A DNA stretch of 64,000 nt. Source: Verrucomicrobiia bacterium. Lineage in GTDB: Bacteria > Verrucomicrobiota > Verrucomicrobiia > Limisphaerales > UBA11358. The notes below the pieces were generated by a model. It saw nothing but the letters and a program-made list of their open reading frames with translations, was not told the DNA's origin and searched no databases. This document shows, piece after piece, positions 1 through 64,000 of the stretch (within the stretch, counting starts at the first letter, position 1; the number at the start of each line of letters is the position of its first letter). The stretch covers positions 3,089 through 67,088 of the forward strand of contig DASYEY010000126.1 of NCBI GenBank assembly GCA_036498725.1. Direction: 5' to 3'. The position numbers and the translations under genes were made by a program.

Positions 1-1443
1 TATTTGGGCACAAAATATTATCCGTTCACCATCAGCCAGTCGCCTCAGGATGTGACCACCAACCAAGGAACGACGGCAACCTTCACGGTTGTGGCCAATC
101 AAGGCAGCACGCATTTCAATTATCAATGGCAGGAAAATTCCACGAATATTCCCGGTGCCACTGGCGCCTCCTATACCACGCCGATTCTGGCGCCGACCGA
201 TTCGGGCGAGATATTTGATGTGCTCATCAGTGTCCCGGGACTCGCCACCAATGTGAGCAGTTCGGCGACATTGACAGTGAATAATGTGCCGCCGACGGTT
301 GCTGTGATCGGTGAACCGGTCTGGAGCCAGACCAATATCGTGGTCATTTTTTCCGAAGCGGTAACTCCGGCTACGGCCACAATCGCCGCGAATTATTCGT
401 TGGATAATGGTGCAACTGTCCTTTCCGCGGCGATGGGTGACACGCCAAACGAAGTTATCTTGACCACCGCGGTTTTAACTCCTGGCACGGTTTACACGGT
501 GACCGTCCAAAACGTAAATGACCAGTTCGGTAATACGATCTCAACGGCTTCGATTCCGGCGGGTATTTATCCGGCGTCGGTCGCCCTGTGGGTCAAGGCG
601 GATGCCGGAGTCGTCGCGGACGCAAGCGGAGTGAGCCAATGGAATGATCTTTCCGGCAATGGCAATAACTTTTTGCAATCATTCGGACCGCCGTTCGAAC
701 CGCAGATCATTGCCAATGCCATTAATGGTTTGCCGGCAATCCGCTTTAATGCCGCCGATGAGACATTCATGTCGGCAAATTCATCGCCCACGCTCGCCAT
801 CACCGGCGACATGACCATTCTGGCGGTGGCCAACTTTGCGACGTTGACGGGTAATACCAATGGAATGATTGTCTCAAAGACATCGGCGAATCTTCCGGCG
901 CCCTATGACTATTATGTCCGGCCCGGACAGGTGCAATTTTATCGGGGCAATGGAACGGTGAACGGTCTGGTTAATTCGACCGCTGTACCGTCGGTCGGTG
1001 TTCCTCATCTGCTGGATGTCACCATGCGCGGCAACACGGTAACACATCGTTTGGATGGCCGGGCCAATGGCAGCGGCAACCTGGCCACGACCATCGGTGA
1101 CAATGGAAACAGCTTATATATTGGCACCCGCGAAGATGGCACCAGCCGTTTGAATGGCGATTTGGCGGAACTCATCATCATCGGAGCGAGCATTTCCACC
1201 AATGACCTTGCCGCGTTGGAGAATTATCTGGGAACCAAATATCAACTGCAAATCGGCCCGGTGTCGGCACCCATCAGCATTACCAACTTAGGCAACAACC
1301 AGCTGCAATTGAATTGGACGGGCGGCACCTTGCAAGCCGCTGCCACTGTGGCCGGGCCTTACGTTGACATCAGCAGTGCCGTTGCCCCTTACACCGTGCT
1401 CACCACCAATGCACAGCAATTTTACCGGGTGCGGGAAAACTGA
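1..1443 (+). CDS. Secreted Ig-like + LamG (concanavalin-A-like lectin) domain protein; 5' end truncated by the window edge
   Basis: The frame is open from the window edge; the track's first codon at 4 is TTG and is not a credible start. Ig-like segment 'FNYQWQENSTNIPGATGASYTTP'. SbsA-Ig-like segment 'PPTVAVIGEPVW...TVYTVTVQNVNDQFGN'. LamG_3-type signature 'WNDLSGNGNNF' and 'SLYIGTREDG'. Ends in a ~60-aa module '...LQLNWTGGTLQAAATVAGPY...QQFYRVREN'. Confidence 0.7.
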   Translation, partial: YLGTKYYPFTISQSPQDVTTNQGTTATFTVVANQGSTHFNYQWQENSTNIPGATGASYTTPILAPTDSGEIFDVLISVPGLATNVSSSATLTVNNVPPTVAVIGEPVWSQTNIVVIFSEAVTPATATIAANYSLDNGATVLSAAMGDTPNEVILTTAVLTPGTVYTVTVQNVNDQFGNTISTASIPAGIYPASVALWVKADAGVVADASGVSQWNDLSGNGNNFLQSFGPPFEPQIIANAINGLPAIRFNAADETFMSANSSPTLAITGDMTILAVANFATLTGNTNGMIVSKTSANLPAPYDYYVRPGQVQFYRGNGTVNGLVNSTAVPSVGVPHLLDVTMRGNTVTHRLDGRANGSGNLATTIGDNGNSLYIGTREDGTSRLNGDLAELIIIGASISTNDLAALENYLGTKYQLQIGPVSAPISITNLGNNQLQLNWTGGTLQAAATVAGPYVDISSAVAPYTVLTTNAQQFYRVREN

Positions 1444-1475
1444 AAGACCGTGGCTGAGACCAAAAATATAATTGC

Positions 1476-2354
1476 ATGAGTTACTCAAATGAAGCAACCC
1501 GGCGGCGTAATCGAAATGACCACAGGGCTGGTTTTACCTTGATTGAATTATTGGTGGTGATCGCCATCATTGCCATTTTGGCGGCAATGTTGTTGCCCGC
1601 CCTGGCCAAGGCCAAGGAAAAGGCCAAGGCTACGCAGTGCCTGAACAACATGAAGCAATTGCAACTATGCTATCAAATGTATGTCGGGGATAGTAATGAC
1701 CGGTTGCCATTGAACGCTTCCACCAGCACCGGCGGCACGGCTACCAATTCGGGCTCATGGGTTGGCGGCAATGCGCAGACGGACCCGACCACATTGAACA
1801 TCCAGCAAGGCGTGTTGTATCAATATAACAGTTCGGTCAGCATCTATGCCTGTCCGTCGAATGTCAAATTGATCACGGCGCCGGCCAATCTGGGCACCGG
1901 TCATCCGACGCCTTACCTTGCTCCCCAGACGCGGACCTGCTCCATCAATTTTGCGTTGAACGGGGTGGATGGTAATCCGCCTTACACGCCGGGCAAACCG
2001 CTCAGCGACGGCGGTGATATTTTTAGTCCGGTCACTACCTATAACGGAATCAGCACCGCCGGGATTTCCATTTCACAAATGATTGTGTTTGTGGATGAGA
2101 ACGAGAATAGCGTAGGGGACGGTTGTTTTGGGATCCACACGAAACATTCCGGCGTCAACTTGTGGTGGAACCTGCCCGGCAGCCGCCATAACAAAGGCTG
2201 CACGTTTTCCTTCGCCGACGGCCATGTGGAATATTGGAAGTGGCATGGCAGTGCCGTGGTTCTTGATGGTGCGCTCGCGGGGGTTTTAAGCGGTGACCAG
2301 CCAGCGGACACTTCGGATGATCTTGCCCGGGTGAAAAACGGCACGGTGCCTTAA
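1476..2354 (+). CDS. Prepilin-type N-terminal cleavage/methylation domain protein with H-X9-DG motif (PVC pseudopilin-like, DUF1559-type)
   Basis: Leader '[25 protein letters not shown]' followed by '[19 protein letters not shown]'. C-terminal '[17 protein letters not shown]' gives H + 9 residues + DG. Confidence 0.85.
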
Positions 2355-2448
2355 AAACGGCTGCCAGCCGACCGGAATGTTTGATGATTTTTTGAGATAA
2401 AAATCCTGGCCCGCTGAATGACTCATTGATATTTCCCAGATAGAATAA

Positions 2449-5400
2449 ATGGACATGAAAAAATTATTTGCCGGAATGATCGTCTCCTTTCTGGCGGCGG
2501 CCGCTTTTGCCGCCACATGTGATCGGCCAGCGATTATTCCATTGCCGCAACAGTTGGACTTTCAAGCCGGCGCATTTCAAATGGGTTCGGGTACGGAAAT
2601 TTTCGCAGATTCCGGGTCGCTGCCCACGGCACAGCAGTTGGCGCGGCAACTTCGTCCGGCCACCGGCTATTCGTTCAAGGCCAGCCGCCAGATTGGAACG
2701 GAGCACGGGGTTGCGGGCGGCATCTGGCTCACGATCCAAAATGCCGATGCCAGTCTTGGCCGGGAAGGGTACGAGTTGATCGTCACGACCAATAATGTGG
2801 TCATCCGCGCCCCGACGACGACCGGCTTGTTCTACGGGGTGCAAACCTTGTTGCAATTATTGCCGCCGGCGATCTTTTCCACCAATCCGGTAACGCATGA
2901 AAGCTGGCAGATTCCCTGCGTACGGATCAAGGATTGGCCGCGTTTCCCGTGGCGCGGTCTGATGCTGGATGTCAGCCGCCATTTTTACAATAAAAGCGAC
3001 GTGGAAAAAATCCTGGACCTGATGGCGCTGCACAAATTGAACATGTTCCATTGGCACCTGGTGGATGATCAAGGCTGGCGGATCGAGATCAAAAAATATC
3101 CATTATTGACGCAAGTCGGTGCCTGGCGAAAACAAAGTGCCTTGGGCAAGGCCAGCGCGGAGACCTATGCCCATCCAGCTTGGGCCATGCCGTCTGCTGA
3201 CAAATTTGGCAGCGATGGGCGTTACGGCGGATTTTATACGCAGGATGACATTAGGGAAATTGTCGCCTATGCGGCTGCCCGCCATATCACGATTGTTCCT
3301 GAGATTGAAATGCCGGGTCATTCCTCGGCGGCGTTGTCGGCGTATCCACAATTCGGCGATAACGGATTGGGCACCAATCGTTCAGTCAGCCGTGGCATCT
3401 ATGATCCCGCCCATGCGGGGACGTTTCAATTCTTAGATGATGTCTTGACCGAGGTGTTTCAGTTATTTCCCGGCAAATATATCCATATCGGCGGCGACGA
3501 AGTTAAAAAAGATTTTTGGAAGAACGATCCGGAATGCCAGTTGCTCATGCGGCGCGAAGGGCTGAAGAACGAAGAGGAGTTGCAAAGCTGGTTTGTCCGG
3601 CGCATGGAGAAATTTGTGAATGCCCAGGGCAGGACGCTCATCGGCTGGAGCGAAATTCTCCAGGGCGGGCTGGCGCAAAATGCCGTGGTCATGGATTGGA
3701 TCGGTGGTGGCCGGGAGGCGGCCAGCCAGGGACACGATGTGGTGATGACGCCCAATGTTTATTGTTATCTCAATTATTATCAATCCACGAACCATGCCAC
3801 GGAACCGCGCGCGCAGGGCGGCTACATTCCTTTGCAAAAAATTTATGCGTTCGACCTAATCCCCACGAACCTGCCAACGCCGGCGCAATCTCATATTCTT
3901 GGGGCCCAAGGGAACCTGTGGACGGAATGGATCGCTTCGTTGCCCCATGCCGAATATATGCTTTTTCCCCGGGCTTGTGCCCTGGCCGAAGTCGTCTGGT
4001 CAGCCAAGGATGCCCGCGACTTGAATGATTTTGAACGACGACTCAAAACCGATGAAGCCCGGCTCGATCAGTTAGGAGTTAATTATCGTCGTGACCCTTC
4101 CGGGTCAACAGCGGTTGATCCAGACCGGATAACCACCGATTACATAGATGCGAAAATTTCAAGGAGCCATCCGGGATTCGATGGTTTATCCGTTGATAGT
4201 CTGGGCCAAAAACATTTCTCATTGATAACCATAAGACCGCCCGCAGGTACTTTCTCTCCGGTGCAGGTGGTTCAAAAAGGTTCGCAATGGGAATATCGTC
4301 GCCGAGGTGCCAATGACGCAAATCCCCCGTGTTGGATGATTAAAATCGAGACGAATGAAATTTGCCTGGAATCCCGCTGGTCGGCTGATGACCCGCCTGA
4401 GCCATTGGTTTTTGACGCTGATAACAGCCGCTGCCATGTCACCATGCTGGGTTTGATGACAACGAATGGTTCGATTCGACTGCCGGCACTCATGCACTTT
4501 CCCGATCAAGGCACCTTCAGGATTTCCACCGGGCCGGAAATGGATCAACCGCTCGGTTATGCGGCGGAAAAGCGGGATGTGAAAATTACTTTTCCAGCGG
4601 CGACACAGAATCATCCCGTGGTGACGTATCACTGCAAAGTGGTTTCAATTCATCCGAATATTCCAGGCATCGAAGGCGATGCGCGCTTCGATGGCTTCCG
4701 CCGCAATTGGCTGAATATTTTTCAACTCAGCCCGAGCTTCCGCACGCTGGCCAATCATGCCGCCAGTGACACGTGCGCCTTTTGTTACTATGAGTTTGCC
4801 GACCTGGCGGTCCAGACACCGTCATTGGCCGATGGGTTTACTGCCCTGGATATGGTTCGCCAGACATTGGATGCAGTTATCGCCGGCCGGGCCAAGGCTT
4901 ATGGCCTGCCGTCACGCAGTCGCATCAATGAATTCATGTCGGATACGATTCCCTCGCTTTTGATTGCTGCTGACGACTACGTCGAAGGCAGTAAAGATGA
5001 GACGTGGCTGGCCACGAACTACGACCAACTAAAAACCTGGACGGACACCATGCTGGCTACGGATCACGACGGCAATGGCCTCATTGAGTATAAGTTGAGC
5101 GGTAATTCGGGTTCCTGGCCGGCGCAGTTTGTGCTAAGGCCGGCCAACTGGTGGGACACGATTGGTTTTGGGCACGAAGACGCTTACGCCAATGCTCTGG
5201 CCTATCGGGCGTTGCTCGACATGGAACAATTATCAAGGCAAGCCAATCACCCTGAGGATGCGACGCGGTATCACGCCGCCGCAGATAAGTTGAAGGCGGC
5301 TTACTTCAAAACATTTTACAATCCAGCCACTGGCATTCTGGCTGGCTGGCGCAGCGCCGACGGCCAGTTGCACGACTATTATTTTTTGTGGGTCAATGGC

Positions 5401-7692
5401 ATTGCCATCCATTACGGATTGGTGCCGAAAGCGGAAGCCAATGGGATCATGGATCGTTTATTGGCCAAAATGAAGGAGGTCGGCTATACGCGATTTGATT
5501 TGGGGTTGCCGGGCAATCTTATTCCGGTGGCGCGAAAAGATTATGTCGGCGTCAGCTTGTGGTCTGGTGCCGGCCAAAGAGCCGACAACGCAGACGGGTT
5601 TCAAAGATTTGAAAACGGCAGTGCGACGGCCTGCTTCACCTATTTCACCCTGGCTGCCTTATACGATTTGGACCGGGTTAATGATGCCGATAGAATCTTG
5701 TTTCCGATGCTGGATTCGTATGCCAAGGGGAATTTTCAAGGCGGCACCAACGGCATGGCCAAGGAATGGACTCGATGGGACGGCACGGGTTCCGGTTATG
5801 AAGGTTTTTTGACGGATAGTTTTTATGCGTTGCAGATCGTGCGGGATCGCGAAGCGGCGCTGAAGCGACAATCCCAAACCAGCCAGAAGGCTCCGATGAA
5901 TCATTCATCGCGGATGACGACGGATTATATTGACGCCGTAGTTTCTCTGGATTATCCCGGATTCACGGGGTTATCCGTAGATAGCCTGGGCAAGGCGCAT
6001 TTTCCGTTGGCAACCATAAATCCACCGGCCGGCTCACCCATGTTAACCCGGGCGATCCAACGGGGGGCACGGGTGGAATATCGTCGCCCGGGTGCCGACG
6101 GTTCGGAATCGCCGCGTTGGGCCATTGAAATCAAGACGAATGAAATTGAATTGGAATCCCATTGGTCAGCGAGTGATCCGCCCGAACCGCTCGAATTGAA
6201 TATTAATAACAGCCTCTGTCATGCGACCTTGCTGGGATTGATGGAAACCAATGGTTCGATTCAGCTTCCGGCCATTTTGCATTTTCCGGATCAGGGTTCA
6301 TTTCGGATTTCGGCGGAGCCGCAAGGGGTGAAATCATTGGGCTATACCGCGCCTGAGCATCAAGCCAAAGTCGTCCAGATCACGTTTCCCGGTGCCACGC
6401 AGGAAAATCCAGCAGTGAAGTATCATTGGAAAGTCGTTTCGATTCATCCCGCTATTCCAGCCCTGGAAACGGATGCGCGCTTCGATGGCTTTCGTCGGGA
6501 TTGGCTTAACATTTTTCAGCTTAGCCCGCATTGGCTGATGCTGGCTAATCATGTCACCAGTGATACCTGTGCGTTTTGTTATTACGAGTATGCTGACATC
6601 GCGGCGCAGACGCCCGCATTAGTCAAGGGGGTTACGGCTTTGGATATGGTTCGTCAAACATTGGATCGAATCATCGGCGGGGCCAATGCCTATGGCATGC
6701 CGGGACATGGTTCTTTTCCTGAATTCGCCTCGGATACGCTGCCCTCACTTTTGATTGCCGCTGAAGATTATGTTCAAGGCCGCAAGGACAGTCCATGGCT
6801 GGCAATCAATTATGGGCACCTTAAAAATTGGGCCGATAAAATGTTGGCCACCGATCACGATGGGAACGGCCTGATCGAATATGCGTTGAGCGGCAACTCC
6901 GGTTCCTGGCCGGCTAAATTGAAATATCGTCCATCCAACTGGTGGGACACGATTGGCTTTGGCCACGAAGATGCCTACGCCAATGCTTTGGCCTATCGCG
7001 CGCTGCGAGGCATGGAACAATTGGCCCAACAATCAAATCAGCCCGCAGACCAGGCCCGCTATAAAGCAGCCGCGGATAAATTGAAATCAGCCTATTTCAA
7101 AACGTTCTACAATCCGGCCACGGGTGTTTTGGCCGGCTGGCACAGTGCGGACGGTCAGCTTCACGACTATTATTTTCCCTGGGTCAACGGCATCGCCATC
7201 CATTACGGATTGGTCTCGGAACCACAAGGGAATGCCATCATGGACCATTTGCTGGCGAAAATGAAAGCGGTCGGCTATACGCGATTTGATTTGGGATTGC
7301 CCGGCAATCTAATCCCCGTTGCCAAAAAGGATTACGTTGATTCGCGCCTGCGCTTTGGCGGCGGATCGCAAGCGGATAATTCCGACGGTTTTCAAATCTA
7401 CGAGAATGGTGGAGCGACCGCCTGCTTTGCTTATTTCACACTGGCCGCGCTATATGATTTGGGGCGAATTGATGAAGGGGATAAAATTCTGTTTCCCATG
7501 CTGGAGGCTTTTACCCAGGGAGGTTTTCAAGGTTTTGGCGACAACGGCATGAGCCGGGATTGGAAAACTTGGAATGGAACCTGTCATGGCTATGAAGGAT
7601 TCTTAACCGATAATTATTATGCCCTGCTTGCCGTGTTAGACCGTGAGGCGGCGCTGAAAAAGAGGCCTGAGACTTCGGCCGGAAATTTTTAA
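2449..7692 (+). CDS. GH20 beta-N-acetylhexosaminidase fused to two tandem ~595-aa six-hairpin-glycosidase-like modules (1747 aa)
   Basis: Signal peptide 'MKKLFAGMIVSFLAAAAFA'. GH20 signatures 'RGLMLDVSRHF', 'MFHWHLVDDQGWR' and 'EIEMPGHS', with the catalytic D-E in 'HIGGDEV'. Residues ~562-1747 are an internal tandem duplication. Confidence 0.85.
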   Translation: MDMKKLFAGMIVSFLAAAAFAATCDRPAIIPLPQQLDFQAGAFQMGSGTEIFADSGSLPTAQQLARQLRPATGYSFKASRQIGTEHGVAGGIWLTIQNADASLGREGYELIVTTNNVVIRAPTTTGLFYGVQTLLQLLPPAIFSTNPVTHESWQIPCVRIKDWPRFPWRGLMLDVSRHFYNKSDVEKILDLMALHKLNMFHWHLVDDQGWRIEIKKYPLLTQVGAWRKQSALGKASAETYAHPAWAMPSADKFGSDGRYGGFYTQDDIREIVAYAAARHITIVPEIEMPGHSSAALSAYPQFGDNGLGTNRSVSRGIYDPAHAGTFQFLDDVLTEVFQLFPGKYIHIGGDEVKKDFWKNDPECQLLMRREGLKNEEELQSWFVRRMEKFVNAQGRTLIGWSEILQGGLAQNAVVMDWIGGGREAASQGHDVVMTPNVYCYLNYYQSTNHATEPRAQGGYIPLQKIYAFDLIPTNLPTPAQSHILGAQGNLWTEWIASLPHAEYMLFPRACALAEVVWSAKDARDLNDFERRLKTDEARLDQLGVNYRRDPSGSTAVDPDRITTDYIDAKISRSHPGFDGLSVDSLGQKHFSLITIRPPAGTFSPVQVVQKGSQWEYRRRGANDANPPCWMIKIETNEICLESRWSADDPPEPLVFDADNSRCHVTMLGLMTTNGSIRLPALMHFPDQGTFRISTGPEMDQPLGYAAEKRDVKITFPAATQNHPVVTYHCKVVSIHPNIPGIEGDARFDGFRRNWLNIFQLSPSFRTLANHAASDTCAFCYYEFADLAVQTPSLADGFTALDMVRQTLDAVIAGRAKAYGLPSRSRINEFMSDTIPSLLIAADDYVEGSKDETWLATNYDQLKTWTDTMLATDHDGNGLIEYKLSGNSGSWPAQFVLRPANWWDTIGFGHEDAYANALAYRALLDMEQLSRQANHPEDATRYHAAADKLKAAYFKTFYNPATGILAGWRSADGQLHDYYFLWVNGIAIHYGLVPKAEANGIMDRLLAKMKEVGYTRFDLGLPGNLIPVARKDYVGVSLWSGAGQRADNADGFQRFENGSATACFTYFTLAALYDLDRVNDADRILFPMLDSYAKGNFQGGTNGMAKEWTRWDGTGSGYEGFLTDSFYALQIVRDREAALKRQSQTSQKAPMNHSSRMTTDYIDAVVSLDYPGFTGLSVDSLGKAHFPLATINPPAGSPMLTRAIQRGARVEYRRPGADGSESPRWAIEIKTNEIELESHWSASDPPEPLELNINNSLCHATLLGLMETNGSIQLPAILHFPDQGSFRISAEPQGVKSLGYTAPEHQAKVVQITFPGATQENPAVKYHWKVVSIHPAIPALETDARFDGFRRDWLNIFQLSPHWLMLANHVTSDTCAFCYYEYADIAAQTPALVKGVTALDMVRQTLDRIIGGANAYGMPGHGSFPEFASDTLPSLLIAAEDYVQGRKDSPWLAINYGHLKNWADKMLATDHDGNGLIEYALSGNSGSWPAKLKYRPSNWWDTIGFGHEDAYANALAYRALRGMEQLAQQSNQPADQARYKAAADKLKSAYFKTFYNPATGVLAGWHSADGQLHDYYFPWVNGIAIHYGLVSEPQGNAIMDHLLAKMKAVGYTRFDLGLPGNLIPVAKKDYVDSRLRFGGGSQADNSDGFQIYENGGATACFAYFTLAALYDLGRIDEGDKILFPMLEAFTQGGFQGFGDNGMSRDWKTWNGTCHGYEGFLTDNYYALLAVLDREAALKKRPETSAGNF
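4132..5916 (+). repeat. Intragenic module copy 1 (aa 562-1156 of the GH20 protein)
   Basis: Starts 'TTDYIDAKISRSHPGFDGLSVDSLGQKHF'. Contains 'ATDHDGNGLIEYKLSGNSGSWPA' and 'NWWDTIGFGHEDAYANALAYRAL'. Colinear with copy 2 along its whole length. Confidence 0.85.
5917..7689 (+). repeat. Intragenic module copy 2 (aa 1157-1747 of the GH20 protein)
   Basis: Starts 'TTDYIDAVVSLDYPGFTGLSVDSLGKAHF'. Contains 'ATDHDGNGLIEYALSGNSGSWPA' and 'NWWDTIGFGHEDAYANALAYRAL'. The period between copies is 1785 nt (595 codons). Confidence 0.85.
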
Positions 7693-7757
7693 GCGGATGG
7701 ATTGAGATGTCTAAGTGGTTGCAAAAACCGCTAAATATCTGCTATATTACCTTCTTA

Positions 7758-8119
7758 TGAGTATTTTAAATAACTTATCGGGCGCAGTTTTGCGCAAGGC
7801 AGCGGATCTCAAAGACAAAATTCAATCCCTGGAGCTTGAATTGGGAAAATTGATCCATGCCGACAACGTTGTGGTTAGCGTATCCGTTACCAAGTCCAAG
7901 CCGGTGAAGAAATCCGGCGGCATGAGTGCTGAAGGCCGGGCCAGGATTATCGCCGCCCAGAAGGCGCGCTGGGCAAAGGTTAACGCGAACAAACCCAAGC
8001 CGGCTGCCAAACCGGTTGCCAAAAAGCGCAAAATGACGGCTGCGGGCATTGCCAAAATTCGCGCGGCCCAAAAGGCGCGTTGGGCAAAAGTCAAAGCGGC
8101 AAAATCCACGGGCAAATAA
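7758..8119 (+). CDS. Small Lys/Ala-rich protein with N-terminal coiled-coil and a twice-repeated 'AAQKARWAKV' motif (hypothetical, possibly nucleic-acid binding)
   Basis: ATG at 7758 ('MSILNNLSGAVLRKAADLKDKIQSLELELGKL') is preferred over the track's GTG at 7715. The motifs 'IIAAQKARWAKVNA' and 'IRAAQKARWAKVKA' lie 37 aa apart. The nucleotide repeats are 7952-7980 and 8063-8091. Confidence 0.5.
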
Positions 8120-8230
8120 TTTTCAACTAATAATCTCAATCCCATTGCTTGAAAGAAGCGATGGGATTTTCATTTAGGGTCTTTTTCTCAATTTTGTGGC
8201 GCGCTTTTGTAGTCGGATATTCTTTTTCAC

Positions 8231-8283
8231 CGCCTGACGCTGCGCTCGGCGACGATTTTGGCCGCAGCACAGCCAAAGCCACC
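8231..8283 (+). repeat. Intergenic ~52-nt hairpin repeat, family B, copy 1
   Basis: 'CGCCTGACGCTGCGCTCGGCGACGATTTTGGCCGCAGCACAGCCAAAGCCAC'. Near-identical copies lie at 59661-59713 (same orientation) and 55750-55801 (reverse complement). Contains complementary arms GCTGCGC/GCGCAGC and CTTTGGC/GCCAAAG. Confidence 0.85.
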
Positions 8284-8362
8284 GGTTGCGCCACATGCCT
8301 TGACACTTTCCCGGCCTTTAGGATTGCGGTAATCTGTCTTCATTCAATTCCGTCTGATTTGG

Positions 8363-10921
8363 GTGATGGGTTTCAAGGTTTTCATTTTAGCCATGCTATC
8401 GGTTGGGGTATGGGCGGAGAATAGCTGTTTGCTGGCGGCAGAATCGGCGGCGGCGACGGACTTCAATCAGAAAATCCGGCCGATTTTGGAGGATTATTGC
8501 TTCGATTGTCATGGGAATGGCGAAAACCGGGGCGGCGTGGCCTTGGACGCCTTTGATTCAGGCACAAATTTTATTTCCGGACGCGATGTCTGGTGGCGGG
8601 TTTTGAAAAATCTCCGGGCTGGCTTGATGCCGCCGGCCAAAAAATCCCAGCCCACCAAGGAACAGAAAGAATTGATCGAGCAATGGATCAAGGATGATGT
8701 TTTTCTGGTCAACCCGGCGAATCCTGATCCCGGCCACGTGACCATCCGCCGTCTTAACCGGGTGGAATACCAGAACACAATCCACGATCTGGTGGGGGTG
8801 GACTATGATACCCAGAGCGAATTTCCACCCGATGACACCGGCCATGGCTTTGACGACATCGGCGAGGTGTTGAGCATGTCCCCGATGTTGCTGGAAAAAT
8901 ACATGGTCGCAGCGGAGAAAATCATCGCCCAAGCCGTTCCCACCACACCGGGGGTGCCGCCGGAGCAGGTCATTTCCGGTTCGCAATTTCGCAGCCCGGG
9001 GAATAATGCTGATGCGCAGTCGCTTTCCTACCATTCGCCGGCGGTCGTCAGCAACGTCTTCAATGCCCTGCATGCCGGGCCGTACCAATTGGAAGTGGAA
9101 CTGAAGGCGAATGAAAATTTTGTGGATAACGTCTTTGACTACAATAAATGCCGGTTGATCTTTCGCGTGGACGGCAAGGAATTGTTGCAACAGGAATTCA
9201 GCCGGGAAGAGGGCAAGTCATTTCATTTCCATTACAACCAGACCTGGGCGGCGGGAAATCATCAACTGACGTTTGAATTGCAGCCATTGACGCCAAACTT
9301 GGAGCAACCCCGGTCGTTGTCGTTGCAGGTCAAGACGGTGACTGTGCGCGGGCCCCTGACGAAGTCCGAGTGGGTGCGCCCGGAAAATTATGCGCGGTTT
9401 TTTCCCAAGGAAGTTCCGGAATCATCGTCAGGGCGCCGGGCTTATGCGCGTGAATTACTGGGTGATTTTGCCCGGCGCGCGTTTCGTCGGCCGGTGGACA
9501 AAGCGACGGTCAATGAGCTGGCGGACCTGGCGAAAAGCATCTATGACCAGCCCGGCAAAACCTTTGAAGCCGGCGTGGCGGAGGCCATGATCGCGGTGCT
9601 GGCGTCGCCGCGCTTTATTTTTCGCGAAGAAAATGTCGAACCCGCCCAGCCGGGCCAGCCCTATGCGCTGGTGGATGAGTATGCGCTGGCCTCACGGCTA
9701 TCATATTTCCTCTGGTCCACGATGCCGGATGCTGAACTGTTCCAACAGGCGGCGGCGGGCACATTGCGCAAAAATCTTTCCACGGAGGTCGCCCGCATGC
9801 TGGCGGATAAACGTGCAGTTGCCTTGGAGAAGAATTTCGTCGGCCAATGGTTGCAGGCGCGCGACATTGAAACCGTGCCCCTCGAAGCCAGGGTGATTCT
9901 GGAACGGGATGGAAAGTACGACCCGGAACAGGCCATGGCGCGCAAACGTTTCCGGGACCTGAGCAACCGGCCGGAATTGACGAAGGCGCAGCGGGATGAA
10001 CTGGATGCCCTCCGCACTCGTCTGGCACGCGCACCCAACCTGCCGAAGGCGGAATTATCCCAGGAGCTTCGCCGCGCCATGCGGCAGGAGACGGAAAGTG
10101 TTTTTAATTACATCCTGCGCGACGACCGTAGTTTGCTGGAATTGCTGGATAGTGATTACACCTTCCTCAACGGTCCCCTGGCACGTCAATATGGCATCCC
10201 CAACGTCACCGGCCTGCAGATGCGCCGGGTGCAGTTGCCGCCAGACAGTCCGCGCGGGGGCATTTTGACGGAAGGAACGGTGCTGGCCGTGACTTCGAAC
10301 CCGACGCGCACGTCGCCGGTCAAACGCGGGGTCTTCATCCTCGATAATATTCTGGGCACACCGCCCCTGCCGCCACCACCGAACATTCCGCCGTTGGAAG
10401 ACGCCATCAAGGGATCGAAAGATCATCCGCCGACATTGCGTGAATCACTGGCGGCGCACCGGGAAAATCCATTGTGCGCCTCGTGCCATAGCCGGATGGA
10501 TCCGCTCGGGCTGGCACTGGAAAATTTCAACGCCCTGGGCATGTGGCGGGACCAGGAATATAATCAACCGATTGATCCCGCCGGCCAGCTGGCGACCGGT
10601 GAAAAATTTTCCAACATCAAGGAACTGAAGCAGGTGCTGGTGAAAAATCATGCCGAAGATTTTTACCGCACACTGACCCAAAAACTTTTGACGTATGCGC
10701 TGGGCCGCGGTTTGGACTATTATGATGTGGAAACGGTGGACCAGATCGTTGCCCGCATCGAAAAATCCGGCGGCAAGCCCTCGGCCTTGTTTGCCGGGAT
10801 CATCGAATCGGCGCCCTTCCAAAAAACCCGGACAATGGCGGCGGATACGGCTACAATGGATCAACCGGCCGCCAAGCCGATCAGCAATTTAACTGGCGAG
10901 AACCTCAAGGAAAAATTATGA
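8363..10921 (+). CDS. DUF1587/DUF1592/DUF1595/DUF1588/DUF1585-type multidomain protein with two CxxCH motifs
   Basis: Signal peptide 'MMGFKVFILAMLSVGVWA'. N-terminal 'YCFDCHGNG' (planctomycete-cytochrome-c-like). Second 'NPLCASCHSRMDPLG' near the C-terminus. The stop overlaps the next start (ATGA at 10918-10921). Confidence 0.8.
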   Translation: MMGFKVFILAMLSVGVWAENSCLLAAESAAATDFNQKIRPILEDYCFDCHGNGENRGGVALDAFDSGTNFISGRDVWWRVLKNLRAGLMPPAKKSQPTKEQKELIEQWIKDDVFLVNPANPDPGHVTIRRLNRVEYQNTIHDLVGVDYDTQSEFPPDDTGHGFDDIGEVLSMSPMLLEKYMVAAEKIIAQAVPTTPGVPPEQVISGSQFRSPGNNADAQSLSYHSPAVVSNVFNALHAGPYQLEVELKANENFVDNVFDYNKCRLIFRVDGKELLQQEFSREEGKSFHFHYNQTWAAGNHQLTFELQPLTPNLEQPRSLSLQVKTVTVRGPLTKSEWVRPENYARFFPKEVPESSSGRRAYARELLGDFARRAFRRPVDKATVNELADLAKSIYDQPGKTFEAGVAEAMIAVLASPRFIFREENVEPAQPGQPYALVDEYALASRLSYFLWSTMPDAELFQQAAAGTLRKNLSTEVARMLADKRAVALEKNFVGQWLQARDIETVPLEARVILERDGKYDPEQAMARKRFRDLSNRPELTKAQRDELDALRTRLARAPNLPKAELSQELRRAMRQETESVFNYILRDDRSLLELLDSDYTFLNGPLARQYGIPNVTGLQMRRVQLPPDSPRGGILTEGTVLAVTSNPTRTSPVKRGVFILDNILGTPPLPPPPNIPPLEDAIKGSKDHPPTLRESLAAHRENPLCASCHSRMDPLGLALENFNALGMWRDQEYNQPIDPAGQLATGEKFSNIKELKQVLVKNHAEDFYRTLTQKLLTYALGRGLDYYDVETVDQIVARIEKSGGKPSALFAGIIESAPFQKTRTMAADTATMDQPAAKPISNLTGENLKEKL

Positions 10922-12324
10922 ATGCAAAATCTGCAACCAATCAAAACCTGGCGCGGCAATCTCACGCCGGATTGAGCCGGCGCCATTTCCTGCGCGGCCT
11001 GGGCGTTTGTCTGGCGGTGCCGGCTTTTGAATCATTGATGCCCACGCGATTGCTGGCTGCGGCCAGTTCGCCGGCGGCGGGTCTGGCGACCACGGCGACC
11101 GGTGCGCCACTGCGCACGGCGTTCGTTTATTTTCCGAATGGGGCGATTCCCGCTGCCTGGTGGCCGGCGAATGAAGGCAGTGATTTTTCCCTGAGCCGCA
11201 CGCTTCAGCCGCTGGCGGCGCACCAGAAACAGATCCAGGTGCTCAGCGGACTGGATCACTTGAATGCGATGGCGGGCATGGATGGCGGTGGTGATCATGC
11301 CCGCGCCAACGGAACCTTTCTTACCGGCGTGCGCTTGAAGAAAAGCGCCACGGACATTCACGCGGGTATTTCCATTGATCAAGCCATCGCGCGGCAGGTC
11401 GGGCATCTGACACGCTTTTCATCGTTGGAGTTGACGTGCGATGCCGGGCGCAACACGGGCGCGTGCGATTCCGGCTATTCCTGTGCCTATCAATACAATC
11501 TATCCTGGAGTTCACCCACCACGCCGATGACGCCCGAGGCCAATCCGCGTCAGGCTTTTGAACGGCTTTTTGGCGCCGGTGCGCCGGGCGAACGCGCCGC
11601 CAACGCCCAACGCCGCCGGCAGGAACAGCGGTCCGTGCTGGATTTCGTGATGCAGGATGCCGCGGCCATGCAACGTCGCCTCAGCGCGCGCGACCACGAC
11701 AAGCTGGACCAATATTTGACCGGGGTCCGGGAATTGGAAACGCGCATCCAAAGAGCGGAACAGTTCGGCGATGTGAAAGATCCGATGGTGCCGACGCCGG
11801 CGGGGATTCCGGCAGATTACGCGGAACATATCCATCTCATGTATGACACCATGTTGCTGGCGTTTCAGACGGATTCCACGCGCGTGGCGACAATGCTGCT
11901 CGCGCATGACGGCAGCAATCGTTCGTTCGCGGATATCGGGGTTCCCGAAGGTCATCATGATTTATCGCATCACCAAGGCAATGCGGAGAAGATCGAGAAG
12001 ATCACGGAGATTGACCTGTGGTATGTGCAACAGTTCGGAAAATTTCTCGATAAAATGGCGGCGACCAAGGATGTGGATGGCCAGTCGCTCCTGCAAAACT
12101 CGATGATTGTCTATGGCGGTGGCAACGCGGACGGCAACCGTCATACGCACACCAACCTGCCCATTGTGCTCGCCGGCGGCGGCGGCGGCACCTTGGCCAC
12201 CGGACGCTTTGTAAAGTACGGCGGCAAGCCGGCGTCGAATCTGTTCTTGAGCCTCGCCGATCGCATGGGCGTGAAAAATATGGAGCGCTTCGGTGATTCA
12301 ACGGGCCGGCTGGGGAATGTTTAA
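10918..12324 (+). CDS. DUF1552 family protein with twin-arginine leader (partner of the DUF1592-type protein)
   Basis: 'SRRHFLRGLGVCLAVPAFE' Tat-type leader. 'EGHHDLSHHQGN' and 'NLPIVLAGGGGG'. Translationally coupled to the upstream gene. Confidence 0.8.
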   Translation: MNAKSATNQNLARQSHAGLSRRHFLRGLGVCLAVPAFESLMPTRLLAAASSPAAGLATTATGAPLRTAFVYFPNGAIPAAWWPANEGSDFSLSRTLQPLAAHQKQIQVLSGLDHLNAMAGMDGGGDHARANGTFLTGVRLKKSATDIHAGISIDQAIARQVGHLTRFSSLELTCDAGRNTGACDSGYSCAYQYNLSWSSPTTPMTPEANPRQAFERLFGAGAPGERAANAQRRRQEQRSVLDFVMQDAAAMQRRLSARDHDKLDQYLTGVRELETRIQRAEQFGDVKDPMVPTPAGIPADYAEHIHLMYDTMLLAFQTDSTRVATMLLAHDGSNRSFADIGVPEGHHDLSHHQGNAEKIEKITEIDLWYVQQFGKFLDKMAATKDVDGQSLLQNSMIVYGGGNADGNRHTHTNLPIVLAGGGGGTLATGRFVKYGGKPASNLFLSLADRMGVKNMERFGDSTGRLGNV

Positions 12325-12456
12325 GGAATTAAACTCCAGAAGTCAGGAGCCAGGAGGCAGAGTCCAGAATTGATAGCACGCGCCTATCTAAAAACGGGAA
12401 TATCTATGACCACTCATGAAATCCGTGTCTGAAAACAAAACTAAAACTGTCGGCAT

Positions 12457-13326
12457 ATGAACCTTAAAAAATTATTCTTCAGCTCATTGCTTCTGCCGGG
12501 AACATTGTTCGCGGGGGATATGCCAGCCATCCTTCCGCTCTGGCCCAACGGCGCGCCGGGTTTTGAATCGCGCAAGGATATTCCCGAAGAAGCGGCGAGT
12601 TATTGGGTGAAAAATATCAATAACCCGACCCTCACCGTCTTCCTGCCGCCCAAGGGAAAGGCCAATGGCGCGGCGGTCGTCATCTGTCCGGGCGGCGGGT
12701 TTCGGGAACTCGTCTATAACGCCGAAGGCATTGAGCCGGCGAAATACTTCAACCGCTTGGGCATTGCCGCTTTCGTGCTGAAATATCGTTTGTTCCGCGA
12801 AACGAATTCCGTGTACACGATTGAAAATCCGCATGAAGACGGCGTGCGCGCGATGCGTTACGTTCGCAGTCATGCTGCCGAGTGGGGGATTGATCCGGGC
12901 CGCATCGGCATGGTGGGTTATTCCGCCGGTGGTGAAGTGGTTTCGCTGACGAGCTTCGGTCAGACGGCCGGTGTCACCAACGCGCCGGACCCGATTGACC
13001 GGGCGGATGCCCGGCCGGATTTTATCGCCGAAATCTATCCCGGCGGCGCCGGTATTCCGGACGCCCTGCCGACCAATGCGCCGCCGGCCTTTCTGCTCGT
13101 GGCGGATGATGATAATCATACCGAGACGGTGTTGAAATTGTTCACGCTGTATCGCGCCGCAAAGATTCCGGTGGAGGTCCACGTCTTCACCAAGGGCGGC
13201 CATGGTTTTAATCAGGGTTCCCGTTCAAAATTGAAGACGATCAAAGACTGGCCGCAACGGCTGACCGACTGGATGGGCGACAATAATATTCTCGATCCGA
13301 CGGTTCCGGCCAAAGGTGCGCACTGA
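12457..13326 (+). CDS. Secreted alpha/beta hydrolase (esterase/lipase-like)
   Basis: Signal peptide 'MNLKKLFFSSLLLPGTLFAG'. 'VVICPGGGF' oxyanion-type motif. Nucleophile elbow 'GYSAGG'. C-terminal 'KGGHGF'. Confidence 0.75.
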   Translation: MNLKKLFFSSLLLPGTLFAGDMPAILPLWPNGAPGFESRKDIPEEAASYWVKNINNPTLTVFLPPKGKANGAAVVICPGGGFRELVYNAEGIEPAKYFNRLGIAAFVLKYRLFRETNSVYTIENPHEDGVRAMRYVRSHAAEWGIDPGRIGMVGYSAGGEVVSLTSFGQTAGVTNAPDPIDRADARPDFIAEIYPGGAGIPDALPTNAPPAFLLVADDDNHTETVLKLFTLYRAAKIPVEVHVFTKGGHGFNQGSRSKLKTIKDWPQRLTDWMGDNNILDPTVPAKGAH

Positions 13327-13475
13327 GCGCAGCCTGGGGCGTGACGATGATGAACGAAAATACGAATCCGCGCCAAAAATTACCCATTGCATAAATCGGC
13401 AAAATCAGTTTCCTTCACGCCGTTGCCGGATGGTTTATCCACCGGATACTGGCAGCCGATACAGGAGTTAAAATC

Positions 13476-15836
13476 ATGAAAGACCAGATCATTCGCTTAT
13501 TGGGGCAAAAAAATTATGTCCCGGCGGATGCGTCGGAACTGCTCCGACAGCTTCGCCTCGCACCCGCCCAAGAACCCGAATTACTAACGACCTTGAGACA
13601 ACTGGAACAGAGCGGTGCGGTCATCCGTATCAAAGGTAATCGTTACACCACTCCCCGCGAGGCCGATCTTATTCCGGGTCGCATCCGCATGAACCGTGCG
13701 GGCAAAGGGTTTTTGCAGCCGGATGATACGACGTTGCCGGAGATCGCCATTCCCGAAAACGCCACTGGCACAGCATTGCACGAGGATCGCGTGCTGGTGC
13801 GCCGCGATGCGCGCCGCCGGAATTTTCGTGAGGGTGACACGGATACCGGCACGGTGATCCGCGTGTTGAAACGCCAGCGTGAACGCATCGTCGGCACGTT
13901 GTCCCGTCGTCGCCAATTCTTATTCGTCGCGCCAGATGATCCGCGCATCCCGCACGATATCCTGGTGCCGGAACCGCGCGATGTCGGACGCCCGGCGCGG
14001 GTCGGTGACAAGGTGGTGGTGGAGTTGAACGAATGGGAGTCGCGCAATGCCAATCCCGATGGTGTGGTCATCGAAGTTTTAGGAGCACCGGATGAGGAAG
14101 GGGTGGACATGCTGTCCGTCCTGCGCCAATACGATCTGCCGCTGCATTTCCCGAAGACGGTTCTGGCGGAAGCGAATGCCATTGGGGCAGTGGTTAATCC
14201 CCAGGATTTTGCGGGACGCGTTGATTGCCGCCAGCATCGCGTTGTCACGATTGATCCCGATGACGCCAAAGATTTTGACGATGCGATCTGTCTTGAGCGC
14301 ATTTCCGCTGAACAATGGCGTTTGTGGGTGCATATCGCTGACGTTTCGAACTATGTCAAACCCGGCACCGCGCTCGATGTCGAAGCCGCCAAGCGCGGCA
14401 ATTCCACCTATCTGGTTGATCGGGTCATTCCGATGTTGCCGGAGGCGTTGAGCAATGAGTTGTGTTCACTGAAGCCCAACGTGGATCGTTTGACGAAGTG
14501 TGTGGAATTTGTCGTGGCAAACGACGGGCGGGTGGTGAGCACAAAATTTTATTCCGCCATCATCCATTCACAAAAACGTTTCACTTACGCACAAGTGCTG
14601 GCGGTGTTGCAACGCGCACCGGCGGATGACCTGATCGAGCGCATGCTGCATCAAGCGCATGAACTCGCGCAAAAGATCCGGCGGCTGCGTTTCAAGAACG
14701 GCTCGCTTGAGCTCGATTTTCCGGAAACCAAGATCCGCCTGGACGAGCAGGGGAAAATTCTGCGCATTGAAAAGAATGAGAACGACGTGTCGCATCAGTT
14801 GATTGAGGAATACATGCTGCTGGCGAACGAAGCCGTGGCCACGCGTTTAATGTCATTGCAAACCCCGGCGATCTATCGCGTTCACGAAGAACCGGACGCC
14901 AAACGGTTGCAGGAATACCGCCAGGAAGTTTTGAGCCATCACGTGGCGTGCGGTAATCTGAACGATTCGCGCGAGGTGCAGAAATTGTTGCAAAAACTCG
15001 GCACGCTGCCCATCGGCGCGGCCTTGAAGATCGGTTTTCTCAAATCGCTGATGCGCGCGCGCTACGCCGTCGAGCCGTTGGGGCATTACGGTCTTGCCAA
15101 GAAAAAATATACACATTTCACCTCGCCCATCCGTCGTTATGCCGATCTGGTGGTGCACCGGGCGCTGTTTGACAAACATCCGGCGCCAGCGGCCAAGCTT
15201 AAAGAGATTGCCGAGCACATCTCCGTGACGGAACGCACCTCCGCTGACGCCGAACGGGATAGCAAGGACGTAAAACTGTTTGCGTTTCTCCGCGAACAAT
15301 TAGCCTCCGGCACGCCGACCCAATATCCCGCGCTGGTGACGGATGTGCGCAATTTTGGTTTCTTCGTGGATGTTCCCGGTTTGGCAATGAGCGGGCTGGT
15401 GCCGCTGTCGCTGGTGACCGACGACTTCTTTGTGTTCGACGAAAGCCGCCGCCAACTGGTGGGCCGCCGCACACGTCGTATCATCCGGCTGGGCGATAAG
15501 ATCACCGTGCAGGTCGCGCGGGTGGATACGGCTAAAAAGCAAGTGGACTTTTGCCTGGCGGTGGCAGGCCGCCAACCAGTGCCACCACGTACCGATGCGC
15601 CGCGCGCCGGGACGCAGCGTCCGTTTGCTGCGCGCCCGCAACCCGCGCGGCCATCGCCGCGTCCGGATGCCAAAAAATATTCGAAAGACCGGCGGCCGAC
15701 GAATTCACAAGCGCCCGATTCGCGTCCGCCAAAATTTAGTTCCTCGTCGGCCCGCCCACAATTTGGCAGCGGCGACAAGCCGATGTTCAAGACTTCGGTG
15801 CGTACCTTTGGTACTCCTAAACGCCGCCGTCGGTAA
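13476..15836 (+). CDS. rnr: Ribonuclease R
   Basis: RNB core 'VTIDPDDAKDFDDAI', 'YLVDRVIPMLPE' and 'FTSPIRRYADLVVHR'. S1 domain 'VRNFGFFVDVPGLAMSGLVP'. Basic Pro/Arg/Lys-rich C-terminal tail. Confidence 0.9.
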   Translation: MKDQIIRLLGQKNYVPADASELLRQLRLAPAQEPELLTTLRQLEQSGAVIRIKGNRYTTPREADLIPGRIRMNRAGKGFLQPDDTTLPEIAIPENATGTALHEDRVLVRRDARRRNFREGDTDTGTVIRVLKRQRERIVGTLSRRRQFLFVAPDDPRIPHDILVPEPRDVGRPARVGDKVVVELNEWESRNANPDGVVIEVLGAPDEEGVDMLSVLRQYDLPLHFPKTVLAEANAIGAVVNPQDFAGRVDCRQHRVVTIDPDDAKDFDDAICLERISAEQWRLWVHIADVSNYVKPGTALDVEAAKRGNSTYLVDRVIPMLPEALSNELCSLKPNVDRLTKCVEFVVANDGRVVSTKFYSAIIHSQKRFTYAQVLAVLQRAPADDLIERMLHQAHELAQKIRRLRFKNGSLELDFPETKIRLDEQGKILRIEKNENDVSHQLIEEYMLLANEAVATRLMSLQTPAIYRVHEEPDAKRLQEYRQEVLSHHVACGNLNDSREVQKLLQKLGTLPIGAALKIGFLKSLMRARYAVEPLGHYGLAKKKYTHFTSPIRRYADLVVHRALFDKHPAPAAKLKEIAEHISVTERTSADAERDSKDVKLFAFLREQLASGTPTQYPALVTDVRNFGFFVDVPGLAMSGLVPLSLVTDDFFVFDESRRQLVGRRTRRIIRLGDKITVQVARVDTAKKQVDFCLAVAGRQPVPPRTDAPRAGTQRPFAARPQPARPSPRPDAKKYSKDRRPTNSQAPDSRPPKFSSSSARPQFGSGDKPMFKTSVRTFGTPKRRRR

Positions 15837-15909
15837 AATACGCCCGTTTTGGCGGGTACATTTTTGATTCGATTGCCCGGTTTTTTTCAGGCATTTTGCG
15901 GGTTCGAAA

Positions 15910-17748
15910 ATGTCCGAAACCGCCAGGAACACAAACGACGATGAACGCTACGCCACCGGGAAACTGGTGCGGCGTTTATTGGCCTTGGCCTGGCGGTTTC
16001 GCGCGGATTGTATCTGGTCCACGGTGTTGAGCCTGGTGCTGTTGTTATTCGGCATTGCCGGTCTGCAATTACTCGGGTTGGTCATTGATGTCATTCGCCA
16101 CGCGCTGGACCCTCAATTGCCACCGCCGCTATATCCCTTCGGTTGGCAGCCACCATCGGCGTGGTCGCCGCTGCACATCGTCACGTTTTTATCCGGCGTG
16201 ATCGCGCTGCAAGCGTTGCTCCGCGCGATCTTCACGTATTTTTACAACATGACCACGGCGCGATTGACGCAGGGAGAAATCGTGCCGGCCTTGCGCGCGC
16301 AGATTTACTCGAAGCTGCAACGGCTCAGTTTCAAGTTCTTCGACGTGCACGGTTCCAATTCCATTTTCAACCGGGTCACCGGCGATGTGCAGAACACGCG
16401 TTTATTTGTGGACGGGGTGCTGTTGCAGGGCGTGAACATGATCCTCACGCTGGCCGCCTACGCATTCTTCATGTGGCGCATCCATCCGTCGCTCACCGTT
16501 GCCTGTTTATCGGTGTCATTGCCGTTATGGTGGCTGGCGCAATTTTATTCCAAGCGCCTGCGCCCCGGCTACCTGCGCAATCGCGAACTAACGGACAACA
16601 TGGTTTTGCTGTTCAGCGAAAGCGTGCGCGGCATGCAAACAGTGAAAGGTTTCGCGGCGGAAGCGCATCAGGTCCGTAAATTTGAAGCGGCGAACGATGA
16701 GGTATCCTCGCAGCAACGGAAGATTTTCTGGAATCTGTCCATCTTTACACCGGGCACACAAATGATCTCGCAGATGAGCCTCGTGATTCTGTTCGCCTAT
16801 GGTGGTTGGTTGTATGTGCAGGGGAAGATTCCACTTGGCAGCGGGTTGGTCGTATTCGCCGGTTTGCTCCAGCAATTTACCGGGCAAGTCGCAAATATTT
16901 CCGTGATCGCCAATTCGGTGCAACAAAGTTTGGCGGCTGCGCGGCGCGTGTTTGAAGTGATGGACACGCCGCTCGACGTGCAAAGTCGTCCGCAGGCGAT
17001 CATGCCCGCACGGCTCACGGGCCAGTTGACGTTCGAGCAGGTCACGTTCGGTTACACGCCGGACAAGCCGGTGTTGAAGGACGTTTCGTTCTCGGCCAAA
17101 GCCGGCCAGGTCATCGGGATTTTTGGCATGACCGGCACGGGCAAAAGCACGTTGCTCGGCTTGATTCCGCGCTTTTATGATCCGCATCAGGGCCGGATTC
17201 TGGTGGACGGGCAAGATCTGCGCGACTTGGATCTGGACGCGTTTCGGCGCCAGATCGGCATCGTCTATCAGGAAAGTTTTCTGTTCTCGAACACAGTCGC
17301 GGCCAATATCGCCTTCGGCCATCCCGAAGCCACGATGGAACAGATTGAACGCGCCGCGCGGATCGCTTCAGCACACGATTTTATTACGGCACTGCCGCAT
17401 GGCTACGAAACTGTGTTGGGCGAATCCGGCGTGGATTTAAGCGGTGGCCAGCGGCAACGACTGGCGCTCGCGCGGGCGTTGATCCTGCAGCCACCCATTT
17501 TGATTCTAGATGACCCGACGGCCTCGGTGGATGCCAAAACGGAAAATGAGATTGTATCCGCCTTGCGCGAGGCGATGACTGGCCGCACTACGTTTGTCGT
17601 GTCGAGCCGCTTGAGCCTGTTGCGCCGCGCCGATTTGATTTTGGTTTTGGAAGACGGGCGCTTGACCCAATTCGGCACCCATGACGAATTGGTGCATCGT
17701 CCCGGGCCGTATCACGAAACCGCGTTGCTGCAGATCATGGATTTATGA
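15910..17748 (+). CDS. ABC exporter, fused permease/ATPase (heterodimer subunit 1)
   Basis: Six-TM exporter domain. Walker A 'GMTGTGKST', signature 'LSGGQRQRLALARA', Walker B 'ILILDDPTS'. Confidence 0.9.
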   Translation: MSETARNTNDDERYATGKLVRRLLALAWRFRADCIWSTVLSLVLLLFGIAGLQLLGLVIDVIRHALDPQLPPPLYPFGWQPPSAWSPLHIVTFLSGVIALQALLRAIFTYFYNMTTARLTQGEIVPALRAQIYSKLQRLSFKFFDVHGSNSIFNRVTGDVQNTRLFVDGVLLQGVNMILTLAAYAFFMWRIHPSLTVACLSVSLPLWWLAQFYSKRLRPGYLRNRELTDNMVLLFSESVRGMQTVKGFAAEAHQVRKFEAANDEVSSQQRKIFWNLSIFTPGTQMISQMSLVILFAYGGWLYVQGKIPLGSGLVVFAGLLQQFTGQVANISVIANSVQQSLAAARRVFEVMDTPLDVQSRPQAIMPARLTGQLTFEQVTFGYTPDKPVLKDVSFSAKAGQVIGIFGMTGTGKSTLLGLIPRFYDPHQGRILVDGQDLRDLDLDAFRRQIGIVYQESFLFSNTVAANIAFGHPEATMEQIERAARIASAHDFITALPHGYETVLGESGVDLSGGQRQRLALARALILQPPILILDDPTASVDAKTENEIVSALREAMTGRTTFVVSSRLSLLRRADLILVLEDGRLTQFGTHDELVHRPGPYHETALLQIMDL

Positions 17749-19610
17749 GCGCGCCGACCAAAAAAGCTGCCGAAAAAATCGCGAAGGGCGATGCTTCCGC
17801 GCGCGCGGCGATCACGTACTACAACCCCGCCGAAGAGCGTGACGCAGACCGGGCGCCACTGCAGTGGAAGCTCATCCGCCGAATCTTTGTTTACACCCGA
17901 CCGCATGCGGCCAAGCGCAACTGTTTGTTTGTGCTGACATTTGTGCGCGGTCTGCAACTGCCCGCGCTCGCGTGGTTGATCGGCCGCACGATCAACGGCC
18001 CGATTTCCAATCGTGACCTGCCGGAAATCTACTGGTATGCGGCAGGGTATTTTGGCCTGGTGTTGTTCACCATTGTGACGTTCCACTTCCGTCAACGATT
18101 TGCTTTGGAGTTGGGCGAAGCAGTGGTACACGACATGCGGACGGACCTGTTCGCGAAGCTGATGACAATGCCGATGGGGTTTTTCAACCGCACCAAATTC
18201 GGCAGCATCATCAGCCGCATGACTTCGGACATTGACAGCGTGCGCGCCGGGGTGCAGGAAGTGGCGTTCGTGCTGGTTGTGCAAGGCTTGCAGATGACGA
18301 CCTCGGCGGTGCTGATGGCATGGTATGACTGGAAAATCTTTTCGCTGATGGTATTGCTCGCGCCGATCATCTGGTTCGTGAATAGAAATTATCAGCGCGA
18401 GATGGCGCGGCGCATGCGCAAGGTGCAGGAATCCTGGAGCCGGGTGACCTCCACGCTGGCGGAATCGGTCGGTGGCATCCGGGTAACCCAGGCCTTTGTG
18501 CGGCATGAAGTGAACGCCGAATTTTTCCAGAAATTGATTGATACGCACGGTGAGAACAATGTCGGCGTGGCGCAGGCATCGGCGGTATTCGTGCCGCTGT
18601 TGCAATTGAAGAGCCAGCTTTTTCTCGGCGCAATGGCATTGCTCGGCGCGTTCGGTGCCTTGCAATGGCACGGCTGGCTGCATATGGAAGTCGGCGATCT
18701 TGTGATGTTTTTCTTTCTCGCGAATCTATTTTTCGATCCCGTGCAGGCCATTGGCAACCAATTGAACCAGGCTTTGATGGCGATGGCCGGCGCAGAACGG
18801 TTTTTCCGGATGATGGATCAGGCTCCAGAGTGGCAGGACGCGGCGGACGCAAAACCACTGGCAAAGATCCAAGGCCGCGTGGAATTCAAAAACGTGAATT
18901 TTGAATACAAGGCTGGCCGCCCGGTGTTGGCGGATATTTCCTTTGCCGTTGAGCCCGGCCAATCGGTTGCGCTTGTTGGTCACACGGGTAGCGGCAAAAC
19001 CACATTGGTGGGCTTGTTGCAAAAATTTTATCTGGCCGGCAGCGGGGCGGTGCTGGTGGATGGCTTTGACCTGAAGCAGATCACCAGCAATTCGTTGCGT
19101 TCACAGATGGGCAGCGTGCAGCAGAATAATTTTCTGTTCTCCGGCACTGTGCTGGACAACATCCGCTTTGCCCGGCCTGAGGCGACTGAGGCCGACGTGC
19201 GCGCAGTTCTTGAATCATTGGACAGCCTTGATCTGCTCGCTGATCTGCCGGACGGATTGCAGACGAAGGTGACTGAACGCGGCACTTCCTTGTCATTTGG
19301 CCAGCGGCAACTGGTTTGCTTTGCCCGGGCGATGCTTGCGGATCCACGTATCGTGGTGTTGGACGAAGCGACGAGCGCGATTGATTCCGTCACCGAAGCA
19401 CGCCTGCAAAAGGCATTGGATATTCTGTTACACGGACGCACGGCTTTTATCGTCGCGCATCGTCTGAGCACGATCCGCAAAGCGGACCTGGTGCTGGTGA
19501 TGGATCAGGGCCGGATCATTGAACGCGGCACGCACGACAGTTTACTGGCCCAGAACGGCGTGTATGCCCGCCTGCATCAGGAGTTCATCAGCAATAAATC
19601 AGAAGGCTGA
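17745..19610 (+). CDS. ABC exporter, fused permease/ATPase (heterodimer subunit 2)
   Basis: Walker A 'GHTGSGKTT', degenerate signature 'LSFGQRQLVCFARA', Walker B 'IVVLDEATS'. The start overlaps the upstream stop (ATGA 17745-17748). Confidence 0.9.
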   Translation: MSAPTKKAAEKIAKGDASARAAITYYNPAEERDADRAPLQWKLIRRIFVYTRPHAAKRNCLFVLTFVRGLQLPALAWLIGRTINGPISNRDLPEIYWYAAGYFGLVLFTIVTFHFRQRFALELGEAVVHDMRTDLFAKLMTMPMGFFNRTKFGSIISRMTSDIDSVRAGVQEVAFVLVVQGLQMTTSAVLMAWYDWKIFSLMVLLAPIIWFVNRNYQREMARRMRKVQESWSRVTSTLAESVGGIRVTQAFVRHEVNAEFFQKLIDTHGENNVGVAQASAVFVPLLQLKSQLFLGAMALLGAFGALQWHGWLHMEVGDLVMFFFLANLFFDPVQAIGNQLNQALMAMAGAERFFRMMDQAPEWQDAADAKPLAKIQGRVEFKNVNFEYKAGRPVLADISFAVEPGQSVALVGHTGSGKTTLVGLLQKFYLAGSGAVLVDGFDLKQITSNSLRSQMGSVQQNNFLFSGTVLDNIRFARPEATEADVRAVLESLDSLDLLADLPDGLQTKVTERGTSLSFGQRQLVCFARAMLADPRIVVLDEATSAIDSVTEARLQKALDILLHGRTAFIVAHRLSTIRKADLVLVMDQGRIIERGTHDSLLAQNGVYARLHQEFISNKSEG

Positions 19611-19624
19611 CCAGCGGGATGGCT

Positions 19625-20068
19625 TCAACTTTTCTTTTTCCACGGTTGGTCGGGAAATTTTGATGGCAACTTCATGGGTTGCGGTTTGGTGCCGGCCATT
19701 TCCAGTTCGGGATCGCCAGCGGGCTTTTCGTCAGGATTTTTAGCTTTCGCCGCGTCCTCACGCCAGCCAGCGATGCGGGCTTGCAGGCCGTGATGTTCCG
19801 CTGTCACCTTGTCGCCGGACTTCATATAAAAAAGCGAGAGGTTTGTATGTACGAGCTGCTCCTTGGGGCGTAATTTCTCGGCTTTGTGGCCTTCAGCGAT
19901 GGCGGTGGCAAAATCACCCTGCCGGTAATACGCCATGCCGAGCGCGAGTTGCGCGTCGAAATTCTCGGGATCCTGCGCGAGCACGTTTTTCAGTTTGACA
20001 GTGGCGGTAGCGAATTCGCCCCGGCTGAAATCAAACATCGCATCATCGTATTGTTCCTGCAAAGTCAT
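19625..20068 (-). CDS. Tetratricopeptide-repeat protein
   Basis: TPR-like units 'FATATVKLKNVLAQDPENFDAQLALGMAYYRQGDFATAIAEGHKA' and 'HTNLSLFYMKSGDKVTAEHH'. Convergent with the ABC operon, 14 nt apart. Confidence 0.65.
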   Translation of the reverse strand: MTLQEQYDDAMFDFSRGEFATATVKLKNVLAQDPENFDAQLALGMAYYRQGDFATAIAEGHKAEKLRPKEQLVHTNLSLFYMKSGDKVTAEHHGLQARIAGWREDAAKAKNPDEKPAGDPELEMAGTKPQPMKLPSKFPDQPWKKKS

Positions 20069-20366
20069 CAGCTTGACGCTAACGCAAGCGGCACGAAGGC
20101 AGAAGGGGAAAGTTTGCGCGCAAATTGGCGTTGAAGCAGTAAAAGACTGACCGGATAAGTGGAAAATTCTTGAGCCGGTACAAGATTCCGTTCATTTGCC
20201 TGCCCTGAATATTATCATTGCTTATGACCATAAAGTGTGCATTAGAAATTGACACGTTGAACCCCCAGACATACTGTAAATGGGCAACAGTGCCGCGTTG
20301 ACTGACCCCAGCCCACCTCCACTTTGCGTGTGCTAAAATTGTAATTTTTAAACTTTAAACTATTCC

Positions 20367-22190
20367 ATGAGTGATTCGATTGCAGCAACGTCGTCGCCGG
20401 GTGGCGCGGCCAACGTATCTTCCATCAACGAGGTAGTCATCCGGATCGCGGGTAATTCCCAGGACGGCATCCAGGCGATCGGCGGATTTCTCGCCCGGTT
20501 GGCGGGACGCAGTGAGCAGGAAGTCATGACGTTCATGACGATTCCGGCGACGATCTCCGGTGGCGCATCTATTTTCCAAGTCCGCATGGGCAGCGGTGAA
20601 GTTCTCAGCTCCGGTGATGAAGCCGATGTATTATTGGCCTTTTATCAGCACAGCTACGACGCGCATCTGGGTTCGCTCAAAAAAGGCGGCATCGTTCTTT
20701 ATGATTCCGACCACGTCGTTCCAAATGAAGAACTTAAGAAGACGTATCACCACCTCGGTATTCCAATTTCCGGCCTGACGGTGGAAGCCATTGGCGGGAC
20801 GGCGAAGGACAAGGGTAAAAATATTTTTGCCCTCGGCCTCATCGCCAAGATGTTCGACCTGAACATCCCGAAACTGGAAAAACTGATTGGCGAACGTTTC
20901 ACCGGCAAAGATCCGAGCATCTTGAATAATGCCTTGGCTGCTTTCCATGCCGGCTATGCGAACCCGCTCGGCAACGTGCTGGAAACTTTCAAATTTGTCG
21001 CCAGCCAGAGCAAGGACGGCCATCAGGTCGTCATGAACGGCAATGAAGCGCTCGGTTATGGTTTGATCGCCGCCGGTGTCCGTTTCGGCGCGGGTTATCC
21101 GATCACGCCATGGTCTGACATCATGGAATTGCTGCGCCGCGAATTGCCGAAATACGGCGGTACGTTTGTGCAGACGGAAGACGAAATTGCCGCGATTTCC
21201 ATGGCCATTGGTGGTAGTTACGCCGGCCGCGTCGCGGTGACGGGTTCCAGCGGTCCGGGTATTTCCTTGAAAACTGAGGCGCTCGGCTGGGCGGTCATGG
21301 CGGAAATGCCGCTGGTGATCGTGGACGTGCAACGCGGTGGACCTTCCACGGGCATGCCCACGAACATCGAGCAGTCTGACCTGAATATCGCCATCAACGG
21401 CGGTCACGGAGATTCTCCCCGCGTCGTCATCGCCCCGGCCAACGTCGAAGACTGTTTCTACATGGCGATCGAAGCCGTCAATATCGCCAGGAAATATAGC
21501 GTGCCCGTCATCATGCTGACCGACCAGGGTATCGCCACCCGAATCGAAGCGTTCACGGAACCGAACCTCGAAAAAGTTTGCCAGGACATTTCACCTGATT
21601 TCACGCCGGTGGCTGACCACAAGCCGTATGATTTATCGAAACCGGATGGCATCACGCAACACGTTCCGCCGGGCACCCGGATCTTGAGCGGCAAATATCC
21701 GATCGCGACCGGTTTGGAACACGATGAGCTCGGTCATCCGACCGGTTCGCCGAAATTGCACATGCAGATGACGGCCAAACGCCGCAAGAAATTGCAGGCC
21801 CTGGGCGCTTCACTGCCCGTGCCGAAAATTTATGGTCCACCGGAAGGCAACATCTTGCTCGTTGGTTGGGGTTCCACCGAAGGTCCGATCCGCGAAGCGG
21901 TGGATCGCGCGCGTGCCGCAGGTGACAGCGTTTCCTCCATTCACATCCGCCACGTCAATCCGTTGCCGAACGGTTTGGAAAACATTTTCTCCGGCTTCAA
22001 CCATGTGCTCGTCGTCGAAATGAATGACGAAGGCCTCTACGGCTTCGGTCAACTCGGCCAGGTATTGCGCGCCCGTTATTGCGACGCAAAAATCAGCGGC
22101 ATCAACAAGACCGACGGCCTCACGTGGAAAGTAAAAGAAATTCTCGAACGCGCCAAAACCAACGTTTCTGCTGGATTGCGCAAAATTTAA
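20367..22190 (+). CDS. korA: 2-oxoacid:ferredoxin oxidoreductase, alpha subunit (fused gamma-alpha type)
   Basis: 'GYPITPWSDIME', 'TGSSGPGISLKTE', 'VVDVQRGGPSTGMPT'. Followed by the TPP-binding beta subunit. Confidence 0.85.
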   Translation: MSDSIAATSSPGGAANVSSINEVVIRIAGNSQDGIQAIGGFLARLAGRSEQEVMTFMTIPATISGGASIFQVRMGSGEVLSSGDEADVLLAFYQHSYDAHLGSLKKGGIVLYDSDHVVPNEELKKTYHHLGIPISGLTVEAIGGTAKDKGKNIFALGLIAKMFDLNIPKLEKLIGERFTGKDPSILNNALAAFHAGYANPLGNVLETFKFVASQSKDGHQVVMNGNEALGYGLIAAGVRFGAGYPITPWSDIMELLRRELPKYGGTFVQTEDEIAAISMAIGGSYAGRVAVTGSSGPGISLKTEALGWAVMAEMPLVIVDVQRGGPSTGMPTNIEQSDLNIAINGGHGDSPRVVIAPANVEDCFYMAIEAVNIARKYSVPVIMLTDQGIATRIEAFTEPNLEKVCQDISPDFTPVADHKPYDLSKPDGITQHVPPGTRILSGKYPIATGLEHDELGHPTGSPKLHMQMTAKRRKKLQALGASLPVPKIYGPPEGNILLVGWGSTEGPIREAVDRARAAGDSVSSIHIRHVNPLPNGLENIFSGFNHVLVVEMNDEGLYGFGQLGQVLRARYCDAKISGINKTDGLTWKVKEILERAKTNVSAGLRKI

Positions 22191-22211
22191 TTCTCAACCG
22201 ATACCAATAAT

Positions 22212-23165
22212 ATGAGCCAGACTTTGACTGAATCTCCCGAACGCGCTGGGAACATCGCTGCGGTCGCCGCGCCCGTGGCCCCGGCTACTGAAGAACGCAA
22301 AGGTTTAACCAAGAAGGAAGTCGCCGCGGATCACCCGACGTGGTGCCCCGGTTGCGGTGATTTCTCCGTGCTCGCGCTGTATTTCAAGTTGATCGAAAAG
22401 CGCAAGATGTGGCATGAAAAGATCACGACCGTCGCGGGCATCGGTTGCTCCAGTCGTTTTCCGTATTTCGTACAGGCCCACGGCGTGCATTTCATCCATG
22501 GTCGCGCCCTGCCGTTTGCGAGCGGTATTTCGTTGTCCCGTCCTGACCTGCACGTTTTTGTGTTCGGCGGCGACGGGGATGCGTTCTCCATCGGCGGCAA
22601 CCATTTCAATCATACCGCACGTAAGAATATCAAGATGACCTACTGCGTCATGGATAACTGGGTTTACGGCCTGACGAAGAAACAGACGTCGCCCACCTCG
22701 CCGCTCGGTTTCAAGAGCAAGACGGATCAATGGGGCGCGATTGATTATCCGATCAACCCGATGAAACAGGCGATTTCCGCCGGCGCCACGTTCGTGGCGC
22801 GCACCACCCATACGAATCCGAATCACGTCCTTGCCATGATGGAAGCGGCGATGGACCACGATGGTTTCAGCTTCATCGAATGCTTGAGCGAATGTGTGGA
22901 ATTCTATGAAGGCGCGTTCGATGCCAGCAACCCGCGCAAAGGCGGCGTGTTCAACGAAGTTCCGAAGAGCCATGACGTGACCGATGAATTCGCAGCTTAC
23001 AAGCTTGCGAACGAACCGTTCCCCGGCAATTTCGGCATCTTCTACAAGGTCAACAAACCGACGAAGAATGCGAAGGAGGCCGAAATCAACAAGAGCTACC
23101 AGAGCAAAGTCACGGGTTTGAAAGACTGGCAGATTCTCCAGAAGAATTTCGACAAGTTGAAATAA
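22212..23165 (+). CDS. korB: 2-oxoacid:ferredoxin oxidoreductase, beta (TPP-binding) subunit
   Basis: 'HPTWCPGCGDFS', 'GIGCSSRF', 'FGGDGDAFSIGGNH'. Confidence 0.85.
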   Translation: MSQTLTESPERAGNIAAVAAPVAPATEERKGLTKKEVAADHPTWCPGCGDFSVLALYFKLIEKRKMWHEKITTVAGIGCSSRFPYFVQAHGVHFIHGRALPFASGISLSRPDLHVFVFGGDGDAFSIGGNHFNHTARKNIKMTYCVMDNWVYGLTKKQTSPTSPLGFKSKTDQWGAIDYPINPMKQAISAGATFVARTTHTNPNHVLAMMEAAMDHDGFSFIECLSECVEFYEGAFDASNPRKGGVFNEVPKSHDVTDEFAAYKLANEPFPGNFGIFYKVNKPTKNAKEAEINKSYQSKVTGLKDWQILQKNFDKLK

Positions 23166-23181
23166 ACTTTTCCGCAATCTC

Positions 23182-23212
23182 AAAAGCCCCGGCGTAAGTC
23201 GGGGCTTTTTTA
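23182..23212 (+). terminator. Rho-independent terminator (bidirectional shape) after korB
   Basis: 'AAAAGCCCCGgcgtaagtCGGGGCTTTTTT': 7-bp GC stem with an A-run upstream and a T-run downstream. It sits between the convergent korB and the 23222-23573 gene. Confidence 0.8.
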
Positions 23213-23221
23213 TTGGAGAAA

Positions 23222-23573
23222 TTAAGGCCCTCGGAACTTCCTTTTGCGGGCATTGAATAATCTCGCAATCAAAACGATGATTAACATTAATCCAATGGTC
23301 GAAAGCACGATGATGCGGGTCAACGAATCAAAAATTGCCCCAGCCGCCACGACTGCAATGATTACAAAGACAAAGATTCGACTGTAGATTTTATGGATTT
23401 TGTAAATTCCGCTGGCAGTTTTTGAAATGACATCTGGCGCCTCATGAACCGAAGCATCCCGGCGAACTTGTTTTTTGGAAGCCTGCATTTTATTTCGTGC
23501 GTAAAACACAAATAAAACCGCCAGCACCGTTCCAATTATTCCGGCCAAAATTTCGCAGCTCATTTCAGTTTTC
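23222..23573 (-). CDS. Small orphan membrane protein (2-3 TM helices) in an AT-rich island
   Basis: ATG at 23573 ('MSCEILAGIIGTVLAVLFVFYA...') is preferred over the track's TTG at 23617. Hydrophobic helices 'IFVFVIIAVVAAGAIF' and 'IIVLSTIGLMLIIVLIARLF'. No recognisable family. Confidence 0.45.
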
Positions 23574-23678
23574 AATTTATCAAAATTGATAACAATAGTT
23601 TTGACGAAAAGCGTCAAGCTTTCACCGTTTTAAGTTTCTTTGGGTATTAGATTTTAGCTATGTTTTATTCGTAGTTTT

Positions 23679-24143
23679 ATGCCTCATATTCACGAAAGAA
23701 TTGATTTCACCGTCGCGATCTTTGTGGTGCATGATGGAAAGATTCTGCTGATTCACCATCGCAAGCTGGATAAATGGCTACCGCTTGGCGGACACATTGA
23801 GCTGGACGAAGACCCGGAACAGGCCGCGTTGCGCGAAGCGAAGGAAGAGAGTGGTTTCGACGTGGAGCTGCTTGGTGAGCGTCCGCCCACGACCTCGCCC
23901 GGCACGCGTGCGCTCCTCGCGCCGCGTTTTCTCGACATCCATCGCATCTCTGAAACGCACGAACACATCGGGATGATCTATTGGGCGCGGCCTAAAGACG
24001 GAAAATTATTGCTCGCTGCCGAGGAGCATCATGATATCCGCTGGTGCAGTTTGGACGATTTGGAGAAATTATCACCGCCAATGACGGATGCGGTAAAATG
24101 GTATTGCCAGAAAGCGGTTGAAGAAATTTCCCGTCAGTCATGA
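23679..24143 (+). CDS. NUDIX hydrolase
   Basis: Nudix box 'GGHIELDEDPEQAALREAKEESGF'. Confidence 0.85.
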   Translation: MPHIHERIDFTVAIFVVHDGKILLIHHRKLDKWLPLGGHIELDEDPEQAALREAKEESGFDVELLGERPPTTSPGTRALLAPRFLDIHRISETHEHIGMIYWARPKDGKLLLAAEEHHDIRWCSLDDLEKLSPPMTDAVKWYCQKAVEEISRQS

Positions 24144-25333
24144 ATTCATCGCAAAAAGTCAAATTCGCCTGCTTCGCCATTGAGGGATTGAACTCGTTCA
24201 GTACGATTCTCTATTTCAATTACCTTTATTTTTTGATGCACGCGAAGTTTGGTTTTAGCGACCAGCAAAATCTGGCGCTGGCGGCGTTGCTGGGCTCGAT
24301 CTACGCCATTGCCGCGTGGCAGGGCGGACGTATCGCGCACCGGCTGGGCTATTTCAATACGCTCAAACTGGGTTTTGGCATCATGATTCTGGCCTGGTTG
24401 GTCGGCGCGCAATTGACCTCCGCCCCGGCGCTGGTGGTTGCTGCGTGCATCGCCAACATCGGCATGTGCCTGACGTGGCCGACGCTCGAAGCGCTCGTCA
24501 GCGAAGGCGAATCGGCGGCTAATGTGCCGCGCGTGGTCGGTATCTATAATATCGTTTGGGCAGTCACCTATGCCGGCGCTTTTTTTGTCGGCGGCCGATT
24601 GATTGACGACTTCGGCTTCAAGGCGATTTTCTACATTCCCGCCGGCGTCATGGCCGGTCAGATGGCCCTGGCCTTCTGGCTGGAACATCACGCCAGCGAA
24701 CTCAAGCGCGCGACGGCAAAGCAGCCAACTGCACCCGCATTGCCGCCGGACCCGCATCGTCCATCGCCCGCCAAGGCGAAAGCGTTTCTACGCATGGCGT
24801 GGCTGGCGAATCCGTTTGCCTATATCGCCATCAATACCCTGATCGCCGTACTGCCGGGCGTCGCGGCCAAACTGCATCTTTCAACTAGCATTGCGGGCGT
24901 CGTCTGTTCTCTCTGGTGCTTTGCGCGCTTGGCTGCGTTTGTCGTGTTATGGCGCTGGAGCGGATGGCATTATCGCTTTCGCTGGCTGCTGGTGGCCTTT
25001 GGGTTGCTCGTGACGGCCTTTGTGGCCATTTTGACCGTGCCCGTGTTATCGGTGATCTTGCTGGCGCAATTGCTTTTCGGCGGCGCGATCGGCTTGATTT
25101 ATTATTCATCGCTGTACTATTCGATGGATGTGAGCGAAGTAAAAAGTGAACACGGTGGCATTCATGAAGCGGCGATTGGTTTGGGCAATTGCCTCGGGCC
25201 GGCGGTGGGGGCGTTGTCGCTGCAATTTGCTGCGCGTTCGGCCGACAGTGCTGCGCTGGGCGTTGCGGGATTATTATCATTCGGTCTGGCGGCCTTGGTT
25301 TGGATCCAAATCAACAGCCGCGAACACCGCTAA
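24140..25333 (+). CDS. MFS-type transporter
   Basis: About 12 hydrophobic helices in a two-halves organisation with a basic central loop. The start overlaps the NUDIX stop (ATGA 24140-24143). Confidence 0.75.
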   Translation: MNSSQKVKFACFAIEGLNSFSTILYFNYLYFLMHAKFGFSDQQNLALAALLGSIYAIAAWQGGRIAHRLGYFNTLKLGFGIMILAWLVGAQLTSAPALVVAACIANIGMCLTWPTLEALVSEGESAANVPRVVGIYNIVWAVTYAGAFFVGGRLIDDFGFKAIFYIPAGVMAGQMALAFWLEHHASELKRATAKQPTAPALPPDPHRPSPAKAKAFLRMAWLANPFAYIAINTLIAVLPGVAAKLHLSTSIAGVVCSLWCFARLAAFVVLWRWSGWHYRFRWLLVAFGLLVTAFVAILTVPVLSVILLAQLLFGGAIGLIYYSSLYYSMDVSEVKSEHGGIHEAAIGLGNCLGPAVGALSLQFAARSADSAALGVAGLLSFGLAALVWIQINSREHR

Positions 25334-25471
25334 ATCCTTTTGGCCGGCAAAACCTCGGTTTGATTTCAGTAAAATAAATTTCTCCAAAACATTTTCGTCT
25401 CGAAAAATAATTTCCATTTTCCGACCTCAAGGGTTGAAACCGTTTGTAAAAATAGTTTAGGTTGCTTGGTG

Positions 25472-26818
25472 ATGGAAAAAGACATTCTTAATTCTGCCAG
25501 CGCGCTGCCGCGCATCGCCATGATCTCAACCCACGGCTACGTTGCCGCCATCCCGCCGCTCGGCGCGGCGGATACGGGCGGGCAGGTGGTTTATGTGATC
25601 GAACTTTCCAAAAAACTGGCCCAACTCGGTTACGAGGTGGATGTCTGGACCCGCCGGTTTGAAGACCAGCCGGAACTGGAATATGTCACTGATCAAGTTC
25701 GCATCATTCGCATGGCCTGTGGCGGAAAGAAATTTTTACCCAAGGAATATCTTTACGAAAAATTGCCGGAATGGAACGAGAACGCACTGCGCTTTATCGC
25801 CAAAAATAATCTCAAATATCAATTCATCGACAGTCATTACTGGGACGCCGGTGTGGCGGGACAACATCTGAGCGATGTGTTGAACGTGCCGCACCTGCAT
25901 ACGCCGCATTCGCTGGGGGCCTGGAAGAAGCGGCAGATGGAAACGGATTATCCCGGCGAGGTGGCAAAATTCGAGAAGCAGTATAATTTCACCAAGCGCG
26001 TTCATCACGAGCGGTTGTTGTATGCGGAATGCGAAATGGTTATCGCCACCACGCCGCAACAGATGGATATCATTCAGCAGGATTACGAAGTGCCGGAGGC
26101 CAAGTGCCGCATGATTCCGCCGGGTTATGATGACAACCGTTATTATCCCGTCAGCGAAGCCAGCCGCAAGGCCATCCGGCAAAAACTGGGTTTCACCGGA
26201 CAGGCAGTTCTGGCCATCGGCCGGCTCGCGCGCAACAAGGGTTACGATCTGTTGATTGCCGGTTTTCAGCTCGTCGCCCAGCGCGACCCGGAAGCGCAAT
26301 TACGATTAGCCGTGGGCGGCGCAGACATGAACAAGCAGGAACAGGCAATCCTGAACGACTTGAAAGACCAGGTCGCGCAATTGGGGCTGGAATCGCGGGT
26401 GGTCTTTGAAAGTTTTGTGCCGGATGAACTGATGCCGGATTATTATCGCGCGGCGGATTTGTTCGTGCTCTCGAGCCGCTATGAACCATTTGGCATGACC
26501 GCGATCGAAGCGATGGCGTCCGGCGCCCCGACGGTGGTGACGATCCACGGCGGGCTCTGGCGCGCCCTGACGTTTGGCCGGCATGCGCTCTATGCCGATC
26601 CGTTTGACCGGGAAGATTTGGGCATTACCATGCACAAGGTTTTGAAACATAAAAAACTCGCGGCGCGGTTGTCACGCATGGGCGCACACAAGGCGCGGAG
26701 CTTGTTCACCTGGACCGGCGTGGCGCAACAACTCGTCGCCGTTGTTGAACAGCGGATCAGCGCCAGCCTGTCGCTGGCGGACACTGAGTGGGATGAACCG
26801 TGGAATGACGGTGATTGA
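25472..26818 (+). CDS. Sucrose-phosphate-synthase-like GT4 glycosyltransferase
   Basis: 'MISTHGYVAA...ADTGGQVVYVIELSKKLAQLGYEVDVWTRRFEDQP' is an SPS/SuSy-type N-terminus. 'LFVLSSRYEPFGMTAIEAMASGAP' is the GT4 EX7E region. ATG at 25472 is preferred over TTG at 25466. Confidence 0.7.
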   Translation: MEKDILNSASALPRIAMISTHGYVAAIPPLGAADTGGQVVYVIELSKKLAQLGYEVDVWTRRFEDQPELEYVTDQVRIIRMACGGKKFLPKEYLYEKLPEWNENALRFIAKNNLKYQFIDSHYWDAGVAGQHLSDVLNVPHLHTPHSLGAWKKRQMETDYPGEVAKFEKQYNFTKRVHHERLLYAECEMVIATTPQQMDIIQQDYEVPEAKCRMIPPGYDDNRYYPVSEASRKAIRQKLGFTGQAVLAIGRLARNKGYDLLIAGFQLVAQRDPEAQLRLAVGGADMNKQEQAILNDLKDQVAQLGLESRVVFESFVPDELMPDYYRAADLFVLSSRYEPFGMTAIEAMASGAPTVVTIHGGLWRALTFGRHALYADPFDREDLGITMHKVLKHKKLAARLSRMGAHKARSLFTWTGVAQQLVAVVEQRISASLSLADTEWDEPWNDGD

Positions 26819-26853
26819 GCTGATAATTATTACCACGCTCCTGGAGACTCAAT

Positions 26854-28944
26854 ATGGCTGAAAATAAAATTCAACTGTTCTGTTCGGACTTGGACGGCAC
26901 ATTGCTGGGCAACCCCGAAGCCACGCGCCGTTTTAAAGAAACCTGGGAAGCGTTGCCAAAAAAACAGCGCCCGCTATTGTGTTATAATTCCGGGCGCCTG
27001 GTGCAGGATATCATTGACCTGCTGGCAACTAAAACGCTGCCGTGGCCGGATTACATCATCGGCGGCGTTGGCACGCAGGTCTATGACGGCCGCCAAAAAC
27101 GTTCCTTCAAGGATTACAGCAAGATTTTCGGTGCGGATTGGGATTTAAAAAAGATTGAAACCATCCTGTCTAATTTCCCGGGCATCAGCCGGCAACCGCC
27201 GCAGTTTCTCCATCCATACAAATCCAGCTGGTATCTGCATCACGCGCCGGCGGAAACGTTGGAGCAATTAAAAAACCTGCTCGCCCAGGCCGGGCTGCAA
27301 GTAAGCCTGGTCTATTCCAGTCTGCGGGATCTGGACGTGTTGCCCGCAAAAACGAACAAGGGTTCCGCGCTGCAATGGCTGTGTGAAAAGTTTTCCGTGC
27401 CCTTGAACGGCGTGCTGGTGGCCGGCGATACCGGCAACGACAGCAGCCTGTTTCTCCTGCCGGGCGTGCGCGGAATCGTGGTGGAAAATGCGCAGCCAGA
27501 ATTGTTTGAAGCGGTCGTGCACCTGCCCACGTTCAGCGCGGACCAGATCATGGCCGACGGGGTCATCGAGGGGTTGAAACATTTTGGCGTCATCCCCAAC
27601 GCGCCGTCGCTGGCCGGTTCCGCGATGCGCGCCGACGAGATGAATCCGGCCATGCGCATGCTGTTCACCGAAGCGGCGCTGGGCACCCTGACCTCGGAGG
27701 AACGCCAGTTGATCTACACCGGCTATGAACAGGCCCTGGTCGCGTTGCGCAAGAACATCACGCCGCTGGGTTTCTCCGCCTGTTCCTTGGAAGATAACGA
27801 AGTGACGGGTACGGACGTGAATTATCGCAGTGTTTGGGCGCGTGATGGTTCCATCACCATCATCAGCACGATTGAACTGGATGATCCGCAGATCCGTGCG
27901 GCGCAGAAACAGACCTTGCGCACTTTGCTCGACCATGTCTCGCCGAACGGCCAGGTGCCCGCGAATGTAAGAATTGATTCCGGCACGCCGGATTACAGCG
28001 GGGTTGGTGGCATTTGCTCCATTGATAGCGGACTGCTCGTCGTCATCGCGTTTTATCATTACGTCAATAAAACGCAGGATTTTGACCTGCTCGCGGAATA
28101 CGCGGATCGCCTCCAGCGGACGATGAATTGGTTGAGCGCGCTCGACAGCAACAATGACGGCTTGCTGGAAATTCCCGAAGCCGGCGACTGGACGGATTTG
28201 TTCGGTCGCAGTTATCATGTGCTCTACGACGAGATTCTCTGGTATCGCGCCAATGTCTGTTTCGGGCGCCTGCTGGAGTTCCAGAAAAAATTCGACAAGG
28301 CGGCGGATTATTTGCGCTGGTCGCAATTTATCCGCGGCAAGATTCTTGCCGCGTTCTGGCCGTCCACGAAGAGTCGCGAAGCGCCGGTGCAAGTGACGTT
28401 CGCTGATCGCCAGTTTTCGTTGGGTGATTCCAGTTACCTGCTCGCCGAGATCACCCCCTTCAGCTTCAACTGGCGTTGTGACGTGTTCGGTAACATCATC
28501 GCGTTTTTGAATAACGTCCTGGATGTTGACCATGCGCGGGTCGCTTTCAAGTTCATGTGGGGGGTCGGGGTCAATGATCCGTGGCCCGTGGTGAATCTGT
28601 ATCCGCCGGTGCAAGCCGGCGATCCGGATTGGCGCGCCTATTACACCGTAAATCTGTTGAATCTGCCCGCTCATTATCACAATGGCGGTATCTGGCCTTT
28701 CATCGGCGGCATGTGGGTGCGGTTCATCCATCGGCTCGGCCTTTACGAAGTCGCCAGCCGTGAACTGCTGAAGCTGGCGCAACTCAACCGGCTCGGGAAA
28801 AATCAGGAATGGGAATTTAACGAGTGGATGCATGGACGCACCGGCAAACCCATGGGCAAATGTTTTCAAGCCTGGTCCGCTGCCTCCTACATCCACGCGT
28901 GCCTGGAATTGCAGATCAGCGCGGACAGTTTACCGCGCGATTGA
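26854..28944 (+). CDS. Fusion: sucrose-phosphate-phosphatase-like HAD-IIB domain + GH100 (neutral invertase)/amylo-alpha-1,6-glucosidase-like (alpha/alpha)6 domain
   Basis: HAD motifs are intact: 'FCSDLDGTLLG' (DxDxT), 'CYNSGR', 'PAKTNKGSAL', 'VAGDTGNDSSLF'. The C-terminal half has 'NYRSVWARDGS', 'GGICSIDSGLLVVIAFYHY', 'NNDGLLEIPEAGDWTDL' and 'HYHNGGIWPFIGGMW'. Confidence 0.65.
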   Translation: MAENKIQLFCSDLDGTLLGNPEATRRFKETWEALPKKQRPLLCYNSGRLVQDIIDLLATKTLPWPDYIIGGVGTQVYDGRQKRSFKDYSKIFGADWDLKKIETILSNFPGISRQPPQFLHPYKSSWYLHHAPAETLEQLKNLLAQAGLQVSLVYSSLRDLDVLPAKTNKGSALQWLCEKFSVPLNGVLVAGDTGNDSSLFLLPGVRGIVVENAQPELFEAVVHLPTFSADQIMADGVIEGLKHFGVIPNAPSLAGSAMRADEMNPAMRMLFTEAALGTLTSEERQLIYTGYEQALVALRKNITPLGFSACSLEDNEVTGTDVNYRSVWARDGSITIISTIELDDPQIRAAQKQTLRTLLDHVSPNGQVPANVRIDSGTPDYSGVGGICSIDSGLLVVIAFYHYVNKTQDFDLLAEYADRLQRTMNWLSALDSNNDGLLEIPEAGDWTDLFGRSYHVLYDEILWYRANVCFGRLLEFQKKFDKAADYLRWSQFIRGKILAAFWPSTKSREAPVQVTFADRQFSLGDSSYLLAEITPFSFNWRCDVFGNIIAFLNNVLDVDHARVAFKFMWGVGVNDPWPVVNLYPPVQAGDPDWRAYYTVNLLNLPAHYHNGGIWPFIGGMWVRFIHRLGLYEVASRELLKLAQLNRLGKNQEWEFNEWMHGRTGKPMGKCFQAWSAASYIHACLELQISADSLPRD

Positions 28945-29031
28945 TCAACGATGCTGCGCCTTGGCCCCGGATGAATGTACTTAATTTATTTGAGCAAAGC
29001 CACTAGACTGCGGGTGTCTCGATAAAATGAC

Positions 29032-30321
29032 ATGAAAGCCATCCCTCTGCCGCCGGCCTTGTTTACGCTCAACCGCGAACGGCTGGTCAAAAAATTGTTG
29101 CCGCGGTCGGTCGCGGTCTTTAACGCGAATGACGTCATGCCCACGAATGCCGACGGCACGATGGGCCACCTGCAAAATGCCGACTTGTTTTATCTTACCG
29201 GCGTCCATCAGGAGGAGACGATCTTGTTGCTGGCGCCGGACGCTTCCGATCCCAGCCAGCGTGAAATTCTGTTCGTGCGGGAGACCAGCGAACATCTGGT
29301 CATCTGGGAAGGCCACAAGCTTACGCTGGTACAAGCCACGCAGGTTTCCGGCATCAAGAATGTGAAGTGGCTTTCCGAGTTTCCGTCGGTTTTCCGCCAG
29401 ATCACCTGTGAACTGGAAAATATCTACCTCAATACCAACGAACATCAGCGGGCAGAAGTGGCGGTGGAAACCCGTGACGCACGTTTTATCCGCGATTGCC
29501 GGGCGCGCTTTCCCTTGCACCAATATCAACGGCTGGCACCGCTCATGCACGAGTTGCGTTCGGTGAAGTCAGTTTACGAAATCGAGGCGATCCAGGCTGC
29601 CTGCACGCTGACGGGCAAAGGTTTCAAGCGTGTCTGCAAATCGTTGAAACCCGGCATTAACGAGGCCGAAGTTGAAGCCGAGTTCGCGTATGAATTTATC
29701 CGTCATAAAGGGCAATTCGCCTATCCGCCAATCATCGCCAGTGGCGCGAACAACAATGTCCTGCATTACAACCAGAATGATCAGCCATGCAAAAAGGGGG
29801 AGCTGTTGCTGTTGGACGTCGCCGCTGGCTTGGGTAATTACATGAGCGACCTGACCCGCACGATACCGGTGAGCGGCAAATTTTCGCGCCGCCAGAAACA
29901 GGTTTACAACGCGGTGTTGCGGATTTTTCGCGCCCAGGTGGCTGCGTGTGTGCCCGGCAAAACGACGAAGGATTTACGGTTGGAATGCGAAGAACTCACG
30001 GCCAAAGAATGTGTTGATCTCGGGTTGCTTAAAATGTCCGATCTCAAAAACCCGAAACCGGGCGTGCCAACGGTCAAAAAATATTTCATGCACGGTGTCT
30101 CGCATCCCATCGGCCTCGATGTGCATGACGTAACTTACAGCCATTACCGGATCGAGCCGGGCTGGGTGGTAACCGTGGAACCGGCGATTTATATTCCGGC
30201 GGAAGGTTTTGGCATCCGGCTCGAAAACACCATCGTGGTCACTGAGACCGGCCAGCTGGATTTGATGGCGGATATCCCGATTGAAGCCGATGAGATCGAG
30301 GCTTTGATGAACCGCCGATGA
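29032..30321 (+). CDS. pepP: Xaa-Pro aminopeptidase (M24B)
   Basis: 'LLLLDVAAGLGNYMSDLTRT', 'HGVSHPIGLDVHD', 'VVTVEPAIYIP', 'GIRLENTIVV'. N-terminal AMP_N-like domain. Confidence 0.85.
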   Translation: MKAIPLPPALFTLNRERLVKKLLPRSVAVFNANDVMPTNADGTMGHLQNADLFYLTGVHQEETILLLAPDASDPSQREILFVRETSEHLVIWEGHKLTLVQATQVSGIKNVKWLSEFPSVFRQITCELENIYLNTNEHQRAEVAVETRDARFIRDCRARFPLHQYQRLAPLMHELRSVKSVYEIEAIQAACTLTGKGFKRVCKSLKPGINEAEVEAEFAYEFIRHKGQFAYPPIIASGANNNVLHYNQNDQPCKKGELLLLDVAAGLGNYMSDLTRTIPVSGKFSRRQKQVYNAVLRIFRAQVAACVPGKTTKDLRLECEELTAKECVDLGLLKMSDLKNPKPGVPTVKKYFMHGVSHPIGLDVHDVTYSHYRIEPGWVVTVEPAIYIPAEGFGIRLENTIVVTETGQLDLMADIPIEADEIEALMNRR

Positions 30322-32681
30322 AACCCGGCGCGTGGGCATGGCTGCTGGTTGGCCTATGGGCCGGGCAAAACTTGATTGCCGCCGACAGTGCCGCGGATTA
30401 TCCACGCGCTGAATCGCTGGCCGGGCGCACGGAAGGGAAAGTTTTCCGCGAAGTGGTCACACCGCATTGGTTCCCGGATAATCATCATTTCTGGTATCGC
30501 GTAGCCACTGGTCCCGACACGCATGAGTTTGTGCTGGTGGATGCGACGACGGGAAAAATCCAGCGGGCGGCAACCGCCGAAGCTTTGGGCTTGCCGGAAA
30601 ATAAACACCTTTCCACCTCAGCACAATCTTTTCTGGCGCCGAAACGCACCGGGCACACTGGTGACGAAACCATCCTGCGCTTGAGCAATCAAACGGTCGA
30701 AGCAGTGGATGTCTTTTGGGTGAACGAAAGTGGCGAGCAACGACCTTACGGCCAGTTGCGGGCGGGTGAACGAAAGGATTTTAATACTTATGCCGGTCAT
30801 GTTTGGTTGGTGAAGGACAGGCATAATCGTCCGCTCGGATATTTTGAAGCAACGCCGGACATGTTGGAAGTTGATGTTGATGAGCCTCCCCCGAAGTCAG
30901 AGCCACCGTTGATGAGACATAGACGAAAGGCCGCTGATCAATCACCCGATGGAAATTTTTCAGTGCGCTTTGAAGATCAAAACGCTGTGCTGTTTTCCAC
31001 CAATGGCATAAAAACAATTTTGACCAAGAATGGTACCATGGAACATCCCTTTCGTGGGCCGGTCGTATGGTCGCCGGATTCCCGTCATTGTGTCTTGTTT
31101 TCGGTGCAATCGGCGCCGGCGCACGTGGTGAGCATCGTTGAATCTTCGCCGCCCGACCAAGTGCAGCCGAAATTGCTCCAATTCGATTACTACAAACCTG
31201 GCGATGTGCTGCCGCATGTGCAACCGGTGTTGGTTGACGTGGTGGACAAGACGGCCGCAGTCATTCCAGATGACCTTTTCACGAATGCCTTCACGCCGGA
31301 CGGTGAATTAAACATCCGCTGGTCACCGCGTAGTGATGAATTTTATTTCGACTACAACCAGCGTGGTCATCAGCTTTACCGCGTCCTGGCGGTGAATGCG
31401 ACCAATGGAGCCGTTCGTACGGTGGTTGAGGAGCGCAGCAAAACCTTTGTGGATTATGAAACGAAAACCTGGCGTGCCTGGCTGGATGATTCCGGCGAAT
31501 TGCTCTGGATGAGCGAACGCGATGGGTGGGCGCATCTGTGGCTTTATGCAATTGCCACCGGCACGGTGAAAAATGAAATAACGCGCGGTGACTGGGTCGT
31601 ACGTGAGGTATTGAAGGTGGATGGGGAAAAACGGCAGGTCTGGTTTCTGGCCAGTGGTGTACAGCCAGGCGAGGATCCGTACCATCACCAGCTTTGCCGG
31701 GTGAATTTCGACGGGTCCGGTTTCATCCAACTCACCCAGGGTGATGGCGACTATACGGTGGAATTTTCGCCGGATGGAAATTATTTCATCGCGAAATACT
31801 CGCGCGTGGACCTGCCGCCGGTCACGGAATTACGACGCAGTGATGATGGTAAATTGATCTGCGAACTCGAACATGCCGATGCCACGCAACTGGTTCAATC
31901 CGGCTGGACGCCGCCGGAACGGTTCGTTGCCAAAGGGCGCGATGGCCAGACAGACATTTACGGCGTGCTCATCAAGCCGTCGAATTTTGATCCCAGGAAG
32001 AAATATCCGGTGGTCGAGGAAGTTTATGCCGGGCCACAGGATTCATTTGCCCCGGTAAAATTCAGCCGGCTGCTTCGGCAGCACCAGATCGCGGAACTGG
32101 GTTTTATTGTCGTGCAGGCGGATGGCATGGGTACGGACAATCGCGGTAAAAAATTTCACGATGTCTGCTGGAAAAATTTGCAGGACGCCGGCTTTCCTGA
32201 CCGGATCGCGTGGATGAAAGCCGCCGCCCAAACCCGGCCATGGATGGATCTATCGCGCGTCGGGATCTATGGTGGTTCCGCCGGCGGCCAGGATGCCCTG
32301 CGCGCGTTGCTCGACTATAATGATTTTTATCAGGTTGCCGTGGCCGATTGCGGCTGCCACGACAACCGCATGGACAAGCTTTGGTGGAATGAACAATGGC
32401 TGGGCTGGCCGGTGGATGAAGCCTATGTGCGTAGTTCAAATGTGGCGGATGCCCATAAATTGAAGGGTAAACTGTTGCTCATGGTCGGTGAACTGGATCA
32501 TAACGTGGATCCGGCCTCAACGATGCAGGTCGTGAACGCATTGGAAAAAGCGGATAAAGATTTTGAGATGCTGGTCATCACCGGATCGGATCATGGCTCG
32601 GCGGAAACACCCTACGGCAGCCGCCGGCGGATGGATTTTCTTGTCCGCAACCTGCTGGGCACTGATCCGTCGGTTCATTAA
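30318..32681 (+). CDS. S9B dipeptidyl-peptidase-IV-like serine peptidase
   Basis: Signal peptide. Long beta-propeller-like N-terminal region. Catalytic domain 'VGIYGGSAGG' (GxSxGG), 'VGELDHNVD' and 'ITGSDHG'. The start overlaps the pepP stop (ATGA 30318-30321). Confidence 0.8.
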   Translation: MKPGAWAWLLVGLWAGQNLIAADSAADYPRAESLAGRTEGKVFREVVTPHWFPDNHHFWYRVATGPDTHEFVLVDATTGKIQRAATAEALGLPENKHLSTSAQSFLAPKRTGHTGDETILRLSNQTVEAVDVFWVNESGEQRPYGQLRAGERKDFNTYAGHVWLVKDRHNRPLGYFEATPDMLEVDVDEPPPKSEPPLMRHRRKAADQSPDGNFSVRFEDQNAVLFSTNGIKTILTKNGTMEHPFRGPVVWSPDSRHCVLFSVQSAPAHVVSIVESSPPDQVQPKLLQFDYYKPGDVLPHVQPVLVDVVDKTAAVIPDDLFTNAFTPDGELNIRWSPRSDEFYFDYNQRGHQLYRVLAVNATNGAVRTVVEERSKTFVDYETKTWRAWLDDSGELLWMSERDGWAHLWLYAIATGTVKNEITRGDWVVREVLKVDGEKRQVWFLASGVQPGEDPYHHQLCRVNFDGSGFIQLTQGDGDYTVEFSPDGNYFIAKYSRVDLPPVTELRRSDDGKLICELEHADATQLVQSGWTPPERFVAKGRDGQTDIYGVLIKPSNFDPRKKYPVVEEVYAGPQDSFAPVKFSRLLRQHQIAELGFIVVQADGMGTDNRGKKFHDVCWKNLQDAGFPDRIAWMKAAAQTRPWMDLSRVGIYGGSAGGQDALRALLDYNDFYQVAVADCGCHDNRMDKLWWNEQWLGWPVDEAYVRSSNVADAHKLKGKLLLMVGELDHNVDPASTMQVVNALEKADKDFEMLVITGSDHGSAETPYGSRRRMDFLVRNLLGTDPSVH

Positions 32682-32791
32682 ATGACGTGAGCTGGACGGG
32701 ACGTGCTCGGTAAAATCAGGTTTGCCAGCCGGGCTTGGGGATAATATCTTCTCGGGGTGTCCAACCAACTGAACACCACGACGACAATTTA

Positions 32792-32855
32792 GCGTTCATT
32801 CCCCAGCGGAATGAACGCCAACGCCTCCCACCAACCGTGCGGGGCGTTTTTGTTT
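32792..32855 (+). terminator. Candidate terminator region after the peptidase operon (perfect 11-bp hairpin followed by a second stem with T-run)
   Basis: 'GCGTTCATTCCccagcGGAATGAACGC' (32792-32818), then 'ACGCCTCCcaccaaccgtgcGGGGCGTTTTTGTTT' (32821-32855). Confidence 0.45.
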
Positions 32856-32951
32856 GGTGAAATGTCGCGCAAAGAGCGTGCAGGGTGCGAAGAATGATTT
32901 GTAATGACTTCGCCCGCTTCACGATCTTCGCGCAGGGAAACAAAAAAATTT

Positions 32952-35000
32952 ATGGCCGACGAACAACAAGATCCGAAAGAGCGTAAAACGCTTGATGACC
33001 GCAACAAGATGTCCGACCTCGAACGCCTCCGGCATTCGTGCGCGCACGTCTTCGCCACTGCCGTCTTGCGCCTCTGGCCCGAAGCCCAACTCGCTTACGG
33101 TCCACCCGTCGAGACCGGTTTTTATTATGACCTTGAAATGCCGCATCGCATCTCGCAAGAGGATTTTGCGCGCATCGAAGAGGAGATGAAGAAAGAGATC
33201 AAGGCCAATAACGTTTTCCAGAAGGTCGAAGTGCCGCGCGAACAGGCCATCAAGGACGCACAGAGCGGCCGTCTCGGCGGTTTGAGCGAACGTCCCGGCA
33301 ACGTGAGCCGGTTTAAGCTCGATCTCATCGCGCAGATTCCCGAAGGCGAAGCCATTTCGTATTTTCAGAACGGTGACTTCCTCGATCTTTGTGCCGGACC
33401 GCACGTGATGCGCACGGGCAATATTGGCGCGTTCAAACTTACGAGCGTGGCTGCGGCATATTACAAGGGCGACGAAAAAGGCCCGCAGCTCCAGCGCATC
33501 TACGGCACGGCGTTCAAGAACAAGACCCTGATGGACGAGTATTTCAAGATGCTCGAAGAAGCCAAGCGCCGCGACCATCGCAAGATCGGCGCGGAGATGG
33601 GGCTGTTCGCAATTGATACGGAATACGTCGGGCCGGGGATGCCATTGTGGCTGCCGAAAGGCACGATGCTGGTGGAGGAATTGGAAAAATTGGCGAAAGA
33701 AACTGAGTTCGCCGCCGGCTATGTCCGCGTCCGCACGCCGCATCTGGCGCGGGAAAAGATGTATAAGACGAGCGGTCACCTGCCCTATTACGCCGAGTCC
33801 ATGTTTCCGCCGATGGAATTGGTCGGCGAAGGCAAAGTGGACGCTGAACTTGAGCGCAAGATCAAGGACGTCGAAAGCAAATTGCACGCCTTGGAAGCCG
33901 ATGTGGAAAATATCGAGGCCAAAAAGAAAGCCGTCGGCCTGGTGGAAGAAGATGATGAAGCGGAAGGCGAAGATTTGTTTGGCGAGGAAAAGCTGAAGAA
34001 AGAACTGGCTGCCCTCGTCGCCAGCCGCACTGATTCCGATCGGTATTATTTGAAGGCCATGAACTGTCCGCATCACCACCGCATTTTTGCGGCGGAACCG
34101 CACAGCTATCGTGATCTCCCATTGCGCCTGGCGGAATACGGCACCTGCTACCGCTATGAGCAGAGTGGTGAATTATTCGGCTTGATGCGTGTGCGTTCGC
34201 TCAACATGAACGACGCCCACATCTATTGCACCGAAGAACAGTTCGCCGAAGAGTTCCGGGCAGTGAACGACATGTATTTGAAGTATTTCAAGATTTTCGG
34301 CCTGGAAAAATATCAGATGCGTTTCAGCACGCACTCAAAGGAAGGTCTCGGCAAGAAATATGTCAATGAACCTGAGCTATGGCTTAAAACCGAGGACATG
34401 GTGCGCAAGGTTCTCAACGAATCCGGCATCAACTATGTCGAGGTCGCCAACGAAGCCGCGTTCTATGGGCCGAAGATTGACGTGCAGGTCTGGAGCGCCA
34501 TCGGCCGTGAATTCACCATCGCCACGAATCAGGTGGATTTCGCCGTGCCCGCCAAGTTTGGCCTGACCTACCGCGACAAGGACAATTCCAACAAGACGCC
34601 GTTGTGCATTCATCGCGCGCCGCTGGGCACGCATGAGCGCTTCATCGGCTTTCTCATCGAACATTATGCGGGCAACTTCCCGCTCTGGCTCGCACCGGAC
34701 CAGGTGCGCGTCATCACGCTTAGCGACGACGCAGCGTTGATTGATTACGCCCAGCCCATTGTGAACGAACTGCGCGCGAACATGGTGCGCGTGGATTCTG
34801 ATTTCAGCGCCACGCCGTTTAAGGCGAAGATCGCGAACGCGGAACAATTGCGCGTGCACACGATGCTCATCATTGGCGGCAAAGACATGGAAGCCGGCAA
34901 TGTGTCGGTGCGCTTGCATCACGTGGGCCCGCAAGGCGCGAAGCCGAAGGCGGAAGTAGTGGCGGACATCTTGGCGAGTATCCGCGAACGAAGGGCCTAA
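32952..35000 (+). CDS. thrS: Threonine--tRNA ligase, with a ~70-aa charged insertion before motif 1
   Basis: 'RHSCAHV', 'YLKAMNCPHH', 'FGLMRVRSLNMNDAHIY', 'FYGPKIDVQ', 'CIHRAPLGTHERFIGFLIEHYAG'. ATG at 32952 ('MADEQQD') is preferred; an in-frame ATG at 32904 is the alternative. Confidence 0.9.
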   Translation: MADEQQDPKERKTLDDRNKMSDLERLRHSCAHVFATAVLRLWPEAQLAYGPPVETGFYYDLEMPHRISQEDFARIEEEMKKEIKANNVFQKVEVPREQAIKDAQSGRLGGLSERPGNVSRFKLDLIAQIPEGEAISYFQNGDFLDLCAGPHVMRTGNIGAFKLTSVAAAYYKGDEKGPQLQRIYGTAFKNKTLMDEYFKMLEEAKRRDHRKIGAEMGLFAIDTEYVGPGMPLWLPKGTMLVEELEKLAKETEFAAGYVRVRTPHLAREKMYKTSGHLPYYAESMFPPMELVGEGKVDAELERKIKDVESKLHALEADVENIEAKKKAVGLVEEDDEAEGEDLFGEEKLKKELAALVASRTDSDRYYLKAMNCPHHHRIFAAEPHSYRDLPLRLAEYGTCYRYEQSGELFGLMRVRSLNMNDAHIYCTEEQFAEEFRAVNDMYLKYFKIFGLEKYQMRFSTHSKEGLGKKYVNEPELWLKTEDMVRKVLNESGINYVEVANEAAFYGPKIDVQVWSAIGREFTIATNQVDFAVPAKFGLTYRDKDNSNKTPLCIHRAPLGTHERFIGFLIEHYAGNFPLWLAPDQVRVITLSDDAALIDYAQPIVNELRANMVRVDSDFSATPFKAKIANAEQLRVHTMLIIGGKDMEAGNVSVRLHHVGPQGAKPKAEVVADILASIRERRA

Positions 35001-35005
35001 CCACT

Positions 35006-35082
35006 GGAGCGCGGAGCATTGCTCCGCGTGTTCTCTTTGCAGTGCTGAGTAGAATTAGCGGAGCAGCAATGCTCCGCGCTCC
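35006..35082. repeat. REPIN-like inverted doublet of the REP palindrome GCGGAGCA(N)TGCTCCGC
   Basis: 'GGAGCGCGGAGCATTGCTCCGC' (35006-35027) and 'GCGGAGCAGCAATGCTCCGCGCTCC' (35058-35082). The asymmetric tails GGAGCGC/GCGCTCC are mutually complementary. The doublet lies between the thrS stop and the RAYT stop. Confidence 0.85.
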
Positions 35083-35083
35083 G

Positions 35084-35875
35084 TCAGCTTGGAAATTTTA
35101 ACTCCCATGTTTGTGGGTTGCGAAAGCGAGCGCTACTAAATGGCCAATCTTCAGGCGTATGGCAAAGTTTTGCCTTTATCGGATTATTTTCGATATAGCG
35201 CATAGCTTTCTGCGTTTGTTCTGAATCCCGCATATAGGTGTCCCAGTAGTCCATTTGCCAAAAATCACCAGTGCGTACCAGCAGCTTGTTCGCAGTGACG
35301 GCGGTAAAGGATTTCCAATTCTGAATTATCTTTAAAAGTGGCGTAGTGTTCACTTTGATCAACGCATGAACATGATTCGGCATCACGACCCAAGCTAGCA
35401 GATCAAACCGTTGGCCGTGATGAAAGCACATGGCTTTTTCCACTAGCGCAGCGATGTGCGGATTCCGGAGGAAACATTCGCCATGGCCTCGGTCGATGTA
35501 TTCCTCCAGTTTCCTGTGTTGTTCACGGGCGGCGTCATGACGGTGAGCAAGGCTGTTAATACGTTCGGGCGAAGCAATGCTTCGCGCTCCAGCTTGGGCT
35601 TCTTCACCCGGCGCAGCGGAACGCGGAGCATTGCTCCGCTCGGCGGCCAGCAAAGACTTCCACTCTCCACGCTGCGAAGCTGGCAAAGAATCCCATAGTC
35701 GAAACGTAACAAATTGAACCAAGCCGGGCTTGTCGCAATGTGGTAGATAGCCACGTTCATGCCAGCCTTTAAAATCTTGATTTTTTGCACCTGGTGGGAG
35801 TGGCACACTCCACGCTTGCTTTTCAGCGACGAGGCGGCGCAGGTGTTCGCGCTTGGATTGAGGCGGATGTTCCAT
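35084..35875 (-). CDS. REP-associated tyrosine transposase (RAYT; IS200/IS605-like Y1 HUH transposase)
   Basis: 'LVQFVTFRLWDSLP'. HUH motif in 'WVVMPNHVHALIKV'. Catalytic Tyr region 'KAMRYIENNPIKAKL'. Flanked on both sides by REP palindromes. ATG at 35875 ('MEHPPQSK') is preferred over the track's TTG at 35935, which lies inside a REP. Confidence 0.8.
   Translation of the reverse strand: MEHPPQSKREHLRRLVAEKQAWSVPLPPGAKNQDFKGWHERGYLPHCDKPGLVQFVTFRLWDSLPASQRGEWKSLLAAERSNAPRSAAPGEEAQAGARSIASPERINSLAHRHDAAREQHRKLEEYIDRGHGECFLRNPHIAALVEKAMCFHHGQRFDLLAWVVMPNHVHALIKVNTTPLLKIIQNWKSFTAVTANKLLVRTGDFWQMDYWDTYMRDSEQTQKAMRYIENNPIKAKLCHTPEDWPFSSARFRNPQTWELKFPS
35569..35639. repeat. REP palindrome doublet located inside the RAYT coding sequence
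   Basis: 'GCGAAGCAATGCTTCGCGCTCC' (35569-35590) and 'GGAACGCGGAGCATTGCTCCGC' (35617-35639). In frame, these encode '...ERSNAPRSAAPGEEAQAGARSIASPE...'. Confidence 0.8.
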
Positions 35876-35926
35876 GGGAGCGTAGAGCGTTACTCTATAT
35901 GATTCGATTGAATCACAAAGGGATTC

Positions 35927-35948
35927 GCGGAGCAATGCTCCGCGCTCC
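35927..35948. repeat. REP palindrome copy upstream of the RAYT gene
   Basis: 'GCGGAGCAATGCTCCGCGCTCC', 52 nt upstream of the RAYT ATG. Confidence 0.85.
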
Positions 35949-36017
35949 GGGCGATATGGAAGGTGGCGATGTGGATAACAAGCTGGACGGCTTGATTCAC
36001 TGAACCAATCATATAGA

Positions 36018-36824
36018 TCAACCGATCAATTCACGCACCTTTGCGCCGATGTCGCCTTGTTTGACGAGTGATTCGCCCACGAGGATCGCGCTTGCGCCAC
36101 ATTTTTTGACGCGTTCCACATCCGTCCGAGTGTGGATACCGCTTTCGGCAACCAACAGTGACGAGTGATGAGTGACAGGTGATGAGTGTAATTTCGCCGC
36201 AAGTTGTTCCGTTGTGGCCAGGTCCACCTTGAACGTTTTCAAGTTGCGATTGTTCACGCCAATCAGCGCGGGAGAAATCTTCAACGCGCGCGTCAATTCT
36301 TCATCGTCGTGCACTTCCACTAAAACCGCGAGGCCAGCTTCGATGGCGAGTGAATGGAATTTTTGCAACTGTTCATCAGTCAAAATGGCGACGATGAGCA
36401 GGATGGCATCCGCGCCCCATTCAATGGCCTCCAGGATTTGCCGTTCATCAATGATGAAATCTTTCCGCAATAACGGCAGCTTTACGGCAGCACGGATTTG
36501 GCGAAGATAATCCAGTGATCCTTGGAAAAATTGTTCATCGGTCAAAACCGAAAGGCAGCTTGCGCCCGCCGCTTCGTATTCTTTGGCGATGCGAACGGGA
36601 TCGAAGTTCGGGCAAATGACACCCATGGAGGGTGAGGCCTTTTTTACTTCGGCGATCAGTCCGATGGTGCCACCGGATGGATGCTTTAGGGCAGAAATGA
36701 AATCGCGCCGTTCGCCATGTTCCAGCATCGCATCGCGCAGGTCACCGGCGGCAATGATGCGGGCCGGAAGCTTGGCGACTTCCAGTTTCTTTTGTTCAAC
36801 GATGGTTTCTAAGATGTTTGCCAC
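36018..36824 (-). CDS. trpC: Indole-3-glycerol-phosphate synthase
   Basis: 'GLIAEVKKASPSMG', 'CLSVLTDEQFFQGS', 'PLLRKDFIIDERQI', 'IGVNNRNLKTF'. The only plausible start is GTG 36824-36822, which lies inside the left inverted repeat of the neighbouring cassette. Confidence 0.9.
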   Translation of the reverse strand: MANILETIVEQKKLEVAKLPARIIAAGDLRDAMLEHGERRDFISALKHPSGGTIGLIAEVKKASPSMGVICPNFDPVRIAKEYEAAGASCLSVLTDEQFFQGSLDYLRQIRAAVKLPLLRKDFIIDERQILEAIEWGADAILLIVAILTDEQLQKFHSLAIEAGLAVLVEVHDDEELTRALKISPALIGVNNRNLKTFKVDLATTEQLAAKLHSSPVTHHSSLLVAESGIHTRTDVERVKKCGASAILVGESLVKQGDIGAKVRELIG

Positions 36825-37260
36825 AGAGTCACAGAGAACACAGAGTTAAAGCATCAATCGTTTGATGCCATCTTTGAGCAGACGCGGGTTAAAATTCAAC
36901 AGTAATCCGCGTTTTAATCCGGTTATTTTCAAATAAGCTAATAATTGCGCTTCAAAGACCGGATCAAATCTTTCCACGCTTTTGAGTTCAATGATAACTA
37001 ATTTTTCGACTACCAAGTCCAGCCGGTATTCTCCAATCACCTGATTCTTATAGGTAATGGGAACAATCAACTGCTGCTCAAAATTCAAACCCGCTATTCG
37101 CAGTTCTATGCAGAGAGCAGATTCATAAGTGGATTCCAATAAACCTGGGCCAAGCGTCCGATGAACTTCAATCGCGCAACCGATAATTTTCTCAGTTAGC
37201 GGATCACGATCCTCTGAAAATTCCAAGTTCATTTCTCTGTGCGCTCTGTGACTCTGTGGC
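36820..37260 (-). mobile_element. 441-bp GxxExxY gene cassette bounded by 26-bp terminal inverted repeats made of three CACAGAG heptads
   Basis: The left end is 'GCCACAGAGTCACAGAGAACACAGAG' (36820-36845). The reverse complement of the right end (37235-37260) is 'GCCACAGAGTCACAGAGCGCACAGAG', giving 24/26 identity. The cassette fills the prfB-trpC gap. Confidence 0.5.
36846..37232 (-). CDS. GxxExxY family protein (PD-(D/E)XK nuclease superfamily)
   Basis: 'IGCAIEVHRTLGPGLLESTYESALCIEL' contains G-L-L-E-S-T-Y. 'YRLDLVVEKLVIIELK' is the core. ATG at 37232 ('MNLEFSEDRD') is preferred; the track's longer N-terminus 'MPQSHRAHRE' is a translation of the heptad repeat. Confidence 0.8.
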   Translation of the reverse strand: MNLEFSEDRDPLTEKIIGCAIEVHRTLGPGLLESTYESALCIELRIAGLNFEQQLIVPITYKNQVIGEYRLDLVVEKLVIIELKSVERFDPVFEAQLLAYLKITGLKRGLLLNFNPRLLKDGIKRLML

Positions 37261-37271
37261 AAAAATGAAAA

Positions 37272-38421
37272 TTATTCTTCCTCATCCTTCACGCCCTGCA
37301 TCCGTTTGAGCGGGCAGCCGGCGCGCAGCCAGGCGTTGATAAACGGGTCGAGCGCGCCGTCCATCACGGCTTGCACGTCGCTGGATTGTTCGCCGGTGCG
37401 CAAGTCTTTGACCATGCGATAGGGCTGAAAAATGTAGCTGCGAATCTGGTTGCCCCACGAAATACTGCCTTTGTCCCCGTAAAAACGTTCCATCTCGCCT
37501 TTCGCCTGGTCGAGTTTCAGCGCGTAAAGTTTGGAGATGAGCATTTGCATCGCGGTGGCTTCGTTTTGCACCTGGCTGCGTTGCGCCTGGGACGCGGCGA
37601 CGAGGCCGGTCGGGATGTGCGTGAGGCGCACGGCGGTTTCGACTTTGTTTACGTTCTGACCACCTTTGCCGCCGGAACGATACGTATCGCGCCGGATTTC
37701 CACTTTAGGGATCACAATGTCGGTTTCGAGCAGATCGCTTAATTCCGCCACGATGTCCACGCTGGAAAAACTTGTGTGCCGGCGCTTGTTGGAATCGAAC
37801 GGCGAAATGCGCACGAGCCGATGCACGCCGCGTTCGGCTTTGCAAAATCCGTAGGCGTTCTCGCCTTCGACCCGGAAGGTGACACTTTTTAGCCCGGCGG
37901 AGTCACCGGCGAGCGCGTCGGTGACTTCCCATTTCCAGCCGCGTGAATCAAACCAGCGGCCATACATGCGCGACAGCATTTCCGCCCAGTCCTGGGCTTC
38001 AGTACCGCCGGCCCCAGCGTTGATGGTGAAGATGCAATTACACTTGTCGTGCGGGCCGTTCAAGAACGTTCGCAGTTCGAAAGTATCAAGATCAGCGAAC
38101 AATTTTTTGAGATCCGCCGCCATCTCAATTTCGAGTTTGAGCTGCATTTCCTCCGGCTCGGCGGCGGCGAGTTCCAGCATCACCTGCAGATCTTCGACTT
38201 GTTTGCCGAAGCGCGTGAGTGGCTCGAGTTTGCCGCGGATATCGTTGGTTTCGTTGATGACCTTTTGCGCGGCTTCCTGGTTGTTCCAGAAAGTTTCGCC
38301 GGTCATCTGCGCTTCAAGCTCAGCGAGGCGTTGGTTCAATTTGGCGACGTCAAAGAAACCTCCGCAAGTGCGTGATTTTGTCAGCAGCGGTGGCGATCTG
38401 TGGTTTGACGAGGTCGAACAT
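37272..38421 (-). CDS. prfB: Peptide chain release factor 2, requiring a programmed +1 frameshift (frame 0: 38421..38353; frame +1: 38351..37272)
   Basis: The minus strand reads 'ATG TTC GAC CTC GTC AAA ... CGG AGG TTT CTT TGA C'. This is the classic CUU UGA C shift site with an upstream SD-like GGAGG. Downstream are 'DVAKLNQRLAELE', 'RISPFD' (SPF) and 'SGGKGGQNVNKVETAVRLTHIPTG' (GGQ). Confidence 0.9.
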
Positions 38422-38462
38422 CCAGACAAACTACCGAAATGGAAGGCGGGAATCCAGAATTC

Positions 38463-39590
38463 TCACCGCGAATATTTGCGTGGGCCGCGGGGCTTTCTTT
38501 TACGAAAGTGCTGCCATAACTGGAATAAAAAGAGCAGCAGCAGAAGAAGAAAAAGCCAGCCGAAGGTCCAGCGCAGGTAGTGGGCAATTTTCTGGTTTTC
38601 CGGGGAAATTTCCGGATCCACCGTGTTCGTCACCATTTCCACCTTGAGTGGCACATTGGTGATACTGGCAGGTTTGCGATGCGCGATATAATTGGACCCC
38701 TGAATCTCCGCCGGCATGGCAGAATAAGTTGTGCCATAGTTCGCCGGTGCCGATGCCAATGCCGACCGGGGAGGCTGTGATTGGCTATTATTTGGATAAT
38801 TTACTGCCGGGGCTGCAGCAGGTGCGGTCGTTTGATTTTGATAGCTCGTTGGTGTCGGGGAAGAACGCGGCGGTGATCCTGAATGACTGCCTGTTGCCCC
38901 CCCTGATGGATTTTGGAGAGCGGAGGGCATGAACAGATCATTGTCGCCGCGCTCCTGGTTTTCTGCCGGGCCAAAGCTTTTATTGTTCCATTCTTCAACG
39001 TGCCCGTCAGCGAACAACACATTGCCTTTGAACATATGCAATTCACGGGTCCACTGAAAATGCACGCCGACATGGTCACGCAAAATGGAAGGAGCCAGTG
39101 CCGGATAGGCAACGAGATTGCGGTCGCCAGCCACGATGGATGTCGGTTTAAAATAATCTGCATTTACGCCGGCGAAGTAACTCAAATTGCTATTTTGCAG
39201 GCTGGAAAAATTGAAGGCCGGTGACCGGTCATCGGTCGGGCAGGCCAAAATGCTGGGGGTGCCCAATTCATTCGACAACGTCTGGAAAATCCGGAAGGTA
39301 AAGTAGAAGGGGCCAGTCACCAGATAGCCGTTCTGCACAAATTCCAGGGCGCCACCTTCGTTGCCGGGCACGGCCATGGGAAACCGGCTATTATGATCAT
39401 GGGCAAACATCTGAAAACCAAGGCCGGTCTGCCGGAGGTTGTTTTCACACCAAATCCGCTTTGCCCGATTCTCACTATTAGTCACCGCCGGCATCAAAAG
39501 GGCGGCGAGCAGGGCGATGATAGAAATGACGACCAGCAATTCAACGAGGGTGAATCCCTGCCTCGGCCAACGACTTTGGTTTGCCTTCAT
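38463..39590 (-). CDS. Prepilin-leader/H-X9-DG pseudopilin-like protein with low-complexity linker and C-terminal TM anchor
   Basis: 'GFTLVELLVVISIIALLAALLMPAV'. 'HMFKGNVLFADGHVEEW' (H-X9-DG). S/P/T/N/Q-rich stretch. C-terminal 'WTFGWLFLLLLLLFLFQLW' followed by 'HFRKRKPRGPRKYSR'. ATG at 39590 is preferred. Confidence 0.8.
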   Translation of the reverse strand: MKANQSRWPRQGFTLVELLVVISIIALLAALLMPAVTNSENRAKRIWCENNLRQTGLGFQMFAHDHNSRFPMAVPGNEGGALEFVQNGYLVTGPFYFTFRIFQTLSNELGTPSILACPTDDRSPAFNFSSLQNSNLSYFAGVNADYFKPTSIVAGDRNLVAYPALAPSILRDHVGVHFQWTRELHMFKGNVLFADGHVEEWNNKSFGPAENQERGDNDLFMPSALQNPSGGATGSHSGSPPRSSPTPTSYQNQTTAPAAAPAVNYPNNSQSQPPRSALASAPANYGTTYSAMPAEIQGSNYIAHRKPASITNVPLKVEMVTNTVDPEISPENQKIAHYLRWTFGWLFLLLLLLFLFQLWQHFRKRKPRGPRKYSR

Positions 39591-39697
39591 GGTTAAAATG
39601 CCGTTAATAACCAACGCGCCATGCAAATTCCCCTGGAAATCTGAAGGTTGATGGTTTTAGCGGGTGTAGATTTCATGCAATGGAGCATAAACTCAAG

Positions 39698-39907
39698 TTA
39701 AAGTTCATCTTCACGTTCGGTATAAAATAATTGATAAGCGCGGTCATAATCCGCTTCGGGCACGAAAACTTGGGCAGCGCGATCCAGATCGCCGTCATCG
39801 GGCCGGGTTGGATCCACAAATTCTTGCGTCGCGGCGATGCCATGTTTTTCCAGCATCACGACCAGCAACTCTGTTTTCACGACTTGTCCGGTGAAGAAAA
39901 GTTTCAC
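39698..39907 (-). CDS. Small DUF2007-like (putative signal-transducing, PII-like fold) protein
   Basis: 69 aa. The 'VVKTELLVVMLEKHGIAAT...VFVPEADYDRAYQLF' pattern resembles DUF2007. The assignment is by pattern only. Confidence 0.45.
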   Translation of the reverse strand: MKLFFTGQVVKTELLVVMLEKHGIAATQEFVDPTRPDDGDLDRAAQVFVPEADYDRAYQLFYTEREDEL

Positions 39908-39988
39908 GTTGAGGTTATAGTTAAAACCGCCCTGATTTTCCCGAATTTACAAAACTAGGAATAATTCGCTCCGTTTGCAGCTAAAAAG

Positions 39989-40645
39989 TCAGGGCACAGC
40001 CAGGCGATTGGTAGCAACCCCGGTTTGCGCCACCGCTTGTTGCAGGCCGGCCTGGCTGAATTGCTGAACGCTGCCGTCGGCAAAGGCAATATTGCCGGCG
40101 AATTTGTGGCGCGTGGCGGACCAGTTAATCGGGGCGTTGGTGGAAAATTCCACCAGGCCAAATTTTACCGGAAGGCCGTTGATTTCCAGATTATCATCGC
40201 CCGATAACAGCATTTGGACATTCGTTTCAGTGGCGTCAACACCGGCGAAATAACTACTATTTTGGCCGGTGAAACCGATTGTAAAGTTGGTTGCCATCAC
40301 TCCACTGGCATCGTCCGGACAAAGTAAGATTTTGGGTGTGCCCAATTCATTGGACATGACTTGAAAGACAGCAGCCGCATTGCCAGCCGCAGCCAATTCC
40401 ATTGCACCGCCATTGGTCACGGAAATGGCCATGGGATACTTATCTCCATTATCGCCTTCCCAAAGCCGAAACGCGAGGCCGACTTGTTTGAGGTTGTTGA
40501 CACAACTAAGCCGGGAAACATGGTGATGAGGGCTGCTTATGCCAGGTAAAAATACCGCTGCCAGAATCATCACGATGGCTACGACTACCAGCACTTCAAA
40601 TACAGTCATGGCGGTGGATTTATTATTTGAGGGGTATGGCTTCAT
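39989..40645 (-). CDS. Prepilin-leader/H-X9-DG pseudopilin-like protein
   Basis: 'MTVFEVLVVVAIVMILAAVFLP' hydrophobic leader. 'CVNNLKQVGLAFRLW'. 'HKFAGNIAFADGSVQQF' (H-X9-DG). ATG at 40645 is preferred over the longer track ORF. Confidence 0.75.
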   Translation of the reverse strand: MKPYPSNNKSTAMTVFEVLVVVAIVMILAAVFLPGISSPHHHVSRLSCVNNLKQVGLAFRLWEGDNGDKYPMAISVTNGGAMELAAAGNAAAVFQVMSNELGTPKILLCPDDASGVMATNFTIGFTGQNSSYFAGVDATETNVQMLLSGDDNLEINGLPVKFGLVEFSTNAPINWSATRHKFAGNIAFADGSVQQFSQAGLQQAVAQTGVATNRLAVP

Positions 40646-40715
40646 GCGATTAGGTTTAGCATCGGCAATGCCAGCGCGATTTGCCAAGGAATTTGCGTTT
40701 TGAACCGATTCCCAT

Positions 40716-40746
40716 GCGTGAAATTCACGCGATTGGCGTGAATTTT
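40716..40746. promoter_or_regulatory. Candidate operator: palindrome GCGTGAAaTTCACGC plus a third GCGTGAA half-site
   Basis: 'GCGTGAAATTCACGC' (40716-40730) and 'GCGTGAATTTT' (40736-40746), 70-100 nt upstream of the pseudopilin-like gene start. It lies in the divergent region shared with rho. Confidence 0.3.
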
Positions 40747-41023
40747 ATGCGCGCAGGAAATCAAAATACTTTGCGATATGTAGTCATTTGCCCATGGGCA
40801 AGCACGAGTCGCCTCAAGCTAAAAGGATACCGAGGGAATGCGTTGATTAGGGATTTGTTGCCGGGTATGGGTAAAAATAGTTGTTGCGTTTAGCGGTATT
40901 TGCCCGTAAATAAAGGCTGTCAAAGGTTCAGTTCCGGGGGCGATGGCGCACCGGACAATTTCTAAAATTCACTTTTCCAGCAATTTTTCGGAAGGGTTTC
41001 AAGCCTTTGGACACACATTTATT

Positions 41024-42178
41024 ATGAGCGAAACGCAAGCTAACGGCGAAAAGCCGTCCGGTCCCAATCCCAATTACGGTTCAGGTTATCTCGAAATCTC
41101 CGAAAAAGGTTTCGGATTCCTCCGCACCGCGCAAAATCATTTTCATCCCAAGCCGACCGATATCTTCGTCACGCCGGATACCATCCGCCGCAATTTTCTG
41201 CGCGAAGGCAGCTTTATTGAAGGCGCGACGCAGCCGCCGCATCGCGGCACCAGCCCGCAACTCAAGACTGTGGACAAGGTGAACGGCATGGTTTTTCAGG
41301 AATACACCAAGGCCGTCCGCTTTGAAAATTTGACCAGCATTGATCCAATTGAAAAATTCAATCTGGAAACCGCGCCGGATGTTTTGGAAACGCGCGTGAT
41401 TGACCTGGTCACGCCGATCGGCAAGGGCACGCGCGGTCTCATTGTCGCGCCGCCGCGCACCGGCAAGACCACCATTCTCAAACAGATCTGCAATGCTGTC
41501 ACGACGAACCATCCCGACGTGCACGTGATGGTCCTGCTGATAGATGAACGTCCCGAAGAAGTCACGGACTTTCAACGCTCGGTGAAGGCTGAAGTCGTCG
41601 CTTCCTCGAATGACATGGAATTGGAAACGCACGTCCGCCTTTCGCGGTTTATGATCGAACGTTGCCGTCGAATCGTTGAATCCGGCAAGGACGTTTTCGT
41701 GTTGATGGATTCGCTCACGCGTATCGCCCGCGCTTACAACTCCGTTCACGGTGGTTCCGGCCGCACGATGACCGGCGGGGTGGACGCGCGCGCCTTGGAA
41801 ATTCCGCGCAAGATGTTTGCCTCCGCACGCAAGATTGAGAACGGCGGTTCGCTGACCATTCTCGCCACCGCCCTCGTGGATACCGGTTCGCGCATGGATG
41901 AACTGATCTTTCAAGAGTTCAAGGGCACCGGCAATATGGAATTGATTTTGGACCGCAAGCTGTCCGACCGGCGTCTGTTCCCGGCGATTGACATCCCGAA
42001 ATCCGGCACGCGCAAGGAAGAAAAATTGTTCGCGGCAAAAAACCTCGAGGCCATCCGCAAACTTCGCCGCACGATGGTGGATTTGAACCCCATCGAAGCG
42101 ATGGAGACGCTTACCGCTGCGCTCAAGAAAAACAAGACCAACGATGAGCTGCTCGCGAAGTTGGAAAAAAACGCGTGA
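41024..42178 (+). CDS. rho: Transcription termination factor Rho (short N-terminus)
   Basis: 'GSGYLEISEKGFGFLR' (CSD-like RNA-binding domain). Walker A 'APPRTGKTT'. 'VLLIDERPEEVTD'. 'RLFPAIDIPKSGTRKEE'. ATG at 41024 ('MSETQ') is preferred; the track start 40943 adds 27 non-homologous residues. Confidence 0.9.
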   Translation: MSETQANGEKPSGPNPNYGSGYLEISEKGFGFLRTAQNHFHPKPTDIFVTPDTIRRNFLREGSFIEGATQPPHRGTSPQLKTVDKVNGMVFQEYTKAVRFENLTSIDPIEKFNLETAPDVLETRVIDLVTPIGKGTRGLIVAPPRTGKTTILKQICNAVTTNHPDVHVMVLLIDERPEEVTDFQRSVKAEVVASSNDMELETHVRLSRFMIERCRRIVESGKDVFVLMDSLTRIARAYNSVHGGSGRTMTGGVDARALEIPRKMFASARKIENGGSLTILATALVDTGSRMDELIFQEFKGTGNMELILDRKLSDRRLFPAIDIPKSGTRKEEKLFAAKNLEAIRKLRRTMVDLNPIEAMETLTAALKKNKTNDELLAKLEKNA

Positions 42179-42213
42179 GCCGTTGAGGGGTTGAATCGTT
42201 AAATCGCTTTCCA

Positions 42214-43212
42214 ATGCGACCACCTGACGATTCAACCAAAGCAAGTTCGCCGCTATCGCGTCCGCCGCTGGAGCGGATGCTGCGCATCCATCAGGCGTTG
42301 CTGGCGGACAAGTTTCCCAACGCCAGCAAGCTCGCGCGCGAAATTGAGGTTTCGACCAAGACCATCCATCGCGACATCGAGTTCATGCGTGACCGGCTGA
42401 ATCTGCCGATCGAATTCAAAGCCGGCCGCAATGGTTATTTCTACGACGGCGAAGTCAGCGGGTTTCCCACGATGCAGATTACCGAGGGCGAAATTTTCGC
42501 GCTCGTCGTCGCGGAAAAGGCCTTGCAACAATATCGCGGCACCAGTTTTGAAAAGCCGCTGCTTAGCGCCATCCGCAAAATGGAGCAGTCCCTGCCGGAC
42601 ACGATTTCCCTCAACCTGGCCGACATTGAGCAGACCATTTCCTTCCGCACCCGCGCTGAGCCGATTCTGGATCTGAAAATTTTTGACGTGCTCGCCCGGG
42701 CTGTCGCGCAACGCCAGCAGTTGGAACTGCATTATCGCAAGCCCGGCCAATCAGCGGAGAAACGCCTGGTGGATCCGTATCATCTCGCCAACATCAATGG
42801 CGAATGGTTTCTCTTTGCCTTTGATCACGCGCGCAAAGACATCCGCAATTTTGTTCCGGCGCGCATCCAATCCGTGCAACCCACGGGAAAGTTTTTTGAG
42901 CGCACGGAAAAGTTCTCCCTGGAAAAACGGTTGCGCGACAGCTTCGGCGTTCACGCCGGCGAAGGGAAATATGAGGTGGCCATCCGCTTCACGCCGCGCG
43001 CAGCTGATTATATTCGTGAAAAAAAATGGCACGCTTCGCAGACCTTGCGTGATTTGAAGGATGGCGGCGCCGAACTCACGCTGAAACTTTCCAGCCTGGG
43101 TGAAATCGAACGCTGGGTTTTGAGCTGGGGCGGCGAGGCTACAGTTTTGCAACCGCCCGAGCTGGTGTCCGCCATCCGGGCCGCCGCTGAAAAAATTCTG
43201 GCATCGGCCTGA
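42214..43212 (+). CDS. HTH + WYL domain transcriptional regulator
   Basis: N-terminal 'LERMLRIHQALLADKFPNASKLAREIEVSTKTIHRDIEFMRDRL' (HTH_11/DeoR-like). WYL-type core 'RLVDPYHLANINGEWFLFAFDHARKDIRNFVPARI'. WCX-like C-terminus. Confidence 0.8.
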   Translation: MRPPDDSTKASSPLSRPPLERMLRIHQALLADKFPNASKLAREIEVSTKTIHRDIEFMRDRLNLPIEFKAGRNGYFYDGEVSGFPTMQITEGEIFALVVAEKALQQYRGTSFEKPLLSAIRKMEQSLPDTISLNLADIEQTISFRTRAEPILDLKIFDVLARAVAQRQQLELHYRKPGQSAEKRLVDPYHLANINGEWFLFAFDHARKDIRNFVPARIQSVQPTGKFFERTEKFSLEKRLRDSFGVHAGEGKYEVAIRFTPRAADYIREKKWHASQTLRDLKDGGAELTLKLSSLGEIERWVLSWGGEATVLQPPELVSAIRAAAEKILASA

Positions 43213-43216
43213 CCGT

Positions 43217-43338
43217 CGCTACAATTTTTAGGTAGGGCCAAGCTGCCACTTGGCCCATTATTTATCAACGACGCGGGTGGTTTGCTCGTCACCTGATCTT
43301 TTTGCCACGCGACGGCGAAGCAGCAACTTCGCCCTACC
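43217..43338 (+). repeat. ~120-nt structured repeat, family C, copy 1 (upstream of the giant gene)
   Basis: 'CGCTACAA..GGTAGGGCCAAGctgccaCTTGGCCC....GGCGAAGcagcaaCTTCGCCCTACC'. The outer complementary ends are GGTAGGGC/GCCCTACC, enclosing two internal hairpins. Colinear with 50641-50757. Confidence 0.8.
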
Positions 43339-43610
43339 AGCCATCGCTTCGGTGGGGTTATCTGCTGCCATGGTTATCTTCCCGAATTCGCGAAAATATG
43401 TGTAATTCGCGTAAAACGCCTTTCCTTCGCCTCCTTAGCGCTCTTAGCGCGACATTCTGGATTCTGACTTTTGCCTTCTGGTCTTATTAAGTGTCTTAAA
43501 TTTGGAAATTCATTGCCGTTTGAGACAAATCTGCCAGACTCGGCGCGAATCAAGAACAAGGATTTCTGAAGCAAAATCTCAGAAAACCATCAGAAGGGAA
43601 AAGAGAAAAA

Positions 43611-46600
43611 ATGAAAAAGGGTTTTTCGTGGGCACGTGTTTTCAATTTTGGCACTCAAAAATCGTTTGCTTTATTAGCGTTAGGGCTAGGACTGCTAATC
43701 AGCTTCACTCTCCCCAATGCCGTTGCCCAAACGCCGCCGCTGAGTTTTCAAGGCCGTATCCTGGTCGGCGGCAAATCTTTCAATGGCGCGGGCCAATTCA
43801 AGTTTGCACTGGTAGATAGCACGGGCGCGACCACTTTCTGGAGCAACGACGGCACGAGCACGGCCGGTTCGCAACCGACGGGCTCAGTCTCGCTGACGCT
43901 GACGAACGGGCTGTATGCGATCTTGCTGGGCGACACGACCGTGTCGGGCATGACACAGTCAATCAGCGCGGATATCTTCACGAACAGCGATGTGCGGTTG
44001 CGGGTATGGTTCAACGACGGTACGCACGGATTTGAACAACTGACGCCGGATCAGCGACTGGCGGCTTCGGGTTATGCCTTGATGGCAGGGAGTGTGGCTT
44101 CGGTTTCGGCGCAAAATATCACCGGGGCGATTTCACTGGCACAACTGCCGGTGAGTGTGGTGACGAATGGTGCAGCAGGCGTGAACATTTCCGGCACGTA
44201 CAGCGGCAATGGGGCGGGCGTAACCAATGTGGATCTCCAGACGACTGAGTCACATAGTGCCATCAATTGGGTGCAAAATTGGGGAGCTTTCACATTGGTA
44301 TCTTCGCCGTTCGCTGGTTCTGGTCCAAGTTCGATCACATCGGCCGATGTCAACGGGGATGGGAAACCGGATTTGATCACCGCCGCGGCTGGCAGCAGCC
44401 AGTTGAATGTGCTGACGAATGACGGCTGGGGCGGTTTTGTCTCTGCAGGTGCCTACGCGGTAGGTAATACGCCTGTCTTTGTGACTTCAGCTGACGTGAA
44501 TGGCGATGGCAAACCGGATTTGATCAGTGCTAATTTTCAAGCCAATAGTTTAACGGTATTGACCAATGACGGCAGCGGTGGTTTCGCGGTGTCAGGCACC
44601 TTGACCGTCGGCGATCATCCGTATGCCGTTGCCGCCGCGGATATCAACAATGATGGCAAGGTGGATTTGATCTCGGCTGATCGCTATGCCAATACCTTGA
44701 CGATACTGACGAATGATGGCAGCGGTGGTTTTGCGGTTTCCAGCACATTGGTGGTGGGTGCGCAGTCCTTGTTTGTGCTCGCCGCGGATGTCAACGGCGA
44801 CAGCAAACCTGATTTGATCAGCGTTAACTATGATGATGCGACGTTGATTGTGCTGACCAATAATGGCAGCGGCGGTTTTGTGCCGGCTTCCACCAACGCG
44901 GTTGGTTTTCGTCCGCAGGCAGTCGTGGCTGCGGATGTGAATGGTGATGGCAAGCTGGATTTAATTTCTGCCAACGGCGGTGCCAATACGCTGACGGTGT
45001 TGACCAATGACGGCAGTGGTGGTTTTGCATTGTCCGGGACCTTGCCGGTGGGCAGCCATCCCTATGGAATCACAGTGGCGGATGTCAACGGCGACGGTAA
45101 AATCGATTTGATTTCAGCAAATAACGGTGACAATACACTGACGGTATTGACCAACAATGGCGCCGGTGGTTTTGGCTTGGCGGCTTCGCTCGCTGTGGGC
45201 GCTGGCCCGGTCTCGGTCACAGCTGCTGATATCAATCGTGACGGTCAGGTAGATCTGATCAGTGCCAATCAGAATAACGGCACCCTTTCGGTGCTGACCA
45301 ATACGCTGATTTCAATTAAAGCGACTTTTCAGGGCACTTTCTCCGGTGATGGCGCAAGTGTGAGCAATCTGAACGCTTCGCAAATCTCCAGCGGTACGCT
45401 CGCGCTGGCGCAATTGCCGGCCAATGTAGTGACCAATCATGCCACGGGTGTCACTTTGAGCGGAACCTTCAATGGTGATGCCGGCGGCTTGACGAATTTG
45501 AACGCGTCGCAGATTTCCAGCGGCACGATTGCGTTGGGGCAATTGCCCGCCGGCGTGCTGACGAATGGTGCCAGCGGCGTCAATATCAACGGCACGTTTA
45601 GCGGCAATGGCGCAGGTATCACCAATATGGATCTAACGACTGCCAATGCTTATGGCTCGATCGGCTATGTGCTTCATCGGGGCGTTTTTCAATTTGCGGC
45701 CTCAATTGTGCCGGGCGTTGATACGTATTTCGTCATTTCGGCGGACATCAACGGGGATGGTAAACCGGATGTGATCTCTGTGAGCATTGGCAATAACTCG
45801 TTGATCGTATTGACCAACAATGGCAATGGTGGCTTGGGTCTATTCGCCACGCCAGGCGTGGGCCGCAACCCAAGATCGGTCGTCGCGGCAGATGTTAATG
45901 GTGATGGCAAACTAGATTTAATCAGCGCGAATCAGACCGATTCCACCCTGACGATATTGACCAATGACGGTCTCGGTGGGTTTGCGTTTTCTGCCACCCG
46001 CGCGGTCGGTGCCAGCCCTTTTGGGGTGGCGGCCGCAGATGTAAACGGCGACGGCAAGGTGGATCTGATCAGTGCGAATGCGAATGACTCGACCCTGACA
46101 ATCTTGACCAACAACGGCAGTGGTGTCTTTGTGCTTTCCGCCACCGTTAGCGTGAGTAACAGCCCCGTTTCAGTCGTCGCGGCGGATGTCAACGGCGACG
46201 GTAAGGTGGATTTGATTTCTGCGAATAACGGTGATGCCACGCTGACGGTATTGACGAACAATGGCAGCGGTGGCTTTATGCTTTCCACCACTGTAAACGC
46301 TGGTGTGAACCGATATCCGAATGCGCTCGCGGCGGTAGATGTCAATGCGGATGGTAAAGTGGATTTGATTTCTGCAAACCGTGGTGAAAATTCCCTGACC
46401 GTATTTACGAACAATGGCAACGGCGGTTTCGTATTTTCATCTGCCGTTGGCGTCGGCAACAATCCCGATGGCATTACGGTGGCCGACGTGAACGGGGATG
46501 GGAAGCCGGATTTTGTTGTTGCGAACTTTTATGGCAGTTCACTAACGGTGGTGACCAATGCGGGTAACGGCGGGTTTGCGTTATCTTCCACCATCGGCAC

Positions 46601-49600
46601 GAGCTATTACGCTTATTCGGTCGCGGCGGCGGACCTCAACGGCGATGGCAAGCCGGATTTGATCAGCGCGAATTACGATAGCACACTGGAAATATTCACC
46701 AACACCACAACAGCTGACGCAAGTTTTGCCGGCAGTGGTAGCAGCTTGACCGGCCTGAATGCTTCGCAAATCACCAGCGGCACGCTGGCGCTGGGGCAAT
46801 TGTCTGGAGCGGTGGTGACGAACGGGGCGAGTGGTGTGAGTATCGCTGGTACTTTCACCGGTGATGGCACGATGTTGACGAATATTCCCCTGGCCGGGCT
46901 GGATGCCCGCAGCGGCCTTGTAGTAACGACCAATTTCTATCTATTCAATGCGTCAGCGACGATACCAACGGGACAGGAACCATTTTGGGTCACGGCGGCG
47001 GATGTCAACGGTGACGGTCTGCCCGATTTGATCAGTGCCAATCGTTTTGATGATTCGCTGACGGTGTTCACCAATAATGGCAGCGGCGGGTTTATTCCCG
47101 CTTCCACAAACTTCCTCAATTACGGCGCTGGCCCGGCGTTTGTGCTGGCGACAAATGTGGATAATGTCGGTGGTGTGGACCTGATCAGTGCCAATGAAGA
47201 TGACGGCACGTTGACGGTGTTGACCAATAGCGGCGACGGCACGTTTGGCGTGGCTTCCACGGTCTATGTCGGTGGCAGTCCAGAAGTGATCGCGGCGGCG
47301 GATTTTAATGATGACGGAGTGTTGGATCTGGCGTGTGCCAATTATGCCGATGATTCGCTGGCGATATTTTTTGGCAACGGCGATGGTACATTCACTTTTA
47401 CCAACACCGTTTCATGTGGCAGCGGCCCGGTTTCTGTGGCAGTGATTGATTTGAACGGGGATTCAAGCCTCGATTTGGTCGTGGCCAATTATAATGACAA
47501 CACGCTGGTGGGGCTTACGAATGATGGCACTGGTAATTTTACGGCGGCCTTTGCCAATGAAGTGGGTGAGGGTCCGAGTTCGGTTGTGGTGGGTGATGTG
47601 AATAATGATGGTTTGTCGGATTTGATCAGTGCCATTCAATATGACGGTACCGTAATCGTGTTGACGAATAATGGTGACGGCACATTTACGGCGGCCTCCA
47701 CGAACAACGTCGGGGCGTACCCTTTTTCTGCGACGGTGGCGGATGTGAATGGCGACGGCAACCTGGATGTGATCAGTGCCAATTCCTTCTATCTGGACAA
47801 TACCTTGAGCGTATTGTTGGGCAATGGCGACGGCAGCTTCACGGCGGAAACGGGTTCACCCTACGCGACGGGTTCCGGGCCTTTGACAGTGGCGGTGGCG
47901 GATGTGAATGGTGACAGTCATCTTGATTTGGTCAGCGTCAATGAATACGACAATACGCTCACTGTCCTGACGAATACGGCAGGTGTGCCGGTTTATGTCA
48001 CTCACTTTACGGGTGACGGTTCGGGTTTGACGGGGTTGAATGGCTCGCAGATCACTAGTGGCACGATTCCTGAGACGCGTCTGCCCAACAGCGTGACGGC
48101 TTTGCCCAATCTCCTCCAGATTTATAATTATCTGCCGGCCTATGTTCTGGATCCGGATCTGGCCTTGCGGGATGGCTACCAGACCTTTACCGGCGCAAAT
48201 AATTTTAATAATCCGAACAATACTTTTAATGGCACGTTCACCGGCGATGGAGCGGGTGTGTCGAATGTAAATCTCCTGACGGCTAATTCCGTGGGAGCGA
48301 TCAACTGGGGTACGAATCATCTGACGACATTTACACCGGGTTCCTCGCCCGGCGTAGGCGCAGGACCTCTGGGTCTCGTGACGGCGGACGTGAATGGCGA
48401 TAGCAAAATGGATTTGATCACCGCCAACTCAGGCGATAACACGCTGACGGTGCTAACGAACAATGGGTGTGGCGGGTTTGTGACGTCAGGAACTTATCCG
48501 GTTGGCGATTTTCCTTATTCGGTCACGGCGGCGGATGTGAACAACGATAACAAAGTGGATTTGATCTGCGCGAACAATCTCGGCAACACACTGACAGTAT
48601 TGACGAACGATGGTAGTGGCGGATTTGTGATGTCGGGAACTTATAGTACGGCGGGCAGCGGTCCGATATCGGTCACGGCGGCGGATGTCAACGACGATGG
48701 AGCCAAGGATTTGATTGTCGCTATCTATGCCACCAGCACGGTGCAGGTGCTGACAAATGATGGTTATGGCGGATTTGTGGCGTCCGGAACCTATCATGTG
48801 GGCGCTAATAGCACGTCCAGTCCGAATTATCCGTTTTTTGTCACGACAGCAGATGTGAACGGCGATGGCGAAGTGGATTTGATCACTGCGAACGCAGGTG
48901 ACAACTCGCTGACGGTGCTGACGAACGATGGTAGTGGCGGATTTGTAGAGTCGGGAACTTATCCGGTGAACCTCCAGCCTTGGTCGGTTGCAGCGGCAGA
49001 TGTGAACGGCGATGGCAAGGTGGATTTGATCAGTGCCAACGAATATTATGGATCCAGTTCACTGACGGTGCTGACGAATGATGGCAGCGGCGGGTTTGCG
49101 ACGTCGGAAAATTATTTCGTGCCTGGCAATCCTGCTTCTGTTGTCGCTGCCGATGTCAACGGTGACTGCAAAATGGATTTGATCTGCGCGACCTATGGTG
49201 ACAATACCCTGACGGTGCTCACGAACAATGGGGCCGGCGAATTTGCGATGATGGGAGCTTATTCCGTGGGTGACTCAGATCAGTCGGTGGTTGCGACGGA
49301 TGTCAATGGTGACGGCCGGGTGGATTTGATCAGTGCAAATTATAGCGATAACACGCTAACGGTGCTGTTGAATCAAGTCAGTACCAATTATACGCCATCG
49401 TTTGCCGGAAATTTCACCGGCGATGGCAGCGGGCTGGCCAATCTAAATGCTTCCCAATTGACCGGTGTTATCCCATCAACCACTTTGCCGGCATTGGTGA
49501 TTACGAATGGCGCGAGCGATGTGACTATCACCGGCACGTTCAGCGGCGATGGCAGCGGGTTGACCAATCTTGATTACAATAACATTGCCAATCCTCCGGC

Positions 49601-50585
49601 CATTCCTTCAATCGACGGTTTGGTCACAGCCTCCGTGACGAATGGCTTGGTCACGGCGAGTGTGACAAATGGGCTGGCGTCAATCAGTTATGTCATCGCG
49701 GCGACGAATGGGCTGGTTAAAGCTTCCGTCACCAACGGTTTGGTTACGGCTGCCGTCACGAATGGCCTGGCGTCAACAGCCTATGTCATTGCAGCGACCA
49801 ACGGTTTGGCGACGACCACTTTTGTCACCGCTGGTTTTACGGCCAATAACAACGGGCTGGCGACGAATCTGATGGTCAATACTTTGGCGGCCAGCAATCT
49901 GTTTTTGAGTGGAGCGATGAATGCCCTGGCACAACCGATTTATTTGCGGGGTTCCAATGACGTGAATCACGGTATCGGCTACGCTTCCGCCGCGACGAAC
50001 TTCACGGCCTTAAATCCGCCTGACGGTCCGATGATGTGGGGTTACGGTGGCGGCGCTTTGGGCAGCATGAATGGCGGTGCAAAGTTGGGGTTGGTCTGGA
50101 CGGCGACGGGCGTCGGCATCGGTCTCAACGCCACCAATCCAACGTCGACGTTGCAAGTCAATGGCAATGCCACGGTCAATGGCAACTTGACCAATACCGG
50201 CAGCATGATTGTTGGTGGCAATATTACTACCAGCGGTGGCACCGTTACCGCCAGTTCTGTCCGCATTGGGGCTAATTATGCCCCCAACAGCACCGAAAAC
50301 CTACGCATCGTGCGGGGACATGCCATCTACAGTGGCTCAACTGTTTTAACCGCTGGTGCCGGGTTCTCGGTGACTCGCAGCAGCGTGGGGCAGTATTCAA
50401 TCACGTTCTCGCCCGGTTTCAGTGACACGCCGATGTTGACCATAACGCCTTGGGGCGGATCGCCGACCATGGCAGTAGTGGGCTTCACTCTCTCAACCGG
50501 ACCCTGTCCGGTGAGTTTTTATAACACATCTGGAGTGCTGACTGATCCGACAGCCTTTGATTTCATCGCCGTGGGTACTCCGTGA
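43611..50585 (+). CDS. Giant secreted protein (2,324 aa): tail-fibre-like N-terminal module and stalk motifs carrying 4 x 7 FG-GAP/VCBS propeller blades, with a C-terminal tip domain
   Basis: Signal peptide '...LLISFTLPNAVAQ'. 28 units matching '(A/V)ADVNGDGK(P/V)DLISAN..(D)NTLTVLTN(D/N)GSGGF'. Linker motifs 'TFSGNGAGVTN(V/L/M)(D/N)L' and 'LNASQISSGTLALAQLP'. Confidence 0.85.
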   Translation: MKKGFSWARVFNFGTQKSFALLALGLGLLISFTLPNAVAQTPPLSFQGRILVGGKSFNGAGQFKFALVDSTGATTFWSNDGTSTAGSQPTGSVSLTLTNGLYAILLGDTTVSGMTQSISADIFTNSDVRLRVWFNDGTHGFEQLTPDQRLAASGYALMAGSVASVSAQNITGAISLAQLPVSVVTNGAAGVNISGTYSGNGAGVTNVDLQTTESHSAINWVQNWGAFTLVSSPFAGSGPSSITSADVNGDGKPDLITAAAGSSQLNVLTNDGWGGFVSAGAYAVGNTPVFVTSADVNGDGKPDLISANFQANSLTVLTNDGSGGFAVSGTLTVGDHPYAVAAADINNDGKVDLISADRYANTLTILTNDGSGGFAVSSTLVVGAQSLFVLAADVNGDSKPDLISVNYDDATLIVLTNNGSGGFVPASTNAVGFRPQAVVAADVNGDGKLDLISANGGANTLTVLTNDGSGGFALSGTLPVGSHPYGITVADVNGDGKIDLISANNGDNTLTVLTNNGAGGFGLAASLAVGAGPVSVTAADINRDGQVDLISANQNNGTLSVLTNTLISIKATFQGTFSGDGASVSNLNASQISSGTLALAQLPANVVTNHATGVTLSGTFNGDAGGLTNLNASQISSGTIALGQLPAGVLTNGASGVNINGTFSGNGAGITNMDLTTANAYGSIGYVLHRGVFQFAASIVPGVDTYFVISADINGDGKPDVISVSIGNNSLIVLTNNGNGGLGLFATPGVGRNPRSVVAADVNGDGKLDLISANQTDSTLTILTNDGLGGFAFSATRAVGASPFGVAAADVNGDGKVDLISANANDSTLTILTNNGSGVFVLSATVSVSNSPVSVVAADVNGDGKVDLISANNGDATLTVLTNNGSGGFMLSTTVNAGVNRYPNALAAVDVNADGKVDLISANRGENSLTVFTNNGNGGFVFSSAVGVGNNPDGITVADVNGDGKPDFVVANFYGSSLTVVTNAGNGGFALSSTIGTSYYAYSVAAADLNGDGKPDLISANYDSTLEIFTNTTTADASFAGSGSSLTGLNASQITSGTLALGQLSGAVVTNGASGVSIAGTFTGDGTMLTNIPLAGLDARSGLVVTTNFYLFNASATIPTGQEPFWVTAADVNGDGLPDLISANRFDDSLTVFTNNGSGGFIPASTNFLNYGAGPAFVLATNVDNVGGVDLISANEDDGTLTVLTNSGDGTFGVASTVYVGGSPEVIAAADFNDDGVLDLACANYADDSLAIFFGNGDGTFTFTNTVSCGSGPVSVAVIDLNGDSSLDLVVANYNDNTLVGLTNDGTGNFTAAFANEVGEGPSSVVVGDVNNDGLSDLISAIQYDGTVIVLTNNGDGTFTAASTNNVGAYPFSATVADVNGDGNLDVISANSFYLDNTLSVLLGNGDGSFTAETGSPYATGSGPLTVAVADVNGDSHLDLVSVNEYDNTLTVLTNTAGVPVYVTHFTGDGSGLTGLNGSQITSGTIPETRLPNSVTALPNLLQIYNYLPAYVLDPDLALRDGYQTFTGANNFNNPNNTFNGTFTGDGAGVSNVNLLTANSVGAINWGTNHLTTFTPGSSPGVGAGPLGLVTADVNGDSKMDLITANSGDNTLTVLTNNGCGGFVTSGTYPVGDFPYSVTAADVNNDNKVDLICANNLGNTLTVLTNDGSGGFVMSGTYSTAGSGPISVTAADVNDDGAKDLIVAIYATSTVQVLTNDGYGGFVASGTYHVGANSTSSPNYPFFVTTADVNGDGEVDLITANAGDNSLTVLTNDGSGGFVESGTYPVNLQPWSVAAADVNGDGKVDLISANEYYGSSSLTVLTNDGSGGFATSENYFVPGNPASVVAADVNGDCKMDLICATYGDNTLTVLTNNGAGEFAMMGAYSVGDSDQSVVATDVNGDGRVDLISANYSDNTLTVLLNQVSTNYTPSFAGNFTGDGSGLANLNASQLTGVIPSTTLPALVITNGASDVTITGTFSGDGSGLTNLDYNNIANPPAIPSIDGLVTASVTNGLVTASVTNGLASISYVIAATNGLVKASVTNGLVTAAVTNGLASTAYVIAATNGLATTTFVTAGFTANNNGLATNLMVNTLAASNLFLSGAMNALAQPIYLRGSNDVNHGIGYASAATNFTALNPPDGPMMWGYGGGALGSMNGGAKLGLVWTATGVGIGLNATNPTSTLQVNGNATVNGNLTNTGSMIVGGNITTSGGTVTASSVRIGANYAPNSTENLRIVRGHAIYSGSTVLTAGAGFSVTRSSVGQYSITFSPGFSDTPMLTITPWGGSPTMAVVGFTLSTGPCPVSFYNTSGVLTDPTAFDFIAVGTP
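44320..45303 (+). repeat. FG-GAP propeller block 1 (7 blades; approximate bounds)
   Basis: Seven consecutive ~48-aa units, from 'ITSADVNGDGKPDLITAA' to 'TAADINRDGQVDLISANQNNGTLSVLTNT'. Confidence 0.7.
45711..46706 (+). repeat. FG-GAP propeller block 2 (7 blades; approximate bounds)
   Basis: Seven units, from 'VISADINGDGKPDVISVS' to 'AAADLNGDGKPDLISANYDSTLEIFTNT'. Confidence 0.7.
46966..47977 (+). repeat. FG-GAP propeller block 3 (7 blades, most divergent; approximate bounds)
   Basis: Seven units, from 'VTAADVNGDGLPDLISAN' to 'AVADVNGDSHLDLVSVNEYDNTLTVLTNT'. Several blades end 'GDGTF' instead of 'GSGGF'. Confidence 0.7.
48352..49376 (+). repeat. FG-GAP propeller block 4 (7 blades; approximate bounds)
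   Basis: Seven units, from 'LVTADVNGDSKMDLITAN' to 'VATDVNGDGRVDLISANYSDNTLTVLLNQ'. Confidence 0.7.
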
Positions 50586-50640
50586 GGTGAAAAATGTCCT
50601 GTGCGTTTGCCGGTTTACTGGTATCTAGGCGGCCGCAGGC

Positions 50641-50757
50641 CGCTACAACTTATCGGTCGGGCCAAGTTGCCGCTTGGCCCATTTACCAATGACTCGGGAA
50701 GTTTATTCGTTCTCTGATCTTCTCGTCACGCAGGCGAAGCAGCAGCGTCGCCCTACC
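50641..50757 (+). repeat. ~120-nt structured repeat, family C, copy 2 (downstream of the giant gene)
   Basis: 'CGCTACAA..GGTCGGGCCAAGttgccgCTTGGCCC....GGCGAAGcagcagCGTCGCCCTACC'. Same orientation as copy 1. The hairpin-1 stems are identical while the loops differ. Confidence 0.8.
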
Positions 50758-50814
50758 GGCGGAGGGAGTAATTCAAATTAAGTTACGATCTGCCGTTCTC
50801 CAGAAACGACAGAT

Positions 50815-52191
50815 TTAGACAAATTTCCCCGGATTCAAAATGCCGTGCGGATCGAGCGCGGCTTTGATGGTGCGATGCAGTTCGCGCGAGTTTTCCGAAA
50901 CTGCCAGCGGCCACCAACGTTTCTTGGCGAGGCCGATGCCGTGTTCGCCCGTGATCGCGCCGCCTTCAGCAATGATCCAACGAAACAATTTATCCAGACA
51001 CGCTTCAGAACGTTTCCGGGCACCGGGTTGCGTCAAATCCACCATGACATTCGTATGGATATTGCCATCGCCTGCGTGGCCGAAACAGGCGAGCTGCAGG
51101 CCATGCTTCTTCTGTAACTGCGCGGCGAACTTGAATAGTTGTTCCAATTTTCCGCGCGGCACCACGATGTCCTGGTTCAATTTCGTCAGGCCGGTGTCGC
51201 GCAGTGCGTAGGAAAATTCGCGGCGAATCTGCCAGACGGCTTCGCATTGTTCATTGCCAAAACCGCGTTCCACAAACGACGGCGTTTGGGTGCGGATAAT
51301 TTTTTCCACGGCGGCGATTTCGCTACGCACAGAATTTTCCTGTCCGTCCAGTTCCACGATCAAATGTGCTTTGCAGCCCAGCAAACGTTTGCTCCCGGTG
51401 CGTTTAGCGGCGGCAGCGAGCGTGAATTGATCGGCTAATTCCGCGGCGCACGGCAGAAAGCCGGCGGCGAAAATCGCCTGCAATGCACGCACGGCTGAAT
51501 TCATCGAATCAAAACCGACCGCGAGATTCGCGCGAAACGGAGGGAGCGGAATCAGTTTCAACGTGGCTTCAGTGACGACCCCCAGCAAACCCTCCGAACC
51601 GACGAACAGCCGATGCAGATCAAAACCGGTTTTATTCTTATGCGTGCGTCCGCCGAGACGGCAGATTTTTCCATTGGCCAGCACGACTTCGAGGCCGAGC
51701 ACATAGTCGCGCGTGACGCCGTATTTGAGACAGCGCGGGCCGCCGGCATTGGTGGCGATGTTGCCGCCGAGCGAATTATTCGCGCGGCTGGCCGGGTCGG
51801 GTGGGTAAAAAAGTTTCTGCTTTTCGACCGTCGCCTGAAATTCCGCCGTATTGACGAACGGCTGGACGACGGCGACAAAATCTTGCGCGTTGATCTCGCG
51901 AATCTTATTCATCCGCTCCAACGACAGCGCAATGCCGCCACGCATCGGCACGCAGCCGCCGACGTAACCGTGGCCTGCACCGCGCGGCGTGACGGGGATT
52001 TTATGCTTGTTGGCAAACGCGAGGATTTTCGAGACGGATTGCGTCGAGCGGGGCAGAGCGACGGCCTCGGGTTGATGCGTGGCGAACCATTTATCACCCG
52101 CATATTTTGCGAGCGTGGCCGGTTCGAGGACAATTTCACCGGGCAGCTTTTTTTTGAGCTGCCGTAATGGATTTGAGTTGGAAGACGTCAT
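50815..52191 (-). CDS. FAD-linked oxidase (GlcD / D-lactate dehydrogenase-like)
   Basis: FAD_binding_4 motifs 'PVTPRGAGHGYVGG' and 'LGGNIATNAGGPR'. C-terminal 'FGHAGDGNIHTN' and 'ITGEHGIGLAK'. Confidence 0.8.
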   Translation of the reverse strand: MTSSNSNPLRQLKKKLPGEIVLEPATLAKYAGDKWFATHQPEAVALPRSTQSVSKILAFANKHKIPVTPRGAGHGYVGGCVPMRGGIALSLERMNKIREINAQDFVAVVQPFVNTAEFQATVEKQKLFYPPDPASRANNSLGGNIATNAGGPRCLKYGVTRDYVLGLEVVLANGKICRLGGRTHKNKTGFDLHRLFVGSEGLLGVVTEATLKLIPLPPFRANLAVGFDSMNSAVRALQAIFAAGFLPCAAELADQFTLAAAAKRTGSKRLLGCKAHLIVELDGQENSVRSEIAAVEKIIRTQTPSFVERGFGNEQCEAVWQIRREFSYALRDTGLTKLNQDIVVPRGKLEQLFKFAAQLQKKHGLQLACFGHAGDGNIHTNVMVDLTQPGARKRSEACLDKLFRWIIAEGGAITGEHGIGLAKKRWWPLAVSENSRELHRTIKAALDPHGILNPGKFV

Positions 52192-52271
52192 GAGCCGCTG
52201 CTGATGTTATCAGAACGGGGGCAGCGAGGAAAGCGAGGGTTCAATCGGGTAGTGACTCAATTCAGAATTTC

Positions 52272-52363
52272 CCCCTCTCCTCTCCCAAAGGAGAAGAGGG
52301 TCCATTATTTTTAATTAAAATCTCCTCACCCCCAGCCCTCTCCCAGTTTGGCGGGGCGAGGGA
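52272..52363. repeat. CCCTCTCC/GGAGAGGG-type intergenic hairpin repeat, family E, copy 1
   Basis: 'CCCTCTCCTCTCCcaaaGGAGAAGAGGG' then 'CTCCTCACCCCCAGCCCTCTCCCagtttggcGGGGCGAGGGAG'. A related copy lies at 62414-62448. Confidence 0.55.
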
Positions 52364-52387
52364 GTCAATTGAAATTAGTTACTGTTT

Positions 52388-52561
52388 TCAAATCACATCC
52401 AAGCTGACAATTTCGCCCGGTTCACATTCGGCGATGACTTCGAAGGGGCGGCAGCAGATTTCGCAATCGGTCGTAAAGCGCTGACTGGCGACGCTGGTAT
52501 CCACGGCCAATTCAAATGACTGGCCGCAAAACGGACACGAAATGGTTTCACAGATTTCCAT
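52388..52561 (-). CDS. CPXCG-motif cysteine-rich small protein (57 aa), absent from the ORF track
   Basis: My translation is 'MEICETISCPFCGQSFELAVDTSVASQRFTTDCEICCRPFEVIAECEPGEIVSLDVI'. 'CPFCG' and 'DCEICCRPF' match the CPXCG family pattern. The overlapping 66-aa track ORF (52393-52593) is in another frame. Confidence 0.75.
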   Translation of the reverse strand: MEICETISCPFCGQSFELAVDTSVASQRFTTDCEICCRPFEVIAECEPGEIVSLDVI

Positions 52562-52570
52562 GCGTAAAAA

Positions 52571-52957
52571 TCATTGTCGTAACTCGACCACATCGCCCGC
52601 TTCCAGTGGCACTACTGTACCGTTAAACAAGACATTTGCGTCTAACGTCGCGCTCTCGCCATCGCGCGTGATGATGATTTGCTTCGGGTCGCGCTGGTCC
52701 TGATAGTTCGCCGTGGCCAGCGCCTGCACGAGGGTCAATCCAGCCACCCAGGGCACCTGCGGATTTTGCACCGGCCCGATGATGGTGACGGTGGTGCTGG
52801 CCGGCGTCACTTGGTGTTGCTGCAACACGGTATTTTGCCCGGCTAGATAAGCGTTCTGCGCTTGCAACCGCGCCTCAGATTTCGTCGTACAGCCACCCGC
52901 CAGGATCAGGGAAAGGATCAAAGCGCTGCTGCCCGCAAAATATTTCATCCGCTTCAT
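52571..52957 (-). CDS. Lipoprotein with SLBB (soluble-ligand-binding beta-grasp) domain
   Basis: Lipobox 'LSLILAGGC'. SLBB-like 'VTIIGPVQNPQVPWVAGLTLVQALATANY...IIITRDGE...VPLEAGDVVEL'. ATG at 52957 is 1 nt from the pilT-like stop. Confidence 0.55.
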   Translation of the reverse strand: MKRMKYFAGSSALILSLILAGGCTTKSEARLQAQNAYLAGQNTVLQQHQVTPASTTVTIIGPVQNPQVPWVAGLTLVQALATANYQDQRDPKQIIITRDGESATLDANVLFNGTVVPLEAGDVVELRQ

Positions 52958-52958
52958 A

Positions 52959-54152
52959 TCAGCCAAATTTTTTCAGAATATTTTCCAAGCCGCCTTCATT
53001 CGGCTCGATGATAATCCGGTCCTTGTCCTTCGCCGCCGGCCTGGTCGGAATGCCCGGCTGGTTTTTGGAAAATCTGGCTGCGTTCGCCATCGGCGGCAAT
53101 GCGGCTGCGTCCGGGGCCGCCTCGCCGGATTCGTTTTCCACCGGTTCCGCGTTTTGACCGGGTATAAACCAGTTCGTCCGGCTTTCCAGCCATTTGGCGT
53201 AACGTTGAAACGTCCACATGTCATGGTCCGCACCGGTTTCGAGGGCGGTGGAGATTTTAAAAAAGTCGCGGGTACGGATAAAATTTTTGACCGCATGAGT
53301 GGCGATCAGGATTTCGCATTCGGGCACGCGGATGTTCAAGTCCGGCCGGAAGCGCAACCGTTGGGAAACGACCGCGACCAGGCAGTCCGCCAATTGCGCG
53401 CAGACCGCCCCTTGGATTTCTGCCGGGAAGGCCGAGGCAACGCGCTGGATGGCTTCCGCACACGTCGAGGAATGGACGGTGGCCAGTACCAGATGCCCGG
53501 TTTCCGAGGCGTTCAACGTGAGCCGCATCGTCTCCGGTTCGCGCATTTCGCCCACCATCAACACATCCGGATCTTCCCGCAACGAATCCAGCAAAGCTTG
53601 CTCAAAACTAGGTGTGTCGCGGCCAACTTCGCGTTGCCGGATGAAAGCGCGACGCGGGCGGAAGGAATGTTCAATCGGGCTTTCCACCGTGATGATGTGC
53701 CGCGTATCGGTGAGATTGATCTCCTGGATCAAGGCGGCGAGGGTCGTGGATTTTCCGCAACCCGTGGGGCCGCTGACCAGAATCAGGCCGTGCGGATGGC
53801 GGATCAATTTCTTGAGGTCAGGATGCAGGTTCAGCTTTTCCACCGTGGCTTGGAACGAGGTCAATAAACGGATCGCCATGCCGACGCCGCGGGATGATTG
53901 CAGGACATTGATACGGCAGCGGACGCCGTGGATGGTTTTGGAAAAATCAAACGAACGCCGTTCCAGAAAATGCTGCCATTGTTCTTCGCTCAGAAGTTGC
54001 CGGGCCATGCCGGTCATCACGGCGGCCGGGATGGCCTCGCCTGCCACGCGCAACGTGCCGCGTACGCGCAGGGCGGGTGACAGGCCGGATTCCAGGTGCA
54101 GATCGCTCGCCCCGCTGGTCACGGCCAGACCGATCAATGATTCCAAATCCAT
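52959..54152 (-). CDS. pilT: PilT-family type IV pilus retraction ATPase homologue with ~60-aa C-terminal extension
   Basis: Walker A 'SGPTGCGKSTT'. 'DPDVLMVGEMRE'. His box 'ETGHLVLATVHS'. 'ITVESPIE'. Confidence 0.85.
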   Translation of the reverse strand: MDLESLIGLAVTSGASDLHLESGLSPALRVRGTLRVAGEAIPAAVMTGMARQLLSEEQWQHFLERRSFDFSKTIHGVRCRINVLQSSRGVGMAIRLLTSFQATVEKLNLHPDLKKLIRHPHGLILVSGPTGCGKSTTLAALIQEINLTDTRHIITVESPIEHSFRPRRAFIRQREVGRDTPSFEQALLDSLREDPDVLMVGEMREPETMRLTLNASETGHLVLATVHSSTCAEAIQRVASAFPAEIQGAVCAQLADCLVAVVSQRLRFRPDLNIRVPECEILIATHAVKNFIRTRDFFKISTALETGADHDMWTFQRYAKWLESRTNWFIPGQNAEPVENESGEAAPDAAALPPMANAARFSKNQPGIPTRPAAKDKDRIIIEPNEGGLENILKKFG

Positions 54153-54199
54153 GGACGTTCGTTATTAACCAACACTTCCAAACGGGAAAAGTTGCCCAG

Positions 54200-54973
54200 T
54201 TAAACTGTCAGCAATGAACTTTTCCACGACGTTACCGCAGATTTGATCTCGGCGGCGCAATTCACACGCGGTTTGACAAACTTCGGCGTGAACCACGGAA
54301 AACTCCCGGTCAAATCATGCGTCACTAAAATCTGCCCATCACAATCTGGTCCGCTGCCGATACCGATCGTCGGGATGGAAATTTTTTCGGAAATCTCTTT
54401 CGCCACCGGCGGCGTTACGATTTCCAGAACGATGGCAAAAGCGCCCGCATCCGCCAGCGCAGTCGCATCGTCCAATAATTTCGCCCGTCCGGTGTCATCG
54501 CGGCCTTTGATCCGATAGACGCCGCCCTCTTCCAGGATGTGTTGCGGCAGCATGCCCAAATGACCGCAGTAAGGGATGCCAGCGGCGATGATGGCCGCAA
54601 CTTGCGGCAGGATTTCACGCCCGCCCTCGGCCTTGACCGCGTCCGCCCCGGCGGCAACCAATCGCCGCGCATTCGTTACTGCTTCGGCAACCGTGTTATA
54701 AGTGGCAATCGGCAAATCCGCCGCAATCAACGCGCGCGGTTTGGCCCGGGCCACGGCGCGAACATGATGTTCCATGTCGGCCATCGTCACCTGGGTCGTG
54801 TCGGTGTAGCCCAGGACCACCATGCCAAGCGTATCGCCCACGTGAATAAAGGGAATGCCCGCCTCATCGAGCAATTTTGCCAGCGGAAAATCATAGGCCG
54901 TGAGCGCGGCAATTTTTTCGCCGCGACTTTTCATCGCCCGGATTTCATCAACCGTAATTTTTTGAGAATTCAT
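54200..54973 (-). CDS. panB: 3-methyl-2-oxobutanoate hydroxymethyltransferase
   Basis: 'ALTAYDFPLAKL', 'HVGDTLGMVVLGY', 'AVKAEGG', 'GHLGMLPQ'. Confidence 0.9.
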   Translation of the reverse strand: MNSQKITVDEIRAMKSRGEKIAALTAYDFPLAKLLDEAGIPFIHVGDTLGMVVLGYTDTTQVTMADMEHHVRAVARAKPRALIAADLPIATYNTVAEAVTNARRLVAAGADAVKAEGGREILPQVAAIIAAGIPYCGHLGMLPQHILEEGGVYRIKGRDDTGRAKLLDDATALADAGAFAIVLEIVTPPVAKEISEKISIPTIGIGSGPDCDGQILVTHDLTGSFPWFTPKFVKPRVNCAAEIKSAVTSWKSSLLTV

Positions 54974-55051
54974 TTTAACGCCGCTATTCGAGACAGGTTA
55001 GCACAGATGCGGGAACACCAAAATTCTATCTGTGATGATTCGTCGTTGCGC

Positions 55052-55642
55052 CTACTTGTTTTTCCCCACGGCCGGAATCTTGGCCAAATCCGGCGGTAAT
55101 TTATCCGCCTCAAAAGCTTCAACTTCCAGCGCGATCAAACTGACCAGCGGTAAACCCAGATTCACCGTGCCATTGGAACGGTCCACAATGACCGCGACGC
55201 TGACGACGTTGCCGCCGAGTGCGTTGACGATATCCAGGGTTTCCTGCACGCGGCCGCCTTTGGTGATGACATCCTCAACGACGAGAATTTTTTCGCCCGG
55301 CGCGATCTTGAAGCCACGGCGCAGGACAAGTTTGCCTTCTTCTTTTTCAACAAAAATGAAACGCACGCCCAGTTGCCGCGCCACTTCCTGGCCGATGACC
55401 AGTCCGCCCATCGCCGGAGCGACGACCGTGGTCACGCCGAGCGATTTCACCCTGGCTGCCAGTGCGGCGCCGAGTTTTTCCACGATGGGCATTTGTTGGA
55501 GCGCGAGGGCGCATTGAAATAATTGCCGGCTATGCAACCCGCTGCGCAGGATGAAATGGCCTTCGAGCAAGGCACCCGTGTCGCGAAAAATCTGCAAGGC
55601 TTCGTCTTTTGTCATGTCCAAAATGTTAAGATGAAAGCCCAA
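55052..55642 (-). CDS. pyrE: Orotate phosphoribosyltransferase
   Basis: 'GHFILRSGLHS'. PRPP loop 'ILVVEDVITKGGRV'. Confidence 0.9.
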   Translation of the reverse strand: MGFHLNILDMTKDEALQIFRDTGALLEGHFILRSGLHSRQLFQCALALQQMPIVEKLGAALAARVKSLGVTTVVAPAMGGLVIGQEVARQLGVRFIFVEKEEGKLVLRRGFKIAPGEKILVVEDVITKGGRVQETLDIVNALGGNVVSVAVIVDRSNGTVNLGLPLVSLIALEVEAFEADKLPPDLAKIPAVGKNK

Positions 55643-55749
55643 AGTTCAAAGTCCAAAATTAACTGCCAAGCCGAGCGCCGTAGGTGCGTCATCTTTGTAG
55701 AACCGCACCGTAAAAAACCAAGCTCCAGCGGAGCGACATATTCCCGACC

Positions 55750-55801
55750 GTGGCTTTGGCTGCGCTGCGGCCAAAGTCGTCGCCGAGCGCAGCGTCAGGC
55801 G
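55750..55801 (-). repeat. Family B hairpin repeat, copy 2 (reverse-complement orientation)
   Basis: The reverse complement reads 'CGCCTGACGCTGCGCTCGGCGACGACTTTGGCCGCAGCGCAGCCAAAGCCAC'. Confidence 0.85.
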
Positions 55802-56006
55802 CCGAAATGTTGTGGGTCCAACTGCCACGAAATCGTCCTCGTGCTCATCGTCGCCCTCGCTCTCGCCCGCTGGTGAAAATTCGAGGACGAGGGCGAGGAC
55901 GACGATGAGGATGAACTGGATGTTAAAACTGATTGTTCAGGCACGCTTTCAGCAATTCAGGGAGAGCGTGTCCTGCCGTTTATAAACTGAGTTCCCGCGA
56001 TTTTTC

Positions 56007-56032
56007 CTCTGTGCTCTCTGTGCCTCTGCGGC
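56007..56032 (+). repeat. Solo copy of the CACAGAG-heptad inverted-repeat sequence
   Basis: 'CTCTGTGCTCTCTGTGCCTCTGCGGC' matches the right end of the GxxExxY cassette (37235-37260) at 23/26 positions. It ends 12 nt upstream of the 56045 start codon. Confidence 0.6.
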
Positions 56033-56044
56033 TAAATTTCCGCC

Positions 56045-56698
56045 GTGCCGAAGTGGATCAAGTTCATCATTGCGATTTTGCTGCTGCCAGTTTGCGTCGG
56101 CGCGGCGCGGACGTTATGGCTGGTGTTGCACGCTTGCGGGAGCGTGGATACGACCTGGGTGCCACTTTTAGCTGGTGCCGCCTGCTGGGTGGGCATTTTT
56201 TTGCTGCTGCCCAAACCAATGTGGGTTTATGTGTTCGGGCACGAATTGACGCATGCGTTGTGGACATGGTTGTTTGGTGGTGAAGTCAAAAAAATGAAAG
56301 TCACGTCCAAGGGCGGGCACGTGGTTATTTCCAAAACCAATTTTCTCATCGCCCTCGCCCCCTATTTCTTTCCGCTCTACGCGGTCATCGTCGTCCTGGT
56401 GTTTGCGTTGGGCGATTTCATCTGGAACTGGCATGGCCAGTTGGTCTGGTTCCACCTTTTGGTTGGTGCCGCCTACGCTTTTCACCTCACGCTGACATTT
56501 CACGTCCTGAAAACCCGGCAGACGGACATTACGTCGCAGGGGTATCTGTTTTCCATCGTTGTGATTTTTCTCGGCAACATCAGCGTACTGTTGTTGGGCA
56601 TCCCTTTGCTCACGGAGCGGGTCGGCATTCTGAAAGTATTCGGCTGGTGGTTTAAAAGTGTCGGCGACGTTTTTTTATGGCTGCAACGTGTCATCTGA
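56045..56698 (+). CDS. Integral-membrane HExxH protein (M50B-like/zincin-like metallopeptidase family)
   Basis: 'VFGHELTHALWTWLFGGEVKKMKVTSKGGHVV' places an HExxH at the end of a TM helix. About 6 hydrophobic helices. Confidence 0.55.
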   Translation: MPKWIKFIIAILLLPVCVGAARTLWLVLHACGSVDTTWVPLLAGAACWVGIFLLLPKPMWVYVFGHELTHALWTWLFGGEVKKMKVTSKGGHVVISKTNFLIALAPYFFPLYAVIVVLVFALGDFIWNWHGQLVWFHLLVGAAYAFHLTLTFHVLKTRQTDITSQGYLFSIVVIFLGNISVLLLGIPLLTERVGILKVFGWWFKSVGDVFLWLQRVI

Positions 56699-56784
56699 TC
56701 CGGCGATCGGGAGGCGTCCCCCAAAAATGTTAGCAATTCATTCTTGAATTGTCCGGACGTTTCGCTTCATCCTCGTTGTACTCT

Positions 56785-57249
56785 ATGGATTTGGCTGACA
56801 TTTTAGGACGTGAGCAAATCGTCCCCGAACTCCGAGCGGCGAACCGCTGGGAAGCGATTGACGAATTGATCGGCAATCTGGTCGCCACCGGGAAAATCCG
56901 GGCGGAAGATCGCGCCGCCGTGACCGCCGCCGTCAAGAAGCGCGAAACCTCCATGTCCACCGGCATCGGTTTTGGCATCGGCATCCCGCACGCTTCGACC
57001 GATCTGATCTTTGAAGTTGTCGGCGCCCTGGGCCGCTCCCGCACCGGGGTCAACTTCGACGCGCTGGATAATCAGCCGGTCAAGCTCGTCATGCTCTTCC
57101 TCGTTCCCCAAGGTCAATTTCAGAAACATCTCCATACCCTCGCCAATATCGCCAAGCTGTTGCATAAGGCCGATTTCCGGGAAGCGTTGGAAAAAGCTCC
57201 CGACGCCGACGCCATGCTTGGCATCATTCGTGAGTACGGTAAAAAATAG
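56785..57249 (+). CDS. ptsN: PTS EIIA(Ntr)-type nitrogen regulatory protein
   Basis: 'RETSMSTGIGFGIGIPHAS' (phosphorylatable His). 'VKLVMLFLVP'. ATG at 56785 ('MDLADILGRE') is preferred over TTG at 56749. Confidence 0.8.
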   Translation: MDLADILGREQIVPELRAANRWEAIDELIGNLVATGKIRAEDRAAVTAAVKKRETSMSTGIGFGIGIPHASTDLIFEVVGALGRSRTGVNFDALDNQPVKLVMLFLVPQGQFQKHLHTLANIAKLLHKADFREALEKAPDADAMLGIIREYGKK

Positions 57250-57257
57250 TTTTAAGC

Positions 57258-57420
57258 CACAGATTTACACAGATGAAACACGGATCGGGACGGGTTTCAT
57301 AAATCATTCCGGATAAAAGTCCGAAATTGAATCCGGGTAATCCGTGAGATTCGTGTCAAAATTCTTTTCTTCGTGCGTGTTTAAGTTTTCTTCCGTTTGT
57401 GTTTCTTCGTGTGTTTTGAG
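57258..57420. repeat. Degenerate heptad-array inverted repeat (CACAGAT/CACGAAG type) with internal nested hairpins and no enclosed ORF
   Basis: The left arm is 'GCCACAGATTTACACAGATGAAACACGGAT'. The reverse complement of the right arm reads '...CACGAAGAAACACAAACGGAAG...CACGCACGAAG...GACACGAATCTCACGGAT'. Inner stems are CACGGAT/ATCCGTG and TCCGGAT/ATCCGGG. Confidence 0.35.
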
Positions 57421-57443
57421 TGTTTTGCGATTAAAATTTCTTC

Positions 57444-59504
57444 GTGCTGCCGCTTAACAAAATTGAATTAGCTCTGCAAACTGCCGTCCGCGAAATTTTG
57501 CCGGACGCCGATGTTTCTACCATTTTAGTTCGTCCATGTGACCCGAAATTTGGTGATTACCAAAGCAATGCGCTCATGTCGCTTGCAAAAATTTACAAAC
57601 GTAATCCACGTCAGCTAGCAGAAGAGGTGCTGGTGAAACTAAACGTGGAACATGTTTGTGAAAAACCGGAAATCGCGGGTGCCGGCTTCCTGAATTTCCG
57701 ATTGAAAAAAGCGGTGCTTGCGCAAACGCTCGAATCGGCCATGCGTGATGAGCATTTATTTTTTACTAAAACAGCAAAACCGAAAACGATCATCATTGAT
57801 TTCAGTTCGCCCAATGTCGCCAAACCGATGCACGTCGGTCATATCCGCAGCACGGGTATTGGCGACGCGCTGCAGCGTATGTTGCGGCTGCTGGGACACA
57901 AGGTTGTTTCCGATAACCATATCGGCGACTGGGGCACGCAGTTCGGAAAATTACTTCTTGGCTGGAAACAGATTTTGGACCGTGAGGCGCTCAATCGTGA
58001 CGCCATTGCAGAACTAGAGTGGCTTTATAAAGTTGTAAATTTTTGCAGTGATATTCCGAGGCATGAAGCTGCTGAATTGCATAATTTTCTTAAAGCAGTA
58101 AAGAGTATAAAAACATTAGAGGCAAAATGGTGGAATGAGGTTCGCAGATTGCCGATCGATGGATTTGAAACCCTTTGTAAAGTGGGACAAACTCCTGATT
58201 CGTCATCGACACCTAGAGATAAAATTTTCAAAACTTTCCTGAATCAGTTGTGGAAAATAGGCTTAGTAGATAAAAAATCAAAAATTCTAGTTCCAAAAAA
58301 TAAAGCAGAACGCTTATTGAAATTTTTAATTTTTTGCAGTTCATCGAAGATCGACTTAATTGATTTGGCTCGAGAAGAATTAGTTAACCTACAAAACGGC
58401 GGAGCTGAAAACATTTCTATTTGGAGAGAGATGATTCATCTCTCCCAAATCCAGTTTGACACAATCTACGATCAACTTGGCGTGAAGTTTAATTTCGCGC
58501 TTGGTGAAAGCTTTTACAATCCATGGCTAGGTGAAGTTGTTGTGGAATTGCTCACGCGAGGCATTGCCCGCGAAAGCGAAGGTGCGGTGGGTGTGTTCAG
58601 CGATGGCTCCCTACCTCCGAAAGATGACCCGTTTCTTGTGAGCCGCGACGATGAATGGGTGTCTGATCCCGCATTAGTGCGTAAGAGTGATGGCGGTTTC
58701 AATTACATGACCACTGACTTGGCAACGATTGATTTTCGACTCAAAGTATGGTCGCCGGACGAAATCGTCTATGTAGTGGATGATAGGCAATCAGGCCATT
58801 TCAAAAAACTTTTTTTCACTTTTGCACGTTGGAAACCAAATAGTTTCAAAAAAACAAAACTTGTTCACGTTGGTTTTGGAAAAATTATGGGCGACGATGG
58901 CAAGCCATTTAAAACGCGCTCTGGAGATACTGTAAAACTTGGTGAATTACTCAATGAATCTGTGGATCGAGCTTTTAAAAATGTATCCGAAAAAAATCCA
59001 GAGATACCCCAATTTCAACGTAAAGAAATCGCTCGTATCGTGGGCATTGGCGCAGTGAAGTACGCCGACCTGTTGCCCAACCGCCAAAGTGATTACATTT
59101 TCAATTGGGACAAGATGCTCGCGTCGCAAGGCAACACCGCCCCCTATTTGCAATATGCCTACGCCCGCATCCGTAGTATTTTTCGTAAAGCGGGCAAAAA
59201 TAGGATTCAGAATTTAGAGTCCAAAATCCAGGTGGAGGCGCCGGAGGAAATCGCGCTGGCGAAATATTTGTTGAACTTTGGCCTGACGCTCGAAGCGGCG
59301 GCGGAGGAATTCCGCCCGAATTATCTGTGCAATTACCTCTTTGAACTAGCCGTTCATTTTTCACGTTTCTTCGAAAATTGCCCGGTGCTAAAAGCCGAGG
59401 ATGAAGCTACGCGCCAATCCCGTCTGGCCCTGTGCGATTTGACGGCGCGGGTTTTGAAACAAGGGCTGGCGACGCTTGGTATCGAGACAGTGGAACAGAT
59501 GTAA
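57444..59504 (+). CDS. argS: Arginine--tRNA ligase carrying a 97-codon AT-rich insertion
   Basis: 'SSPNVAKPMHVGHIRS' (HIGH). 'GDWGTQFG'. 'PFKTRSGDTVKL'. 'GAVKYADLLPNR'. 'GNTAPYLQYAYARI'. DALR-type C-terminus ending in M. 686 aa, about 100 aa longer than typical bacterial ArgRS. Confidence 0.9.
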   Translation: MLPLNKIELALQTAVREILPDADVSTILVRPCDPKFGDYQSNALMSLAKIYKRNPRQLAEEVLVKLNVEHVCEKPEIAGAGFLNFRLKKAVLAQTLESAMRDEHLFFTKTAKPKTIIIDFSSPNVAKPMHVGHIRSTGIGDALQRMLRLLGHKVVSDNHIGDWGTQFGKLLLGWKQILDREALNRDAIAELEWLYKVVNFCSDIPRHEAAELHNFLKAVKSIKTLEAKWWNEVRRLPIDGFETLCKVGQTPDSSSTPRDKIFKTFLNQLWKIGLVDKKSKILVPKNKAERLLKFLIFCSSSKIDLIDLAREELVNLQNGGAENISIWREMIHLSQIQFDTIYDQLGVKFNFALGESFYNPWLGEVVVELLTRGIARESEGAVGVFSDGSLPPKDDPFLVSRDDEWVSDPALVRKSDGGFNYMTTDLATIDFRLKVWSPDEIVYVVDDRQSGHFKKLFFTFARWKPNSFKKTKLVHVGFGKIMGDDGKPFKTRSGDTVKLGELLNESVDRAFKNVSEKNPEIPQFQRKEIARIVGIGAVKYADLLPNRQSDYIFNWDKMLASQGNTAPYLQYAYARIRSIFRKAGKNRIQNLESKIQVEAPEEIALAKYLLNFGLTLEAAAEEFRPNYLCNYLFELAVHFSRFFENCPVLKAEDEATRQSRLALCDLTARVLKQGLATLGIETVEQM
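58050..58340 (+). other. In-frame 291-bp AT-rich insertion in argS, delimited by 13-bp direct repeats
   Basis: 'AAATTTTTGCAGT' (58037-58049) and 'AATTTTTTGCAGT' (58328-58340), 12/13 identical, offset 291 nt. My hand count gives 99 G+C in the 291 nt (~34%). Confidence 0.55.
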
Positions 59505-59660
59505 TGCCGGTTTGGCGGTCGTTGCCTGCGTTCGGTGCTTTGGTCTGGTTTAGGGCGCGTTTTCAAACTTTAGCATAGGTGGTGGGTTGCGCTGCGACCC
59601 CTTATGACTGCGTAGCAATCCCTTTGTGGTGTGGTTGGTTACCGGACGTTTTCTTTTCGT

Positions 59661-59713
59661 CGCCTGACGCTGCGCTCGGCGACGACTTTGGCCGCAGCGC
59701 AGCCAAAGCCACC
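59661..59713 (+). repeat. Family B hairpin repeat, copy 3
   Basis: 'CGCCTGACGCTGCGCTCGGCGACGACTTTGGCCGCAGCGCAGCCAAAGCCACC'. Flanking similarity to copy 1 extends about 25 nt on each side. Confidence 0.85.
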
Positions 59714-59806
59714 AACTGCGCCATCGGGTTGTGCCTTGCCTTGGGCGATTGGTGGAACTTTTTAGATGTGCAGCTGGGCAAGTTGAAGTAGGTTTATGGG
59801 AAGGGA

Positions 59807-61390
59807 ATGCGTCGCTCATTATCCATTTTGATTCTGCTCCTGGCCGGGTTGCGCGCCGAGGCTGTCATTGATGTTTCGTTGCAGATGCAATTAGGCAATC
59901 CCTCCGGCGCCCAGGCCGATACGAACAATCACGACCATTATCTCATTCAACGCCCGGTTGAGGCCATTGATTACCGCGATAATCTGGGGCAGCCGAATTG
60001 GGCGAGCTGGGATTTGACCGCCGCCGATGTCGGCGACATCAACCGCAACAGTTCGTTTTACACCGATACCAACCTGCCGCCGAATTTTTATCGAGTCACC
60101 CCCGACGATTATGATGGGGTGGGAAATATCGGTTTTGCCCGCGGTCATTTGTGTCCTTCCGAAGATCGTACCGACACGACGAACGACAATAAAATGGTGT
60201 TCTATATGTCCAACATCATGCCGCAGGATGCCATCAATAATTCCGGCGTCTGGGGCACTTTTGAAGGGTATTGCCGCTCACTGACGCAATCGAATGAATT
60301 GCTCATCGTCTGCGGCCCGGGTGGATTTGATGGCACGCGGCTTAATACCAACGGCCCGGTGTTCATTCCAACGTTCGTCTGGAAAATTGCCGTGGTCGTT
60401 CCGCTCGGCAGTGGCACGGCAACCAACCGGATCACCACGGCTACCCGGGTGATCGCGTTGAAAATCCCCAATACGGATGCTGCCACCAATCTTTGGCCGG
60501 AATATGTCACCACGGCTCGCCAGATTGAGGCGGACACCGGTTTAACTTTCTTTACGGGATTGCCGACGAATGTCGCGACGGCCTTGCGCAATAAAGTGGA
60601 CGGCCAGTTCGCCAGCACCCTGGTGGGTTGGGACGTTAGCGGTGTGACCGGAAGCGGCGTGTCACCATTTGCGTCGACCACGAATAGTCCCGGGCTGACG
60701 ATTGGTGGCCTGACGCGTGGCAGTGGCATCACTGCCAGTTCCTTGTCGGGAGGCTGGGGCGGGGCTAATTTCAGTAGTACGACTGCGGCTGCGGCCATTG
60801 CTGCTGATAAAGTTTTTACCTTTAGCGTGATGGCAAAAACCAATTATCAGGTTAATTATACCGCCGTCAGCCAGTTCAGCTATCGTCGTTCCATGACCGG
60901 CCCGACCAACGGGGTTTTGCAGTATGAAATTGACGGCGGCCCCTTCACTGATATTGCTGATTTGTCGTATTCTACGAGTAGTTCTTCCGGTGGGGCGGTC
61001 GGACCAATTGATTTATCGGGAATTGCGGCTTTACAAGGTGTGGGTGCAGGCACAAACGTGACCTTCCGCATTGTCAATTATGACGGCGGCACGTCCGGTA
61101 CATGGTATCTTTTCAAGGACTCCACGCAACCTACCGCCGCCACAGATCTGGAATTGCAGGGTGAAGTATGGCCCAGCAGCCTGCCAATCTTGGCGCTTCA
61201 ATGGATCAATTCGAACTTGATCCTTTCGTGGCCGGTCCTCTATGGCAGTTATACGCTGCAACAGAGTGGCGATCTGGGTGCGGCCGATTGGTTTAATGCC
61301 AATCTTACGACCAGCACGAATAGCGGAATCATCAGCGTGACCGTGCCTTCAACGCAAGGCGCGGCGTTCTTCCGGTTGTTTCATCCTTGA
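59807..61390 (+). CDS. Secreted DNA/RNA non-specific endonuclease (NUC/Endonuclease_NS family) with two C-terminal extra domains
   Basis: Signal peptide 'ILILLLAGLRAEA'. Active-site region 'FARGHLCPSEDR' and 'SNIMPQDAINNSGVW'. About 270 additional C-terminal residues. Confidence 0.85.
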   Translation: MRRSLSILILLLAGLRAEAVIDVSLQMQLGNPSGAQADTNNHDHYLIQRPVEAIDYRDNLGQPNWASWDLTAADVGDINRNSSFYTDTNLPPNFYRVTPDDYDGVGNIGFARGHLCPSEDRTDTTNDNKMVFYMSNIMPQDAINNSGVWGTFEGYCRSLTQSNELLIVCGPGGFDGTRLNTNGPVFIPTFVWKIAVVVPLGSGTATNRITTATRVIALKIPNTDAATNLWPEYVTTARQIEADTGLTFFTGLPTNVATALRNKVDGQFASTLVGWDVSGVTGSGVSPFASTTNSPGLTIGGLTRGSGITASSLSGGWGGANFSSTTAAAAIAADKVFTFSVMAKTNYQVNYTAVSQFSYRRSMTGPTNGVLQYEIDGGPFTDIADLSYSTSSSSGGAVGPIDLSGIAALQGVGAGTNVTFRIVNYDGGTSGTWYLFKDSTQPTAATDLELQGEVWPSSLPILALQWINSNLILSWPVLYGSYTLQQSGDLGAADWFNANLTTSTNSGIISVTVPSTQGAAFFRLFHP

Positions 61391-61565
61391 AGGCGGAGGT
61401 GGCAACTACTCGTAAAATTTCGTTGCGCTTTTGTAACAAAAATTAATCACTAATTTTGCTTGAAATTTAGGCAGTGATGTATAATCTCAAGACGAATTAA
61501 GGAGTAATGACGGAAGCGGTAGTTGATAGATCTAATCAGGGAAACATAAAATTAATACCATCTAC

Positions 61566-62294
61566 ATGAAAAAAGCCTTCATTTTCAATTTGATTACCAT
61601 TGCAACTTTGATTTGCAGTCAATCCAGCAAAGCAGGTACTACCAATACAGTTTATTGGAATTTTAATACTGCCGCCCCAACTTCTGGAGTCTTTTCTGGG
61701 CTGACTGTTTCTTCCTTGAGTCAGGGCAATAATCATGGCACGACCACATTGATTAGCACTACATCAGCTTCATCTGGCTACACTACTGCCGCTGGTTTTA
61801 CTGCCAGCGGAACTGGTAATGCTGGTGCAGCTGTTTTTACCAACGCTCCGTTCAGTACCGCCACTTCGACCTATTTTCAATTTGATGTTTCTCTCTCAGC
61901 CGCCGCTGGTGCAGCGTATCAAGTCAGCCAAATTTACGATATTTCATTGGGGGCGCGTGCAACGTCAACTGGCCCGCAATTGCTTTCATTATATTCCAGT
62001 ACGGATGATTTTACTTCGGATTTTACTTCCATAGCTTCGCTATCAATCCCTAATAATTCTGCTTGGGTGGCTCGTGACTTTTCCAACATTGCGATTAGTC
62101 TTCCCGAAGATGGCAGCACCGTGTCATTTCGAATTTACGCGTCAAATGGTGTGGGAAACGCAACGTCGGGCACAGCTAATTTGCGTATTGATGACTTAAG
62201 TTTTACCGTTTCCTCTGTTCCCGAACCTTCCACCATTGCCTTGGCAACGATGGGTGGTCTCGCCTGTTTGATGGCCGTGCGTCGGAAACGTTGA
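61566..62294 (+). CDS. PEP-CTERM sorting-domain protein
   Basis: Signal peptide 'MKKAFIFNLITIATLICSQSSKA'. C-terminal 'VPEPSTIALATMGGLACLMAVRRKR' (PEP motif + TM + basic tail). The gene is visibly more AT-rich than its neighbours. Confidence 0.85.
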   Translation: MKKAFIFNLITIATLICSQSSKAGTTNTVYWNFNTAAPTSGVFSGLTVSSLSQGNNHGTTTLISTTSASSGYTTAAGFTASGTGNAGAAVFTNAPFSTATSTYFQFDVSLSAAAGAAYQVSQIYDISLGARATSTGPQLLSLYSSTDDFTSDFTSIASLSIPNNSAWVARDFSNIAISLPEDGSTVSFRIYASNGVGNATSGTANLRIDDLSFTVSSVPEPSTIALATMGGLACLMAVRRKR

Positions 62295-62316
62295 TCGGGT
62301 TCGTGGATAATTTGCG

Positions 62317-62346
62317 AAGAGCCGGAGAGATCCGGCTCTTTTTTTA
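62317..62346 (+). terminator. Rho-independent terminator after the PEP-CTERM gene
   Basis: 'AAGAGCCGGAgagaTCCGGCTCTTTTTTTATTTT': perfect 10-bp stem, GAGA loop, T-run. Confidence 0.85.
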
Positions 62347-62413
62347 TTTTCCAGGCGATGATTCAACATGCTTTGCAGAAAAGATCTGGTGGTTTTATGC
62401 TGGGCGAACCCGG

Positions 62414-62448
62414 CCCCTCATCCCGCCCTTCTCCCGCAATAGGAGAAG
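62414..62448. repeat. Family E hairpin repeat, copy 2
   Basis: 'CCCCTCATCCCGCCCTTCTCCcgcaataGGAGAAG'. Shares the 'CCTCA(C/T)CCC..GCCCT(C/T)TCCC' head and the short GGAGAAG stem with 52272-52363. Confidence 0.45.
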
Positions 62449-62727
62449 TTTGCCGTCGCCGGCGATGATTCGTTTGTCCTGCCGCCTTTATCCAGCGCAC
62501 GGTGCGGAAACAATTCCCATTCTCATATCCAGTTGTCCCTTTTGGACGACATTTTAGCCGGGTTAATTATTCAAAATTTCCAGCCGGATTCATCGGATGC
62601 TGCCGGATTCGTTTAAATCCGGTTAATTTTGTAAATTCTGTCGAAAAAAGTTTCTCCAAAGCACATTTACGTGCGAATAAAATGAATTTCATCGCGTTGC
62701 CGTTCCCATTTTGACATCTTTTCCTCG

Positions 62728-63873
62728 ATGACGTGGACGGAAAAACTGCTGACTGAACTCATCGCGCTGCCCAGCGTGAATCCTGCCTTTGCCGCCCACA
62801 GCGGAGTCTCAACAAATTCCAGCCATTCGGTATTTGGTGAAAAAAATGTCGCCGATTTTCTTGCGGCAACGGCGGCGACGGCTGGGTTGGATGTTGAATT
62901 TCAAGCGGTTCTGCCCGGCCGTGCCAATTTGATTGCGCGGTTGCGGCCAAAAAACAAGGTCAAACAGACCATCCTGCTCGCGCCGCACTTGGATACGGTT
63001 GTGGCGGACGAAAAACAATTCACCCCGCAACGCAAAGGCGGGCGGCTTTACGGTCGGGGCGCTTGCGACACGAAAGGGTCGGTTGCCGCCATGCTGTCGG
63101 CCTTGATCGCACTGGCAAAGGCCAAAACGCGTCCGTTGGAAACGGAAATCATCTTTGCCGGATTGATTGATGAGGAGAATGCGCAGGCCGGCTCGCGCGC
63201 CCTCGTCAAAAAATTCAAGGCGGATCTGGCCATCGTCGGCGAGCCAACCCGCTGCCAGATCGTTACGGCGCATAAAGGCAGTCTGTGGCTGCGCCTGGAG
63301 ACGCGCGGACGCGCGGCGCACGGCGCCACGCCGCATCTGGGCAAAAATGCGGTGCATGAAATGGCGAGGGTGGTGGATGTTTTAGAAACGGCGTATGCGG
63401 CGCAATTGCGGCAACGCAAACACAAATTGCTCGGCACTGGTACGGTGAACGTGGGGAAAATTTCGGGTGGCAAGCAGCCTAATATCGTTCCCGATCAGTG
63501 TGAAATTTTGGTGGATCGCCGGACGTTGCCGGGCGAAACCGAAGCTGGTGTCCGGCGTGAGATCATCGCCCGGTTACAGGCGAAAAAATTGTCCGCCCGG
63601 ATTACCAGCGATAAATCAGTGCCTTGCCTGGCGCTGGAGACGGATTATAAACGACCATTGGTGCAGGCGTTTTTCCGCAGCGTTGGGCAGGCCAAGCCGA
63701 TTGGCGTGGATTATTTTTGCGATGCCGCCGTGCTGGCCGCCGGCGGGATTCCCAGCATTGTGTTCGGTCCGGGTGACATCGCGCAGGCGCATACGGCTGA
63801 TGAATGGATTTCGCTGGCGGGGCTTGAACGGGCGCAGGCGCTGCTGGTCAAATTCTTCAATTCATTGCCGTGA
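62728..63873 (+). CDS. M20 family metallopeptidase (ArgE/DapE-like deacylase)
   Basis: 'LLAPHLDTVV', 'GRGACDTKGS', 'GLIDEENAQAGS', 'IVGEPT', 'GPGDIAQAHTADEWI'. Confidence 0.8.
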   Translation: MTWTEKLLTELIALPSVNPAFAAHSGVSTNSSHSVFGEKNVADFLAATAATAGLDVEFQAVLPGRANLIARLRPKNKVKQTILLAPHLDTVVADEKQFTPQRKGGRLYGRGACDTKGSVAAMLSALIALAKAKTRPLETEIIFAGLIDEENAQAGSRALVKKFKADLAIVGEPTRCQIVTAHKGSLWLRLETRGRAAHGATPHLGKNAVHEMARVVDVLETAYAAQLRQRKHKLLGTGTVNVGKISGGKQPNIVPDQCEILVDRRTLPGETEAGVRREIIARLQAKKLSARITSDKSVPCLALETDYKRPLVQAFFRSVGQAKPIGVDYFCDAAVLAAGGIPSIVFGPGDIAQAHTADEWISLAGLERAQALLVKFFNSLP

Positions 63874-64000
63874 TGAAGTTTGCCACCAACCTTCCATGTG
63901 TTACATCGCTGAACATGCTTTAATCCGGCCGAAAAAATAAATTCATGAGTTCAGAAAAGAACGGAATAATACCGACGATTGACCATAAGCCGCATGCGGC

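Follow-up and report, generated by a model that had tools for sequence, protein, structure and literature searches.

In-frame REP insertions have been described in TnpA_Y1 proteins of subclass 2.4 (Bertels group 4) by Quentin et al. 2018 (BMC Genomics 19:475, PMC6006769). In that subclass the intragenic REPs, which are frequent but not strictly defining, generally lie between HuH and Y (β3:αC), and most of the published cases are from Cyanobacteria and Bacteroidetes. It is an open question how a RAYT remains matched to its REP population and how the two persist for very long times. The locus presented here is, judging from its sequence, a REPtron like those of subclass 2.4; its cognate REP is present in five copies, two of which lie in frame within the RAYT gene itself.

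The five REP hairpins are found at 35006–35948 of the window, that is, of the whole 64 kb stretch of DNA that was analysed. They are built of a GGAG foot, a GCGGAGC stem of 7–8 bp and a 3-nt loop. All five palindromes named in the original prediction are present where it had placed them, and no further copies were found across the whole 64 kb window. Exact matches to the core REP pattern number 4 in the window against 0.00 in dinucleotide-preserving shuffles, which rules out a chance cluster. The foot, GGAG(C) here and GGAA in some copies, is similar to the usual GT[AG]G foot of REPs in position and length but not in sequence.

The RAYT (TnpA_REP) gene occupies 35084–35875 on the minus strand and encodes 263 aa from an ATG start; it is apparently intact. 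A longer ORF with a TTG start (35935) is an artefact of ORF listing, since the homologues begin at ME.PPQSK. Upstream of the gene, and oriented as it is, a single REP (U, 35927–35948, minus strand) lies 51 nt before the ATG. Downstream, the proximal REP (D1, 35058–35082, minus strand), whose loop is 3 nt longer than usual, and the distal REP (D2, 35006–35027, plus strand; GGAGCGCGGAGCATTGCTCCGC, with foot GGAG(C) and stem-loop GCGGAGC-ATT-GCTCCGC) form a (+,-) doublet with feet outward in the interval where thrS and RAYT converge. As predicted, this pair ends 1 nt from the RAYT stop codon, the D1 foot lying 1 nt past it; a foot 1–2 nt past the stop recurs in ~16 homologous loci. D2 and the T-rich run after it look like a terminator for thrS. 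Apart from this terminator-like REP on the thrS side, a promoter scan of RAYT gave no match in a convincing position.

Most homologous loci have a REP at -63 to -69 from the RAYT ATG, and the cassette of one upstream REP and an inverted pair downstream is common to ~25 of them. ThrS is convergent with RAYT in ~25 loci of the clade, with identities of 71–91% (72–82% where most of thrS is inside the locus). This conserved gene order indicates that the RAYT gene is vertically inherited at its locus by thrS.

The predicted identity of the protein as a RAYT with the hallmarks of Y1 transposases is well supported. The ORF scores 97.1 bits with the NCBIfam model REP_Tyr_transpos (NF047646; curated cutoff 80) and 35.4 with Pfam Y1_Tnp (cutoff 23), while its score with the IS200 model NF033573, 19.9, is below the cutoff of 55. 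A profile match to E. coli TnpA_REP (PDB 4ER8_A, E = 5.4e-11) extends from αA to the Tyr helix. The motifs, all encoded on the minus strand, are FVTFRL in strand β1 (aa 55–60, 35696–35713), the HUH motif HVH (aa 168–170, 35366–35374), FWQ (aa 205–207, 35255–35263) and the catalytic Tyr motif YIENNP (aa 227–232, 35180–35197). HVH and YIENNP are invariant in 35 homologues.

Both intragenic REPs are in frame and leave the ORF unbroken; they lie within aa 79–104, the segment ERSNAPRSAAPGEEAQAGARSIASPE of the minus-strand gene. Intragenic REP 1 (35618–35639; GGAACGCGGAGCATTGCTCCGC on the plus strand, with foot GGAAC) encodes RSNAPRS (aa 80–86), and its foot-bearing strand is antisense to the gene. 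A spacer of 27 nt (35591–35617, minus strand) encodes AAPGEEAQA and separates it from intragenic REP 2 (35569–35590, minus strand; GGAGCGCGAAGCATTGCTTCGC on the coding strand), which encodes GARSIAS (aa 96–102). In this second copy the foot-bearing strand is the sense strand, and the stem is the variant GCGAAGC/GCTTCGC, with compensated A-T pairing.

The original prediction had raised the possibility that the internal segment is an insertion, and alignment with homologues supports this. All relatives of at most 54% identity are without the 14–26 aa segment and read EWEHLLKIEDDREKRTKLEEYLDRG at this place, whereas all relatives of at least 57% identity have it, with no change of site or of the two reading frames. 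This distribution points to one old in-frame insertion that was vertically inherited; a recent insertion in this genome alone is ruled out by the clade-wide conservation and the thrS synteny. An extra 14 aa after hairpin 2 (PERINSLAHRHDAA) was considered as a decayed third REP and rejected, as the alignment makes it homologous to ...EARAQAA of the long-form relatives. The insert lies between β1 and αA, in agreement with its predicted position between the N-terminal strand motif and HUH. The alignment with 4ER8 begins only at helix αA (profile position 125), and an AF2 model built from alignment A1, with a mean pLDDT of 50 that is too poor for a fold search, hints that aa 80–102 form coil between two helices. 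The insertion site is probably an unstructured, lineage-specific extension, away from the HUH and Tyr core.

In related genomes the REP family is dispersed. Exact copies of the REP were counted in at least 117 8-kb blocks, drawn from at least 53 Verrucomicrobiota assemblies, and a single assembly has as many as 20 or more cores; all of these counts are lower bounds. Only 9 of the blocks contain a RAYT. In the source genome, judged on the 64 kb at hand, the REP copies are all at the RAYT locus. Dispersal in relatives and the existence of insert-free homologues are both in keeping with the original prediction, and neither outcome that it had named as a refutation was seen. Of the dispersed stems, 256 are canonical, 45 are variants with full compensation and few are uncompensated, which shows the stem maintained by compensated changes. 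The same compensated variants that occur within the gene circulate among the extragenic REPs, and in some loci, four of them given as examples, the intragenic variants equal the flanking copies; exchange with the REP pool is possible for this reason.

The dispersed doublets have a preferred geometry: 69 of 74 are (+,-), with a mode of 20–21 nt for the spacer between cores. The REPIN geometry proposed at first holds in orientation for the downstream pair at this locus, which is (+,-) with feet outward, but not for the internal pair, which is (-,+) with feet inward. In homologues, too, the intragenic pair is inverted (-,+) with feet inward and a gap of 0–27 nt between the feet. By its arrangement, the intragenic pair does not qualify as a canonical REPIN.

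The hairpins differ sharply from the rest of the gene in how they vary. Fourfold-degenerate third positions are 96% identical in hairpin codons and 47% identical elsewhere in the gene, and at 8 of 8 degenerate hairpin codons a single codon is used in at least 91% of sequences, compared with ~60% typically. Hairpin 1 is nearly invariant in nucleotides across the clade; in the same lineages the 27-nt inter-hairpin spacer diverges freely or is absent (0 to 9 aa). In hairpin 2, 93.6% of cells are paired, and both sides have changed in three of seven pairs. Its variants CGA..TCG, CAG..CTG and CAAAAC..GTTTCG replace R/S with Q/L or SA with NV, so that the compensated stem changes alter amino acids (RSIAS, QSIAL, QNIVS). 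Of the hairpin-2 peptides, 96 are compatible with pairing (RSIAS, QSIAL, RSIAP) and ~17 are discordant. The A-T stem variant of hairpin 2 accounts for 13 of 21 intragenic copies but only 8 of 322 dispersed ones, an excess inside the gene that argues for descent and not for copying from the REP pool. On the evidence of these alignments, constraint on the hairpins at the DNA level can be regarded as demonstrated; the second option of the original prediction, a DNA or RNA structure acting in cis, is possible.

We consider it probable, with some reserve, that the locus is a vertically inherited REPtron in which an old in-frame insertion was followed by constraint on the hairpins through RAYT recognition, within a conserved cis cassette. 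Two of the five REPs would have entered the gene in frame and with feet inward before a Limisphaerales-type Verrucomicrobiota clade diversified from its ancestor, the RAYT protein tolerating the extra 14–26 residues. The insertion most likely arose from a preference of the RAYT for single-stranded DNA next to its own gene, and copies would survive only where they fell in frame and within a permissive loop; in sister clades the same process may have acted with their own REP types and at a second site. The hairpins would then have been held near constant in nucleotides while the synonymous sites of the gene became saturated, a constraint that we attribute to sequence-specific recognition by the RAYT itself. 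The intragenic hairpins would thus be part of a cis-acting cassette, together with REP U and the REP next to the stop codon, that probably restrains the nuclease in its expression or activity. A more specific proposal, that the pair is a selected, RAYT-recognised element, is rather doubtful at present. Such an element could be self-limiting, through hairpins in the gene or its mRNA, or its copies in the coding sequence could be a protected master template by which the specificity of the enzyme stays matched to the genomic REP population over long evolutionary times.

A different reading, which is possible if on the unlikely side, is that the intragenic REPs are functionless passengers that are continually renewed, selection only purging the outcomes that break the frame. 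Renewal might proceed by RAYT deposits beside old copies, by intrastrand template switching or by short-patch conversion from genomic copies. This would fit the in-gene copy number, which is 0, 1, 2 or 3 across homologues, with a spacer of 0–9 aa whose length is bimodal. It would also fit the extra canonical G-variant third copies that lie beside older ones in six homologues, and the occasional identity of intragenic stem variants with the flanking REPs of the same locus. In four lineages the intragenic copies are decayed or lost, a further point for this reading; given such loss and the variation in copy number, some lineages appear able to dispense with the element. The same cassette of REPs is present, with no intragenic copy, in one lineage (L142/L148); in an NJ tree, which is too weak to separate a sister position from precise loss, this lineage falls near the base of the clade or inside it. 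Covariation in a DNA palindrome can come from template switching, with no selection on structure needed. Coding DNA is, moreover, a general target of the REP family: in-frame REPINs from it were found in LigA, Fmt and an N6-methylase, which speaks for passengers (see also PMC3733652). These are the Pfam-confirmed cases, the only ones kept, as the longest spanning ORF is a noisy test in GC-rich DNA, where long ORFs arise spuriously.

The difficulty with renewal lies in the hairpins themselves. Hairpin 1 is fixed in position and invariant in sequence, not just in palindromy, although synonymous sites are saturated; hairpin 2 is mostly of the A-T variant, which makes up only 2.5% of the dispersed pool; and no remnants of turnover are seen in 11 or more short-form lineages. 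Homology tracts of 22 nt are also short for RecA-dependent conversion.

Action of the hairpins in the transcript, independently of the RAYT, is improbable. Singly or as one joint long hairpin, they might pause ribosomes, provide RNase entry or protection, or terminate transcription prematurely and, with the REP abutting the stop codon, keep the nuclease low. The 131-nt sense RNA does pair the two REPs with each other (-58.5 kcal/mol, z = -2.46), but this z-score is modest, and that of the DNA fold (z = -0.98) is not significant. Pairs of the T.G (U.G) type occur in hairpin 1 on the sense strand in two lineages; however, most uncompensated mismatches of hairpin 2 read A.C on the sense strand and would be unpaired in mRNA, and the dispersed copies have no excess of G.T on either strand. 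Among 322 oriented dispersed REPs, G.T and A.C mismatches number 9 and 5, with no signal of strand or of RNA versus DNA. A transcript role draws some support from the REP feet 1–2 nt past the stop codon in ~16 loci; a REP within ~15 nt of the stop codon reportedly lowers expression in E. coli. That many REPs act as RNA has also been argued by Di Nocera et al. (PMC3733652). Against this, an Rfam search gave no match to a known RNA family, only a meaningless miRNA hit (E = 0.33, far below gathering), and RNA structure alone leaves it unexplained why the exact REP sequence is retained rather than any stable stem.

That the peptide RS[DN]APRS...GARSIAS itself was selected, as a linker or interaction motif, with the palindrome incidental, is a very remote prospect and already largely refuted: the peptide is kept in most of the 120 homologue clusters (the hairpin-1 peptide in 98, at least one hairpin-2-type peptide in 102), but its codons show the 96% versus 47% synonymous identity given above, changes preserve base pairing (RSIAS to QSIAL or QNIVS) even where they are non-conservative (S to L), the same 22-nt sequence is a dispersed extragenic REP, and outgroups and some members of the clade are without the segment.

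Returning to the inherited insertion constrained through its RAYT, the locus and its ~100 homologues provide a natural series in which a REP pair has become fixed in the gene of its own enzyme while synonymous sites have been saturated. Since the hairpins stay intact and amino acids are altered to keep the pairing, the choice between a functional cis element and a regenerated passenger is testable by recoding. The REP-encoded peptides RSDAPRS, GARSIAS, ERGALLR and GAMLRAP are of practical use as well, as they flag repeat-derived segments in annotated Verrucomicrobiota proteins.

The Rickettsia RPE elements are said to be palindromic repeats that sit in frame in coding genes and add 20–30 residues. 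The intragenic pair fits this class of in-frame palindromic insertions, in that residues are added, the frame is kept and orthologues lack the segment at the site. The intragenic REPs of Opitutus terrae (Di Nocera et al. 2013, PMC3733652) are similar, being in-frame palindromic repeats that add 20–30 tolerated residues. In that verrucomicrobium DNA ligase is among the decorated genes, and the same was seen here in two loci. In the Opitutus and Rickettsia cases, however, the hosts are unrelated genes; here the host is the presumed mobiliser itself, and the insert is kept across a deep clade.

As in IS200/IS605 elements, a Y1 HUH enzyme is encoded between subterminal hairpins on both sides of the gene, U and D1 being oriented as the gene; in contrast with those elements, nothing suggests that this unit transposes, as it has a fixed place in the chromosome beside thrS. 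The E. coli REPtron (TnpA_REP, 4ER8; Ton-Hoang 2012, Messing 2012) shares the HUH-Y1 fold, one gene with inverted REP pairs on its flanks, and REPs that are short hairpins with a 5' tetranucleotide foot. It differs in the foot (GTAG, against GGAG(C) here) and in the hairpin, the stem here being only 7–8 bp with a 3-nt loop. The present protein has ~75 aa extra between β1 and αA and an N-terminal extension of ~50 aa, and the E. coli gene, unlike this one, contains no intragenic REP. The REPIN-RAYT systems of Pseudomonas and enterobacteria (Bertels and Rainey 2011, PMC3116915) have a single, vertically inherited RAYT that persists for long in its lineages, as is likely here, with cognate REPs mostly in inverted doublets of fixed spacing, as in the dispersed doublets here; the intragenic pair departs from them in geometry and in its location within coding sequence.

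The closest likeness is to subclass 2.4 (PMC6006769). By inspection of its Table 1 only, the motifs NH[IFV]H, WQ and YIxNNP of the subclass correspond to NHVH, FWQ and YIENNP here. In both, REPs flank the gene and occur in frame within it, 'double-foot' REPs are found, and the insert is peripheral, where an effect on catalysis was considered unlikely. Sister clades have in-frame REPINs of their own, independent and built of other cognate REP types; these are placed between HuH and FWQ, the site published for the subclass. The pair described here differs in lying upstream of HuH, from β1 to αA, in having its feet inward, and in being ancestral to a Verrucomicrobiota clade, with strong synonymous constraint and compensated stem changes. 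What is new about the REP insertion in its own RAYT gene is the example and the site and not the phenomenon, since Quentin et al. 2018 had already reported such in-frame insertions. To the phenomenon published for subclass 2.4 the locus adds one further insertion site, the second, and one further phylum.

The RAYT gene (TnpA_REP, an HUH-Y1 nuclease) lies at 35084-35875 on the minus strand and encodes 263 residues, with the motifs FVTFRL (aa 55-60), HVH (aa 168-170), FWQ (aa 205-207) and YIENNP (aa 227-232). The assignment made in the original prediction from its Y1 hallmarks is borne out: the protein scores 97.1 bits against the NCBIfam model REP_Tyr_transpos (cutoff 80) and only 19.9 against the IS200 model (cutoff 55), it matches Pfam Y1_Tnp, and a profile of the protein and 34 homologues matches E. 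coli TnpA_REP (PDB ID: 4ER8) with E = 5e-11. A 'Verrucomicrobiae bacterium' MAG encodes a protein of identical sequence. The alignment with 4ER8 begins at helix αA (profile position 125) and is absent before it; the ~75 residues from strand β1 to αA are therefore a lineage-specific extension. The REP-encoded segment falls within this extension. Both internal REPs keep the reading frame, as had been noted, and encode RSNAPRS (aa 80-86; hairpin 1, 35618-35639) and GARSIAS (aa 96-102; hairpin 2, 35569-35590). In an AF2 model, aa 80-102 form a coil between two helices, with low confidence (pLDDT 50).

A scan of the window recovered all five palindromes with asymmetric tails reported within 35006-35948. 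These short hairpin repeats have a foot, GGAG(C), on one side, with GGAAC instead in the copy at 35618. The exact core GCGGAGC-N-GCTCCGC is present in four of the five, compared with 0.00 matches in dinucleotide-preserving shuffles; the fifth, hairpin 2, reads GCGAAGC/GCTTCGC, its stem changes being fully compensated. No further REP copies were found elsewhere in the 64 kb window, which is the part of the source genome that was surveyed, with mismatches allowed. The downstream pair (35006-35082) has the predicted REPIN geometry (an inverted REP doublet), and is the sole pair in the window that does.

The flanking copies have several features of their own. The distal downstream REP, together with the GTTCTCTTTG after it, was detected as an intrinsic-terminator-like site on the plus strand (35005-35040). 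It lies 5-10 nt past the thrS stop codon (35000), so the pair is placed between two convergent genes, and both transcripts may be terminated or stabilised by it. The proximal downstream REP (within 35058-35086) has its foot 1-2 nt past the RAYT stop, a placement conserved in ~16 homologous loci (among them L096, L125, L126, L131, L132, L138 and L142). In E. coli, work by Liang et al. in 2015 is said to have found that REPs at most ~15 nt from a stop codon cut expression via ribosome stalling. Upstream, the loop and 3' arm of the REP at 35927-35943 can be read as a start codon followed by MLRAP or (M)LRES, as can the upstream (U2) copies of L057, L120, L126 and L131; gene callers and the ORF list consequently sometimes stretch the RAYT N-terminus into this REP (TTG start at 35935 in the window; MLCAP or MLRTPF in the homologous proteins P0005, P0006 and P0014).

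An exact foot-plus-hairpin scan of one genome per species found the REP in at least 117 8-kb blocks from at least 53 assemblies, nearly all of them Limisphaerales / subdivision 3-type Verrucomicrobiota. Among the matches listed, only 9 of the 117 blocks contain a RAYT homologue, and the repeat is hence truly dispersed in these genomes. Contigs binned as Acidiferrales/Acidoferrum, Bifidobacteriaceae, Acetobacteraceae, Dongiaceae and Thermoleophilaceae also carry it (L001, L003, L034, L041, L046, L064, L083, L085, L090, L099 and L108); these are probably mis-binned Verrucomicrobiota rather than cases of transfer. Neighbouring dispersed copies form inverted doublets, which are (+,-) with feet outward in 69 of 74 cases and have a modal core-to-core spacer of 20-21 nt; this doublet is the REPIN of the family. 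The 322 oriented copies comprise 256 canonical ones, 45 with fully compensated stem variants (GCCGAGC, GCAGAGC, GCGAAGC) and a few uncompensated. In contrast to the dispersed (+,-) doublets with ~20 nt between cores, the internal pair is (-,+) relative to the gene, its feet facing each other across 0 to 27 nt, and is not a canonical REPIN. Of the proposal that a REPIN had inserted into its own mobiliser, the tolerated insertion of a cognate REP stands and the REPIN itself does not.

The RAYT was compared with relatives from 80 metagenomic loci (44-71% identity) and five loci from the genome scan. All relatives at or below 54% identity have EWEHLL(K/A)IEDxRE(K/R)RxKLEEYLDRG uninterrupted, while all those at or above 57% (the clade) have RS[DN]APRS...GA[RQ]SIA[SLP] at that exact site; the segment is thus an insertion, as originally suggested. 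In the 120 closest protein clusters, the first peptide occurs in 98 and the second, once or more, in 102, and the gap between them is bimodal (2 or 11 residues). At the DNA level the two peptides correspond to the REP, one in each orientation, with fixed frames. A third intragenic copy is present in L010, L120, L122, P0006, P0014 and P0047, and one or both copies are degraded or lost in L137, L140, P0098, P0110 and P0116. A five-REP cassette recurs across the clade, with one REP at -63 to -69 from the ATG, two within the gene, one with its foot 1-2 nt past the stop codon and another, inverted, 40-90 nt downstream. The RAYT is convergent with thrS in ~25 loci, where ThrS is 71-91% identical to the window protein (72-82% where the locus holds most of thrS). 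The simplest reading is that a single insertion in the clade ancestor would have been followed by vertical descent. The L142 and L148 RAYTs (54% identical) have canonical clade REPs at -64 and +6 and no intragenic REP; they are either a pre-insertion sister group or a precise loss, and the weak NJ tree fits either. In L039 (CAWDIX010000002.1, a 4.6-Mb contig), a RAYT homologue is broken in two near residue 161/162, immediately ahead of the HUH motif; its pieces lie on opposite strands (2645-2950 and 4235-4678), 1.3 kb apart with REPs nearby, and it is a rearranged or inactivated copy.

Constraint was analysed in 22 distinct clade genes, whose proteins average 75% identity outside the insert. 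At fourfold-degenerate third positions, identity is 96% in hairpin codons versus 47% outside the insert, and each of the eight 4-6-fold degenerate hairpin codons takes one and the same form in 91% or more of sequences (typically ~60% elsewhere). The 27-nt inter-hairpin spacer has freely diverged in the same lineages. Hairpin 1 is essentially invariant; hairpin 2 varies with pairing kept, its stem codons being CGA..TCG (RSIAS), CAG..CTG (QSIAL), CGG..CCG (RSIAP) or CAAAAC..GTTTCG (QNIVS). Of the hairpin-2 cells, 93.6% are paired, both sides change in 3 of 7 pairs, and the covariation score was reached by 0 of 500 shuffles. The peptide census (RSIAS 66, QSIAL 19, RSIAP 11, with ~17 discordant combinations) agrees with these pairing-preserving changes. 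Taken together, the codon and pairing patterns indicate that the constraint on the hairpins lies at the nucleic-acid level and not in the peptide. Synonymous choice is also unusually uniform across the clade in RAYT codons 4-13 (35837-35866; CCG 0.90, TCC 0.85, CGC 0.82 and 0.88), which hints at another nucleotide-level constraint by the start codon.

In-frame REPs are not confined to this site. Canonical (+,-) REPINs of the window family are in frame in other real genes: Pfam-confirmed NAD-dependent DNA ligases of two genomes, between HhH and BRCT (L092 3254-3312, L084 3284-3342), the C-terminal domain of a methionyl-tRNA formyltransferase (L007 408-443) and an N6-adenine methylase (L055 5723-5783), both likewise Pfam-confirmed, and a large FG-GAP/VCBS-like protein (L054 5757-5809). 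The encoded peptides include ERGALLR...GGAMLRAP and RSAEHCSA...RSNAPRS. More distant RAYT relatives are flanked by related, non-identical REPs (stems GCCGAGC, GCCGAAC/GCCGATC, and GCCGAGC with other loops; foot GGAG or GGAA). Nine of these (L163, L167, L170, L171, L175, L176, L178, L179 and L191; RAYTs 44-49% identical) have in-frame (+,-) REPINs at a second site, HuH-FWQ (gene nt ~467-575), in most cases built from the relative's own REP type. L191 has an intragenic type (GCCGATT/GCCGGTT) unlike its flanking one (GCCGAGC-AAT).

The data establish an old, tolerated in-frame insertion of cognate REP in a peripheral RAYT loop, vertically inherited, with hairpins conserved sequence-specifically; the original interpretation is essentially right and the finding real. 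The insertion probably arose because the enzyme prefers DNA close to its own gene, which fits independent events with matching REP types; reading frame and loop position would then have filtered what survived. More tentatively, the hairpins could be retained through recognition by RAYT, as members of the conserved five-REP cassette around and inside its gene, and RAYT would plausibly hold its own expression or activity in check in this way. The main competing explanation, which we regard as rather unlikely, is that the hairpins are passengers which local REP turnover, correction by template switching or short conversion keeps renewing; the variable copy number, the occasional losses and an intragenic variant that sometimes equals a flanking copy speak for it. 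The A-T variant, found in 13 of 21 intragenic hairpin-2 copies versus only 8 of 322 dispersed ones, speaks against an origin by simple copying out of the dispersed pool. A role purely at the mRNA level is possible, as the two REPs can pair as one long hairpin (-58.5 kcal/mol, z = -2.46), but it leaves the retention of the exact REP sequence unexplained, and the mismatch spectrum has no RNA signature. The synonymous-site and covariation data leave practically no room for a function of the encoded peptide.

With intragenic hairpins that are conserved and compensated, the locus is well suited to asking whether REPs within or close to RAYT genes act as functional cis elements. The phenomenon itself is already published: Quentin et al. 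(2018) described REPs inserted in frame in tnpA_REP genes of subclass 2.4, in a variable region that they locate apart from the sites of DNA binding and catalysis (PMC6006769), and Di Nocera et al. (2013) found REPs inside many genes of Opitutus terrae, a verrucomicrobium, DNA ligase included, and related them to Rickettsia RPEs (PMC3733652). What is added here is another insertion site (β1:αA), an internal pair with feet inward, an insert ancestral to a deep, syntenic clade, and a quantitative case for nucleotide-level constraint. The HuH-FWQ site of the distant relatives is the site of Quentin et al., whose motif list for TnpA_Y1 subclass 2.4 includes the NHVH, WQ and YIENNP of the window RAYT (PMC6006769). 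The window RAYT is a further case of what has already been described for this RAYT subclass, from a new phylum and with the insertion at a new site.

Follow-up and report, generated by a model that had tools for sequence, protein, structure and literature searches.

The window analyzed was a stretch of 64,000 nucleotides from a Verrucomicrobiia bacterium (contig DASYEY010000126.1), and the feature under study is a 441-bp unit that lies between prfB (37272 to 38429, minus strand; stop codon at 37272 to 37274) and trpC (36018 to 36824, minus strand). The unit contains one gene of the GxxExxY/PDDEXK_3 type (36846 to 37232, minus strand), identified by HMM and encoding 128 amino acids, and this gene is bracketed by inverted repeats that were located both by reading the sequence and with a repeat finder. 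The ends had been predicted to consist of three CACAGAG heptads each, and this was confirmed by both approaches: positions 36820 to 36845 read GCCACAGAGTCACAGAGAACACAGAG, the reverse complement of positions 37235 to 37260 reads GCCACAGAGTCACAGAGCGCACAGAG, and the two 26-nt ends are identical at 24 of 26 positions, all differences falling in the inner spacer of 2 nt. The repeat finder extended the inverted repeat beyond 26 nt, to 32 nt (36814 to 36845 and 37235 to 37266) at 91% complementarity. In gene orientation, the 5' arm (37235 to 37266, minus strand) begins with the outer flank ATTTTTGC and continues with three CACAGAG heptads, separated by T and CG, and the ATG follows 2 nt beyond. The 3' arm (36814 to 36845, minus strand) directly abuts the TAA stop codon with three CTCTGTG heptads, separated by TT and A, and ends in the outer flank GCAAACAT, overlapping codons 1 to 4 of trpC. 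The close fit of the arms to the gene is therefore as originally described. A single arm consists of three tandem heptads and has no internal palindrome. From the prfB stop codon it is 11 nt to the 26-nt repeat (37260) and 5 nt to the outer edge of the arm in its 32-nt form (37266).

When the window was searched for CACAGAGNCACAGAG at up to 2 mismatches, three sites were found against 0.17 expected, a number reached in 0 of 100 shuffles. The solo copy predicted near position 56007 proved to be real: CTCTGTGCTCTCTGTGCCTCTGCGGC occupies positions 56006 to 56032 (plus strand) and is a 3'-arm-type array of CTCTGTG, CTCTGTG, and CTCTGCG, separated by CT and C and followed by GC. It lies 13 nt upstream of the start codon (GTG) of an ORF of 217 aa (56045 to 56698) with an HExxH motif, and no partner arm was found nearby. 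A search of the curated RNA families of Rfam 15 gave nothing relevant in the cassette at E values up to 10, and neither the window nor 10 heptad loci contained a family match at gathering score. A RAYT (tyrosine transposase) gene is located at 35084 to 35935, ~0.9 kb from the cassette. RAYT genes usually have inverted REPs on either side, and this one is flanked by its own palindrome, GCGGAGCATTGCTCCGC, which is unlike the heptads and for which all sites found in the window fall within 35011 to 35943. Within the window, 1 kb from the cassette, a genuine RAYT and its REPs are available for direct comparison.

The cassette ORF was verified as a GxxExxY protein by its matches to TIGR04256 (E = 1.6e-43; 147.8 bits against a cut-off of 35) and PF13366 (E = 2.6e-42; 144.3 bits against a cut-off of 22). 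The minimal residues of a PD-(D/E)XK nuclease are present as E33, D72, E82-x-K84, and Q96xxxY100. In an alignment of six proteins with ~50% mutual identity, G30-L-L-E33-S-T-Y36, D72, and E82-L-K84 were invariant, and in an alignment of 43 orthologues G30, Y36, E82, and K84 were invariant and E33 and D72 were at least 90% conserved. The QxxxY residues were invariant as well. An AlphaFold2 model of the protein (pLDDT 82.6) had Cas4 SSO0001 and lambda exonuclease as its best neighbors among solved structures, both being weak matches (E 2e-3, TM ~0.5). A sequence search against solved structures gave no match for the protein, phage protein families gave none either, and the defense-system models gave only a weak Cas4 HMM match. 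The GxxExxY protein is predicted to be a Cas4/RecB-like PD-(D/E)XK nuclease, with weak fold similarity. It has the core fold and the catalytic D...ExK...QxxxY motifs in common with the Cas4, RecB, and lambda-exonuclease domains but is much smaller, lacks the Fe-S cluster cysteines, and has no CRISPR association here. No DDE, HUH, or recombinase family was matched, the nuclease being the only ORF of the cassette, and we know of no strand-transfer activity for a PD-(D/E)XK protein of 128 aa. PF13366/TIGR04256 is a large family whose function is listed as unknown; a 2012 survey of PD-(D/E)XK proteins reportedly remarked only on its many horizontal transfers. Literature text searches with the family names and the heptad strings found no functional study of either.

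The only plausible trpC start, a GTG at 36824 to 36822, had been placed within the arm, and this assignment was upheld. The codon (36822 to 36824, minus strand) consists of the final three bases of the outermost heptad, and no start codon lies between it and the preceding in-frame stop; the protein read from it begins MANILETIV... and aligns with the TrpC models from their residue 1 onward. The CTCTGTG-GCA-AAY arrangement at the trpC start was also present in the cassette-bearing relatives L202 and L203, and in all of the relatives with a cassette that were examined, trpC was found to take its start codon from the arm. An (M/V)ANIL N terminus was observed in 30 of 118 close TrpC homologues, and in a TrpC tree used for dating gain and loss, which was poorly resolved, these arm-derived N termini were scattered.

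A recent insertion at this junction was not supported. The cassette gene at prfB-trpC gave dN/dS values of 0.06 to 0.10 at dS 0.9 to 1.8, and an exact orthologue (P0179) was found in one genomic context in 24 of 24 contigs. In the window and in L202, L203, and L211, the heptads were nearly invariant and the spacers differed. By these comparisons the prfB-trpC cassette is an old one that has been passed down vertically, with purifying selection acting on it; at dS > 1, such strong selection is as compatible with a gene useful to the host as with a selfish one. The presence of GxxExxY was patchy among close relatives, and the prfB-trpC junction was polymorphic when compared among them. No clean empty site was found among these relatives; those without the gene have other heptad structures there, with heptads such as AACATTC and ACAGAAT. 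A hairpin or array of some sequence was present at the junction in every relative, and in L204 this is a solo array between prfB and trpC, comparable to the array at 56006 to 56032. The other heptads in the relatives' hairpins suggest that the junction hairpins may be independent of the gene.

For the family as a whole, 77 metagenome GxxExxY loci were selected by protein similarity alone, and a locus was counted as positive when at least two correctly oriented heptads lay beside the gene. Heptad arrays were found beside the gene at 57 of the 77 loci, on both sides in 29, compared to 45 of 1599 background windows (2.8%); by the same criterion they were absent from 20 of the 77. The originally proposed check, whether other GxxExxY copies are bounded by the same inverted arrays, was positive for most of this unbiased sample and for annotated genomes, where RefSeq-annotated cassettes were found in Bacteroides finegoldii, Bernardetia, and Sphingomonas. 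The consensus arm is ~30 nt long and consists of a short outer flank, TTNRC, and then three CRCNRAG heptads with 1 to 3 free bases between them. The 5'-arm type was also found upstream of GxxExxY genes at other loci, and the downstream arm was located at a median of 6 nt past the stop codon, with or without a following gene. The only recurrent family among the bracketed ORFs was GxxExxY. Four-helix-bundle IVS proteins and other families were tried as occupants of the arms and rejected, as none recur. Extra cargo was limited to a DUF5677 gene in L201 and, at the corresponding position of L167, a second ORF that lacks annotation. The gene did not always lie within one hairpin, those of Gemmatirosa, L123, and L160 being located between two hairpins. 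No homologue of the cassette gene was found in phage genomes and only 8 of 72,556 plasmids had one, so the element is deduced not to be phage- or plasmid-borne. At the sequence level, the sampled loci showed that the gene-plus-arms architecture holds family-wide, and the cassette class is widespread and apparently undescribed. When residues tracking CAC versus CGC heptads were sought, one C-terminal column (N versus L) was found to correlate but was confounded by phylogeny, and owing to this confounding no claim is made for specificity-determining residues.

The boundaries of the unit were deduced from related cassettes. The L135 and L163 cassettes were 83% identical at the nucleotide level, with homology bounded by the outer edges of both arms and unrelated flanks. 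The L167 and L201 cassettes were 81% identical, with homology that sets in at the 5' arm's outer edge; their flanks were again unrelated. As judged from these alignments, the cassette was shown to be a unit with discrete boundaries at the arms that occurs in unrelated genomic contexts, in agreement with the original prediction that gene and arms belong together. One insertion was compared with a candidate empty site in Sphingomonas, where S. parapaucimobilis has fabD-GxxExxY-fabG and S. paeninsulae has a clean, empty fabD-fabG spacer of 33 nt without a heptad hairpin, the two species being only 68% identical here. Target duplications at the arms, which the original check had proposed to look for, were not observed, as there were no direct repeats in the window, L202, L203, L135, L163, or L224; the outer flanks of the arms are inverted (TTNRC...GYNAA), not direct. 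Near-identical copies at different sites were not found in the sample, and since the closest pair was only 83% identical, mobility, if any, was not recent in this sample.

At least 120 genome loci, spread over many lineages, contained the exact heptad array. These loci carried 209 arrays, most as inverted pairs 2 to 150 nt apart, and were mostly short gene-less hairpins, which were distributed over Acidobacteriota, Planctomycetota, Verrucomicrobiota, Chloroflexota, Cyanobacteria, Bacteroidota, and others. A point absent from the original prediction is how much more often these arms occur as gene-less hairpins than as cassettes, at a ratio of ~10 to 1. In L082, a GxxExxY remnant was detected between the arms (tblastn E 1e-9 to 1e-11), and by this match at least one gene-less hairpin was shown to be an internally deleted cassette. 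Distant arrays had the same heptad as the cassette of their contig in 21 of 38 cases, compared to 6.3 expected, and 21 was reached in 0 of 2000 shuffles. A 150-kb stretch of the Gemmatirosa plasmid carried 21 arrays and one gene, and the Sphingomonas cassette was without dispersed arrays in the 50 kb covered. The spacers of the short hairpins contained extra heptads and, in a few, a weak ATCTTGT word, and no common motif was found beyond these.

The 441-bp unit is proposed to be a discrete, once-mobile cassette whose Cas4/RecB-like nuclease acts on heptad arrays, making it an analogue of REPIN-RAYT systems. We assign this reading a probability of roughly 0.55, and its mechanism is one that we infer as follows. 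The GxxExxY nuclease would bind or cleave the heptad arrays, the substrate being probably DNA and possibly extruded hairpins or single strands, and it would work in cis on its own arms and in trans on the gene-less hairpins. Its action may formerly have moved the cassette by cut-out or by homing-type copying, without target duplication. The present role would be the upkeep of a REPIN-RAYT-like relation between one nuclease gene and a hairpin population, and the insert would be tolerated within operons because the arms pair. A wider hypothesis is put forward more tentatively, at somewhat less than even odds: GxxExxY proteins may be the dedicated nucleases of an unrecognized family of heptad-repeat hairpins spread over many phyla, recognizing tandem CRCNRAG heptads, moving or maintaining both cassette and hairpins, and having a specificity that co-evolves with the heptad variant of the genome.

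An explanation at the RNA level was considered unlikely, although several observations are in line with it. The arms would form a long stem around the ORF in a polycistronic prfB-X-trpC transcript, and this stem would silence or time translation, offer an RNase III site, or juxtapose the prfB stop and the trpC start; the gene-less hairpins would be ordinary REP-like hairpins that stabilize or process mRNA, with the gene as a host resident that has an unusual platform for its expression. When the sense RNA was folded, the two arms were predicted to pair in the minimum-energy structure (-161.5 kcal/mol, z -7.7), enclosing the entire ORF; with the ATG 2 nt away, the stem would block the region of initiation. 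The host-gene-like purifying selection and the hairpin or array at the prfB-trpC junction of every relative, whatever its sequence, are also consistent with this explanation, as is the location of the gene, which is deduced to be usually within operons because 76 to 82% of neighboring genes are co-directional. However, the arm mismatches did not favor sense-strand G.U (63) over A.C (67) and included 200 transversions, and the lack of a G.U excess argues for selection on DNA rather than RNA. Furthermore, the spacers and heptad position 4 are often unpaired and the heptad letters are nonetheless conserved, and the common heptad variant of the unlinked arrays on one contig is not demanded by pairing alone. 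The homology that ends at the arms and the insertion into the fab operon point instead to a transferable DNA unit.

A second alternative, judged quite improbable, is that the hairpins came first. The heptad hairpins would be older, independent intergenic repeats into whose loops GxxExxY genes home, the nuclease cutting the hairpin and repair copying the gene via arm homology, so that the arms are the target and not the ends of an element. This would be consistent with the excess of gene-less hairpins over cassettes, with the hairpins of unrelated heptads at the same junction in relatives, and with the lack of target duplications. Inverted-repeat similarity at times extends 10 to 40 nt beyond the heptads (L096, L142, and L140), like a longer palindrome with the cassette at its center, which would also suit it. 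In L082, however, the short element arose from an internal deletion of a cassette, the empty counterpart of the Sphingomonas fab-operon cassette has no heptad hairpin, and the homology between related cassettes takes in the arms and outer flank.

The original prediction itself held an alternative, in which the array is a cis-acting leader or regulatory motif just before start codons and its inversion around the gene is incidental. As a general account this is very unlikely. It may apply to the solo copies, as a 3'-arm-type array precedes the trpC start, the start at 56045, and trpC in L204 and L207, and heptamer direct repeats whose ends are 1 nt before start codons are on record across phyla (PMC4679880). 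It leaves the inverted pairs and the unit boundaries unexplained: arrays are mostly inverted pairs and not single arrays before genes, the downstream arm keeps its distance from the stop regardless of the following gene, and the association is confined to one protein family. A tie to the neighboring RAYT, by which the arms would be its REPs and the cassette a REPIN mobilized by it, draws on proximity only and is refuted by the RAYT having its own, different REPs with no connection to the heptad arrays and by the absence of a RAYT homologue from the 120 heptad-selected loci listed, and cassette-bearing relatives were also found without a RAYT.

If the wider hypothesis of dedicated nucleases is true, it would represent a second, mechanistically independent invention of a nuclease-repeat partnership of the REPIN-RAYT type. 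If the family is tied in cis to the heptad arms and in trans to the abundant hairpins of the same heptad, the array would give PF13366/TIGR04256 a concrete, testable substrate, intergenic hairpins of a widespread class would be explained, and a new enzyme class would join the nuclease-repeat partnerships (IS/MITE and RAYT/REPIN). The arms also cause assembly breaks and gene-calling errors, as in the many TrpC models here that begin within translated arrays, and they can provide start codons for adjacent essential genes, as with trpC.

Among known systems, free-standing homing endonuclease genes, of which I-Ssp6803I is a PD-(D/E)XK example, are likewise small nuclease genes wedged between conserved housekeeping genes, patchy among close relatives, and without target duplications. 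Conserved inverted-repeat brackets and dispersed gene-less copies are not normal for homing genes, whereas the cassette has both. The ORF-bearing intervening sequences of 23S rRNA, which carry four-helix-bundle "S23p" genes inside the stem, resemble the cassette in having a small ORF in the loop of a long inverted-repeat stem within a host transcript, but the hosts of the cassette are protein-coding operons, not rRNA, and its protein is of another family; no four-helix-bundle ORF was found beside heptad arrays. Intergenic TAACTGA heptamer repeats with no known mechanism have been described in Beggiatoaceae, Cyanobacteria, and Bacteroidetes (PMC4679880). They too are tandem heptamers of distant phyla that often end just before start codons, but they are direct repeats of a different heptamer and are neither in inverted pairs nor linked to a nuclease (PMC4679880). 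With insertion sequences that have terminal inverted repeats, and with MITEs, the cassette has in common the inverted repeats around a single enzyme gene, inter-copy homology that stops at the repeats, and internally deleted and gene-less derivatives, and the Sphingomonas insertion has a candidate empty site in a relative. It differs from them in having no DDE, HUH, serine, or tyrosine transposase and no target-site duplication, in its heptad-built arms, and in that no near-identical multicopy set was observed among the loci sampled. In comparison to REPIN-RAYT, the enzyme is a PD-(D/E)XK protein (Cas4/RecB-like) and not an HUH Y1 (IS200-like) transposase, and the repeat is an arm of three tandem heptads and not a short palindrome with a GTAG or CGTC tag. 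The core heptad is also common to many lineages, whereas REPs vary between species, and GxxExxY genes can be multicopy. The likeness lies in the arrangement: in both, a short repeat flanks one nuclease gene in inverted orientation, the gene is vertically inherited and under purifying selection, intergenic DNA has many dispersed hairpins of the repeat without the gene, and a genome-specific repeat is common to the gene flanks and the dispersed copies.

The GxxExxY/PDDEXK_3 ORF (128 aa; minus strand, 36846-37232; TIGR04256, E=1.6e-43; PF13366, E=2.6e-42) is tightly bracketed by inverted heptad arrays, as stated in the original prediction. When 37235-37260 is reverse-complemented, it is identical to 36820-36845 at 24 of 26 positions; each 26-nt end is made up of GC and three CACAGAG heptads, which are set apart by spacers 1 and 2 nt long, and a repeat finder extended the arms to 32 nt with 91% complementarity (36814-36845 and 37235-37266). 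The minus-strand gene order is prfB, arm, GxxExxY, arm, trpC, and the RAYT gene, and the same arrangement was found on a metagenome contig 99.8% identical to the window. The trpC start was correctly placed within the repeat: the GTG at 36824-36822 (minus strand) forms the final three bases of the outermost heptad and is the first start codon past an in-frame stop, and the N-terminus of its product, MANILETIV..., matches TrpC models from position 1. Many database TrpC models (homologues P0016, P0023, P0028, and P0002-P0010) start too far upstream, with N-termini such as FASLRLCVFALK, SVSLRLCG, and MLNVECFPNPA, an artefact of annotation in which the heptad repeats are translated. The N-terminus of the mechanical prfB ORF (385 aa from TTG versus 344-355 aa for PrfB in relatives) is spurious because a canonical +1 programmed frameshift site is present at 38349-38355 (minus-strand CTTTGAC; GGAGG, then TTT CTT TGA C).

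The same inverted arrays, expected around other GxxExxY genes, were indeed found there. Metagenome loci (n = 80) were picked solely for encoding a protein relative (49-74% identity), and 77 had enough flank. At least two heptads (CRCNRAG upstream or CTYNGYG downstream, oriented as in the window) lay beside the gene in 57 of the 77 and on both sides in 29, while the background rate for the same criterion was 45 of 1599 windows of 75 nt. In this sample, the median distance is 10 nt from the end of the final upstream heptad to the GxxExxY start and 6 nt from the stop to the nearest downstream heptad, and 76-82% of the adjoining genes are co-directional. The variants CACGGAG, CACGAAG, CGCAGAG, CGCCGAG, and CAGTGAG were seen, both arms of one element tending toward the same variant. 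Genes annotated as "GxxExxY protein" in RefSeq have the same arms, each wedged amid co-directional housekeeping genes: in Bacteroides finegoldii (radA-GxxExxY-FAD protein), in Bernardetia, and in Sphingomonas parapaucimobilis (fabD-GxxExxY-fabG, with CGCGAAG arms).

Six relatives of about 50% identity have kept E33 (the GxxExxY glutamate), D72, E82-x-K84, and Q96xxxY100. The QxxxY motif is typical of RecB-type nucleases. The best structural matches of an AlphaFold2 model (pLDDT 82.6) were Cas4 SSO0001, lambda exonuclease, LHK-Exo, and the AdnAB nuclease domain, all weak (E 2e-3 to 4e-2, TM about 0.5), and a defence-system library gave a weak Cas4 match and nothing else. One paper remarks that a cas4 gene was labelled as a GxxExxY domain (PMC8934634). 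No solved structure was found by sequence, no phage family matched the protein, and no homologue was found in phage genomes.

The arms could alternatively be a stem acting in RNA expression or processing. In the predicted sense RNA, the arms pair around the entire ORF (z -7.7), and such pairing would bury the GxxExxY initiation region. However, across 42 cassettes with alignable arms, mismatches of the sense-strand G.U-compatible type (63) were no commoner than those of the A.C type (67), and 200 were transversions. Pairing is often lacking at spacers and at heptad position 4; the heptad letters are nonetheless conserved and common to unlinked arrays. These data favour a factor that recognises the heptad sequence, the encoded nuclease being the simplest candidate, over selection that acts on pairing alone. 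Heptad recognition and arm pairing can both apply.

It was concluded from four results that the cassette is a discrete, transferable unit. Two cassette pairs (L135/L163 and L167/L201) have 81-83% DNA identity in unrelated contexts with nothing common to their flanks; the L135/L163 alignment runs from about 13 nt ahead of the first heptad to just past the last, and that of L167/L201 starts at the outer edge of the 5' arm. The Sphingomonas cassette breaks the fabD-fabG junction, and in S. paeninsulae the two genes are 33 nt apart with no heptads. On cassette contigs, 21 of 38 gene-less arrays more than 150 nt away carry the cassette's dominant heptad versus 6.3 expected, a number reached by 0 of 2000 shuffles, with the caveat that several arrays stem from the same contig. 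Finally, a 2012 superfamily survey listed PDDEXK_3 as "Unknown" with "multiple transfers, mixed clades" (PMC3424549). Target duplications had been suggested as a check, and none was visible at any cassette looked at; the outer flanks are inverted relative to each other (TTNRC...GYNAA).

At the prfB-trpC junction, the cassette is old and has been inherited vertically, with selection acting on the gene as well as on the heptads. This was deduced from low dN/dS at high dS and from nearly constant heptads with drifting spacers. Among the window and relatives L202 and L203, GxxExxY dN/dS was 0.06-0.10 at dS 0.9-1.8, indistinguishable from trpC (0.05-0.08) and prfB (0.07-0.09); with relative L211 included, just two heptads differ, by one letter each, and every spacer base varies freely. 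The best 120 database relatives share 73-85% identity with the protein, and every one with a contig checked (the exact orthologue P0179 and those on the L202 and L203 contigs) occupies the same place, P0179 lying between prfB and trpC on all 24 of its contigs. No clean empty site, as sought among relatives, was seen in any close relative that lacks the gene (TrpC identity 85-91%); these relatives carry other heptad structures: a solo array CTCCGCG-T-CTTTGCG-T-CTCTGCG (L204, 2457-2500) or a hairpin, namely a short CGCAAAG/CTTTGCG (L207/L208, 2480-2565), ACAGAAT/ATTCTGT (L210, 2515-2600), or AACATTC/GAATGTT (L205/L206, 2420-2535). Orthologous junctions thus differ in heptad, all repeats within one element having changed together in both arms, by concerted evolution or by replacement. 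The arm-derived TrpC N-terminus (M/V)ANIL occurs in 30 of 118 homologues; these are scattered across a tree with poor resolution, a pattern that suggests recurrent gain or loss. The gene itself appears to have been lost in L207 and L210, since the arm-derived Ala codon is retained there without it.

An exact scan for CAGAGNCACAGAGNNCACAGAG, with one genome per species, gave at least 120 loci against about 4 expected by chance on our own estimate. Record titles of the matches listed cover Acidobacteria, Planctomycetes, Verrucomicrobia, Chloroflexi, Nostoc and other cyanobacteria, Thermodesulfobacteriota, Sorangium, proteobacteria, a chlamydia, and Methanothrix. The loci listed hold at least 209 arrays (arm consensus ttcaC-CACAGAG-R-CACAGAG-NN-CACAGAG), mostly CACAGAGx3 ... 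CTCTGTGx3 pairs 2-150 nt apart, which form hairpins without an ORF. GxxExxY genes were present in five of these loci, four adjoining arrays, and the 217-nt spacer of locus L082 is a GxxExxY gene with an internal deletion (tblastn E 1e-9 to 1e-11). The hairpins could conversely be older targets that the gene invaded. In 150 kb sampled from plasmid 1 of Gemmatirosa kalamazoonensis, there were 21 arrays (about ten hairpins; mostly CGCAGAG, a minority CACGGAG/CACAGAG) and one GxxExxY gene, versus 0-0.2 arrays per 50-kb segment in shuffled sequence. That gene (L226, 43599-44260; plasmid 1, 993599-994260) lies between two complete CGCAGAG hairpins, not inside one; its matching in two pieces may indicate a frameshift.

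No recurring protein family other than GxxExxY was found between or beside arms among the heptad loci listed, the sole extra cargo being a DUF5677 gene after GxxExxY in composite element L201 (700-1660) and an unannotated second ORF in the same position in L167 (1860-2300). Both read arm, GxxExxY, second 5'-type arm, second ORF, and a 3' arm closes the L201 element. The L201 second ORF encodes a 256-aa DUF5677 protein (PF18928, E=6.5e-12), so that these arrays enclose a further gene as well; the fragment of this ORF in L167 had no Pfam match.

The two-heptad pattern occurs three times in the window versus 0.17 expected, and the predicted solo copy was located at 56006-56032, 13 nt ahead of another gene's GTG. 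An unlikely alternative is that the array is a leader motif ahead of start codons, which would resemble TAACTGA heptamer repeats (PMC4679880). The divergent intergenic region around the solo array (55613-56045) is crowded with other short-period repeats, among them AAAGTCC x3.4 (55634-55657) and a hairpin with GACGAG-like hexad arms (about 55840-55911). Within the trpC coding sequence (minus strand), a period-7 array of AGTGACG x4.6 (plus strand, 36157-36188) encodes LHSSPVTHHSS. Close TrpC homologues vary in this segment or lack it, 263-aa forms having ITRSGS in its place, and some have a second such insertion elsewhere (e.g., RHSPLATRHSS in P0018); heptad arrays therefore invade coding sequence too, in frame.

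Mobilisation by the neighbouring RAYT was refuted, as all window copies of its REP GCGGAGCATTGCTCCGC lie within 35011-35943, no RAYT is present among the heptad loci listed, and this RAYT is missing from relatives that carry the cassette. The RAYT gene (35084-35935; NF047646, E=9.5e-28) has this palindrome on its flanks. Two more copies (35569-35585 and 35623-35639) fall within the N-terminal portion of the annotated ORF, ahead of the stretch that matches the transposase model (residues 153-267), so the 283-aa ORF may be over-extended or carry REP insertions.

It is proposed that the nuclease binds or cleaves CRCNRAG heptad arrays, both its own arms and the gene-less hairpins. Its action would once have moved the cassette without target duplication, whether through excision followed by reinsertion or through arm-primed copying of the homing type, and would now sustain a REPIN-RAYT-like partnership. 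No Rfam family matched. In literature text searches, whose incomplete coverage makes an earlier description possible, the heptad-GxxExxY association was undescribed and no functional study was found. Systems that combine a nuclease gene with inverted repeats and scattered hairpins are already a known kind; what is new here is the different enzyme class and arms made of tandem heptads.

Follow-up and report, generated by a model that had tools for sequence, protein, structure and literature searches.

The GTAG-tagged REP superfamily, in which a short hairpin carries an unpaired tag, includes families from Opitutus terrae, a member of the Verrucomicrobia, and the roles of REPs have been summarised in the same work (Di Nocera et al., 2013; PMC3733652). 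In Pseudomonas fluorescens SBW25, REPs are paired in inverted orientation into REPINs, which accompany a single-copy RAYT gene (Bertels & Rainey, 2011; PMC3116915). The corresponding E. coli elements, REP/BIME, are associated with TnpA-REP, for which a structure is available (4ER8; Messing et al., 2012; PMC3479197).

A REPIN is a non-autonomous element, and a RAYT is a REP-associated Y1 HUH tyrosine transposase. A hairpin repeat scattered in uncultured Verrucomicrobiota of soil and peat (order Limisphaerales) is assigned here to the known REPIN-RAYT class, and a gene likely to encode its cognate transposase is named. The assignment accounts for similar structured elements found elsewhere in the genome and in the order.

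The two copies and their surroundings

Two copies of the repeat (family D17), both on the + strand and spaced 7424 nt from start to start, are present in the window, by which the whole 64,000-nt stretch analysed is meant. They align end to end in MAFFT, with 78% identity over 122/117 nt in BLAST and 79% identity for the cores in a global alignment. The sequence-only reading had described a pair of ~120-nt structured repeats in the same orientation that enclose a leader and a giant gene. The repeats proved to be real and to lie where it had placed them, and what they enclose is indeed the leader and a 2324-aa FG-GAP gene. The structural details also hold in both copies: each starts with CGCTACAA, has outer ends GGT(A/C)GGGC...GCCCTACC, and contains a first hairpin GGGCCAAG-N6-CTTGGCCC, the loop of which differs between the copies, and a second hairpin GGCGAAG...TCGCC. 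Mismatches are scattered and the longest identical runs reach 12–13 nt. A 14-nt 5′ flank is common to the two copies and absent from other family copies; the bases bordering the copies differ by eye (CCGT...AGCC for one, AGGC...GGCG for the other).

Table 1. Features of the repeat pair and its neighbourhood (positions in the window).
Feature	Position	Strand	Description
WYL gene	42214..43212	+	HTH-WYL-WCX regulator; conserved left neighbour in relatives; stop codon ~4–5 nt before copy 1
Copy 1	43217..43338	+	REPIN-type doublet: 14-nt 5′ extension (CGCTACAATTTTTA), arm A, spacer, arm B
Copy 1 arm A	43231..43256	+	REP hairpin GGTAGGGCCAAGCTGCCACTTGGCCC with GTAG tag; then ATTATTTAT, the T-rich family tail
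Copy 1 arm B	43314..43338	-	Inverted REP; - strand reading GGTAGGGCGAAGTTGCTGCTTCGCC
Paralogous segment	43489..50617	+	Paralogous to C286:6489-14151; proximal leader, giant gene and ~30 nt of 3′ flank
Giant FG-GAP gene	43611..50585	+	2324 aa; stop 56 nt before the start of copy 2
Copy 2	50641..50757	+	Sister REPIN doublet, 78–79% identity to copy 1, same orientation
Copy 2 arm A	50655..50680	+	REP hairpin GGTCGGGCCAAGTTGCCGCTTGGCCC; tag degenerated from GTAG to GTCG
Copy 2 arm B	50733..50757	-	Inverted REP; - strand reading GGTAGGGCGACGCTGCTGCTTCGCC
FAD-linked oxidase gene	50815..52191	-	Convergent; its stop 57 nt past the end of copy 2

The copies fill the sole non-coding gaps on either side of the giant gene, and the segment between them contains the giant FG-GAP ORF alone, without a recombinase gene. 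Both lie just outside the segment paralogous to C286, the left-hand gap being ~150 nt or 38 nt and the right-hand gap ~20 nt. The folding z-score is -2.6 on the + strand of each copy. The - strand of copy 1 can form one long hairpin (-51.9 kcal/mol, z = -4.6), a signal that is weaker in copy 2; because the z-scores disagree between the copies, no call is made on the functional strand or on RNA versus DNA. A scan of the whole window against Rfam 15 returned no curated RNA family at gathering score.

The repeat family and a candidate transposase gene

In the 4.6-Mb draft genome, nhmmer detects ~59 REP units, spread over 46 loci and 38 contigs, counts that are probably too low for repeats in a draft MAG of 297 contigs and 91% completeness. 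The bracketing pair is thus real but not unique. A unit is a hairpin with a 5′ GTAG tag and has the form GGTAGGGC-stem-CTGCYG-stem-GCC, or more fully GGTAGGGC-NNAG-CTGCYG-CTNN-GCC. Two such hairpins in inverted orientation around a spacer form a doublet, and 12 doublets have their GTAG tags outermost; the spacer is 50–60 nt in copies 1 and 2 and ranges from ~10 to 95 nt across the family.

The 52 distinct units align without gaps, with conservation of at least 90% at G1, G2, G5–C8 and in the loop. Of the cells in the 9-bp stem, 92.7% are paired. Double-sided stem compensations number 38, compared with 13.2 ± 2.5 in shuffled data, and none of 500 shuffles reached the observed covariation; the covarying stem pairs are CAAAG/CTTTG, CGGAG/CTCCG, CCAAG/CTTGG, CAGAG/CTCTG and CGTCG/CGACG. 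The structure that had been proposed from conserved stems and varying loops in two copies therefore holds family-wide.

By crude ORF calls, 34 of the 40 classifiable loci are intergenic. Family abundance is modest, and doublets are 45–79% identical, mostly 45–75%; current activity of so small and old a family is doubtful. Neither transposition nor excision nor an insertion polymorphism was observed for copies 1 and 2. Neighbour pairs within 8 kb occur on six contigs; ~3 such pairs are expected by chance. Within this family of small, parasitic hairpin repeats (REPINs) scattered through the genome, copies 1 and 2 are ordinary members.

This is a family of the order Limisphaerales: the pattern GGTAGGGCNNAGCTGCNGCTNNGCC is present in 56 of 201 genomes and 40 of 118 genera, and the reversed pattern, used as a control, gave 0 matches everywhere. 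A search of 40 relatives for full-length copies yielded none, with arm-sized matches only, and an exact-pattern scan of metagenome contigs for the CCAAG-subfamily arm, in a set from which records close to this genome may be missing, gave 0 matches. Tandem REP arrays are seen in two relatives (G184 and G057).

Inspection of inverted REP pairs 0.3–1.4 kb apart located a RAYT-like gene of 159 aa (C163:17219-17698), on a different contig from the repeat pair, which, judged by its sequence and setting, is likely the cognate transposase gene of the family. Its protein matches NCBIfam NF047646 REP_Tyr_transpos at E 4.5e-20 and 72 bits, under the curated cut-off of 80 bits, and Pfam Y1_Tnp at E 0.056 only. 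The best PDB match is E. coli TnpA-REP (4ER8, E 1e-5); the HUH (PDHLHLF) and Tyr (YVRENP) motifs align to H59/H61 and Y115 of that structure, and an Asn aligns to N119. The gene lies between inverted family REPs (C163:17145-17169, +, and 17705-17729, -) and is single-copy, with one own-genome match at E ≤ 1e-8. The same REPs stand beside the gene, in the same layout, in 14 of 18 orthologues from other genomes (≥63% identity), and more distant homologues are without them. Across genomes, the REP pattern occurs in 15 of the 21 with a RAYT orthologue versus 41 of the 180 others (Fisher P = 1.4e-5). By analogy with E. coli TnpA-REP, the RAYT would recognise the GTAG tag and hairpin in single-stranded DNA and spread or maintain the repeats.

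Other candidates for the RAYT were rejected. The seven own-genome matches to Y1_Tnp (PF01797) either are on contigs that lack these REPs or are separated from them by kilobases. Of 30 Y1_Tnp loci in ten REP-rich relatives, none is enclosed by these REPs; at one, in L119, a single stray REP lies ~1.3 kb from the gene.

The suggestion in the sequence-only reading that REP-type elements flank the gene by happenstance was essentially right on identity, since GTAG-tagged REP doublets and a likely cognate RAYT are found in the same genome.

Origin of the pair and of the gene between them

Among 60 genomes of the genus, the closest homologue of the giant gene is the in-genome paralogue at C286, with 78% identity versus at most 62% elsewhere. 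That paralogue is bracketed by a different direct repeat of ~98 nt, and no REPIN of this family is present at its locus. The 7.4-kb segment, for which a comparison with relatives had been proposed, is absent from the site between the WYL and FAD-oxidase genes in the closest relatives. The two genes are directly convergent there, with a gap of 2–6 nt in five genomes (L031, L033, L038, L051, L061). In four others (L032, L036, L073, L040) the gap contains one family REPIN that points the other way, with arm B first, and in three (L043, L044, L047) it contains other GTAG...CTAC repeats. Because the site is empty, occupied by one opposite REPIN or filled with other inserts, the sequence comparison indicates that the giant surface-protein gene is a recent lineage-specific insertion with a paralogue within the genome. 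The site is a neat instance of an insertion hot spot, with a turnover of REPINs from several families, of small genes and of giant adhesin-like genes.

Copies 1 and 2 are the closest of the 78 pairs among 13 doublets: they share 79% identity, and no other doublet exceeds 66% with either. They have in common the subfamily stems CCAAG/CTTGG and CGAAG/CTTCG, the spacer sequence and the 5′ extension, and no third member of the CCAAG subfamily was found in the own genome, in 40 relatives or in the metagenome exact-pattern scan. That the copies are mutually closest suggests local duplication. One copy would derive from its partner, or the two from a parent nearby, through a short-range duplication that took in the 14 nt of 5′ flank. 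The giant gene is an intragenomic paralogue inserted at the recurrent hot spot where the WYL and FAD-oxidase genes converge. Most likely the bracket geometry merely follows from the settling of REPINs in 3′ intergenic gaps and is not the work of a dedicated cassette mechanism, and any influence on transcripts, such as 3′ hairpins or termination, would be secondary. The REPINs of the relatives, being single and opposite, or missing, argue for independent REPIN arrivals. Taken together, the REPIN-type identity of both copies, their sisterhood and a by-product origin form the best explanation of the locus, and one that is probably correct.

A mechanistic tie between the REPIN pair and the arrival of the gene, after which homologous recombination between the direct repeats could remove or swap the 7.4-kb cassette, appears unlikely. 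A circle carrying the giant gene and a REPIN might have recombined with a resident REPIN in Campbell fashion, or the gene might have landed between tandemly duplicated REPINs. Such an event would fit the absence of the segment from the closest relatives, in several of which a single REPIN occupies the site, as well as sister copies in direct orientation with a common 14-nt 5′ flank and placed tens of bases from the ends of the C286-paralogous segment. Duplications of REPINs in tandem, flanks included, have been described in SBW25 (PMC3116915), tandem REP arrays exist in G184 and G057, and the C286 paralogue has its own bracketing repeat. However, the opposite orientation of the REPINs in L032, L036, L073 and L040 means that these are neither orthologues of copies 1 and 2 nor products of their recombination, and the C286 source locus is without a REPIN of this family. 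With 78% identity and identical runs of at most 12–13 nt, the copies are also a poor RecA substrate today. Of the cassette geometry first proposed for the 7.4 kb, a lineage-specific insertion at a hot spot flanked by sister copies stands, whereas excision or exchange through the repeats is hypothetical.

A more doubtful proposal is that the copies are kept at these two sites because they act on RNA, serving the WYL and giant-gene transcripts as terminators, insulators or 3′-end stabilising hairpins. REPs of E. coli stabilise mRNA upstream of them. Both copies here lie directly 3′ of + strand genes with arm A in sense; this arm has a T-rich tail after its GC-rich 9-bp hairpin, positions 43235-43256 are flagged as terminator-like in a consensus scan, and both + strands share the z-score of -2.6. 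The ATTATTTAT tail is nevertheless weak and not a proper U-tract, and the lack of an Rfam match also counts against such a role. Across the genome, arm A runs in sense with the gene upstream in 11 cases and antisense to it in 8 (P = 0.65). Relatives have either an empty orthologous site or an inverted element there, so no site-specific function is conserved. Of the earlier idea of terminator- or insulator-type REPs, the REP identity is retained, whereas a dedicated terminator role finds no support in the orientation of arm A across the family.

Pure coincidence, with the copies inserted independently of each other from a distant master copy and the largest gene flanked by chance, is improbable. 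The family is dispersed and intergenic, and ~0.5 genes flanked on both sides are expected by chance per genome (46^2/4000, for 46 loci and ~4000 intergenic regions); the counts of neighbour pairs (six contigs, ~3 expected) point the same way. Yet these copies are the single most similar of 78 pairs, share stems, spacer and 5′ extension, and have no third subfamily member in the genome, the 40 relatives or the metagenome scan.

There is equally little reason to favour a 7.5-kb ‘giant REPIN’, whose ends would be the two same-orientation REPINs and in which RAYT or inter-REPIN recombination would move or swap a surface-protein cassette at the hot spot downstream of the WYL regulator. REPINs that bracket and perhaps move a gene-sized cassette would be the sole unusual part of the locus, if true, and are unsupported so far; REPINs would then be portable ends for gene-sized cargo. 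An att-site or integrative element is rejected because the segment has no recombinase gene and the repeats have diverged (78%).

Comparison with described repeat systems

As with Campbell-type direct repeats or att sites, same-orientation repeats exactly bracket a segment missing from the site in relatives. Unlike them, the repeats come from a dispersed family and have only 78% identity, the segment lacks a recombinase, and REPINs occupy the site independently in relatives.

The C163 protein resembles E. coli TnpA-REP in its alignable HUH residues (H59/H61), Y115 and N119, although similarity is low (E 1e-5) and E. coli H123 is a Thr. The repeats share with E. coli REPs a 5′ GTAG followed by a hairpin, and the gene is bracketed by inverted REPs in the REPtron layout; the near-perfect 9-bp stem differs in being without the bulge needed by the E. 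coli enzyme (PMC3479197).

The GTAG-REP superfamily offers a close match: an unpaired GTAG at one end of a 6–9 bp stem with a short loop, subfamilies with alternative complementary stem residues, RAYT association, and dimers, often heterodimers, with 20–100 bp spacers. The loop of the present family is, in contrast, more conserved than the stem order-wide, a comparison made with the superfamily as a whole (PMC3733652).

SBW25 REPINs differ in occurring as hundreds of near-identical copies, as against ~46 loci with doublets 45–79% identical here, where the arms are of different stem types (heterodimer) and the host is a Verrucomicrobiota MAG. Both systems nevertheless consist of inverted REPs around a spacer of tens of bases that can form one long hairpin, are dispersed extragenically as singlets, doublets and tandem clusters, and include a single-copy RAYT gene with REPs of its own family on either side (PMC3116915).

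The repeat pair and its dispersed family

Both stretches were re-read and bear out the sequence-only reading, which had described two similar structured copies in the same orientation around the giant gene and its leader. The copies lie with their starts 7424 nt apart and align end to end, with 78% identity by BLAST and 79% in a global alignment of the cores. They are the only full-length copies found by BLAST in the 4.6-Mb, 297-contig draft genome, in which the window corresponds to C126:3089-67088. An Rfam search of the whole window matched no family, and one metagenome scan for an arm of their subfamily gave no matches. A profile built from the two copies detected many weaker matches in the genome, often on both strands. 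The family element consists of arm A (GGTAGGGCAAAGCTGCCGCTTTGCCC, then ATTTATGA, as read from the profile matches), a partly conserved spacer of about 10-95 nt, and an inverted arm B (GGCGGAGCAGCAGCTCCGCCCTACC). In both arms the GTAG tetranucleotide precedes a hairpin whose stem has 9 bp and whose loop has 4 nt. A genome-wide census with a single-unit profile, as the earlier reading had proposed, places the copies in a dispersed family of 59 units at 46 loci, probably an under-count given the draft assembly; reversed-consensus control searches gave no matches. Twelve doublets carry GTAG tags at their outer ends and one is reversed, the remaining units being singlets with a decayed partner.

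Coordinates of the repeats, genes and other features
Feature	Location	Strand	Remark
rho	window 40943-42178		precedes regulator gene
HTH-WYL-WCX regulator gene	window 42214-43212		downstream of rho
Copy 1	window 43217-43338	+	starts 5 nt past regulator stop
Giant gene	window 43611-50585		2324-aa FG-GAP repeat protein; stop 56 nt before copy 2
Copy 2	window 50641-50757	+	ends 57 nt from oxidase stop
FAD-linked oxidase gene	window 50815-52191		convergent
Giant-gene paralogue	C286:6615-14090
~98-nt direct repeats	C286:6313-6410; 14443-14540
Partial ~98-nt copies	window 43376-43434; 39935-39969		giant gene leader; upstream
~60-nt double hairpin	window 8224-8293; 55750-55807; 59654-59723		second copy inverted
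~60-nt double hairpin	C190:21950-22010; C258:8480-8545; C1:34480-34540		source genome
RAYT-like ORF	C163:17219-17698		159 aa
REPs around it	C163:17145-17169; 17705-17729	+; -
283-aa ORF	window 35084-35935	-
PDDEXK_3 gene	window 36846-37262	-	within 36814-37266
~1.15-kb stretches	window 4290-5443; 6075-7234
Secreted-protein genes	L034:14129-14575; 18000-18440		within insert
Tandem REP arrays	G184:C1:820285-821047; G057:C11:100600-101025; G161:C7:161566-162070		other genomes

The earlier claim of a selected structure is strengthened by the family stems, which covary (CAAAG/CTTTG, CGGAG/CTCCG, CCAAG/CTTGG, CAGAG/CTCTG, CGTCG/CGACG). Paired stem cells reach 92.7%, compared with only 33-51% in slid registers, and 38 double-sided changes were observed versus 13.2 +/- 2.5 after shuffling, with none of 500 shuffles equalling the observed value. 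The suggestion of a terminator/insulator-type REP holds for the REP identity; a dedicated terminator role gains no support from the family's orientation. Arm A with its T-rich tail is terminator-like by scan; across the family, however, it lies sense to the upstream gene in 11 cases and antisense in 8, and orthologous sites are often empty of a REPIN (two inverted REP hairpins and their spacer). Neither observation provides evidence for dedicated regulation, and folding of the copies gave an inconsistent strand preference. Incidental effects on 3′ ends are possible.

Across Limisphaerales, the pattern GGTAGGGCNNAGCTGCNGCTNNGCC (≤1 mismatch) is present in 56 of 201 genomes, representing 40 of 118 genera, and its reversed control in none of the 201. 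By their titles, the orthologous loci come from peat, soil and lake MAGs of Limisphaerales or Verrucomicrobia subdivision 3. Some genomes contain same-orientation tandem REP arrays with periods of 123 nt (G184), 134 nt (G057, adjoining a RAYT orthologue) and 240 nt (G161). A second dispersed repeat in the source genome, a ~60-nt double hairpin (TCGTCGCCTGACGCTGCGCTCGGCGACGA + CTTTGGCCGCAGCGCAGCCAAAG) with copies 90-98% identical, sits between arms A and B of long (320-450 nt) REPINs on C190 and C258, so that one repeat family is nested within another.

The giant gene between the copies

Given 46 loci spread over roughly 4000 intergenic regions, chance would leave about 0.5 genes per genome with a locus on each side and would place about 3 neighbour pairs within 8 kb of each other; several such pairs were observed. 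The bracket alone is therefore unsurprising. Chance flanking, raised in the sequence-only reading, thus covers the bracket but not the unusual likeness of the copies. They are the most similar of 78 doublet pairs (79% versus ≤75% for any other), neither exceeds 66% identity to any third doublet, and their subfamily stems and spacer sequence agree, as does a 14-nt 5′ extension absent from other copies. These features argue that one copy arose from the other by local duplication. This may have been part of the giant gene's insertion, through tandem REPIN duplication and then insertion or through Campbell-type recombination, or may have followed it by short-range copying.

Relatives were compared for the 7.4-kb segment at eighty loci with a WYL orthologue. 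In the closest loci reaching the oxidase gene (WYL 77-88% amino acid identity), the FAD-oxidase gene comes next and is convergent. The stop-to-stop gap is 2-6 nt at L031, L033, L038, L051 and L061. It holds one same-family doublet, arm B first and hence opposite to the window copies, at L032, L036, L073 and L040, and at L034 a 7.7-kb insert that carries an FG-GAP gene of 39% identity and lacks REPs. At L043, L044 and L047 it contains palindromic doublets with GTAG...CTAC ends and unrelated stems (e.g., AGTAGCAGCGGATGTAAATCCGCTC...GAGCCGAC..CTCGGCTGCTAC), and several REP families therefore target the convergent site. A small gene for a secreted protein (signal peptide followed by ...YSVDW.KI.GGGG...) occurs once in the gap at each of L041, L054 and L058, and twice within the L034 insert. 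Judged from these varied contents, the gap is a hot spot to which REPINs came independently, and the giant gene is lineage-specific here.

Exchange of leader and giant gene as a cassette through the flanking repeats is a minority possibility. At its present 78% identity the pair is a poor recombination substrate. The inverted orientation of the relatives' single REPINs argues against their being deletion products of such a direct pair. A comparison across 60 species of the genus puts the same-genome paralogue on C286 nearest to the giant gene (N-terminus 78% identical, versus ≤62% elsewhere). The two loci are homologous over 43489-50617 and also at 43385-43434, where another dispersed repeat has a copy; the two REPINs are therefore just beyond the ends of the duplicated segment.

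The paralogue is itself placed between near-identical ~98-nt direct repeats of a different family (TTTCCCGG...GTGTAATTCGC...CATCCGTG...), partial copies of which occur in the window. Elsewhere in the window, a PD-(D/E)XK gene between prfB and trpC is exactly enclosed by 32-nt inverted repeats of CACAGAG heptads (91% complementary), and two stretches, 70-78% identical at about 1790 nt spacing, look like a tandem gene duplication.

A candidate REP-associated transposase

A GTAG followed by a hairpin marks REPs on which REP-associated tyrosine transposases (RAYTs) act. The seven Pfam Y1_Tnp matches in the source genome were rejected as the RAYT, being on contigs without family REPs or kilobases from them. 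So were 30 Y1_Tnp loci from ten REP-rich relatives, none of which is flanked by family REPs both left and right; at one of them, L119, a lone stray REP lies about 1.3 kb away from the gene. Inspection of inverted REP pairs a few hundred bases apart revealed the ORF on C163, a single-copy gene between inverted family REPs. Its NCBIfam hit is NF047646 "REP-associated tyrosine transposase" (E 4.5e-20), at 72 bits slightly short of the curated threshold of 80. Among solved structures the ORF best matches E. coli TnpA-REP (4ER8, E 1e-5), with PDHLHLF aligned on the HUH motif and YVRENP on Y115/N119. It was missing among the Pfam candidates because its Pfam E value is only 0.056.

Orthologues (63-83% identity) were recovered from 18 other sampled genomes, in 14 of which the same GGTAGGG-hairpin REPs adjoin the gene; more distant homologues (L168-L177) have no family REPs beside the gene. 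Of the 201 genomes, 21 have an orthologue, and 15 of these contain the REP pattern, versus 41 of the 180 that have none (odds ratio 8.5, Fisher P = 1.4e-5). The window also encodes a second RAYT-class gene, the 283-aa ORF (NCBIfam REP_Tyr_transpos 96.9 bits, above cut-off; Pfam Y1_Tnp E 1.5e-8), whose flanks lack GGTAGGGC REPs.

The RAYT-like gene, its orthologues and their co-occurrence with the repeats therefore lead us to assign the element to a REP-RAYT system, as a doublet of REPIN type that this system would have mobilized. In E. coli, GTAG is bound base-specifically and is required for cleavage (PMC3479197), and GTAG REP families are already known in Verrucomicrobia (PMC3733652). The two copies are a real feature and add a new member, in Limisphaerales, to the known class of GTAG REPs and REPINs with a RAYT.
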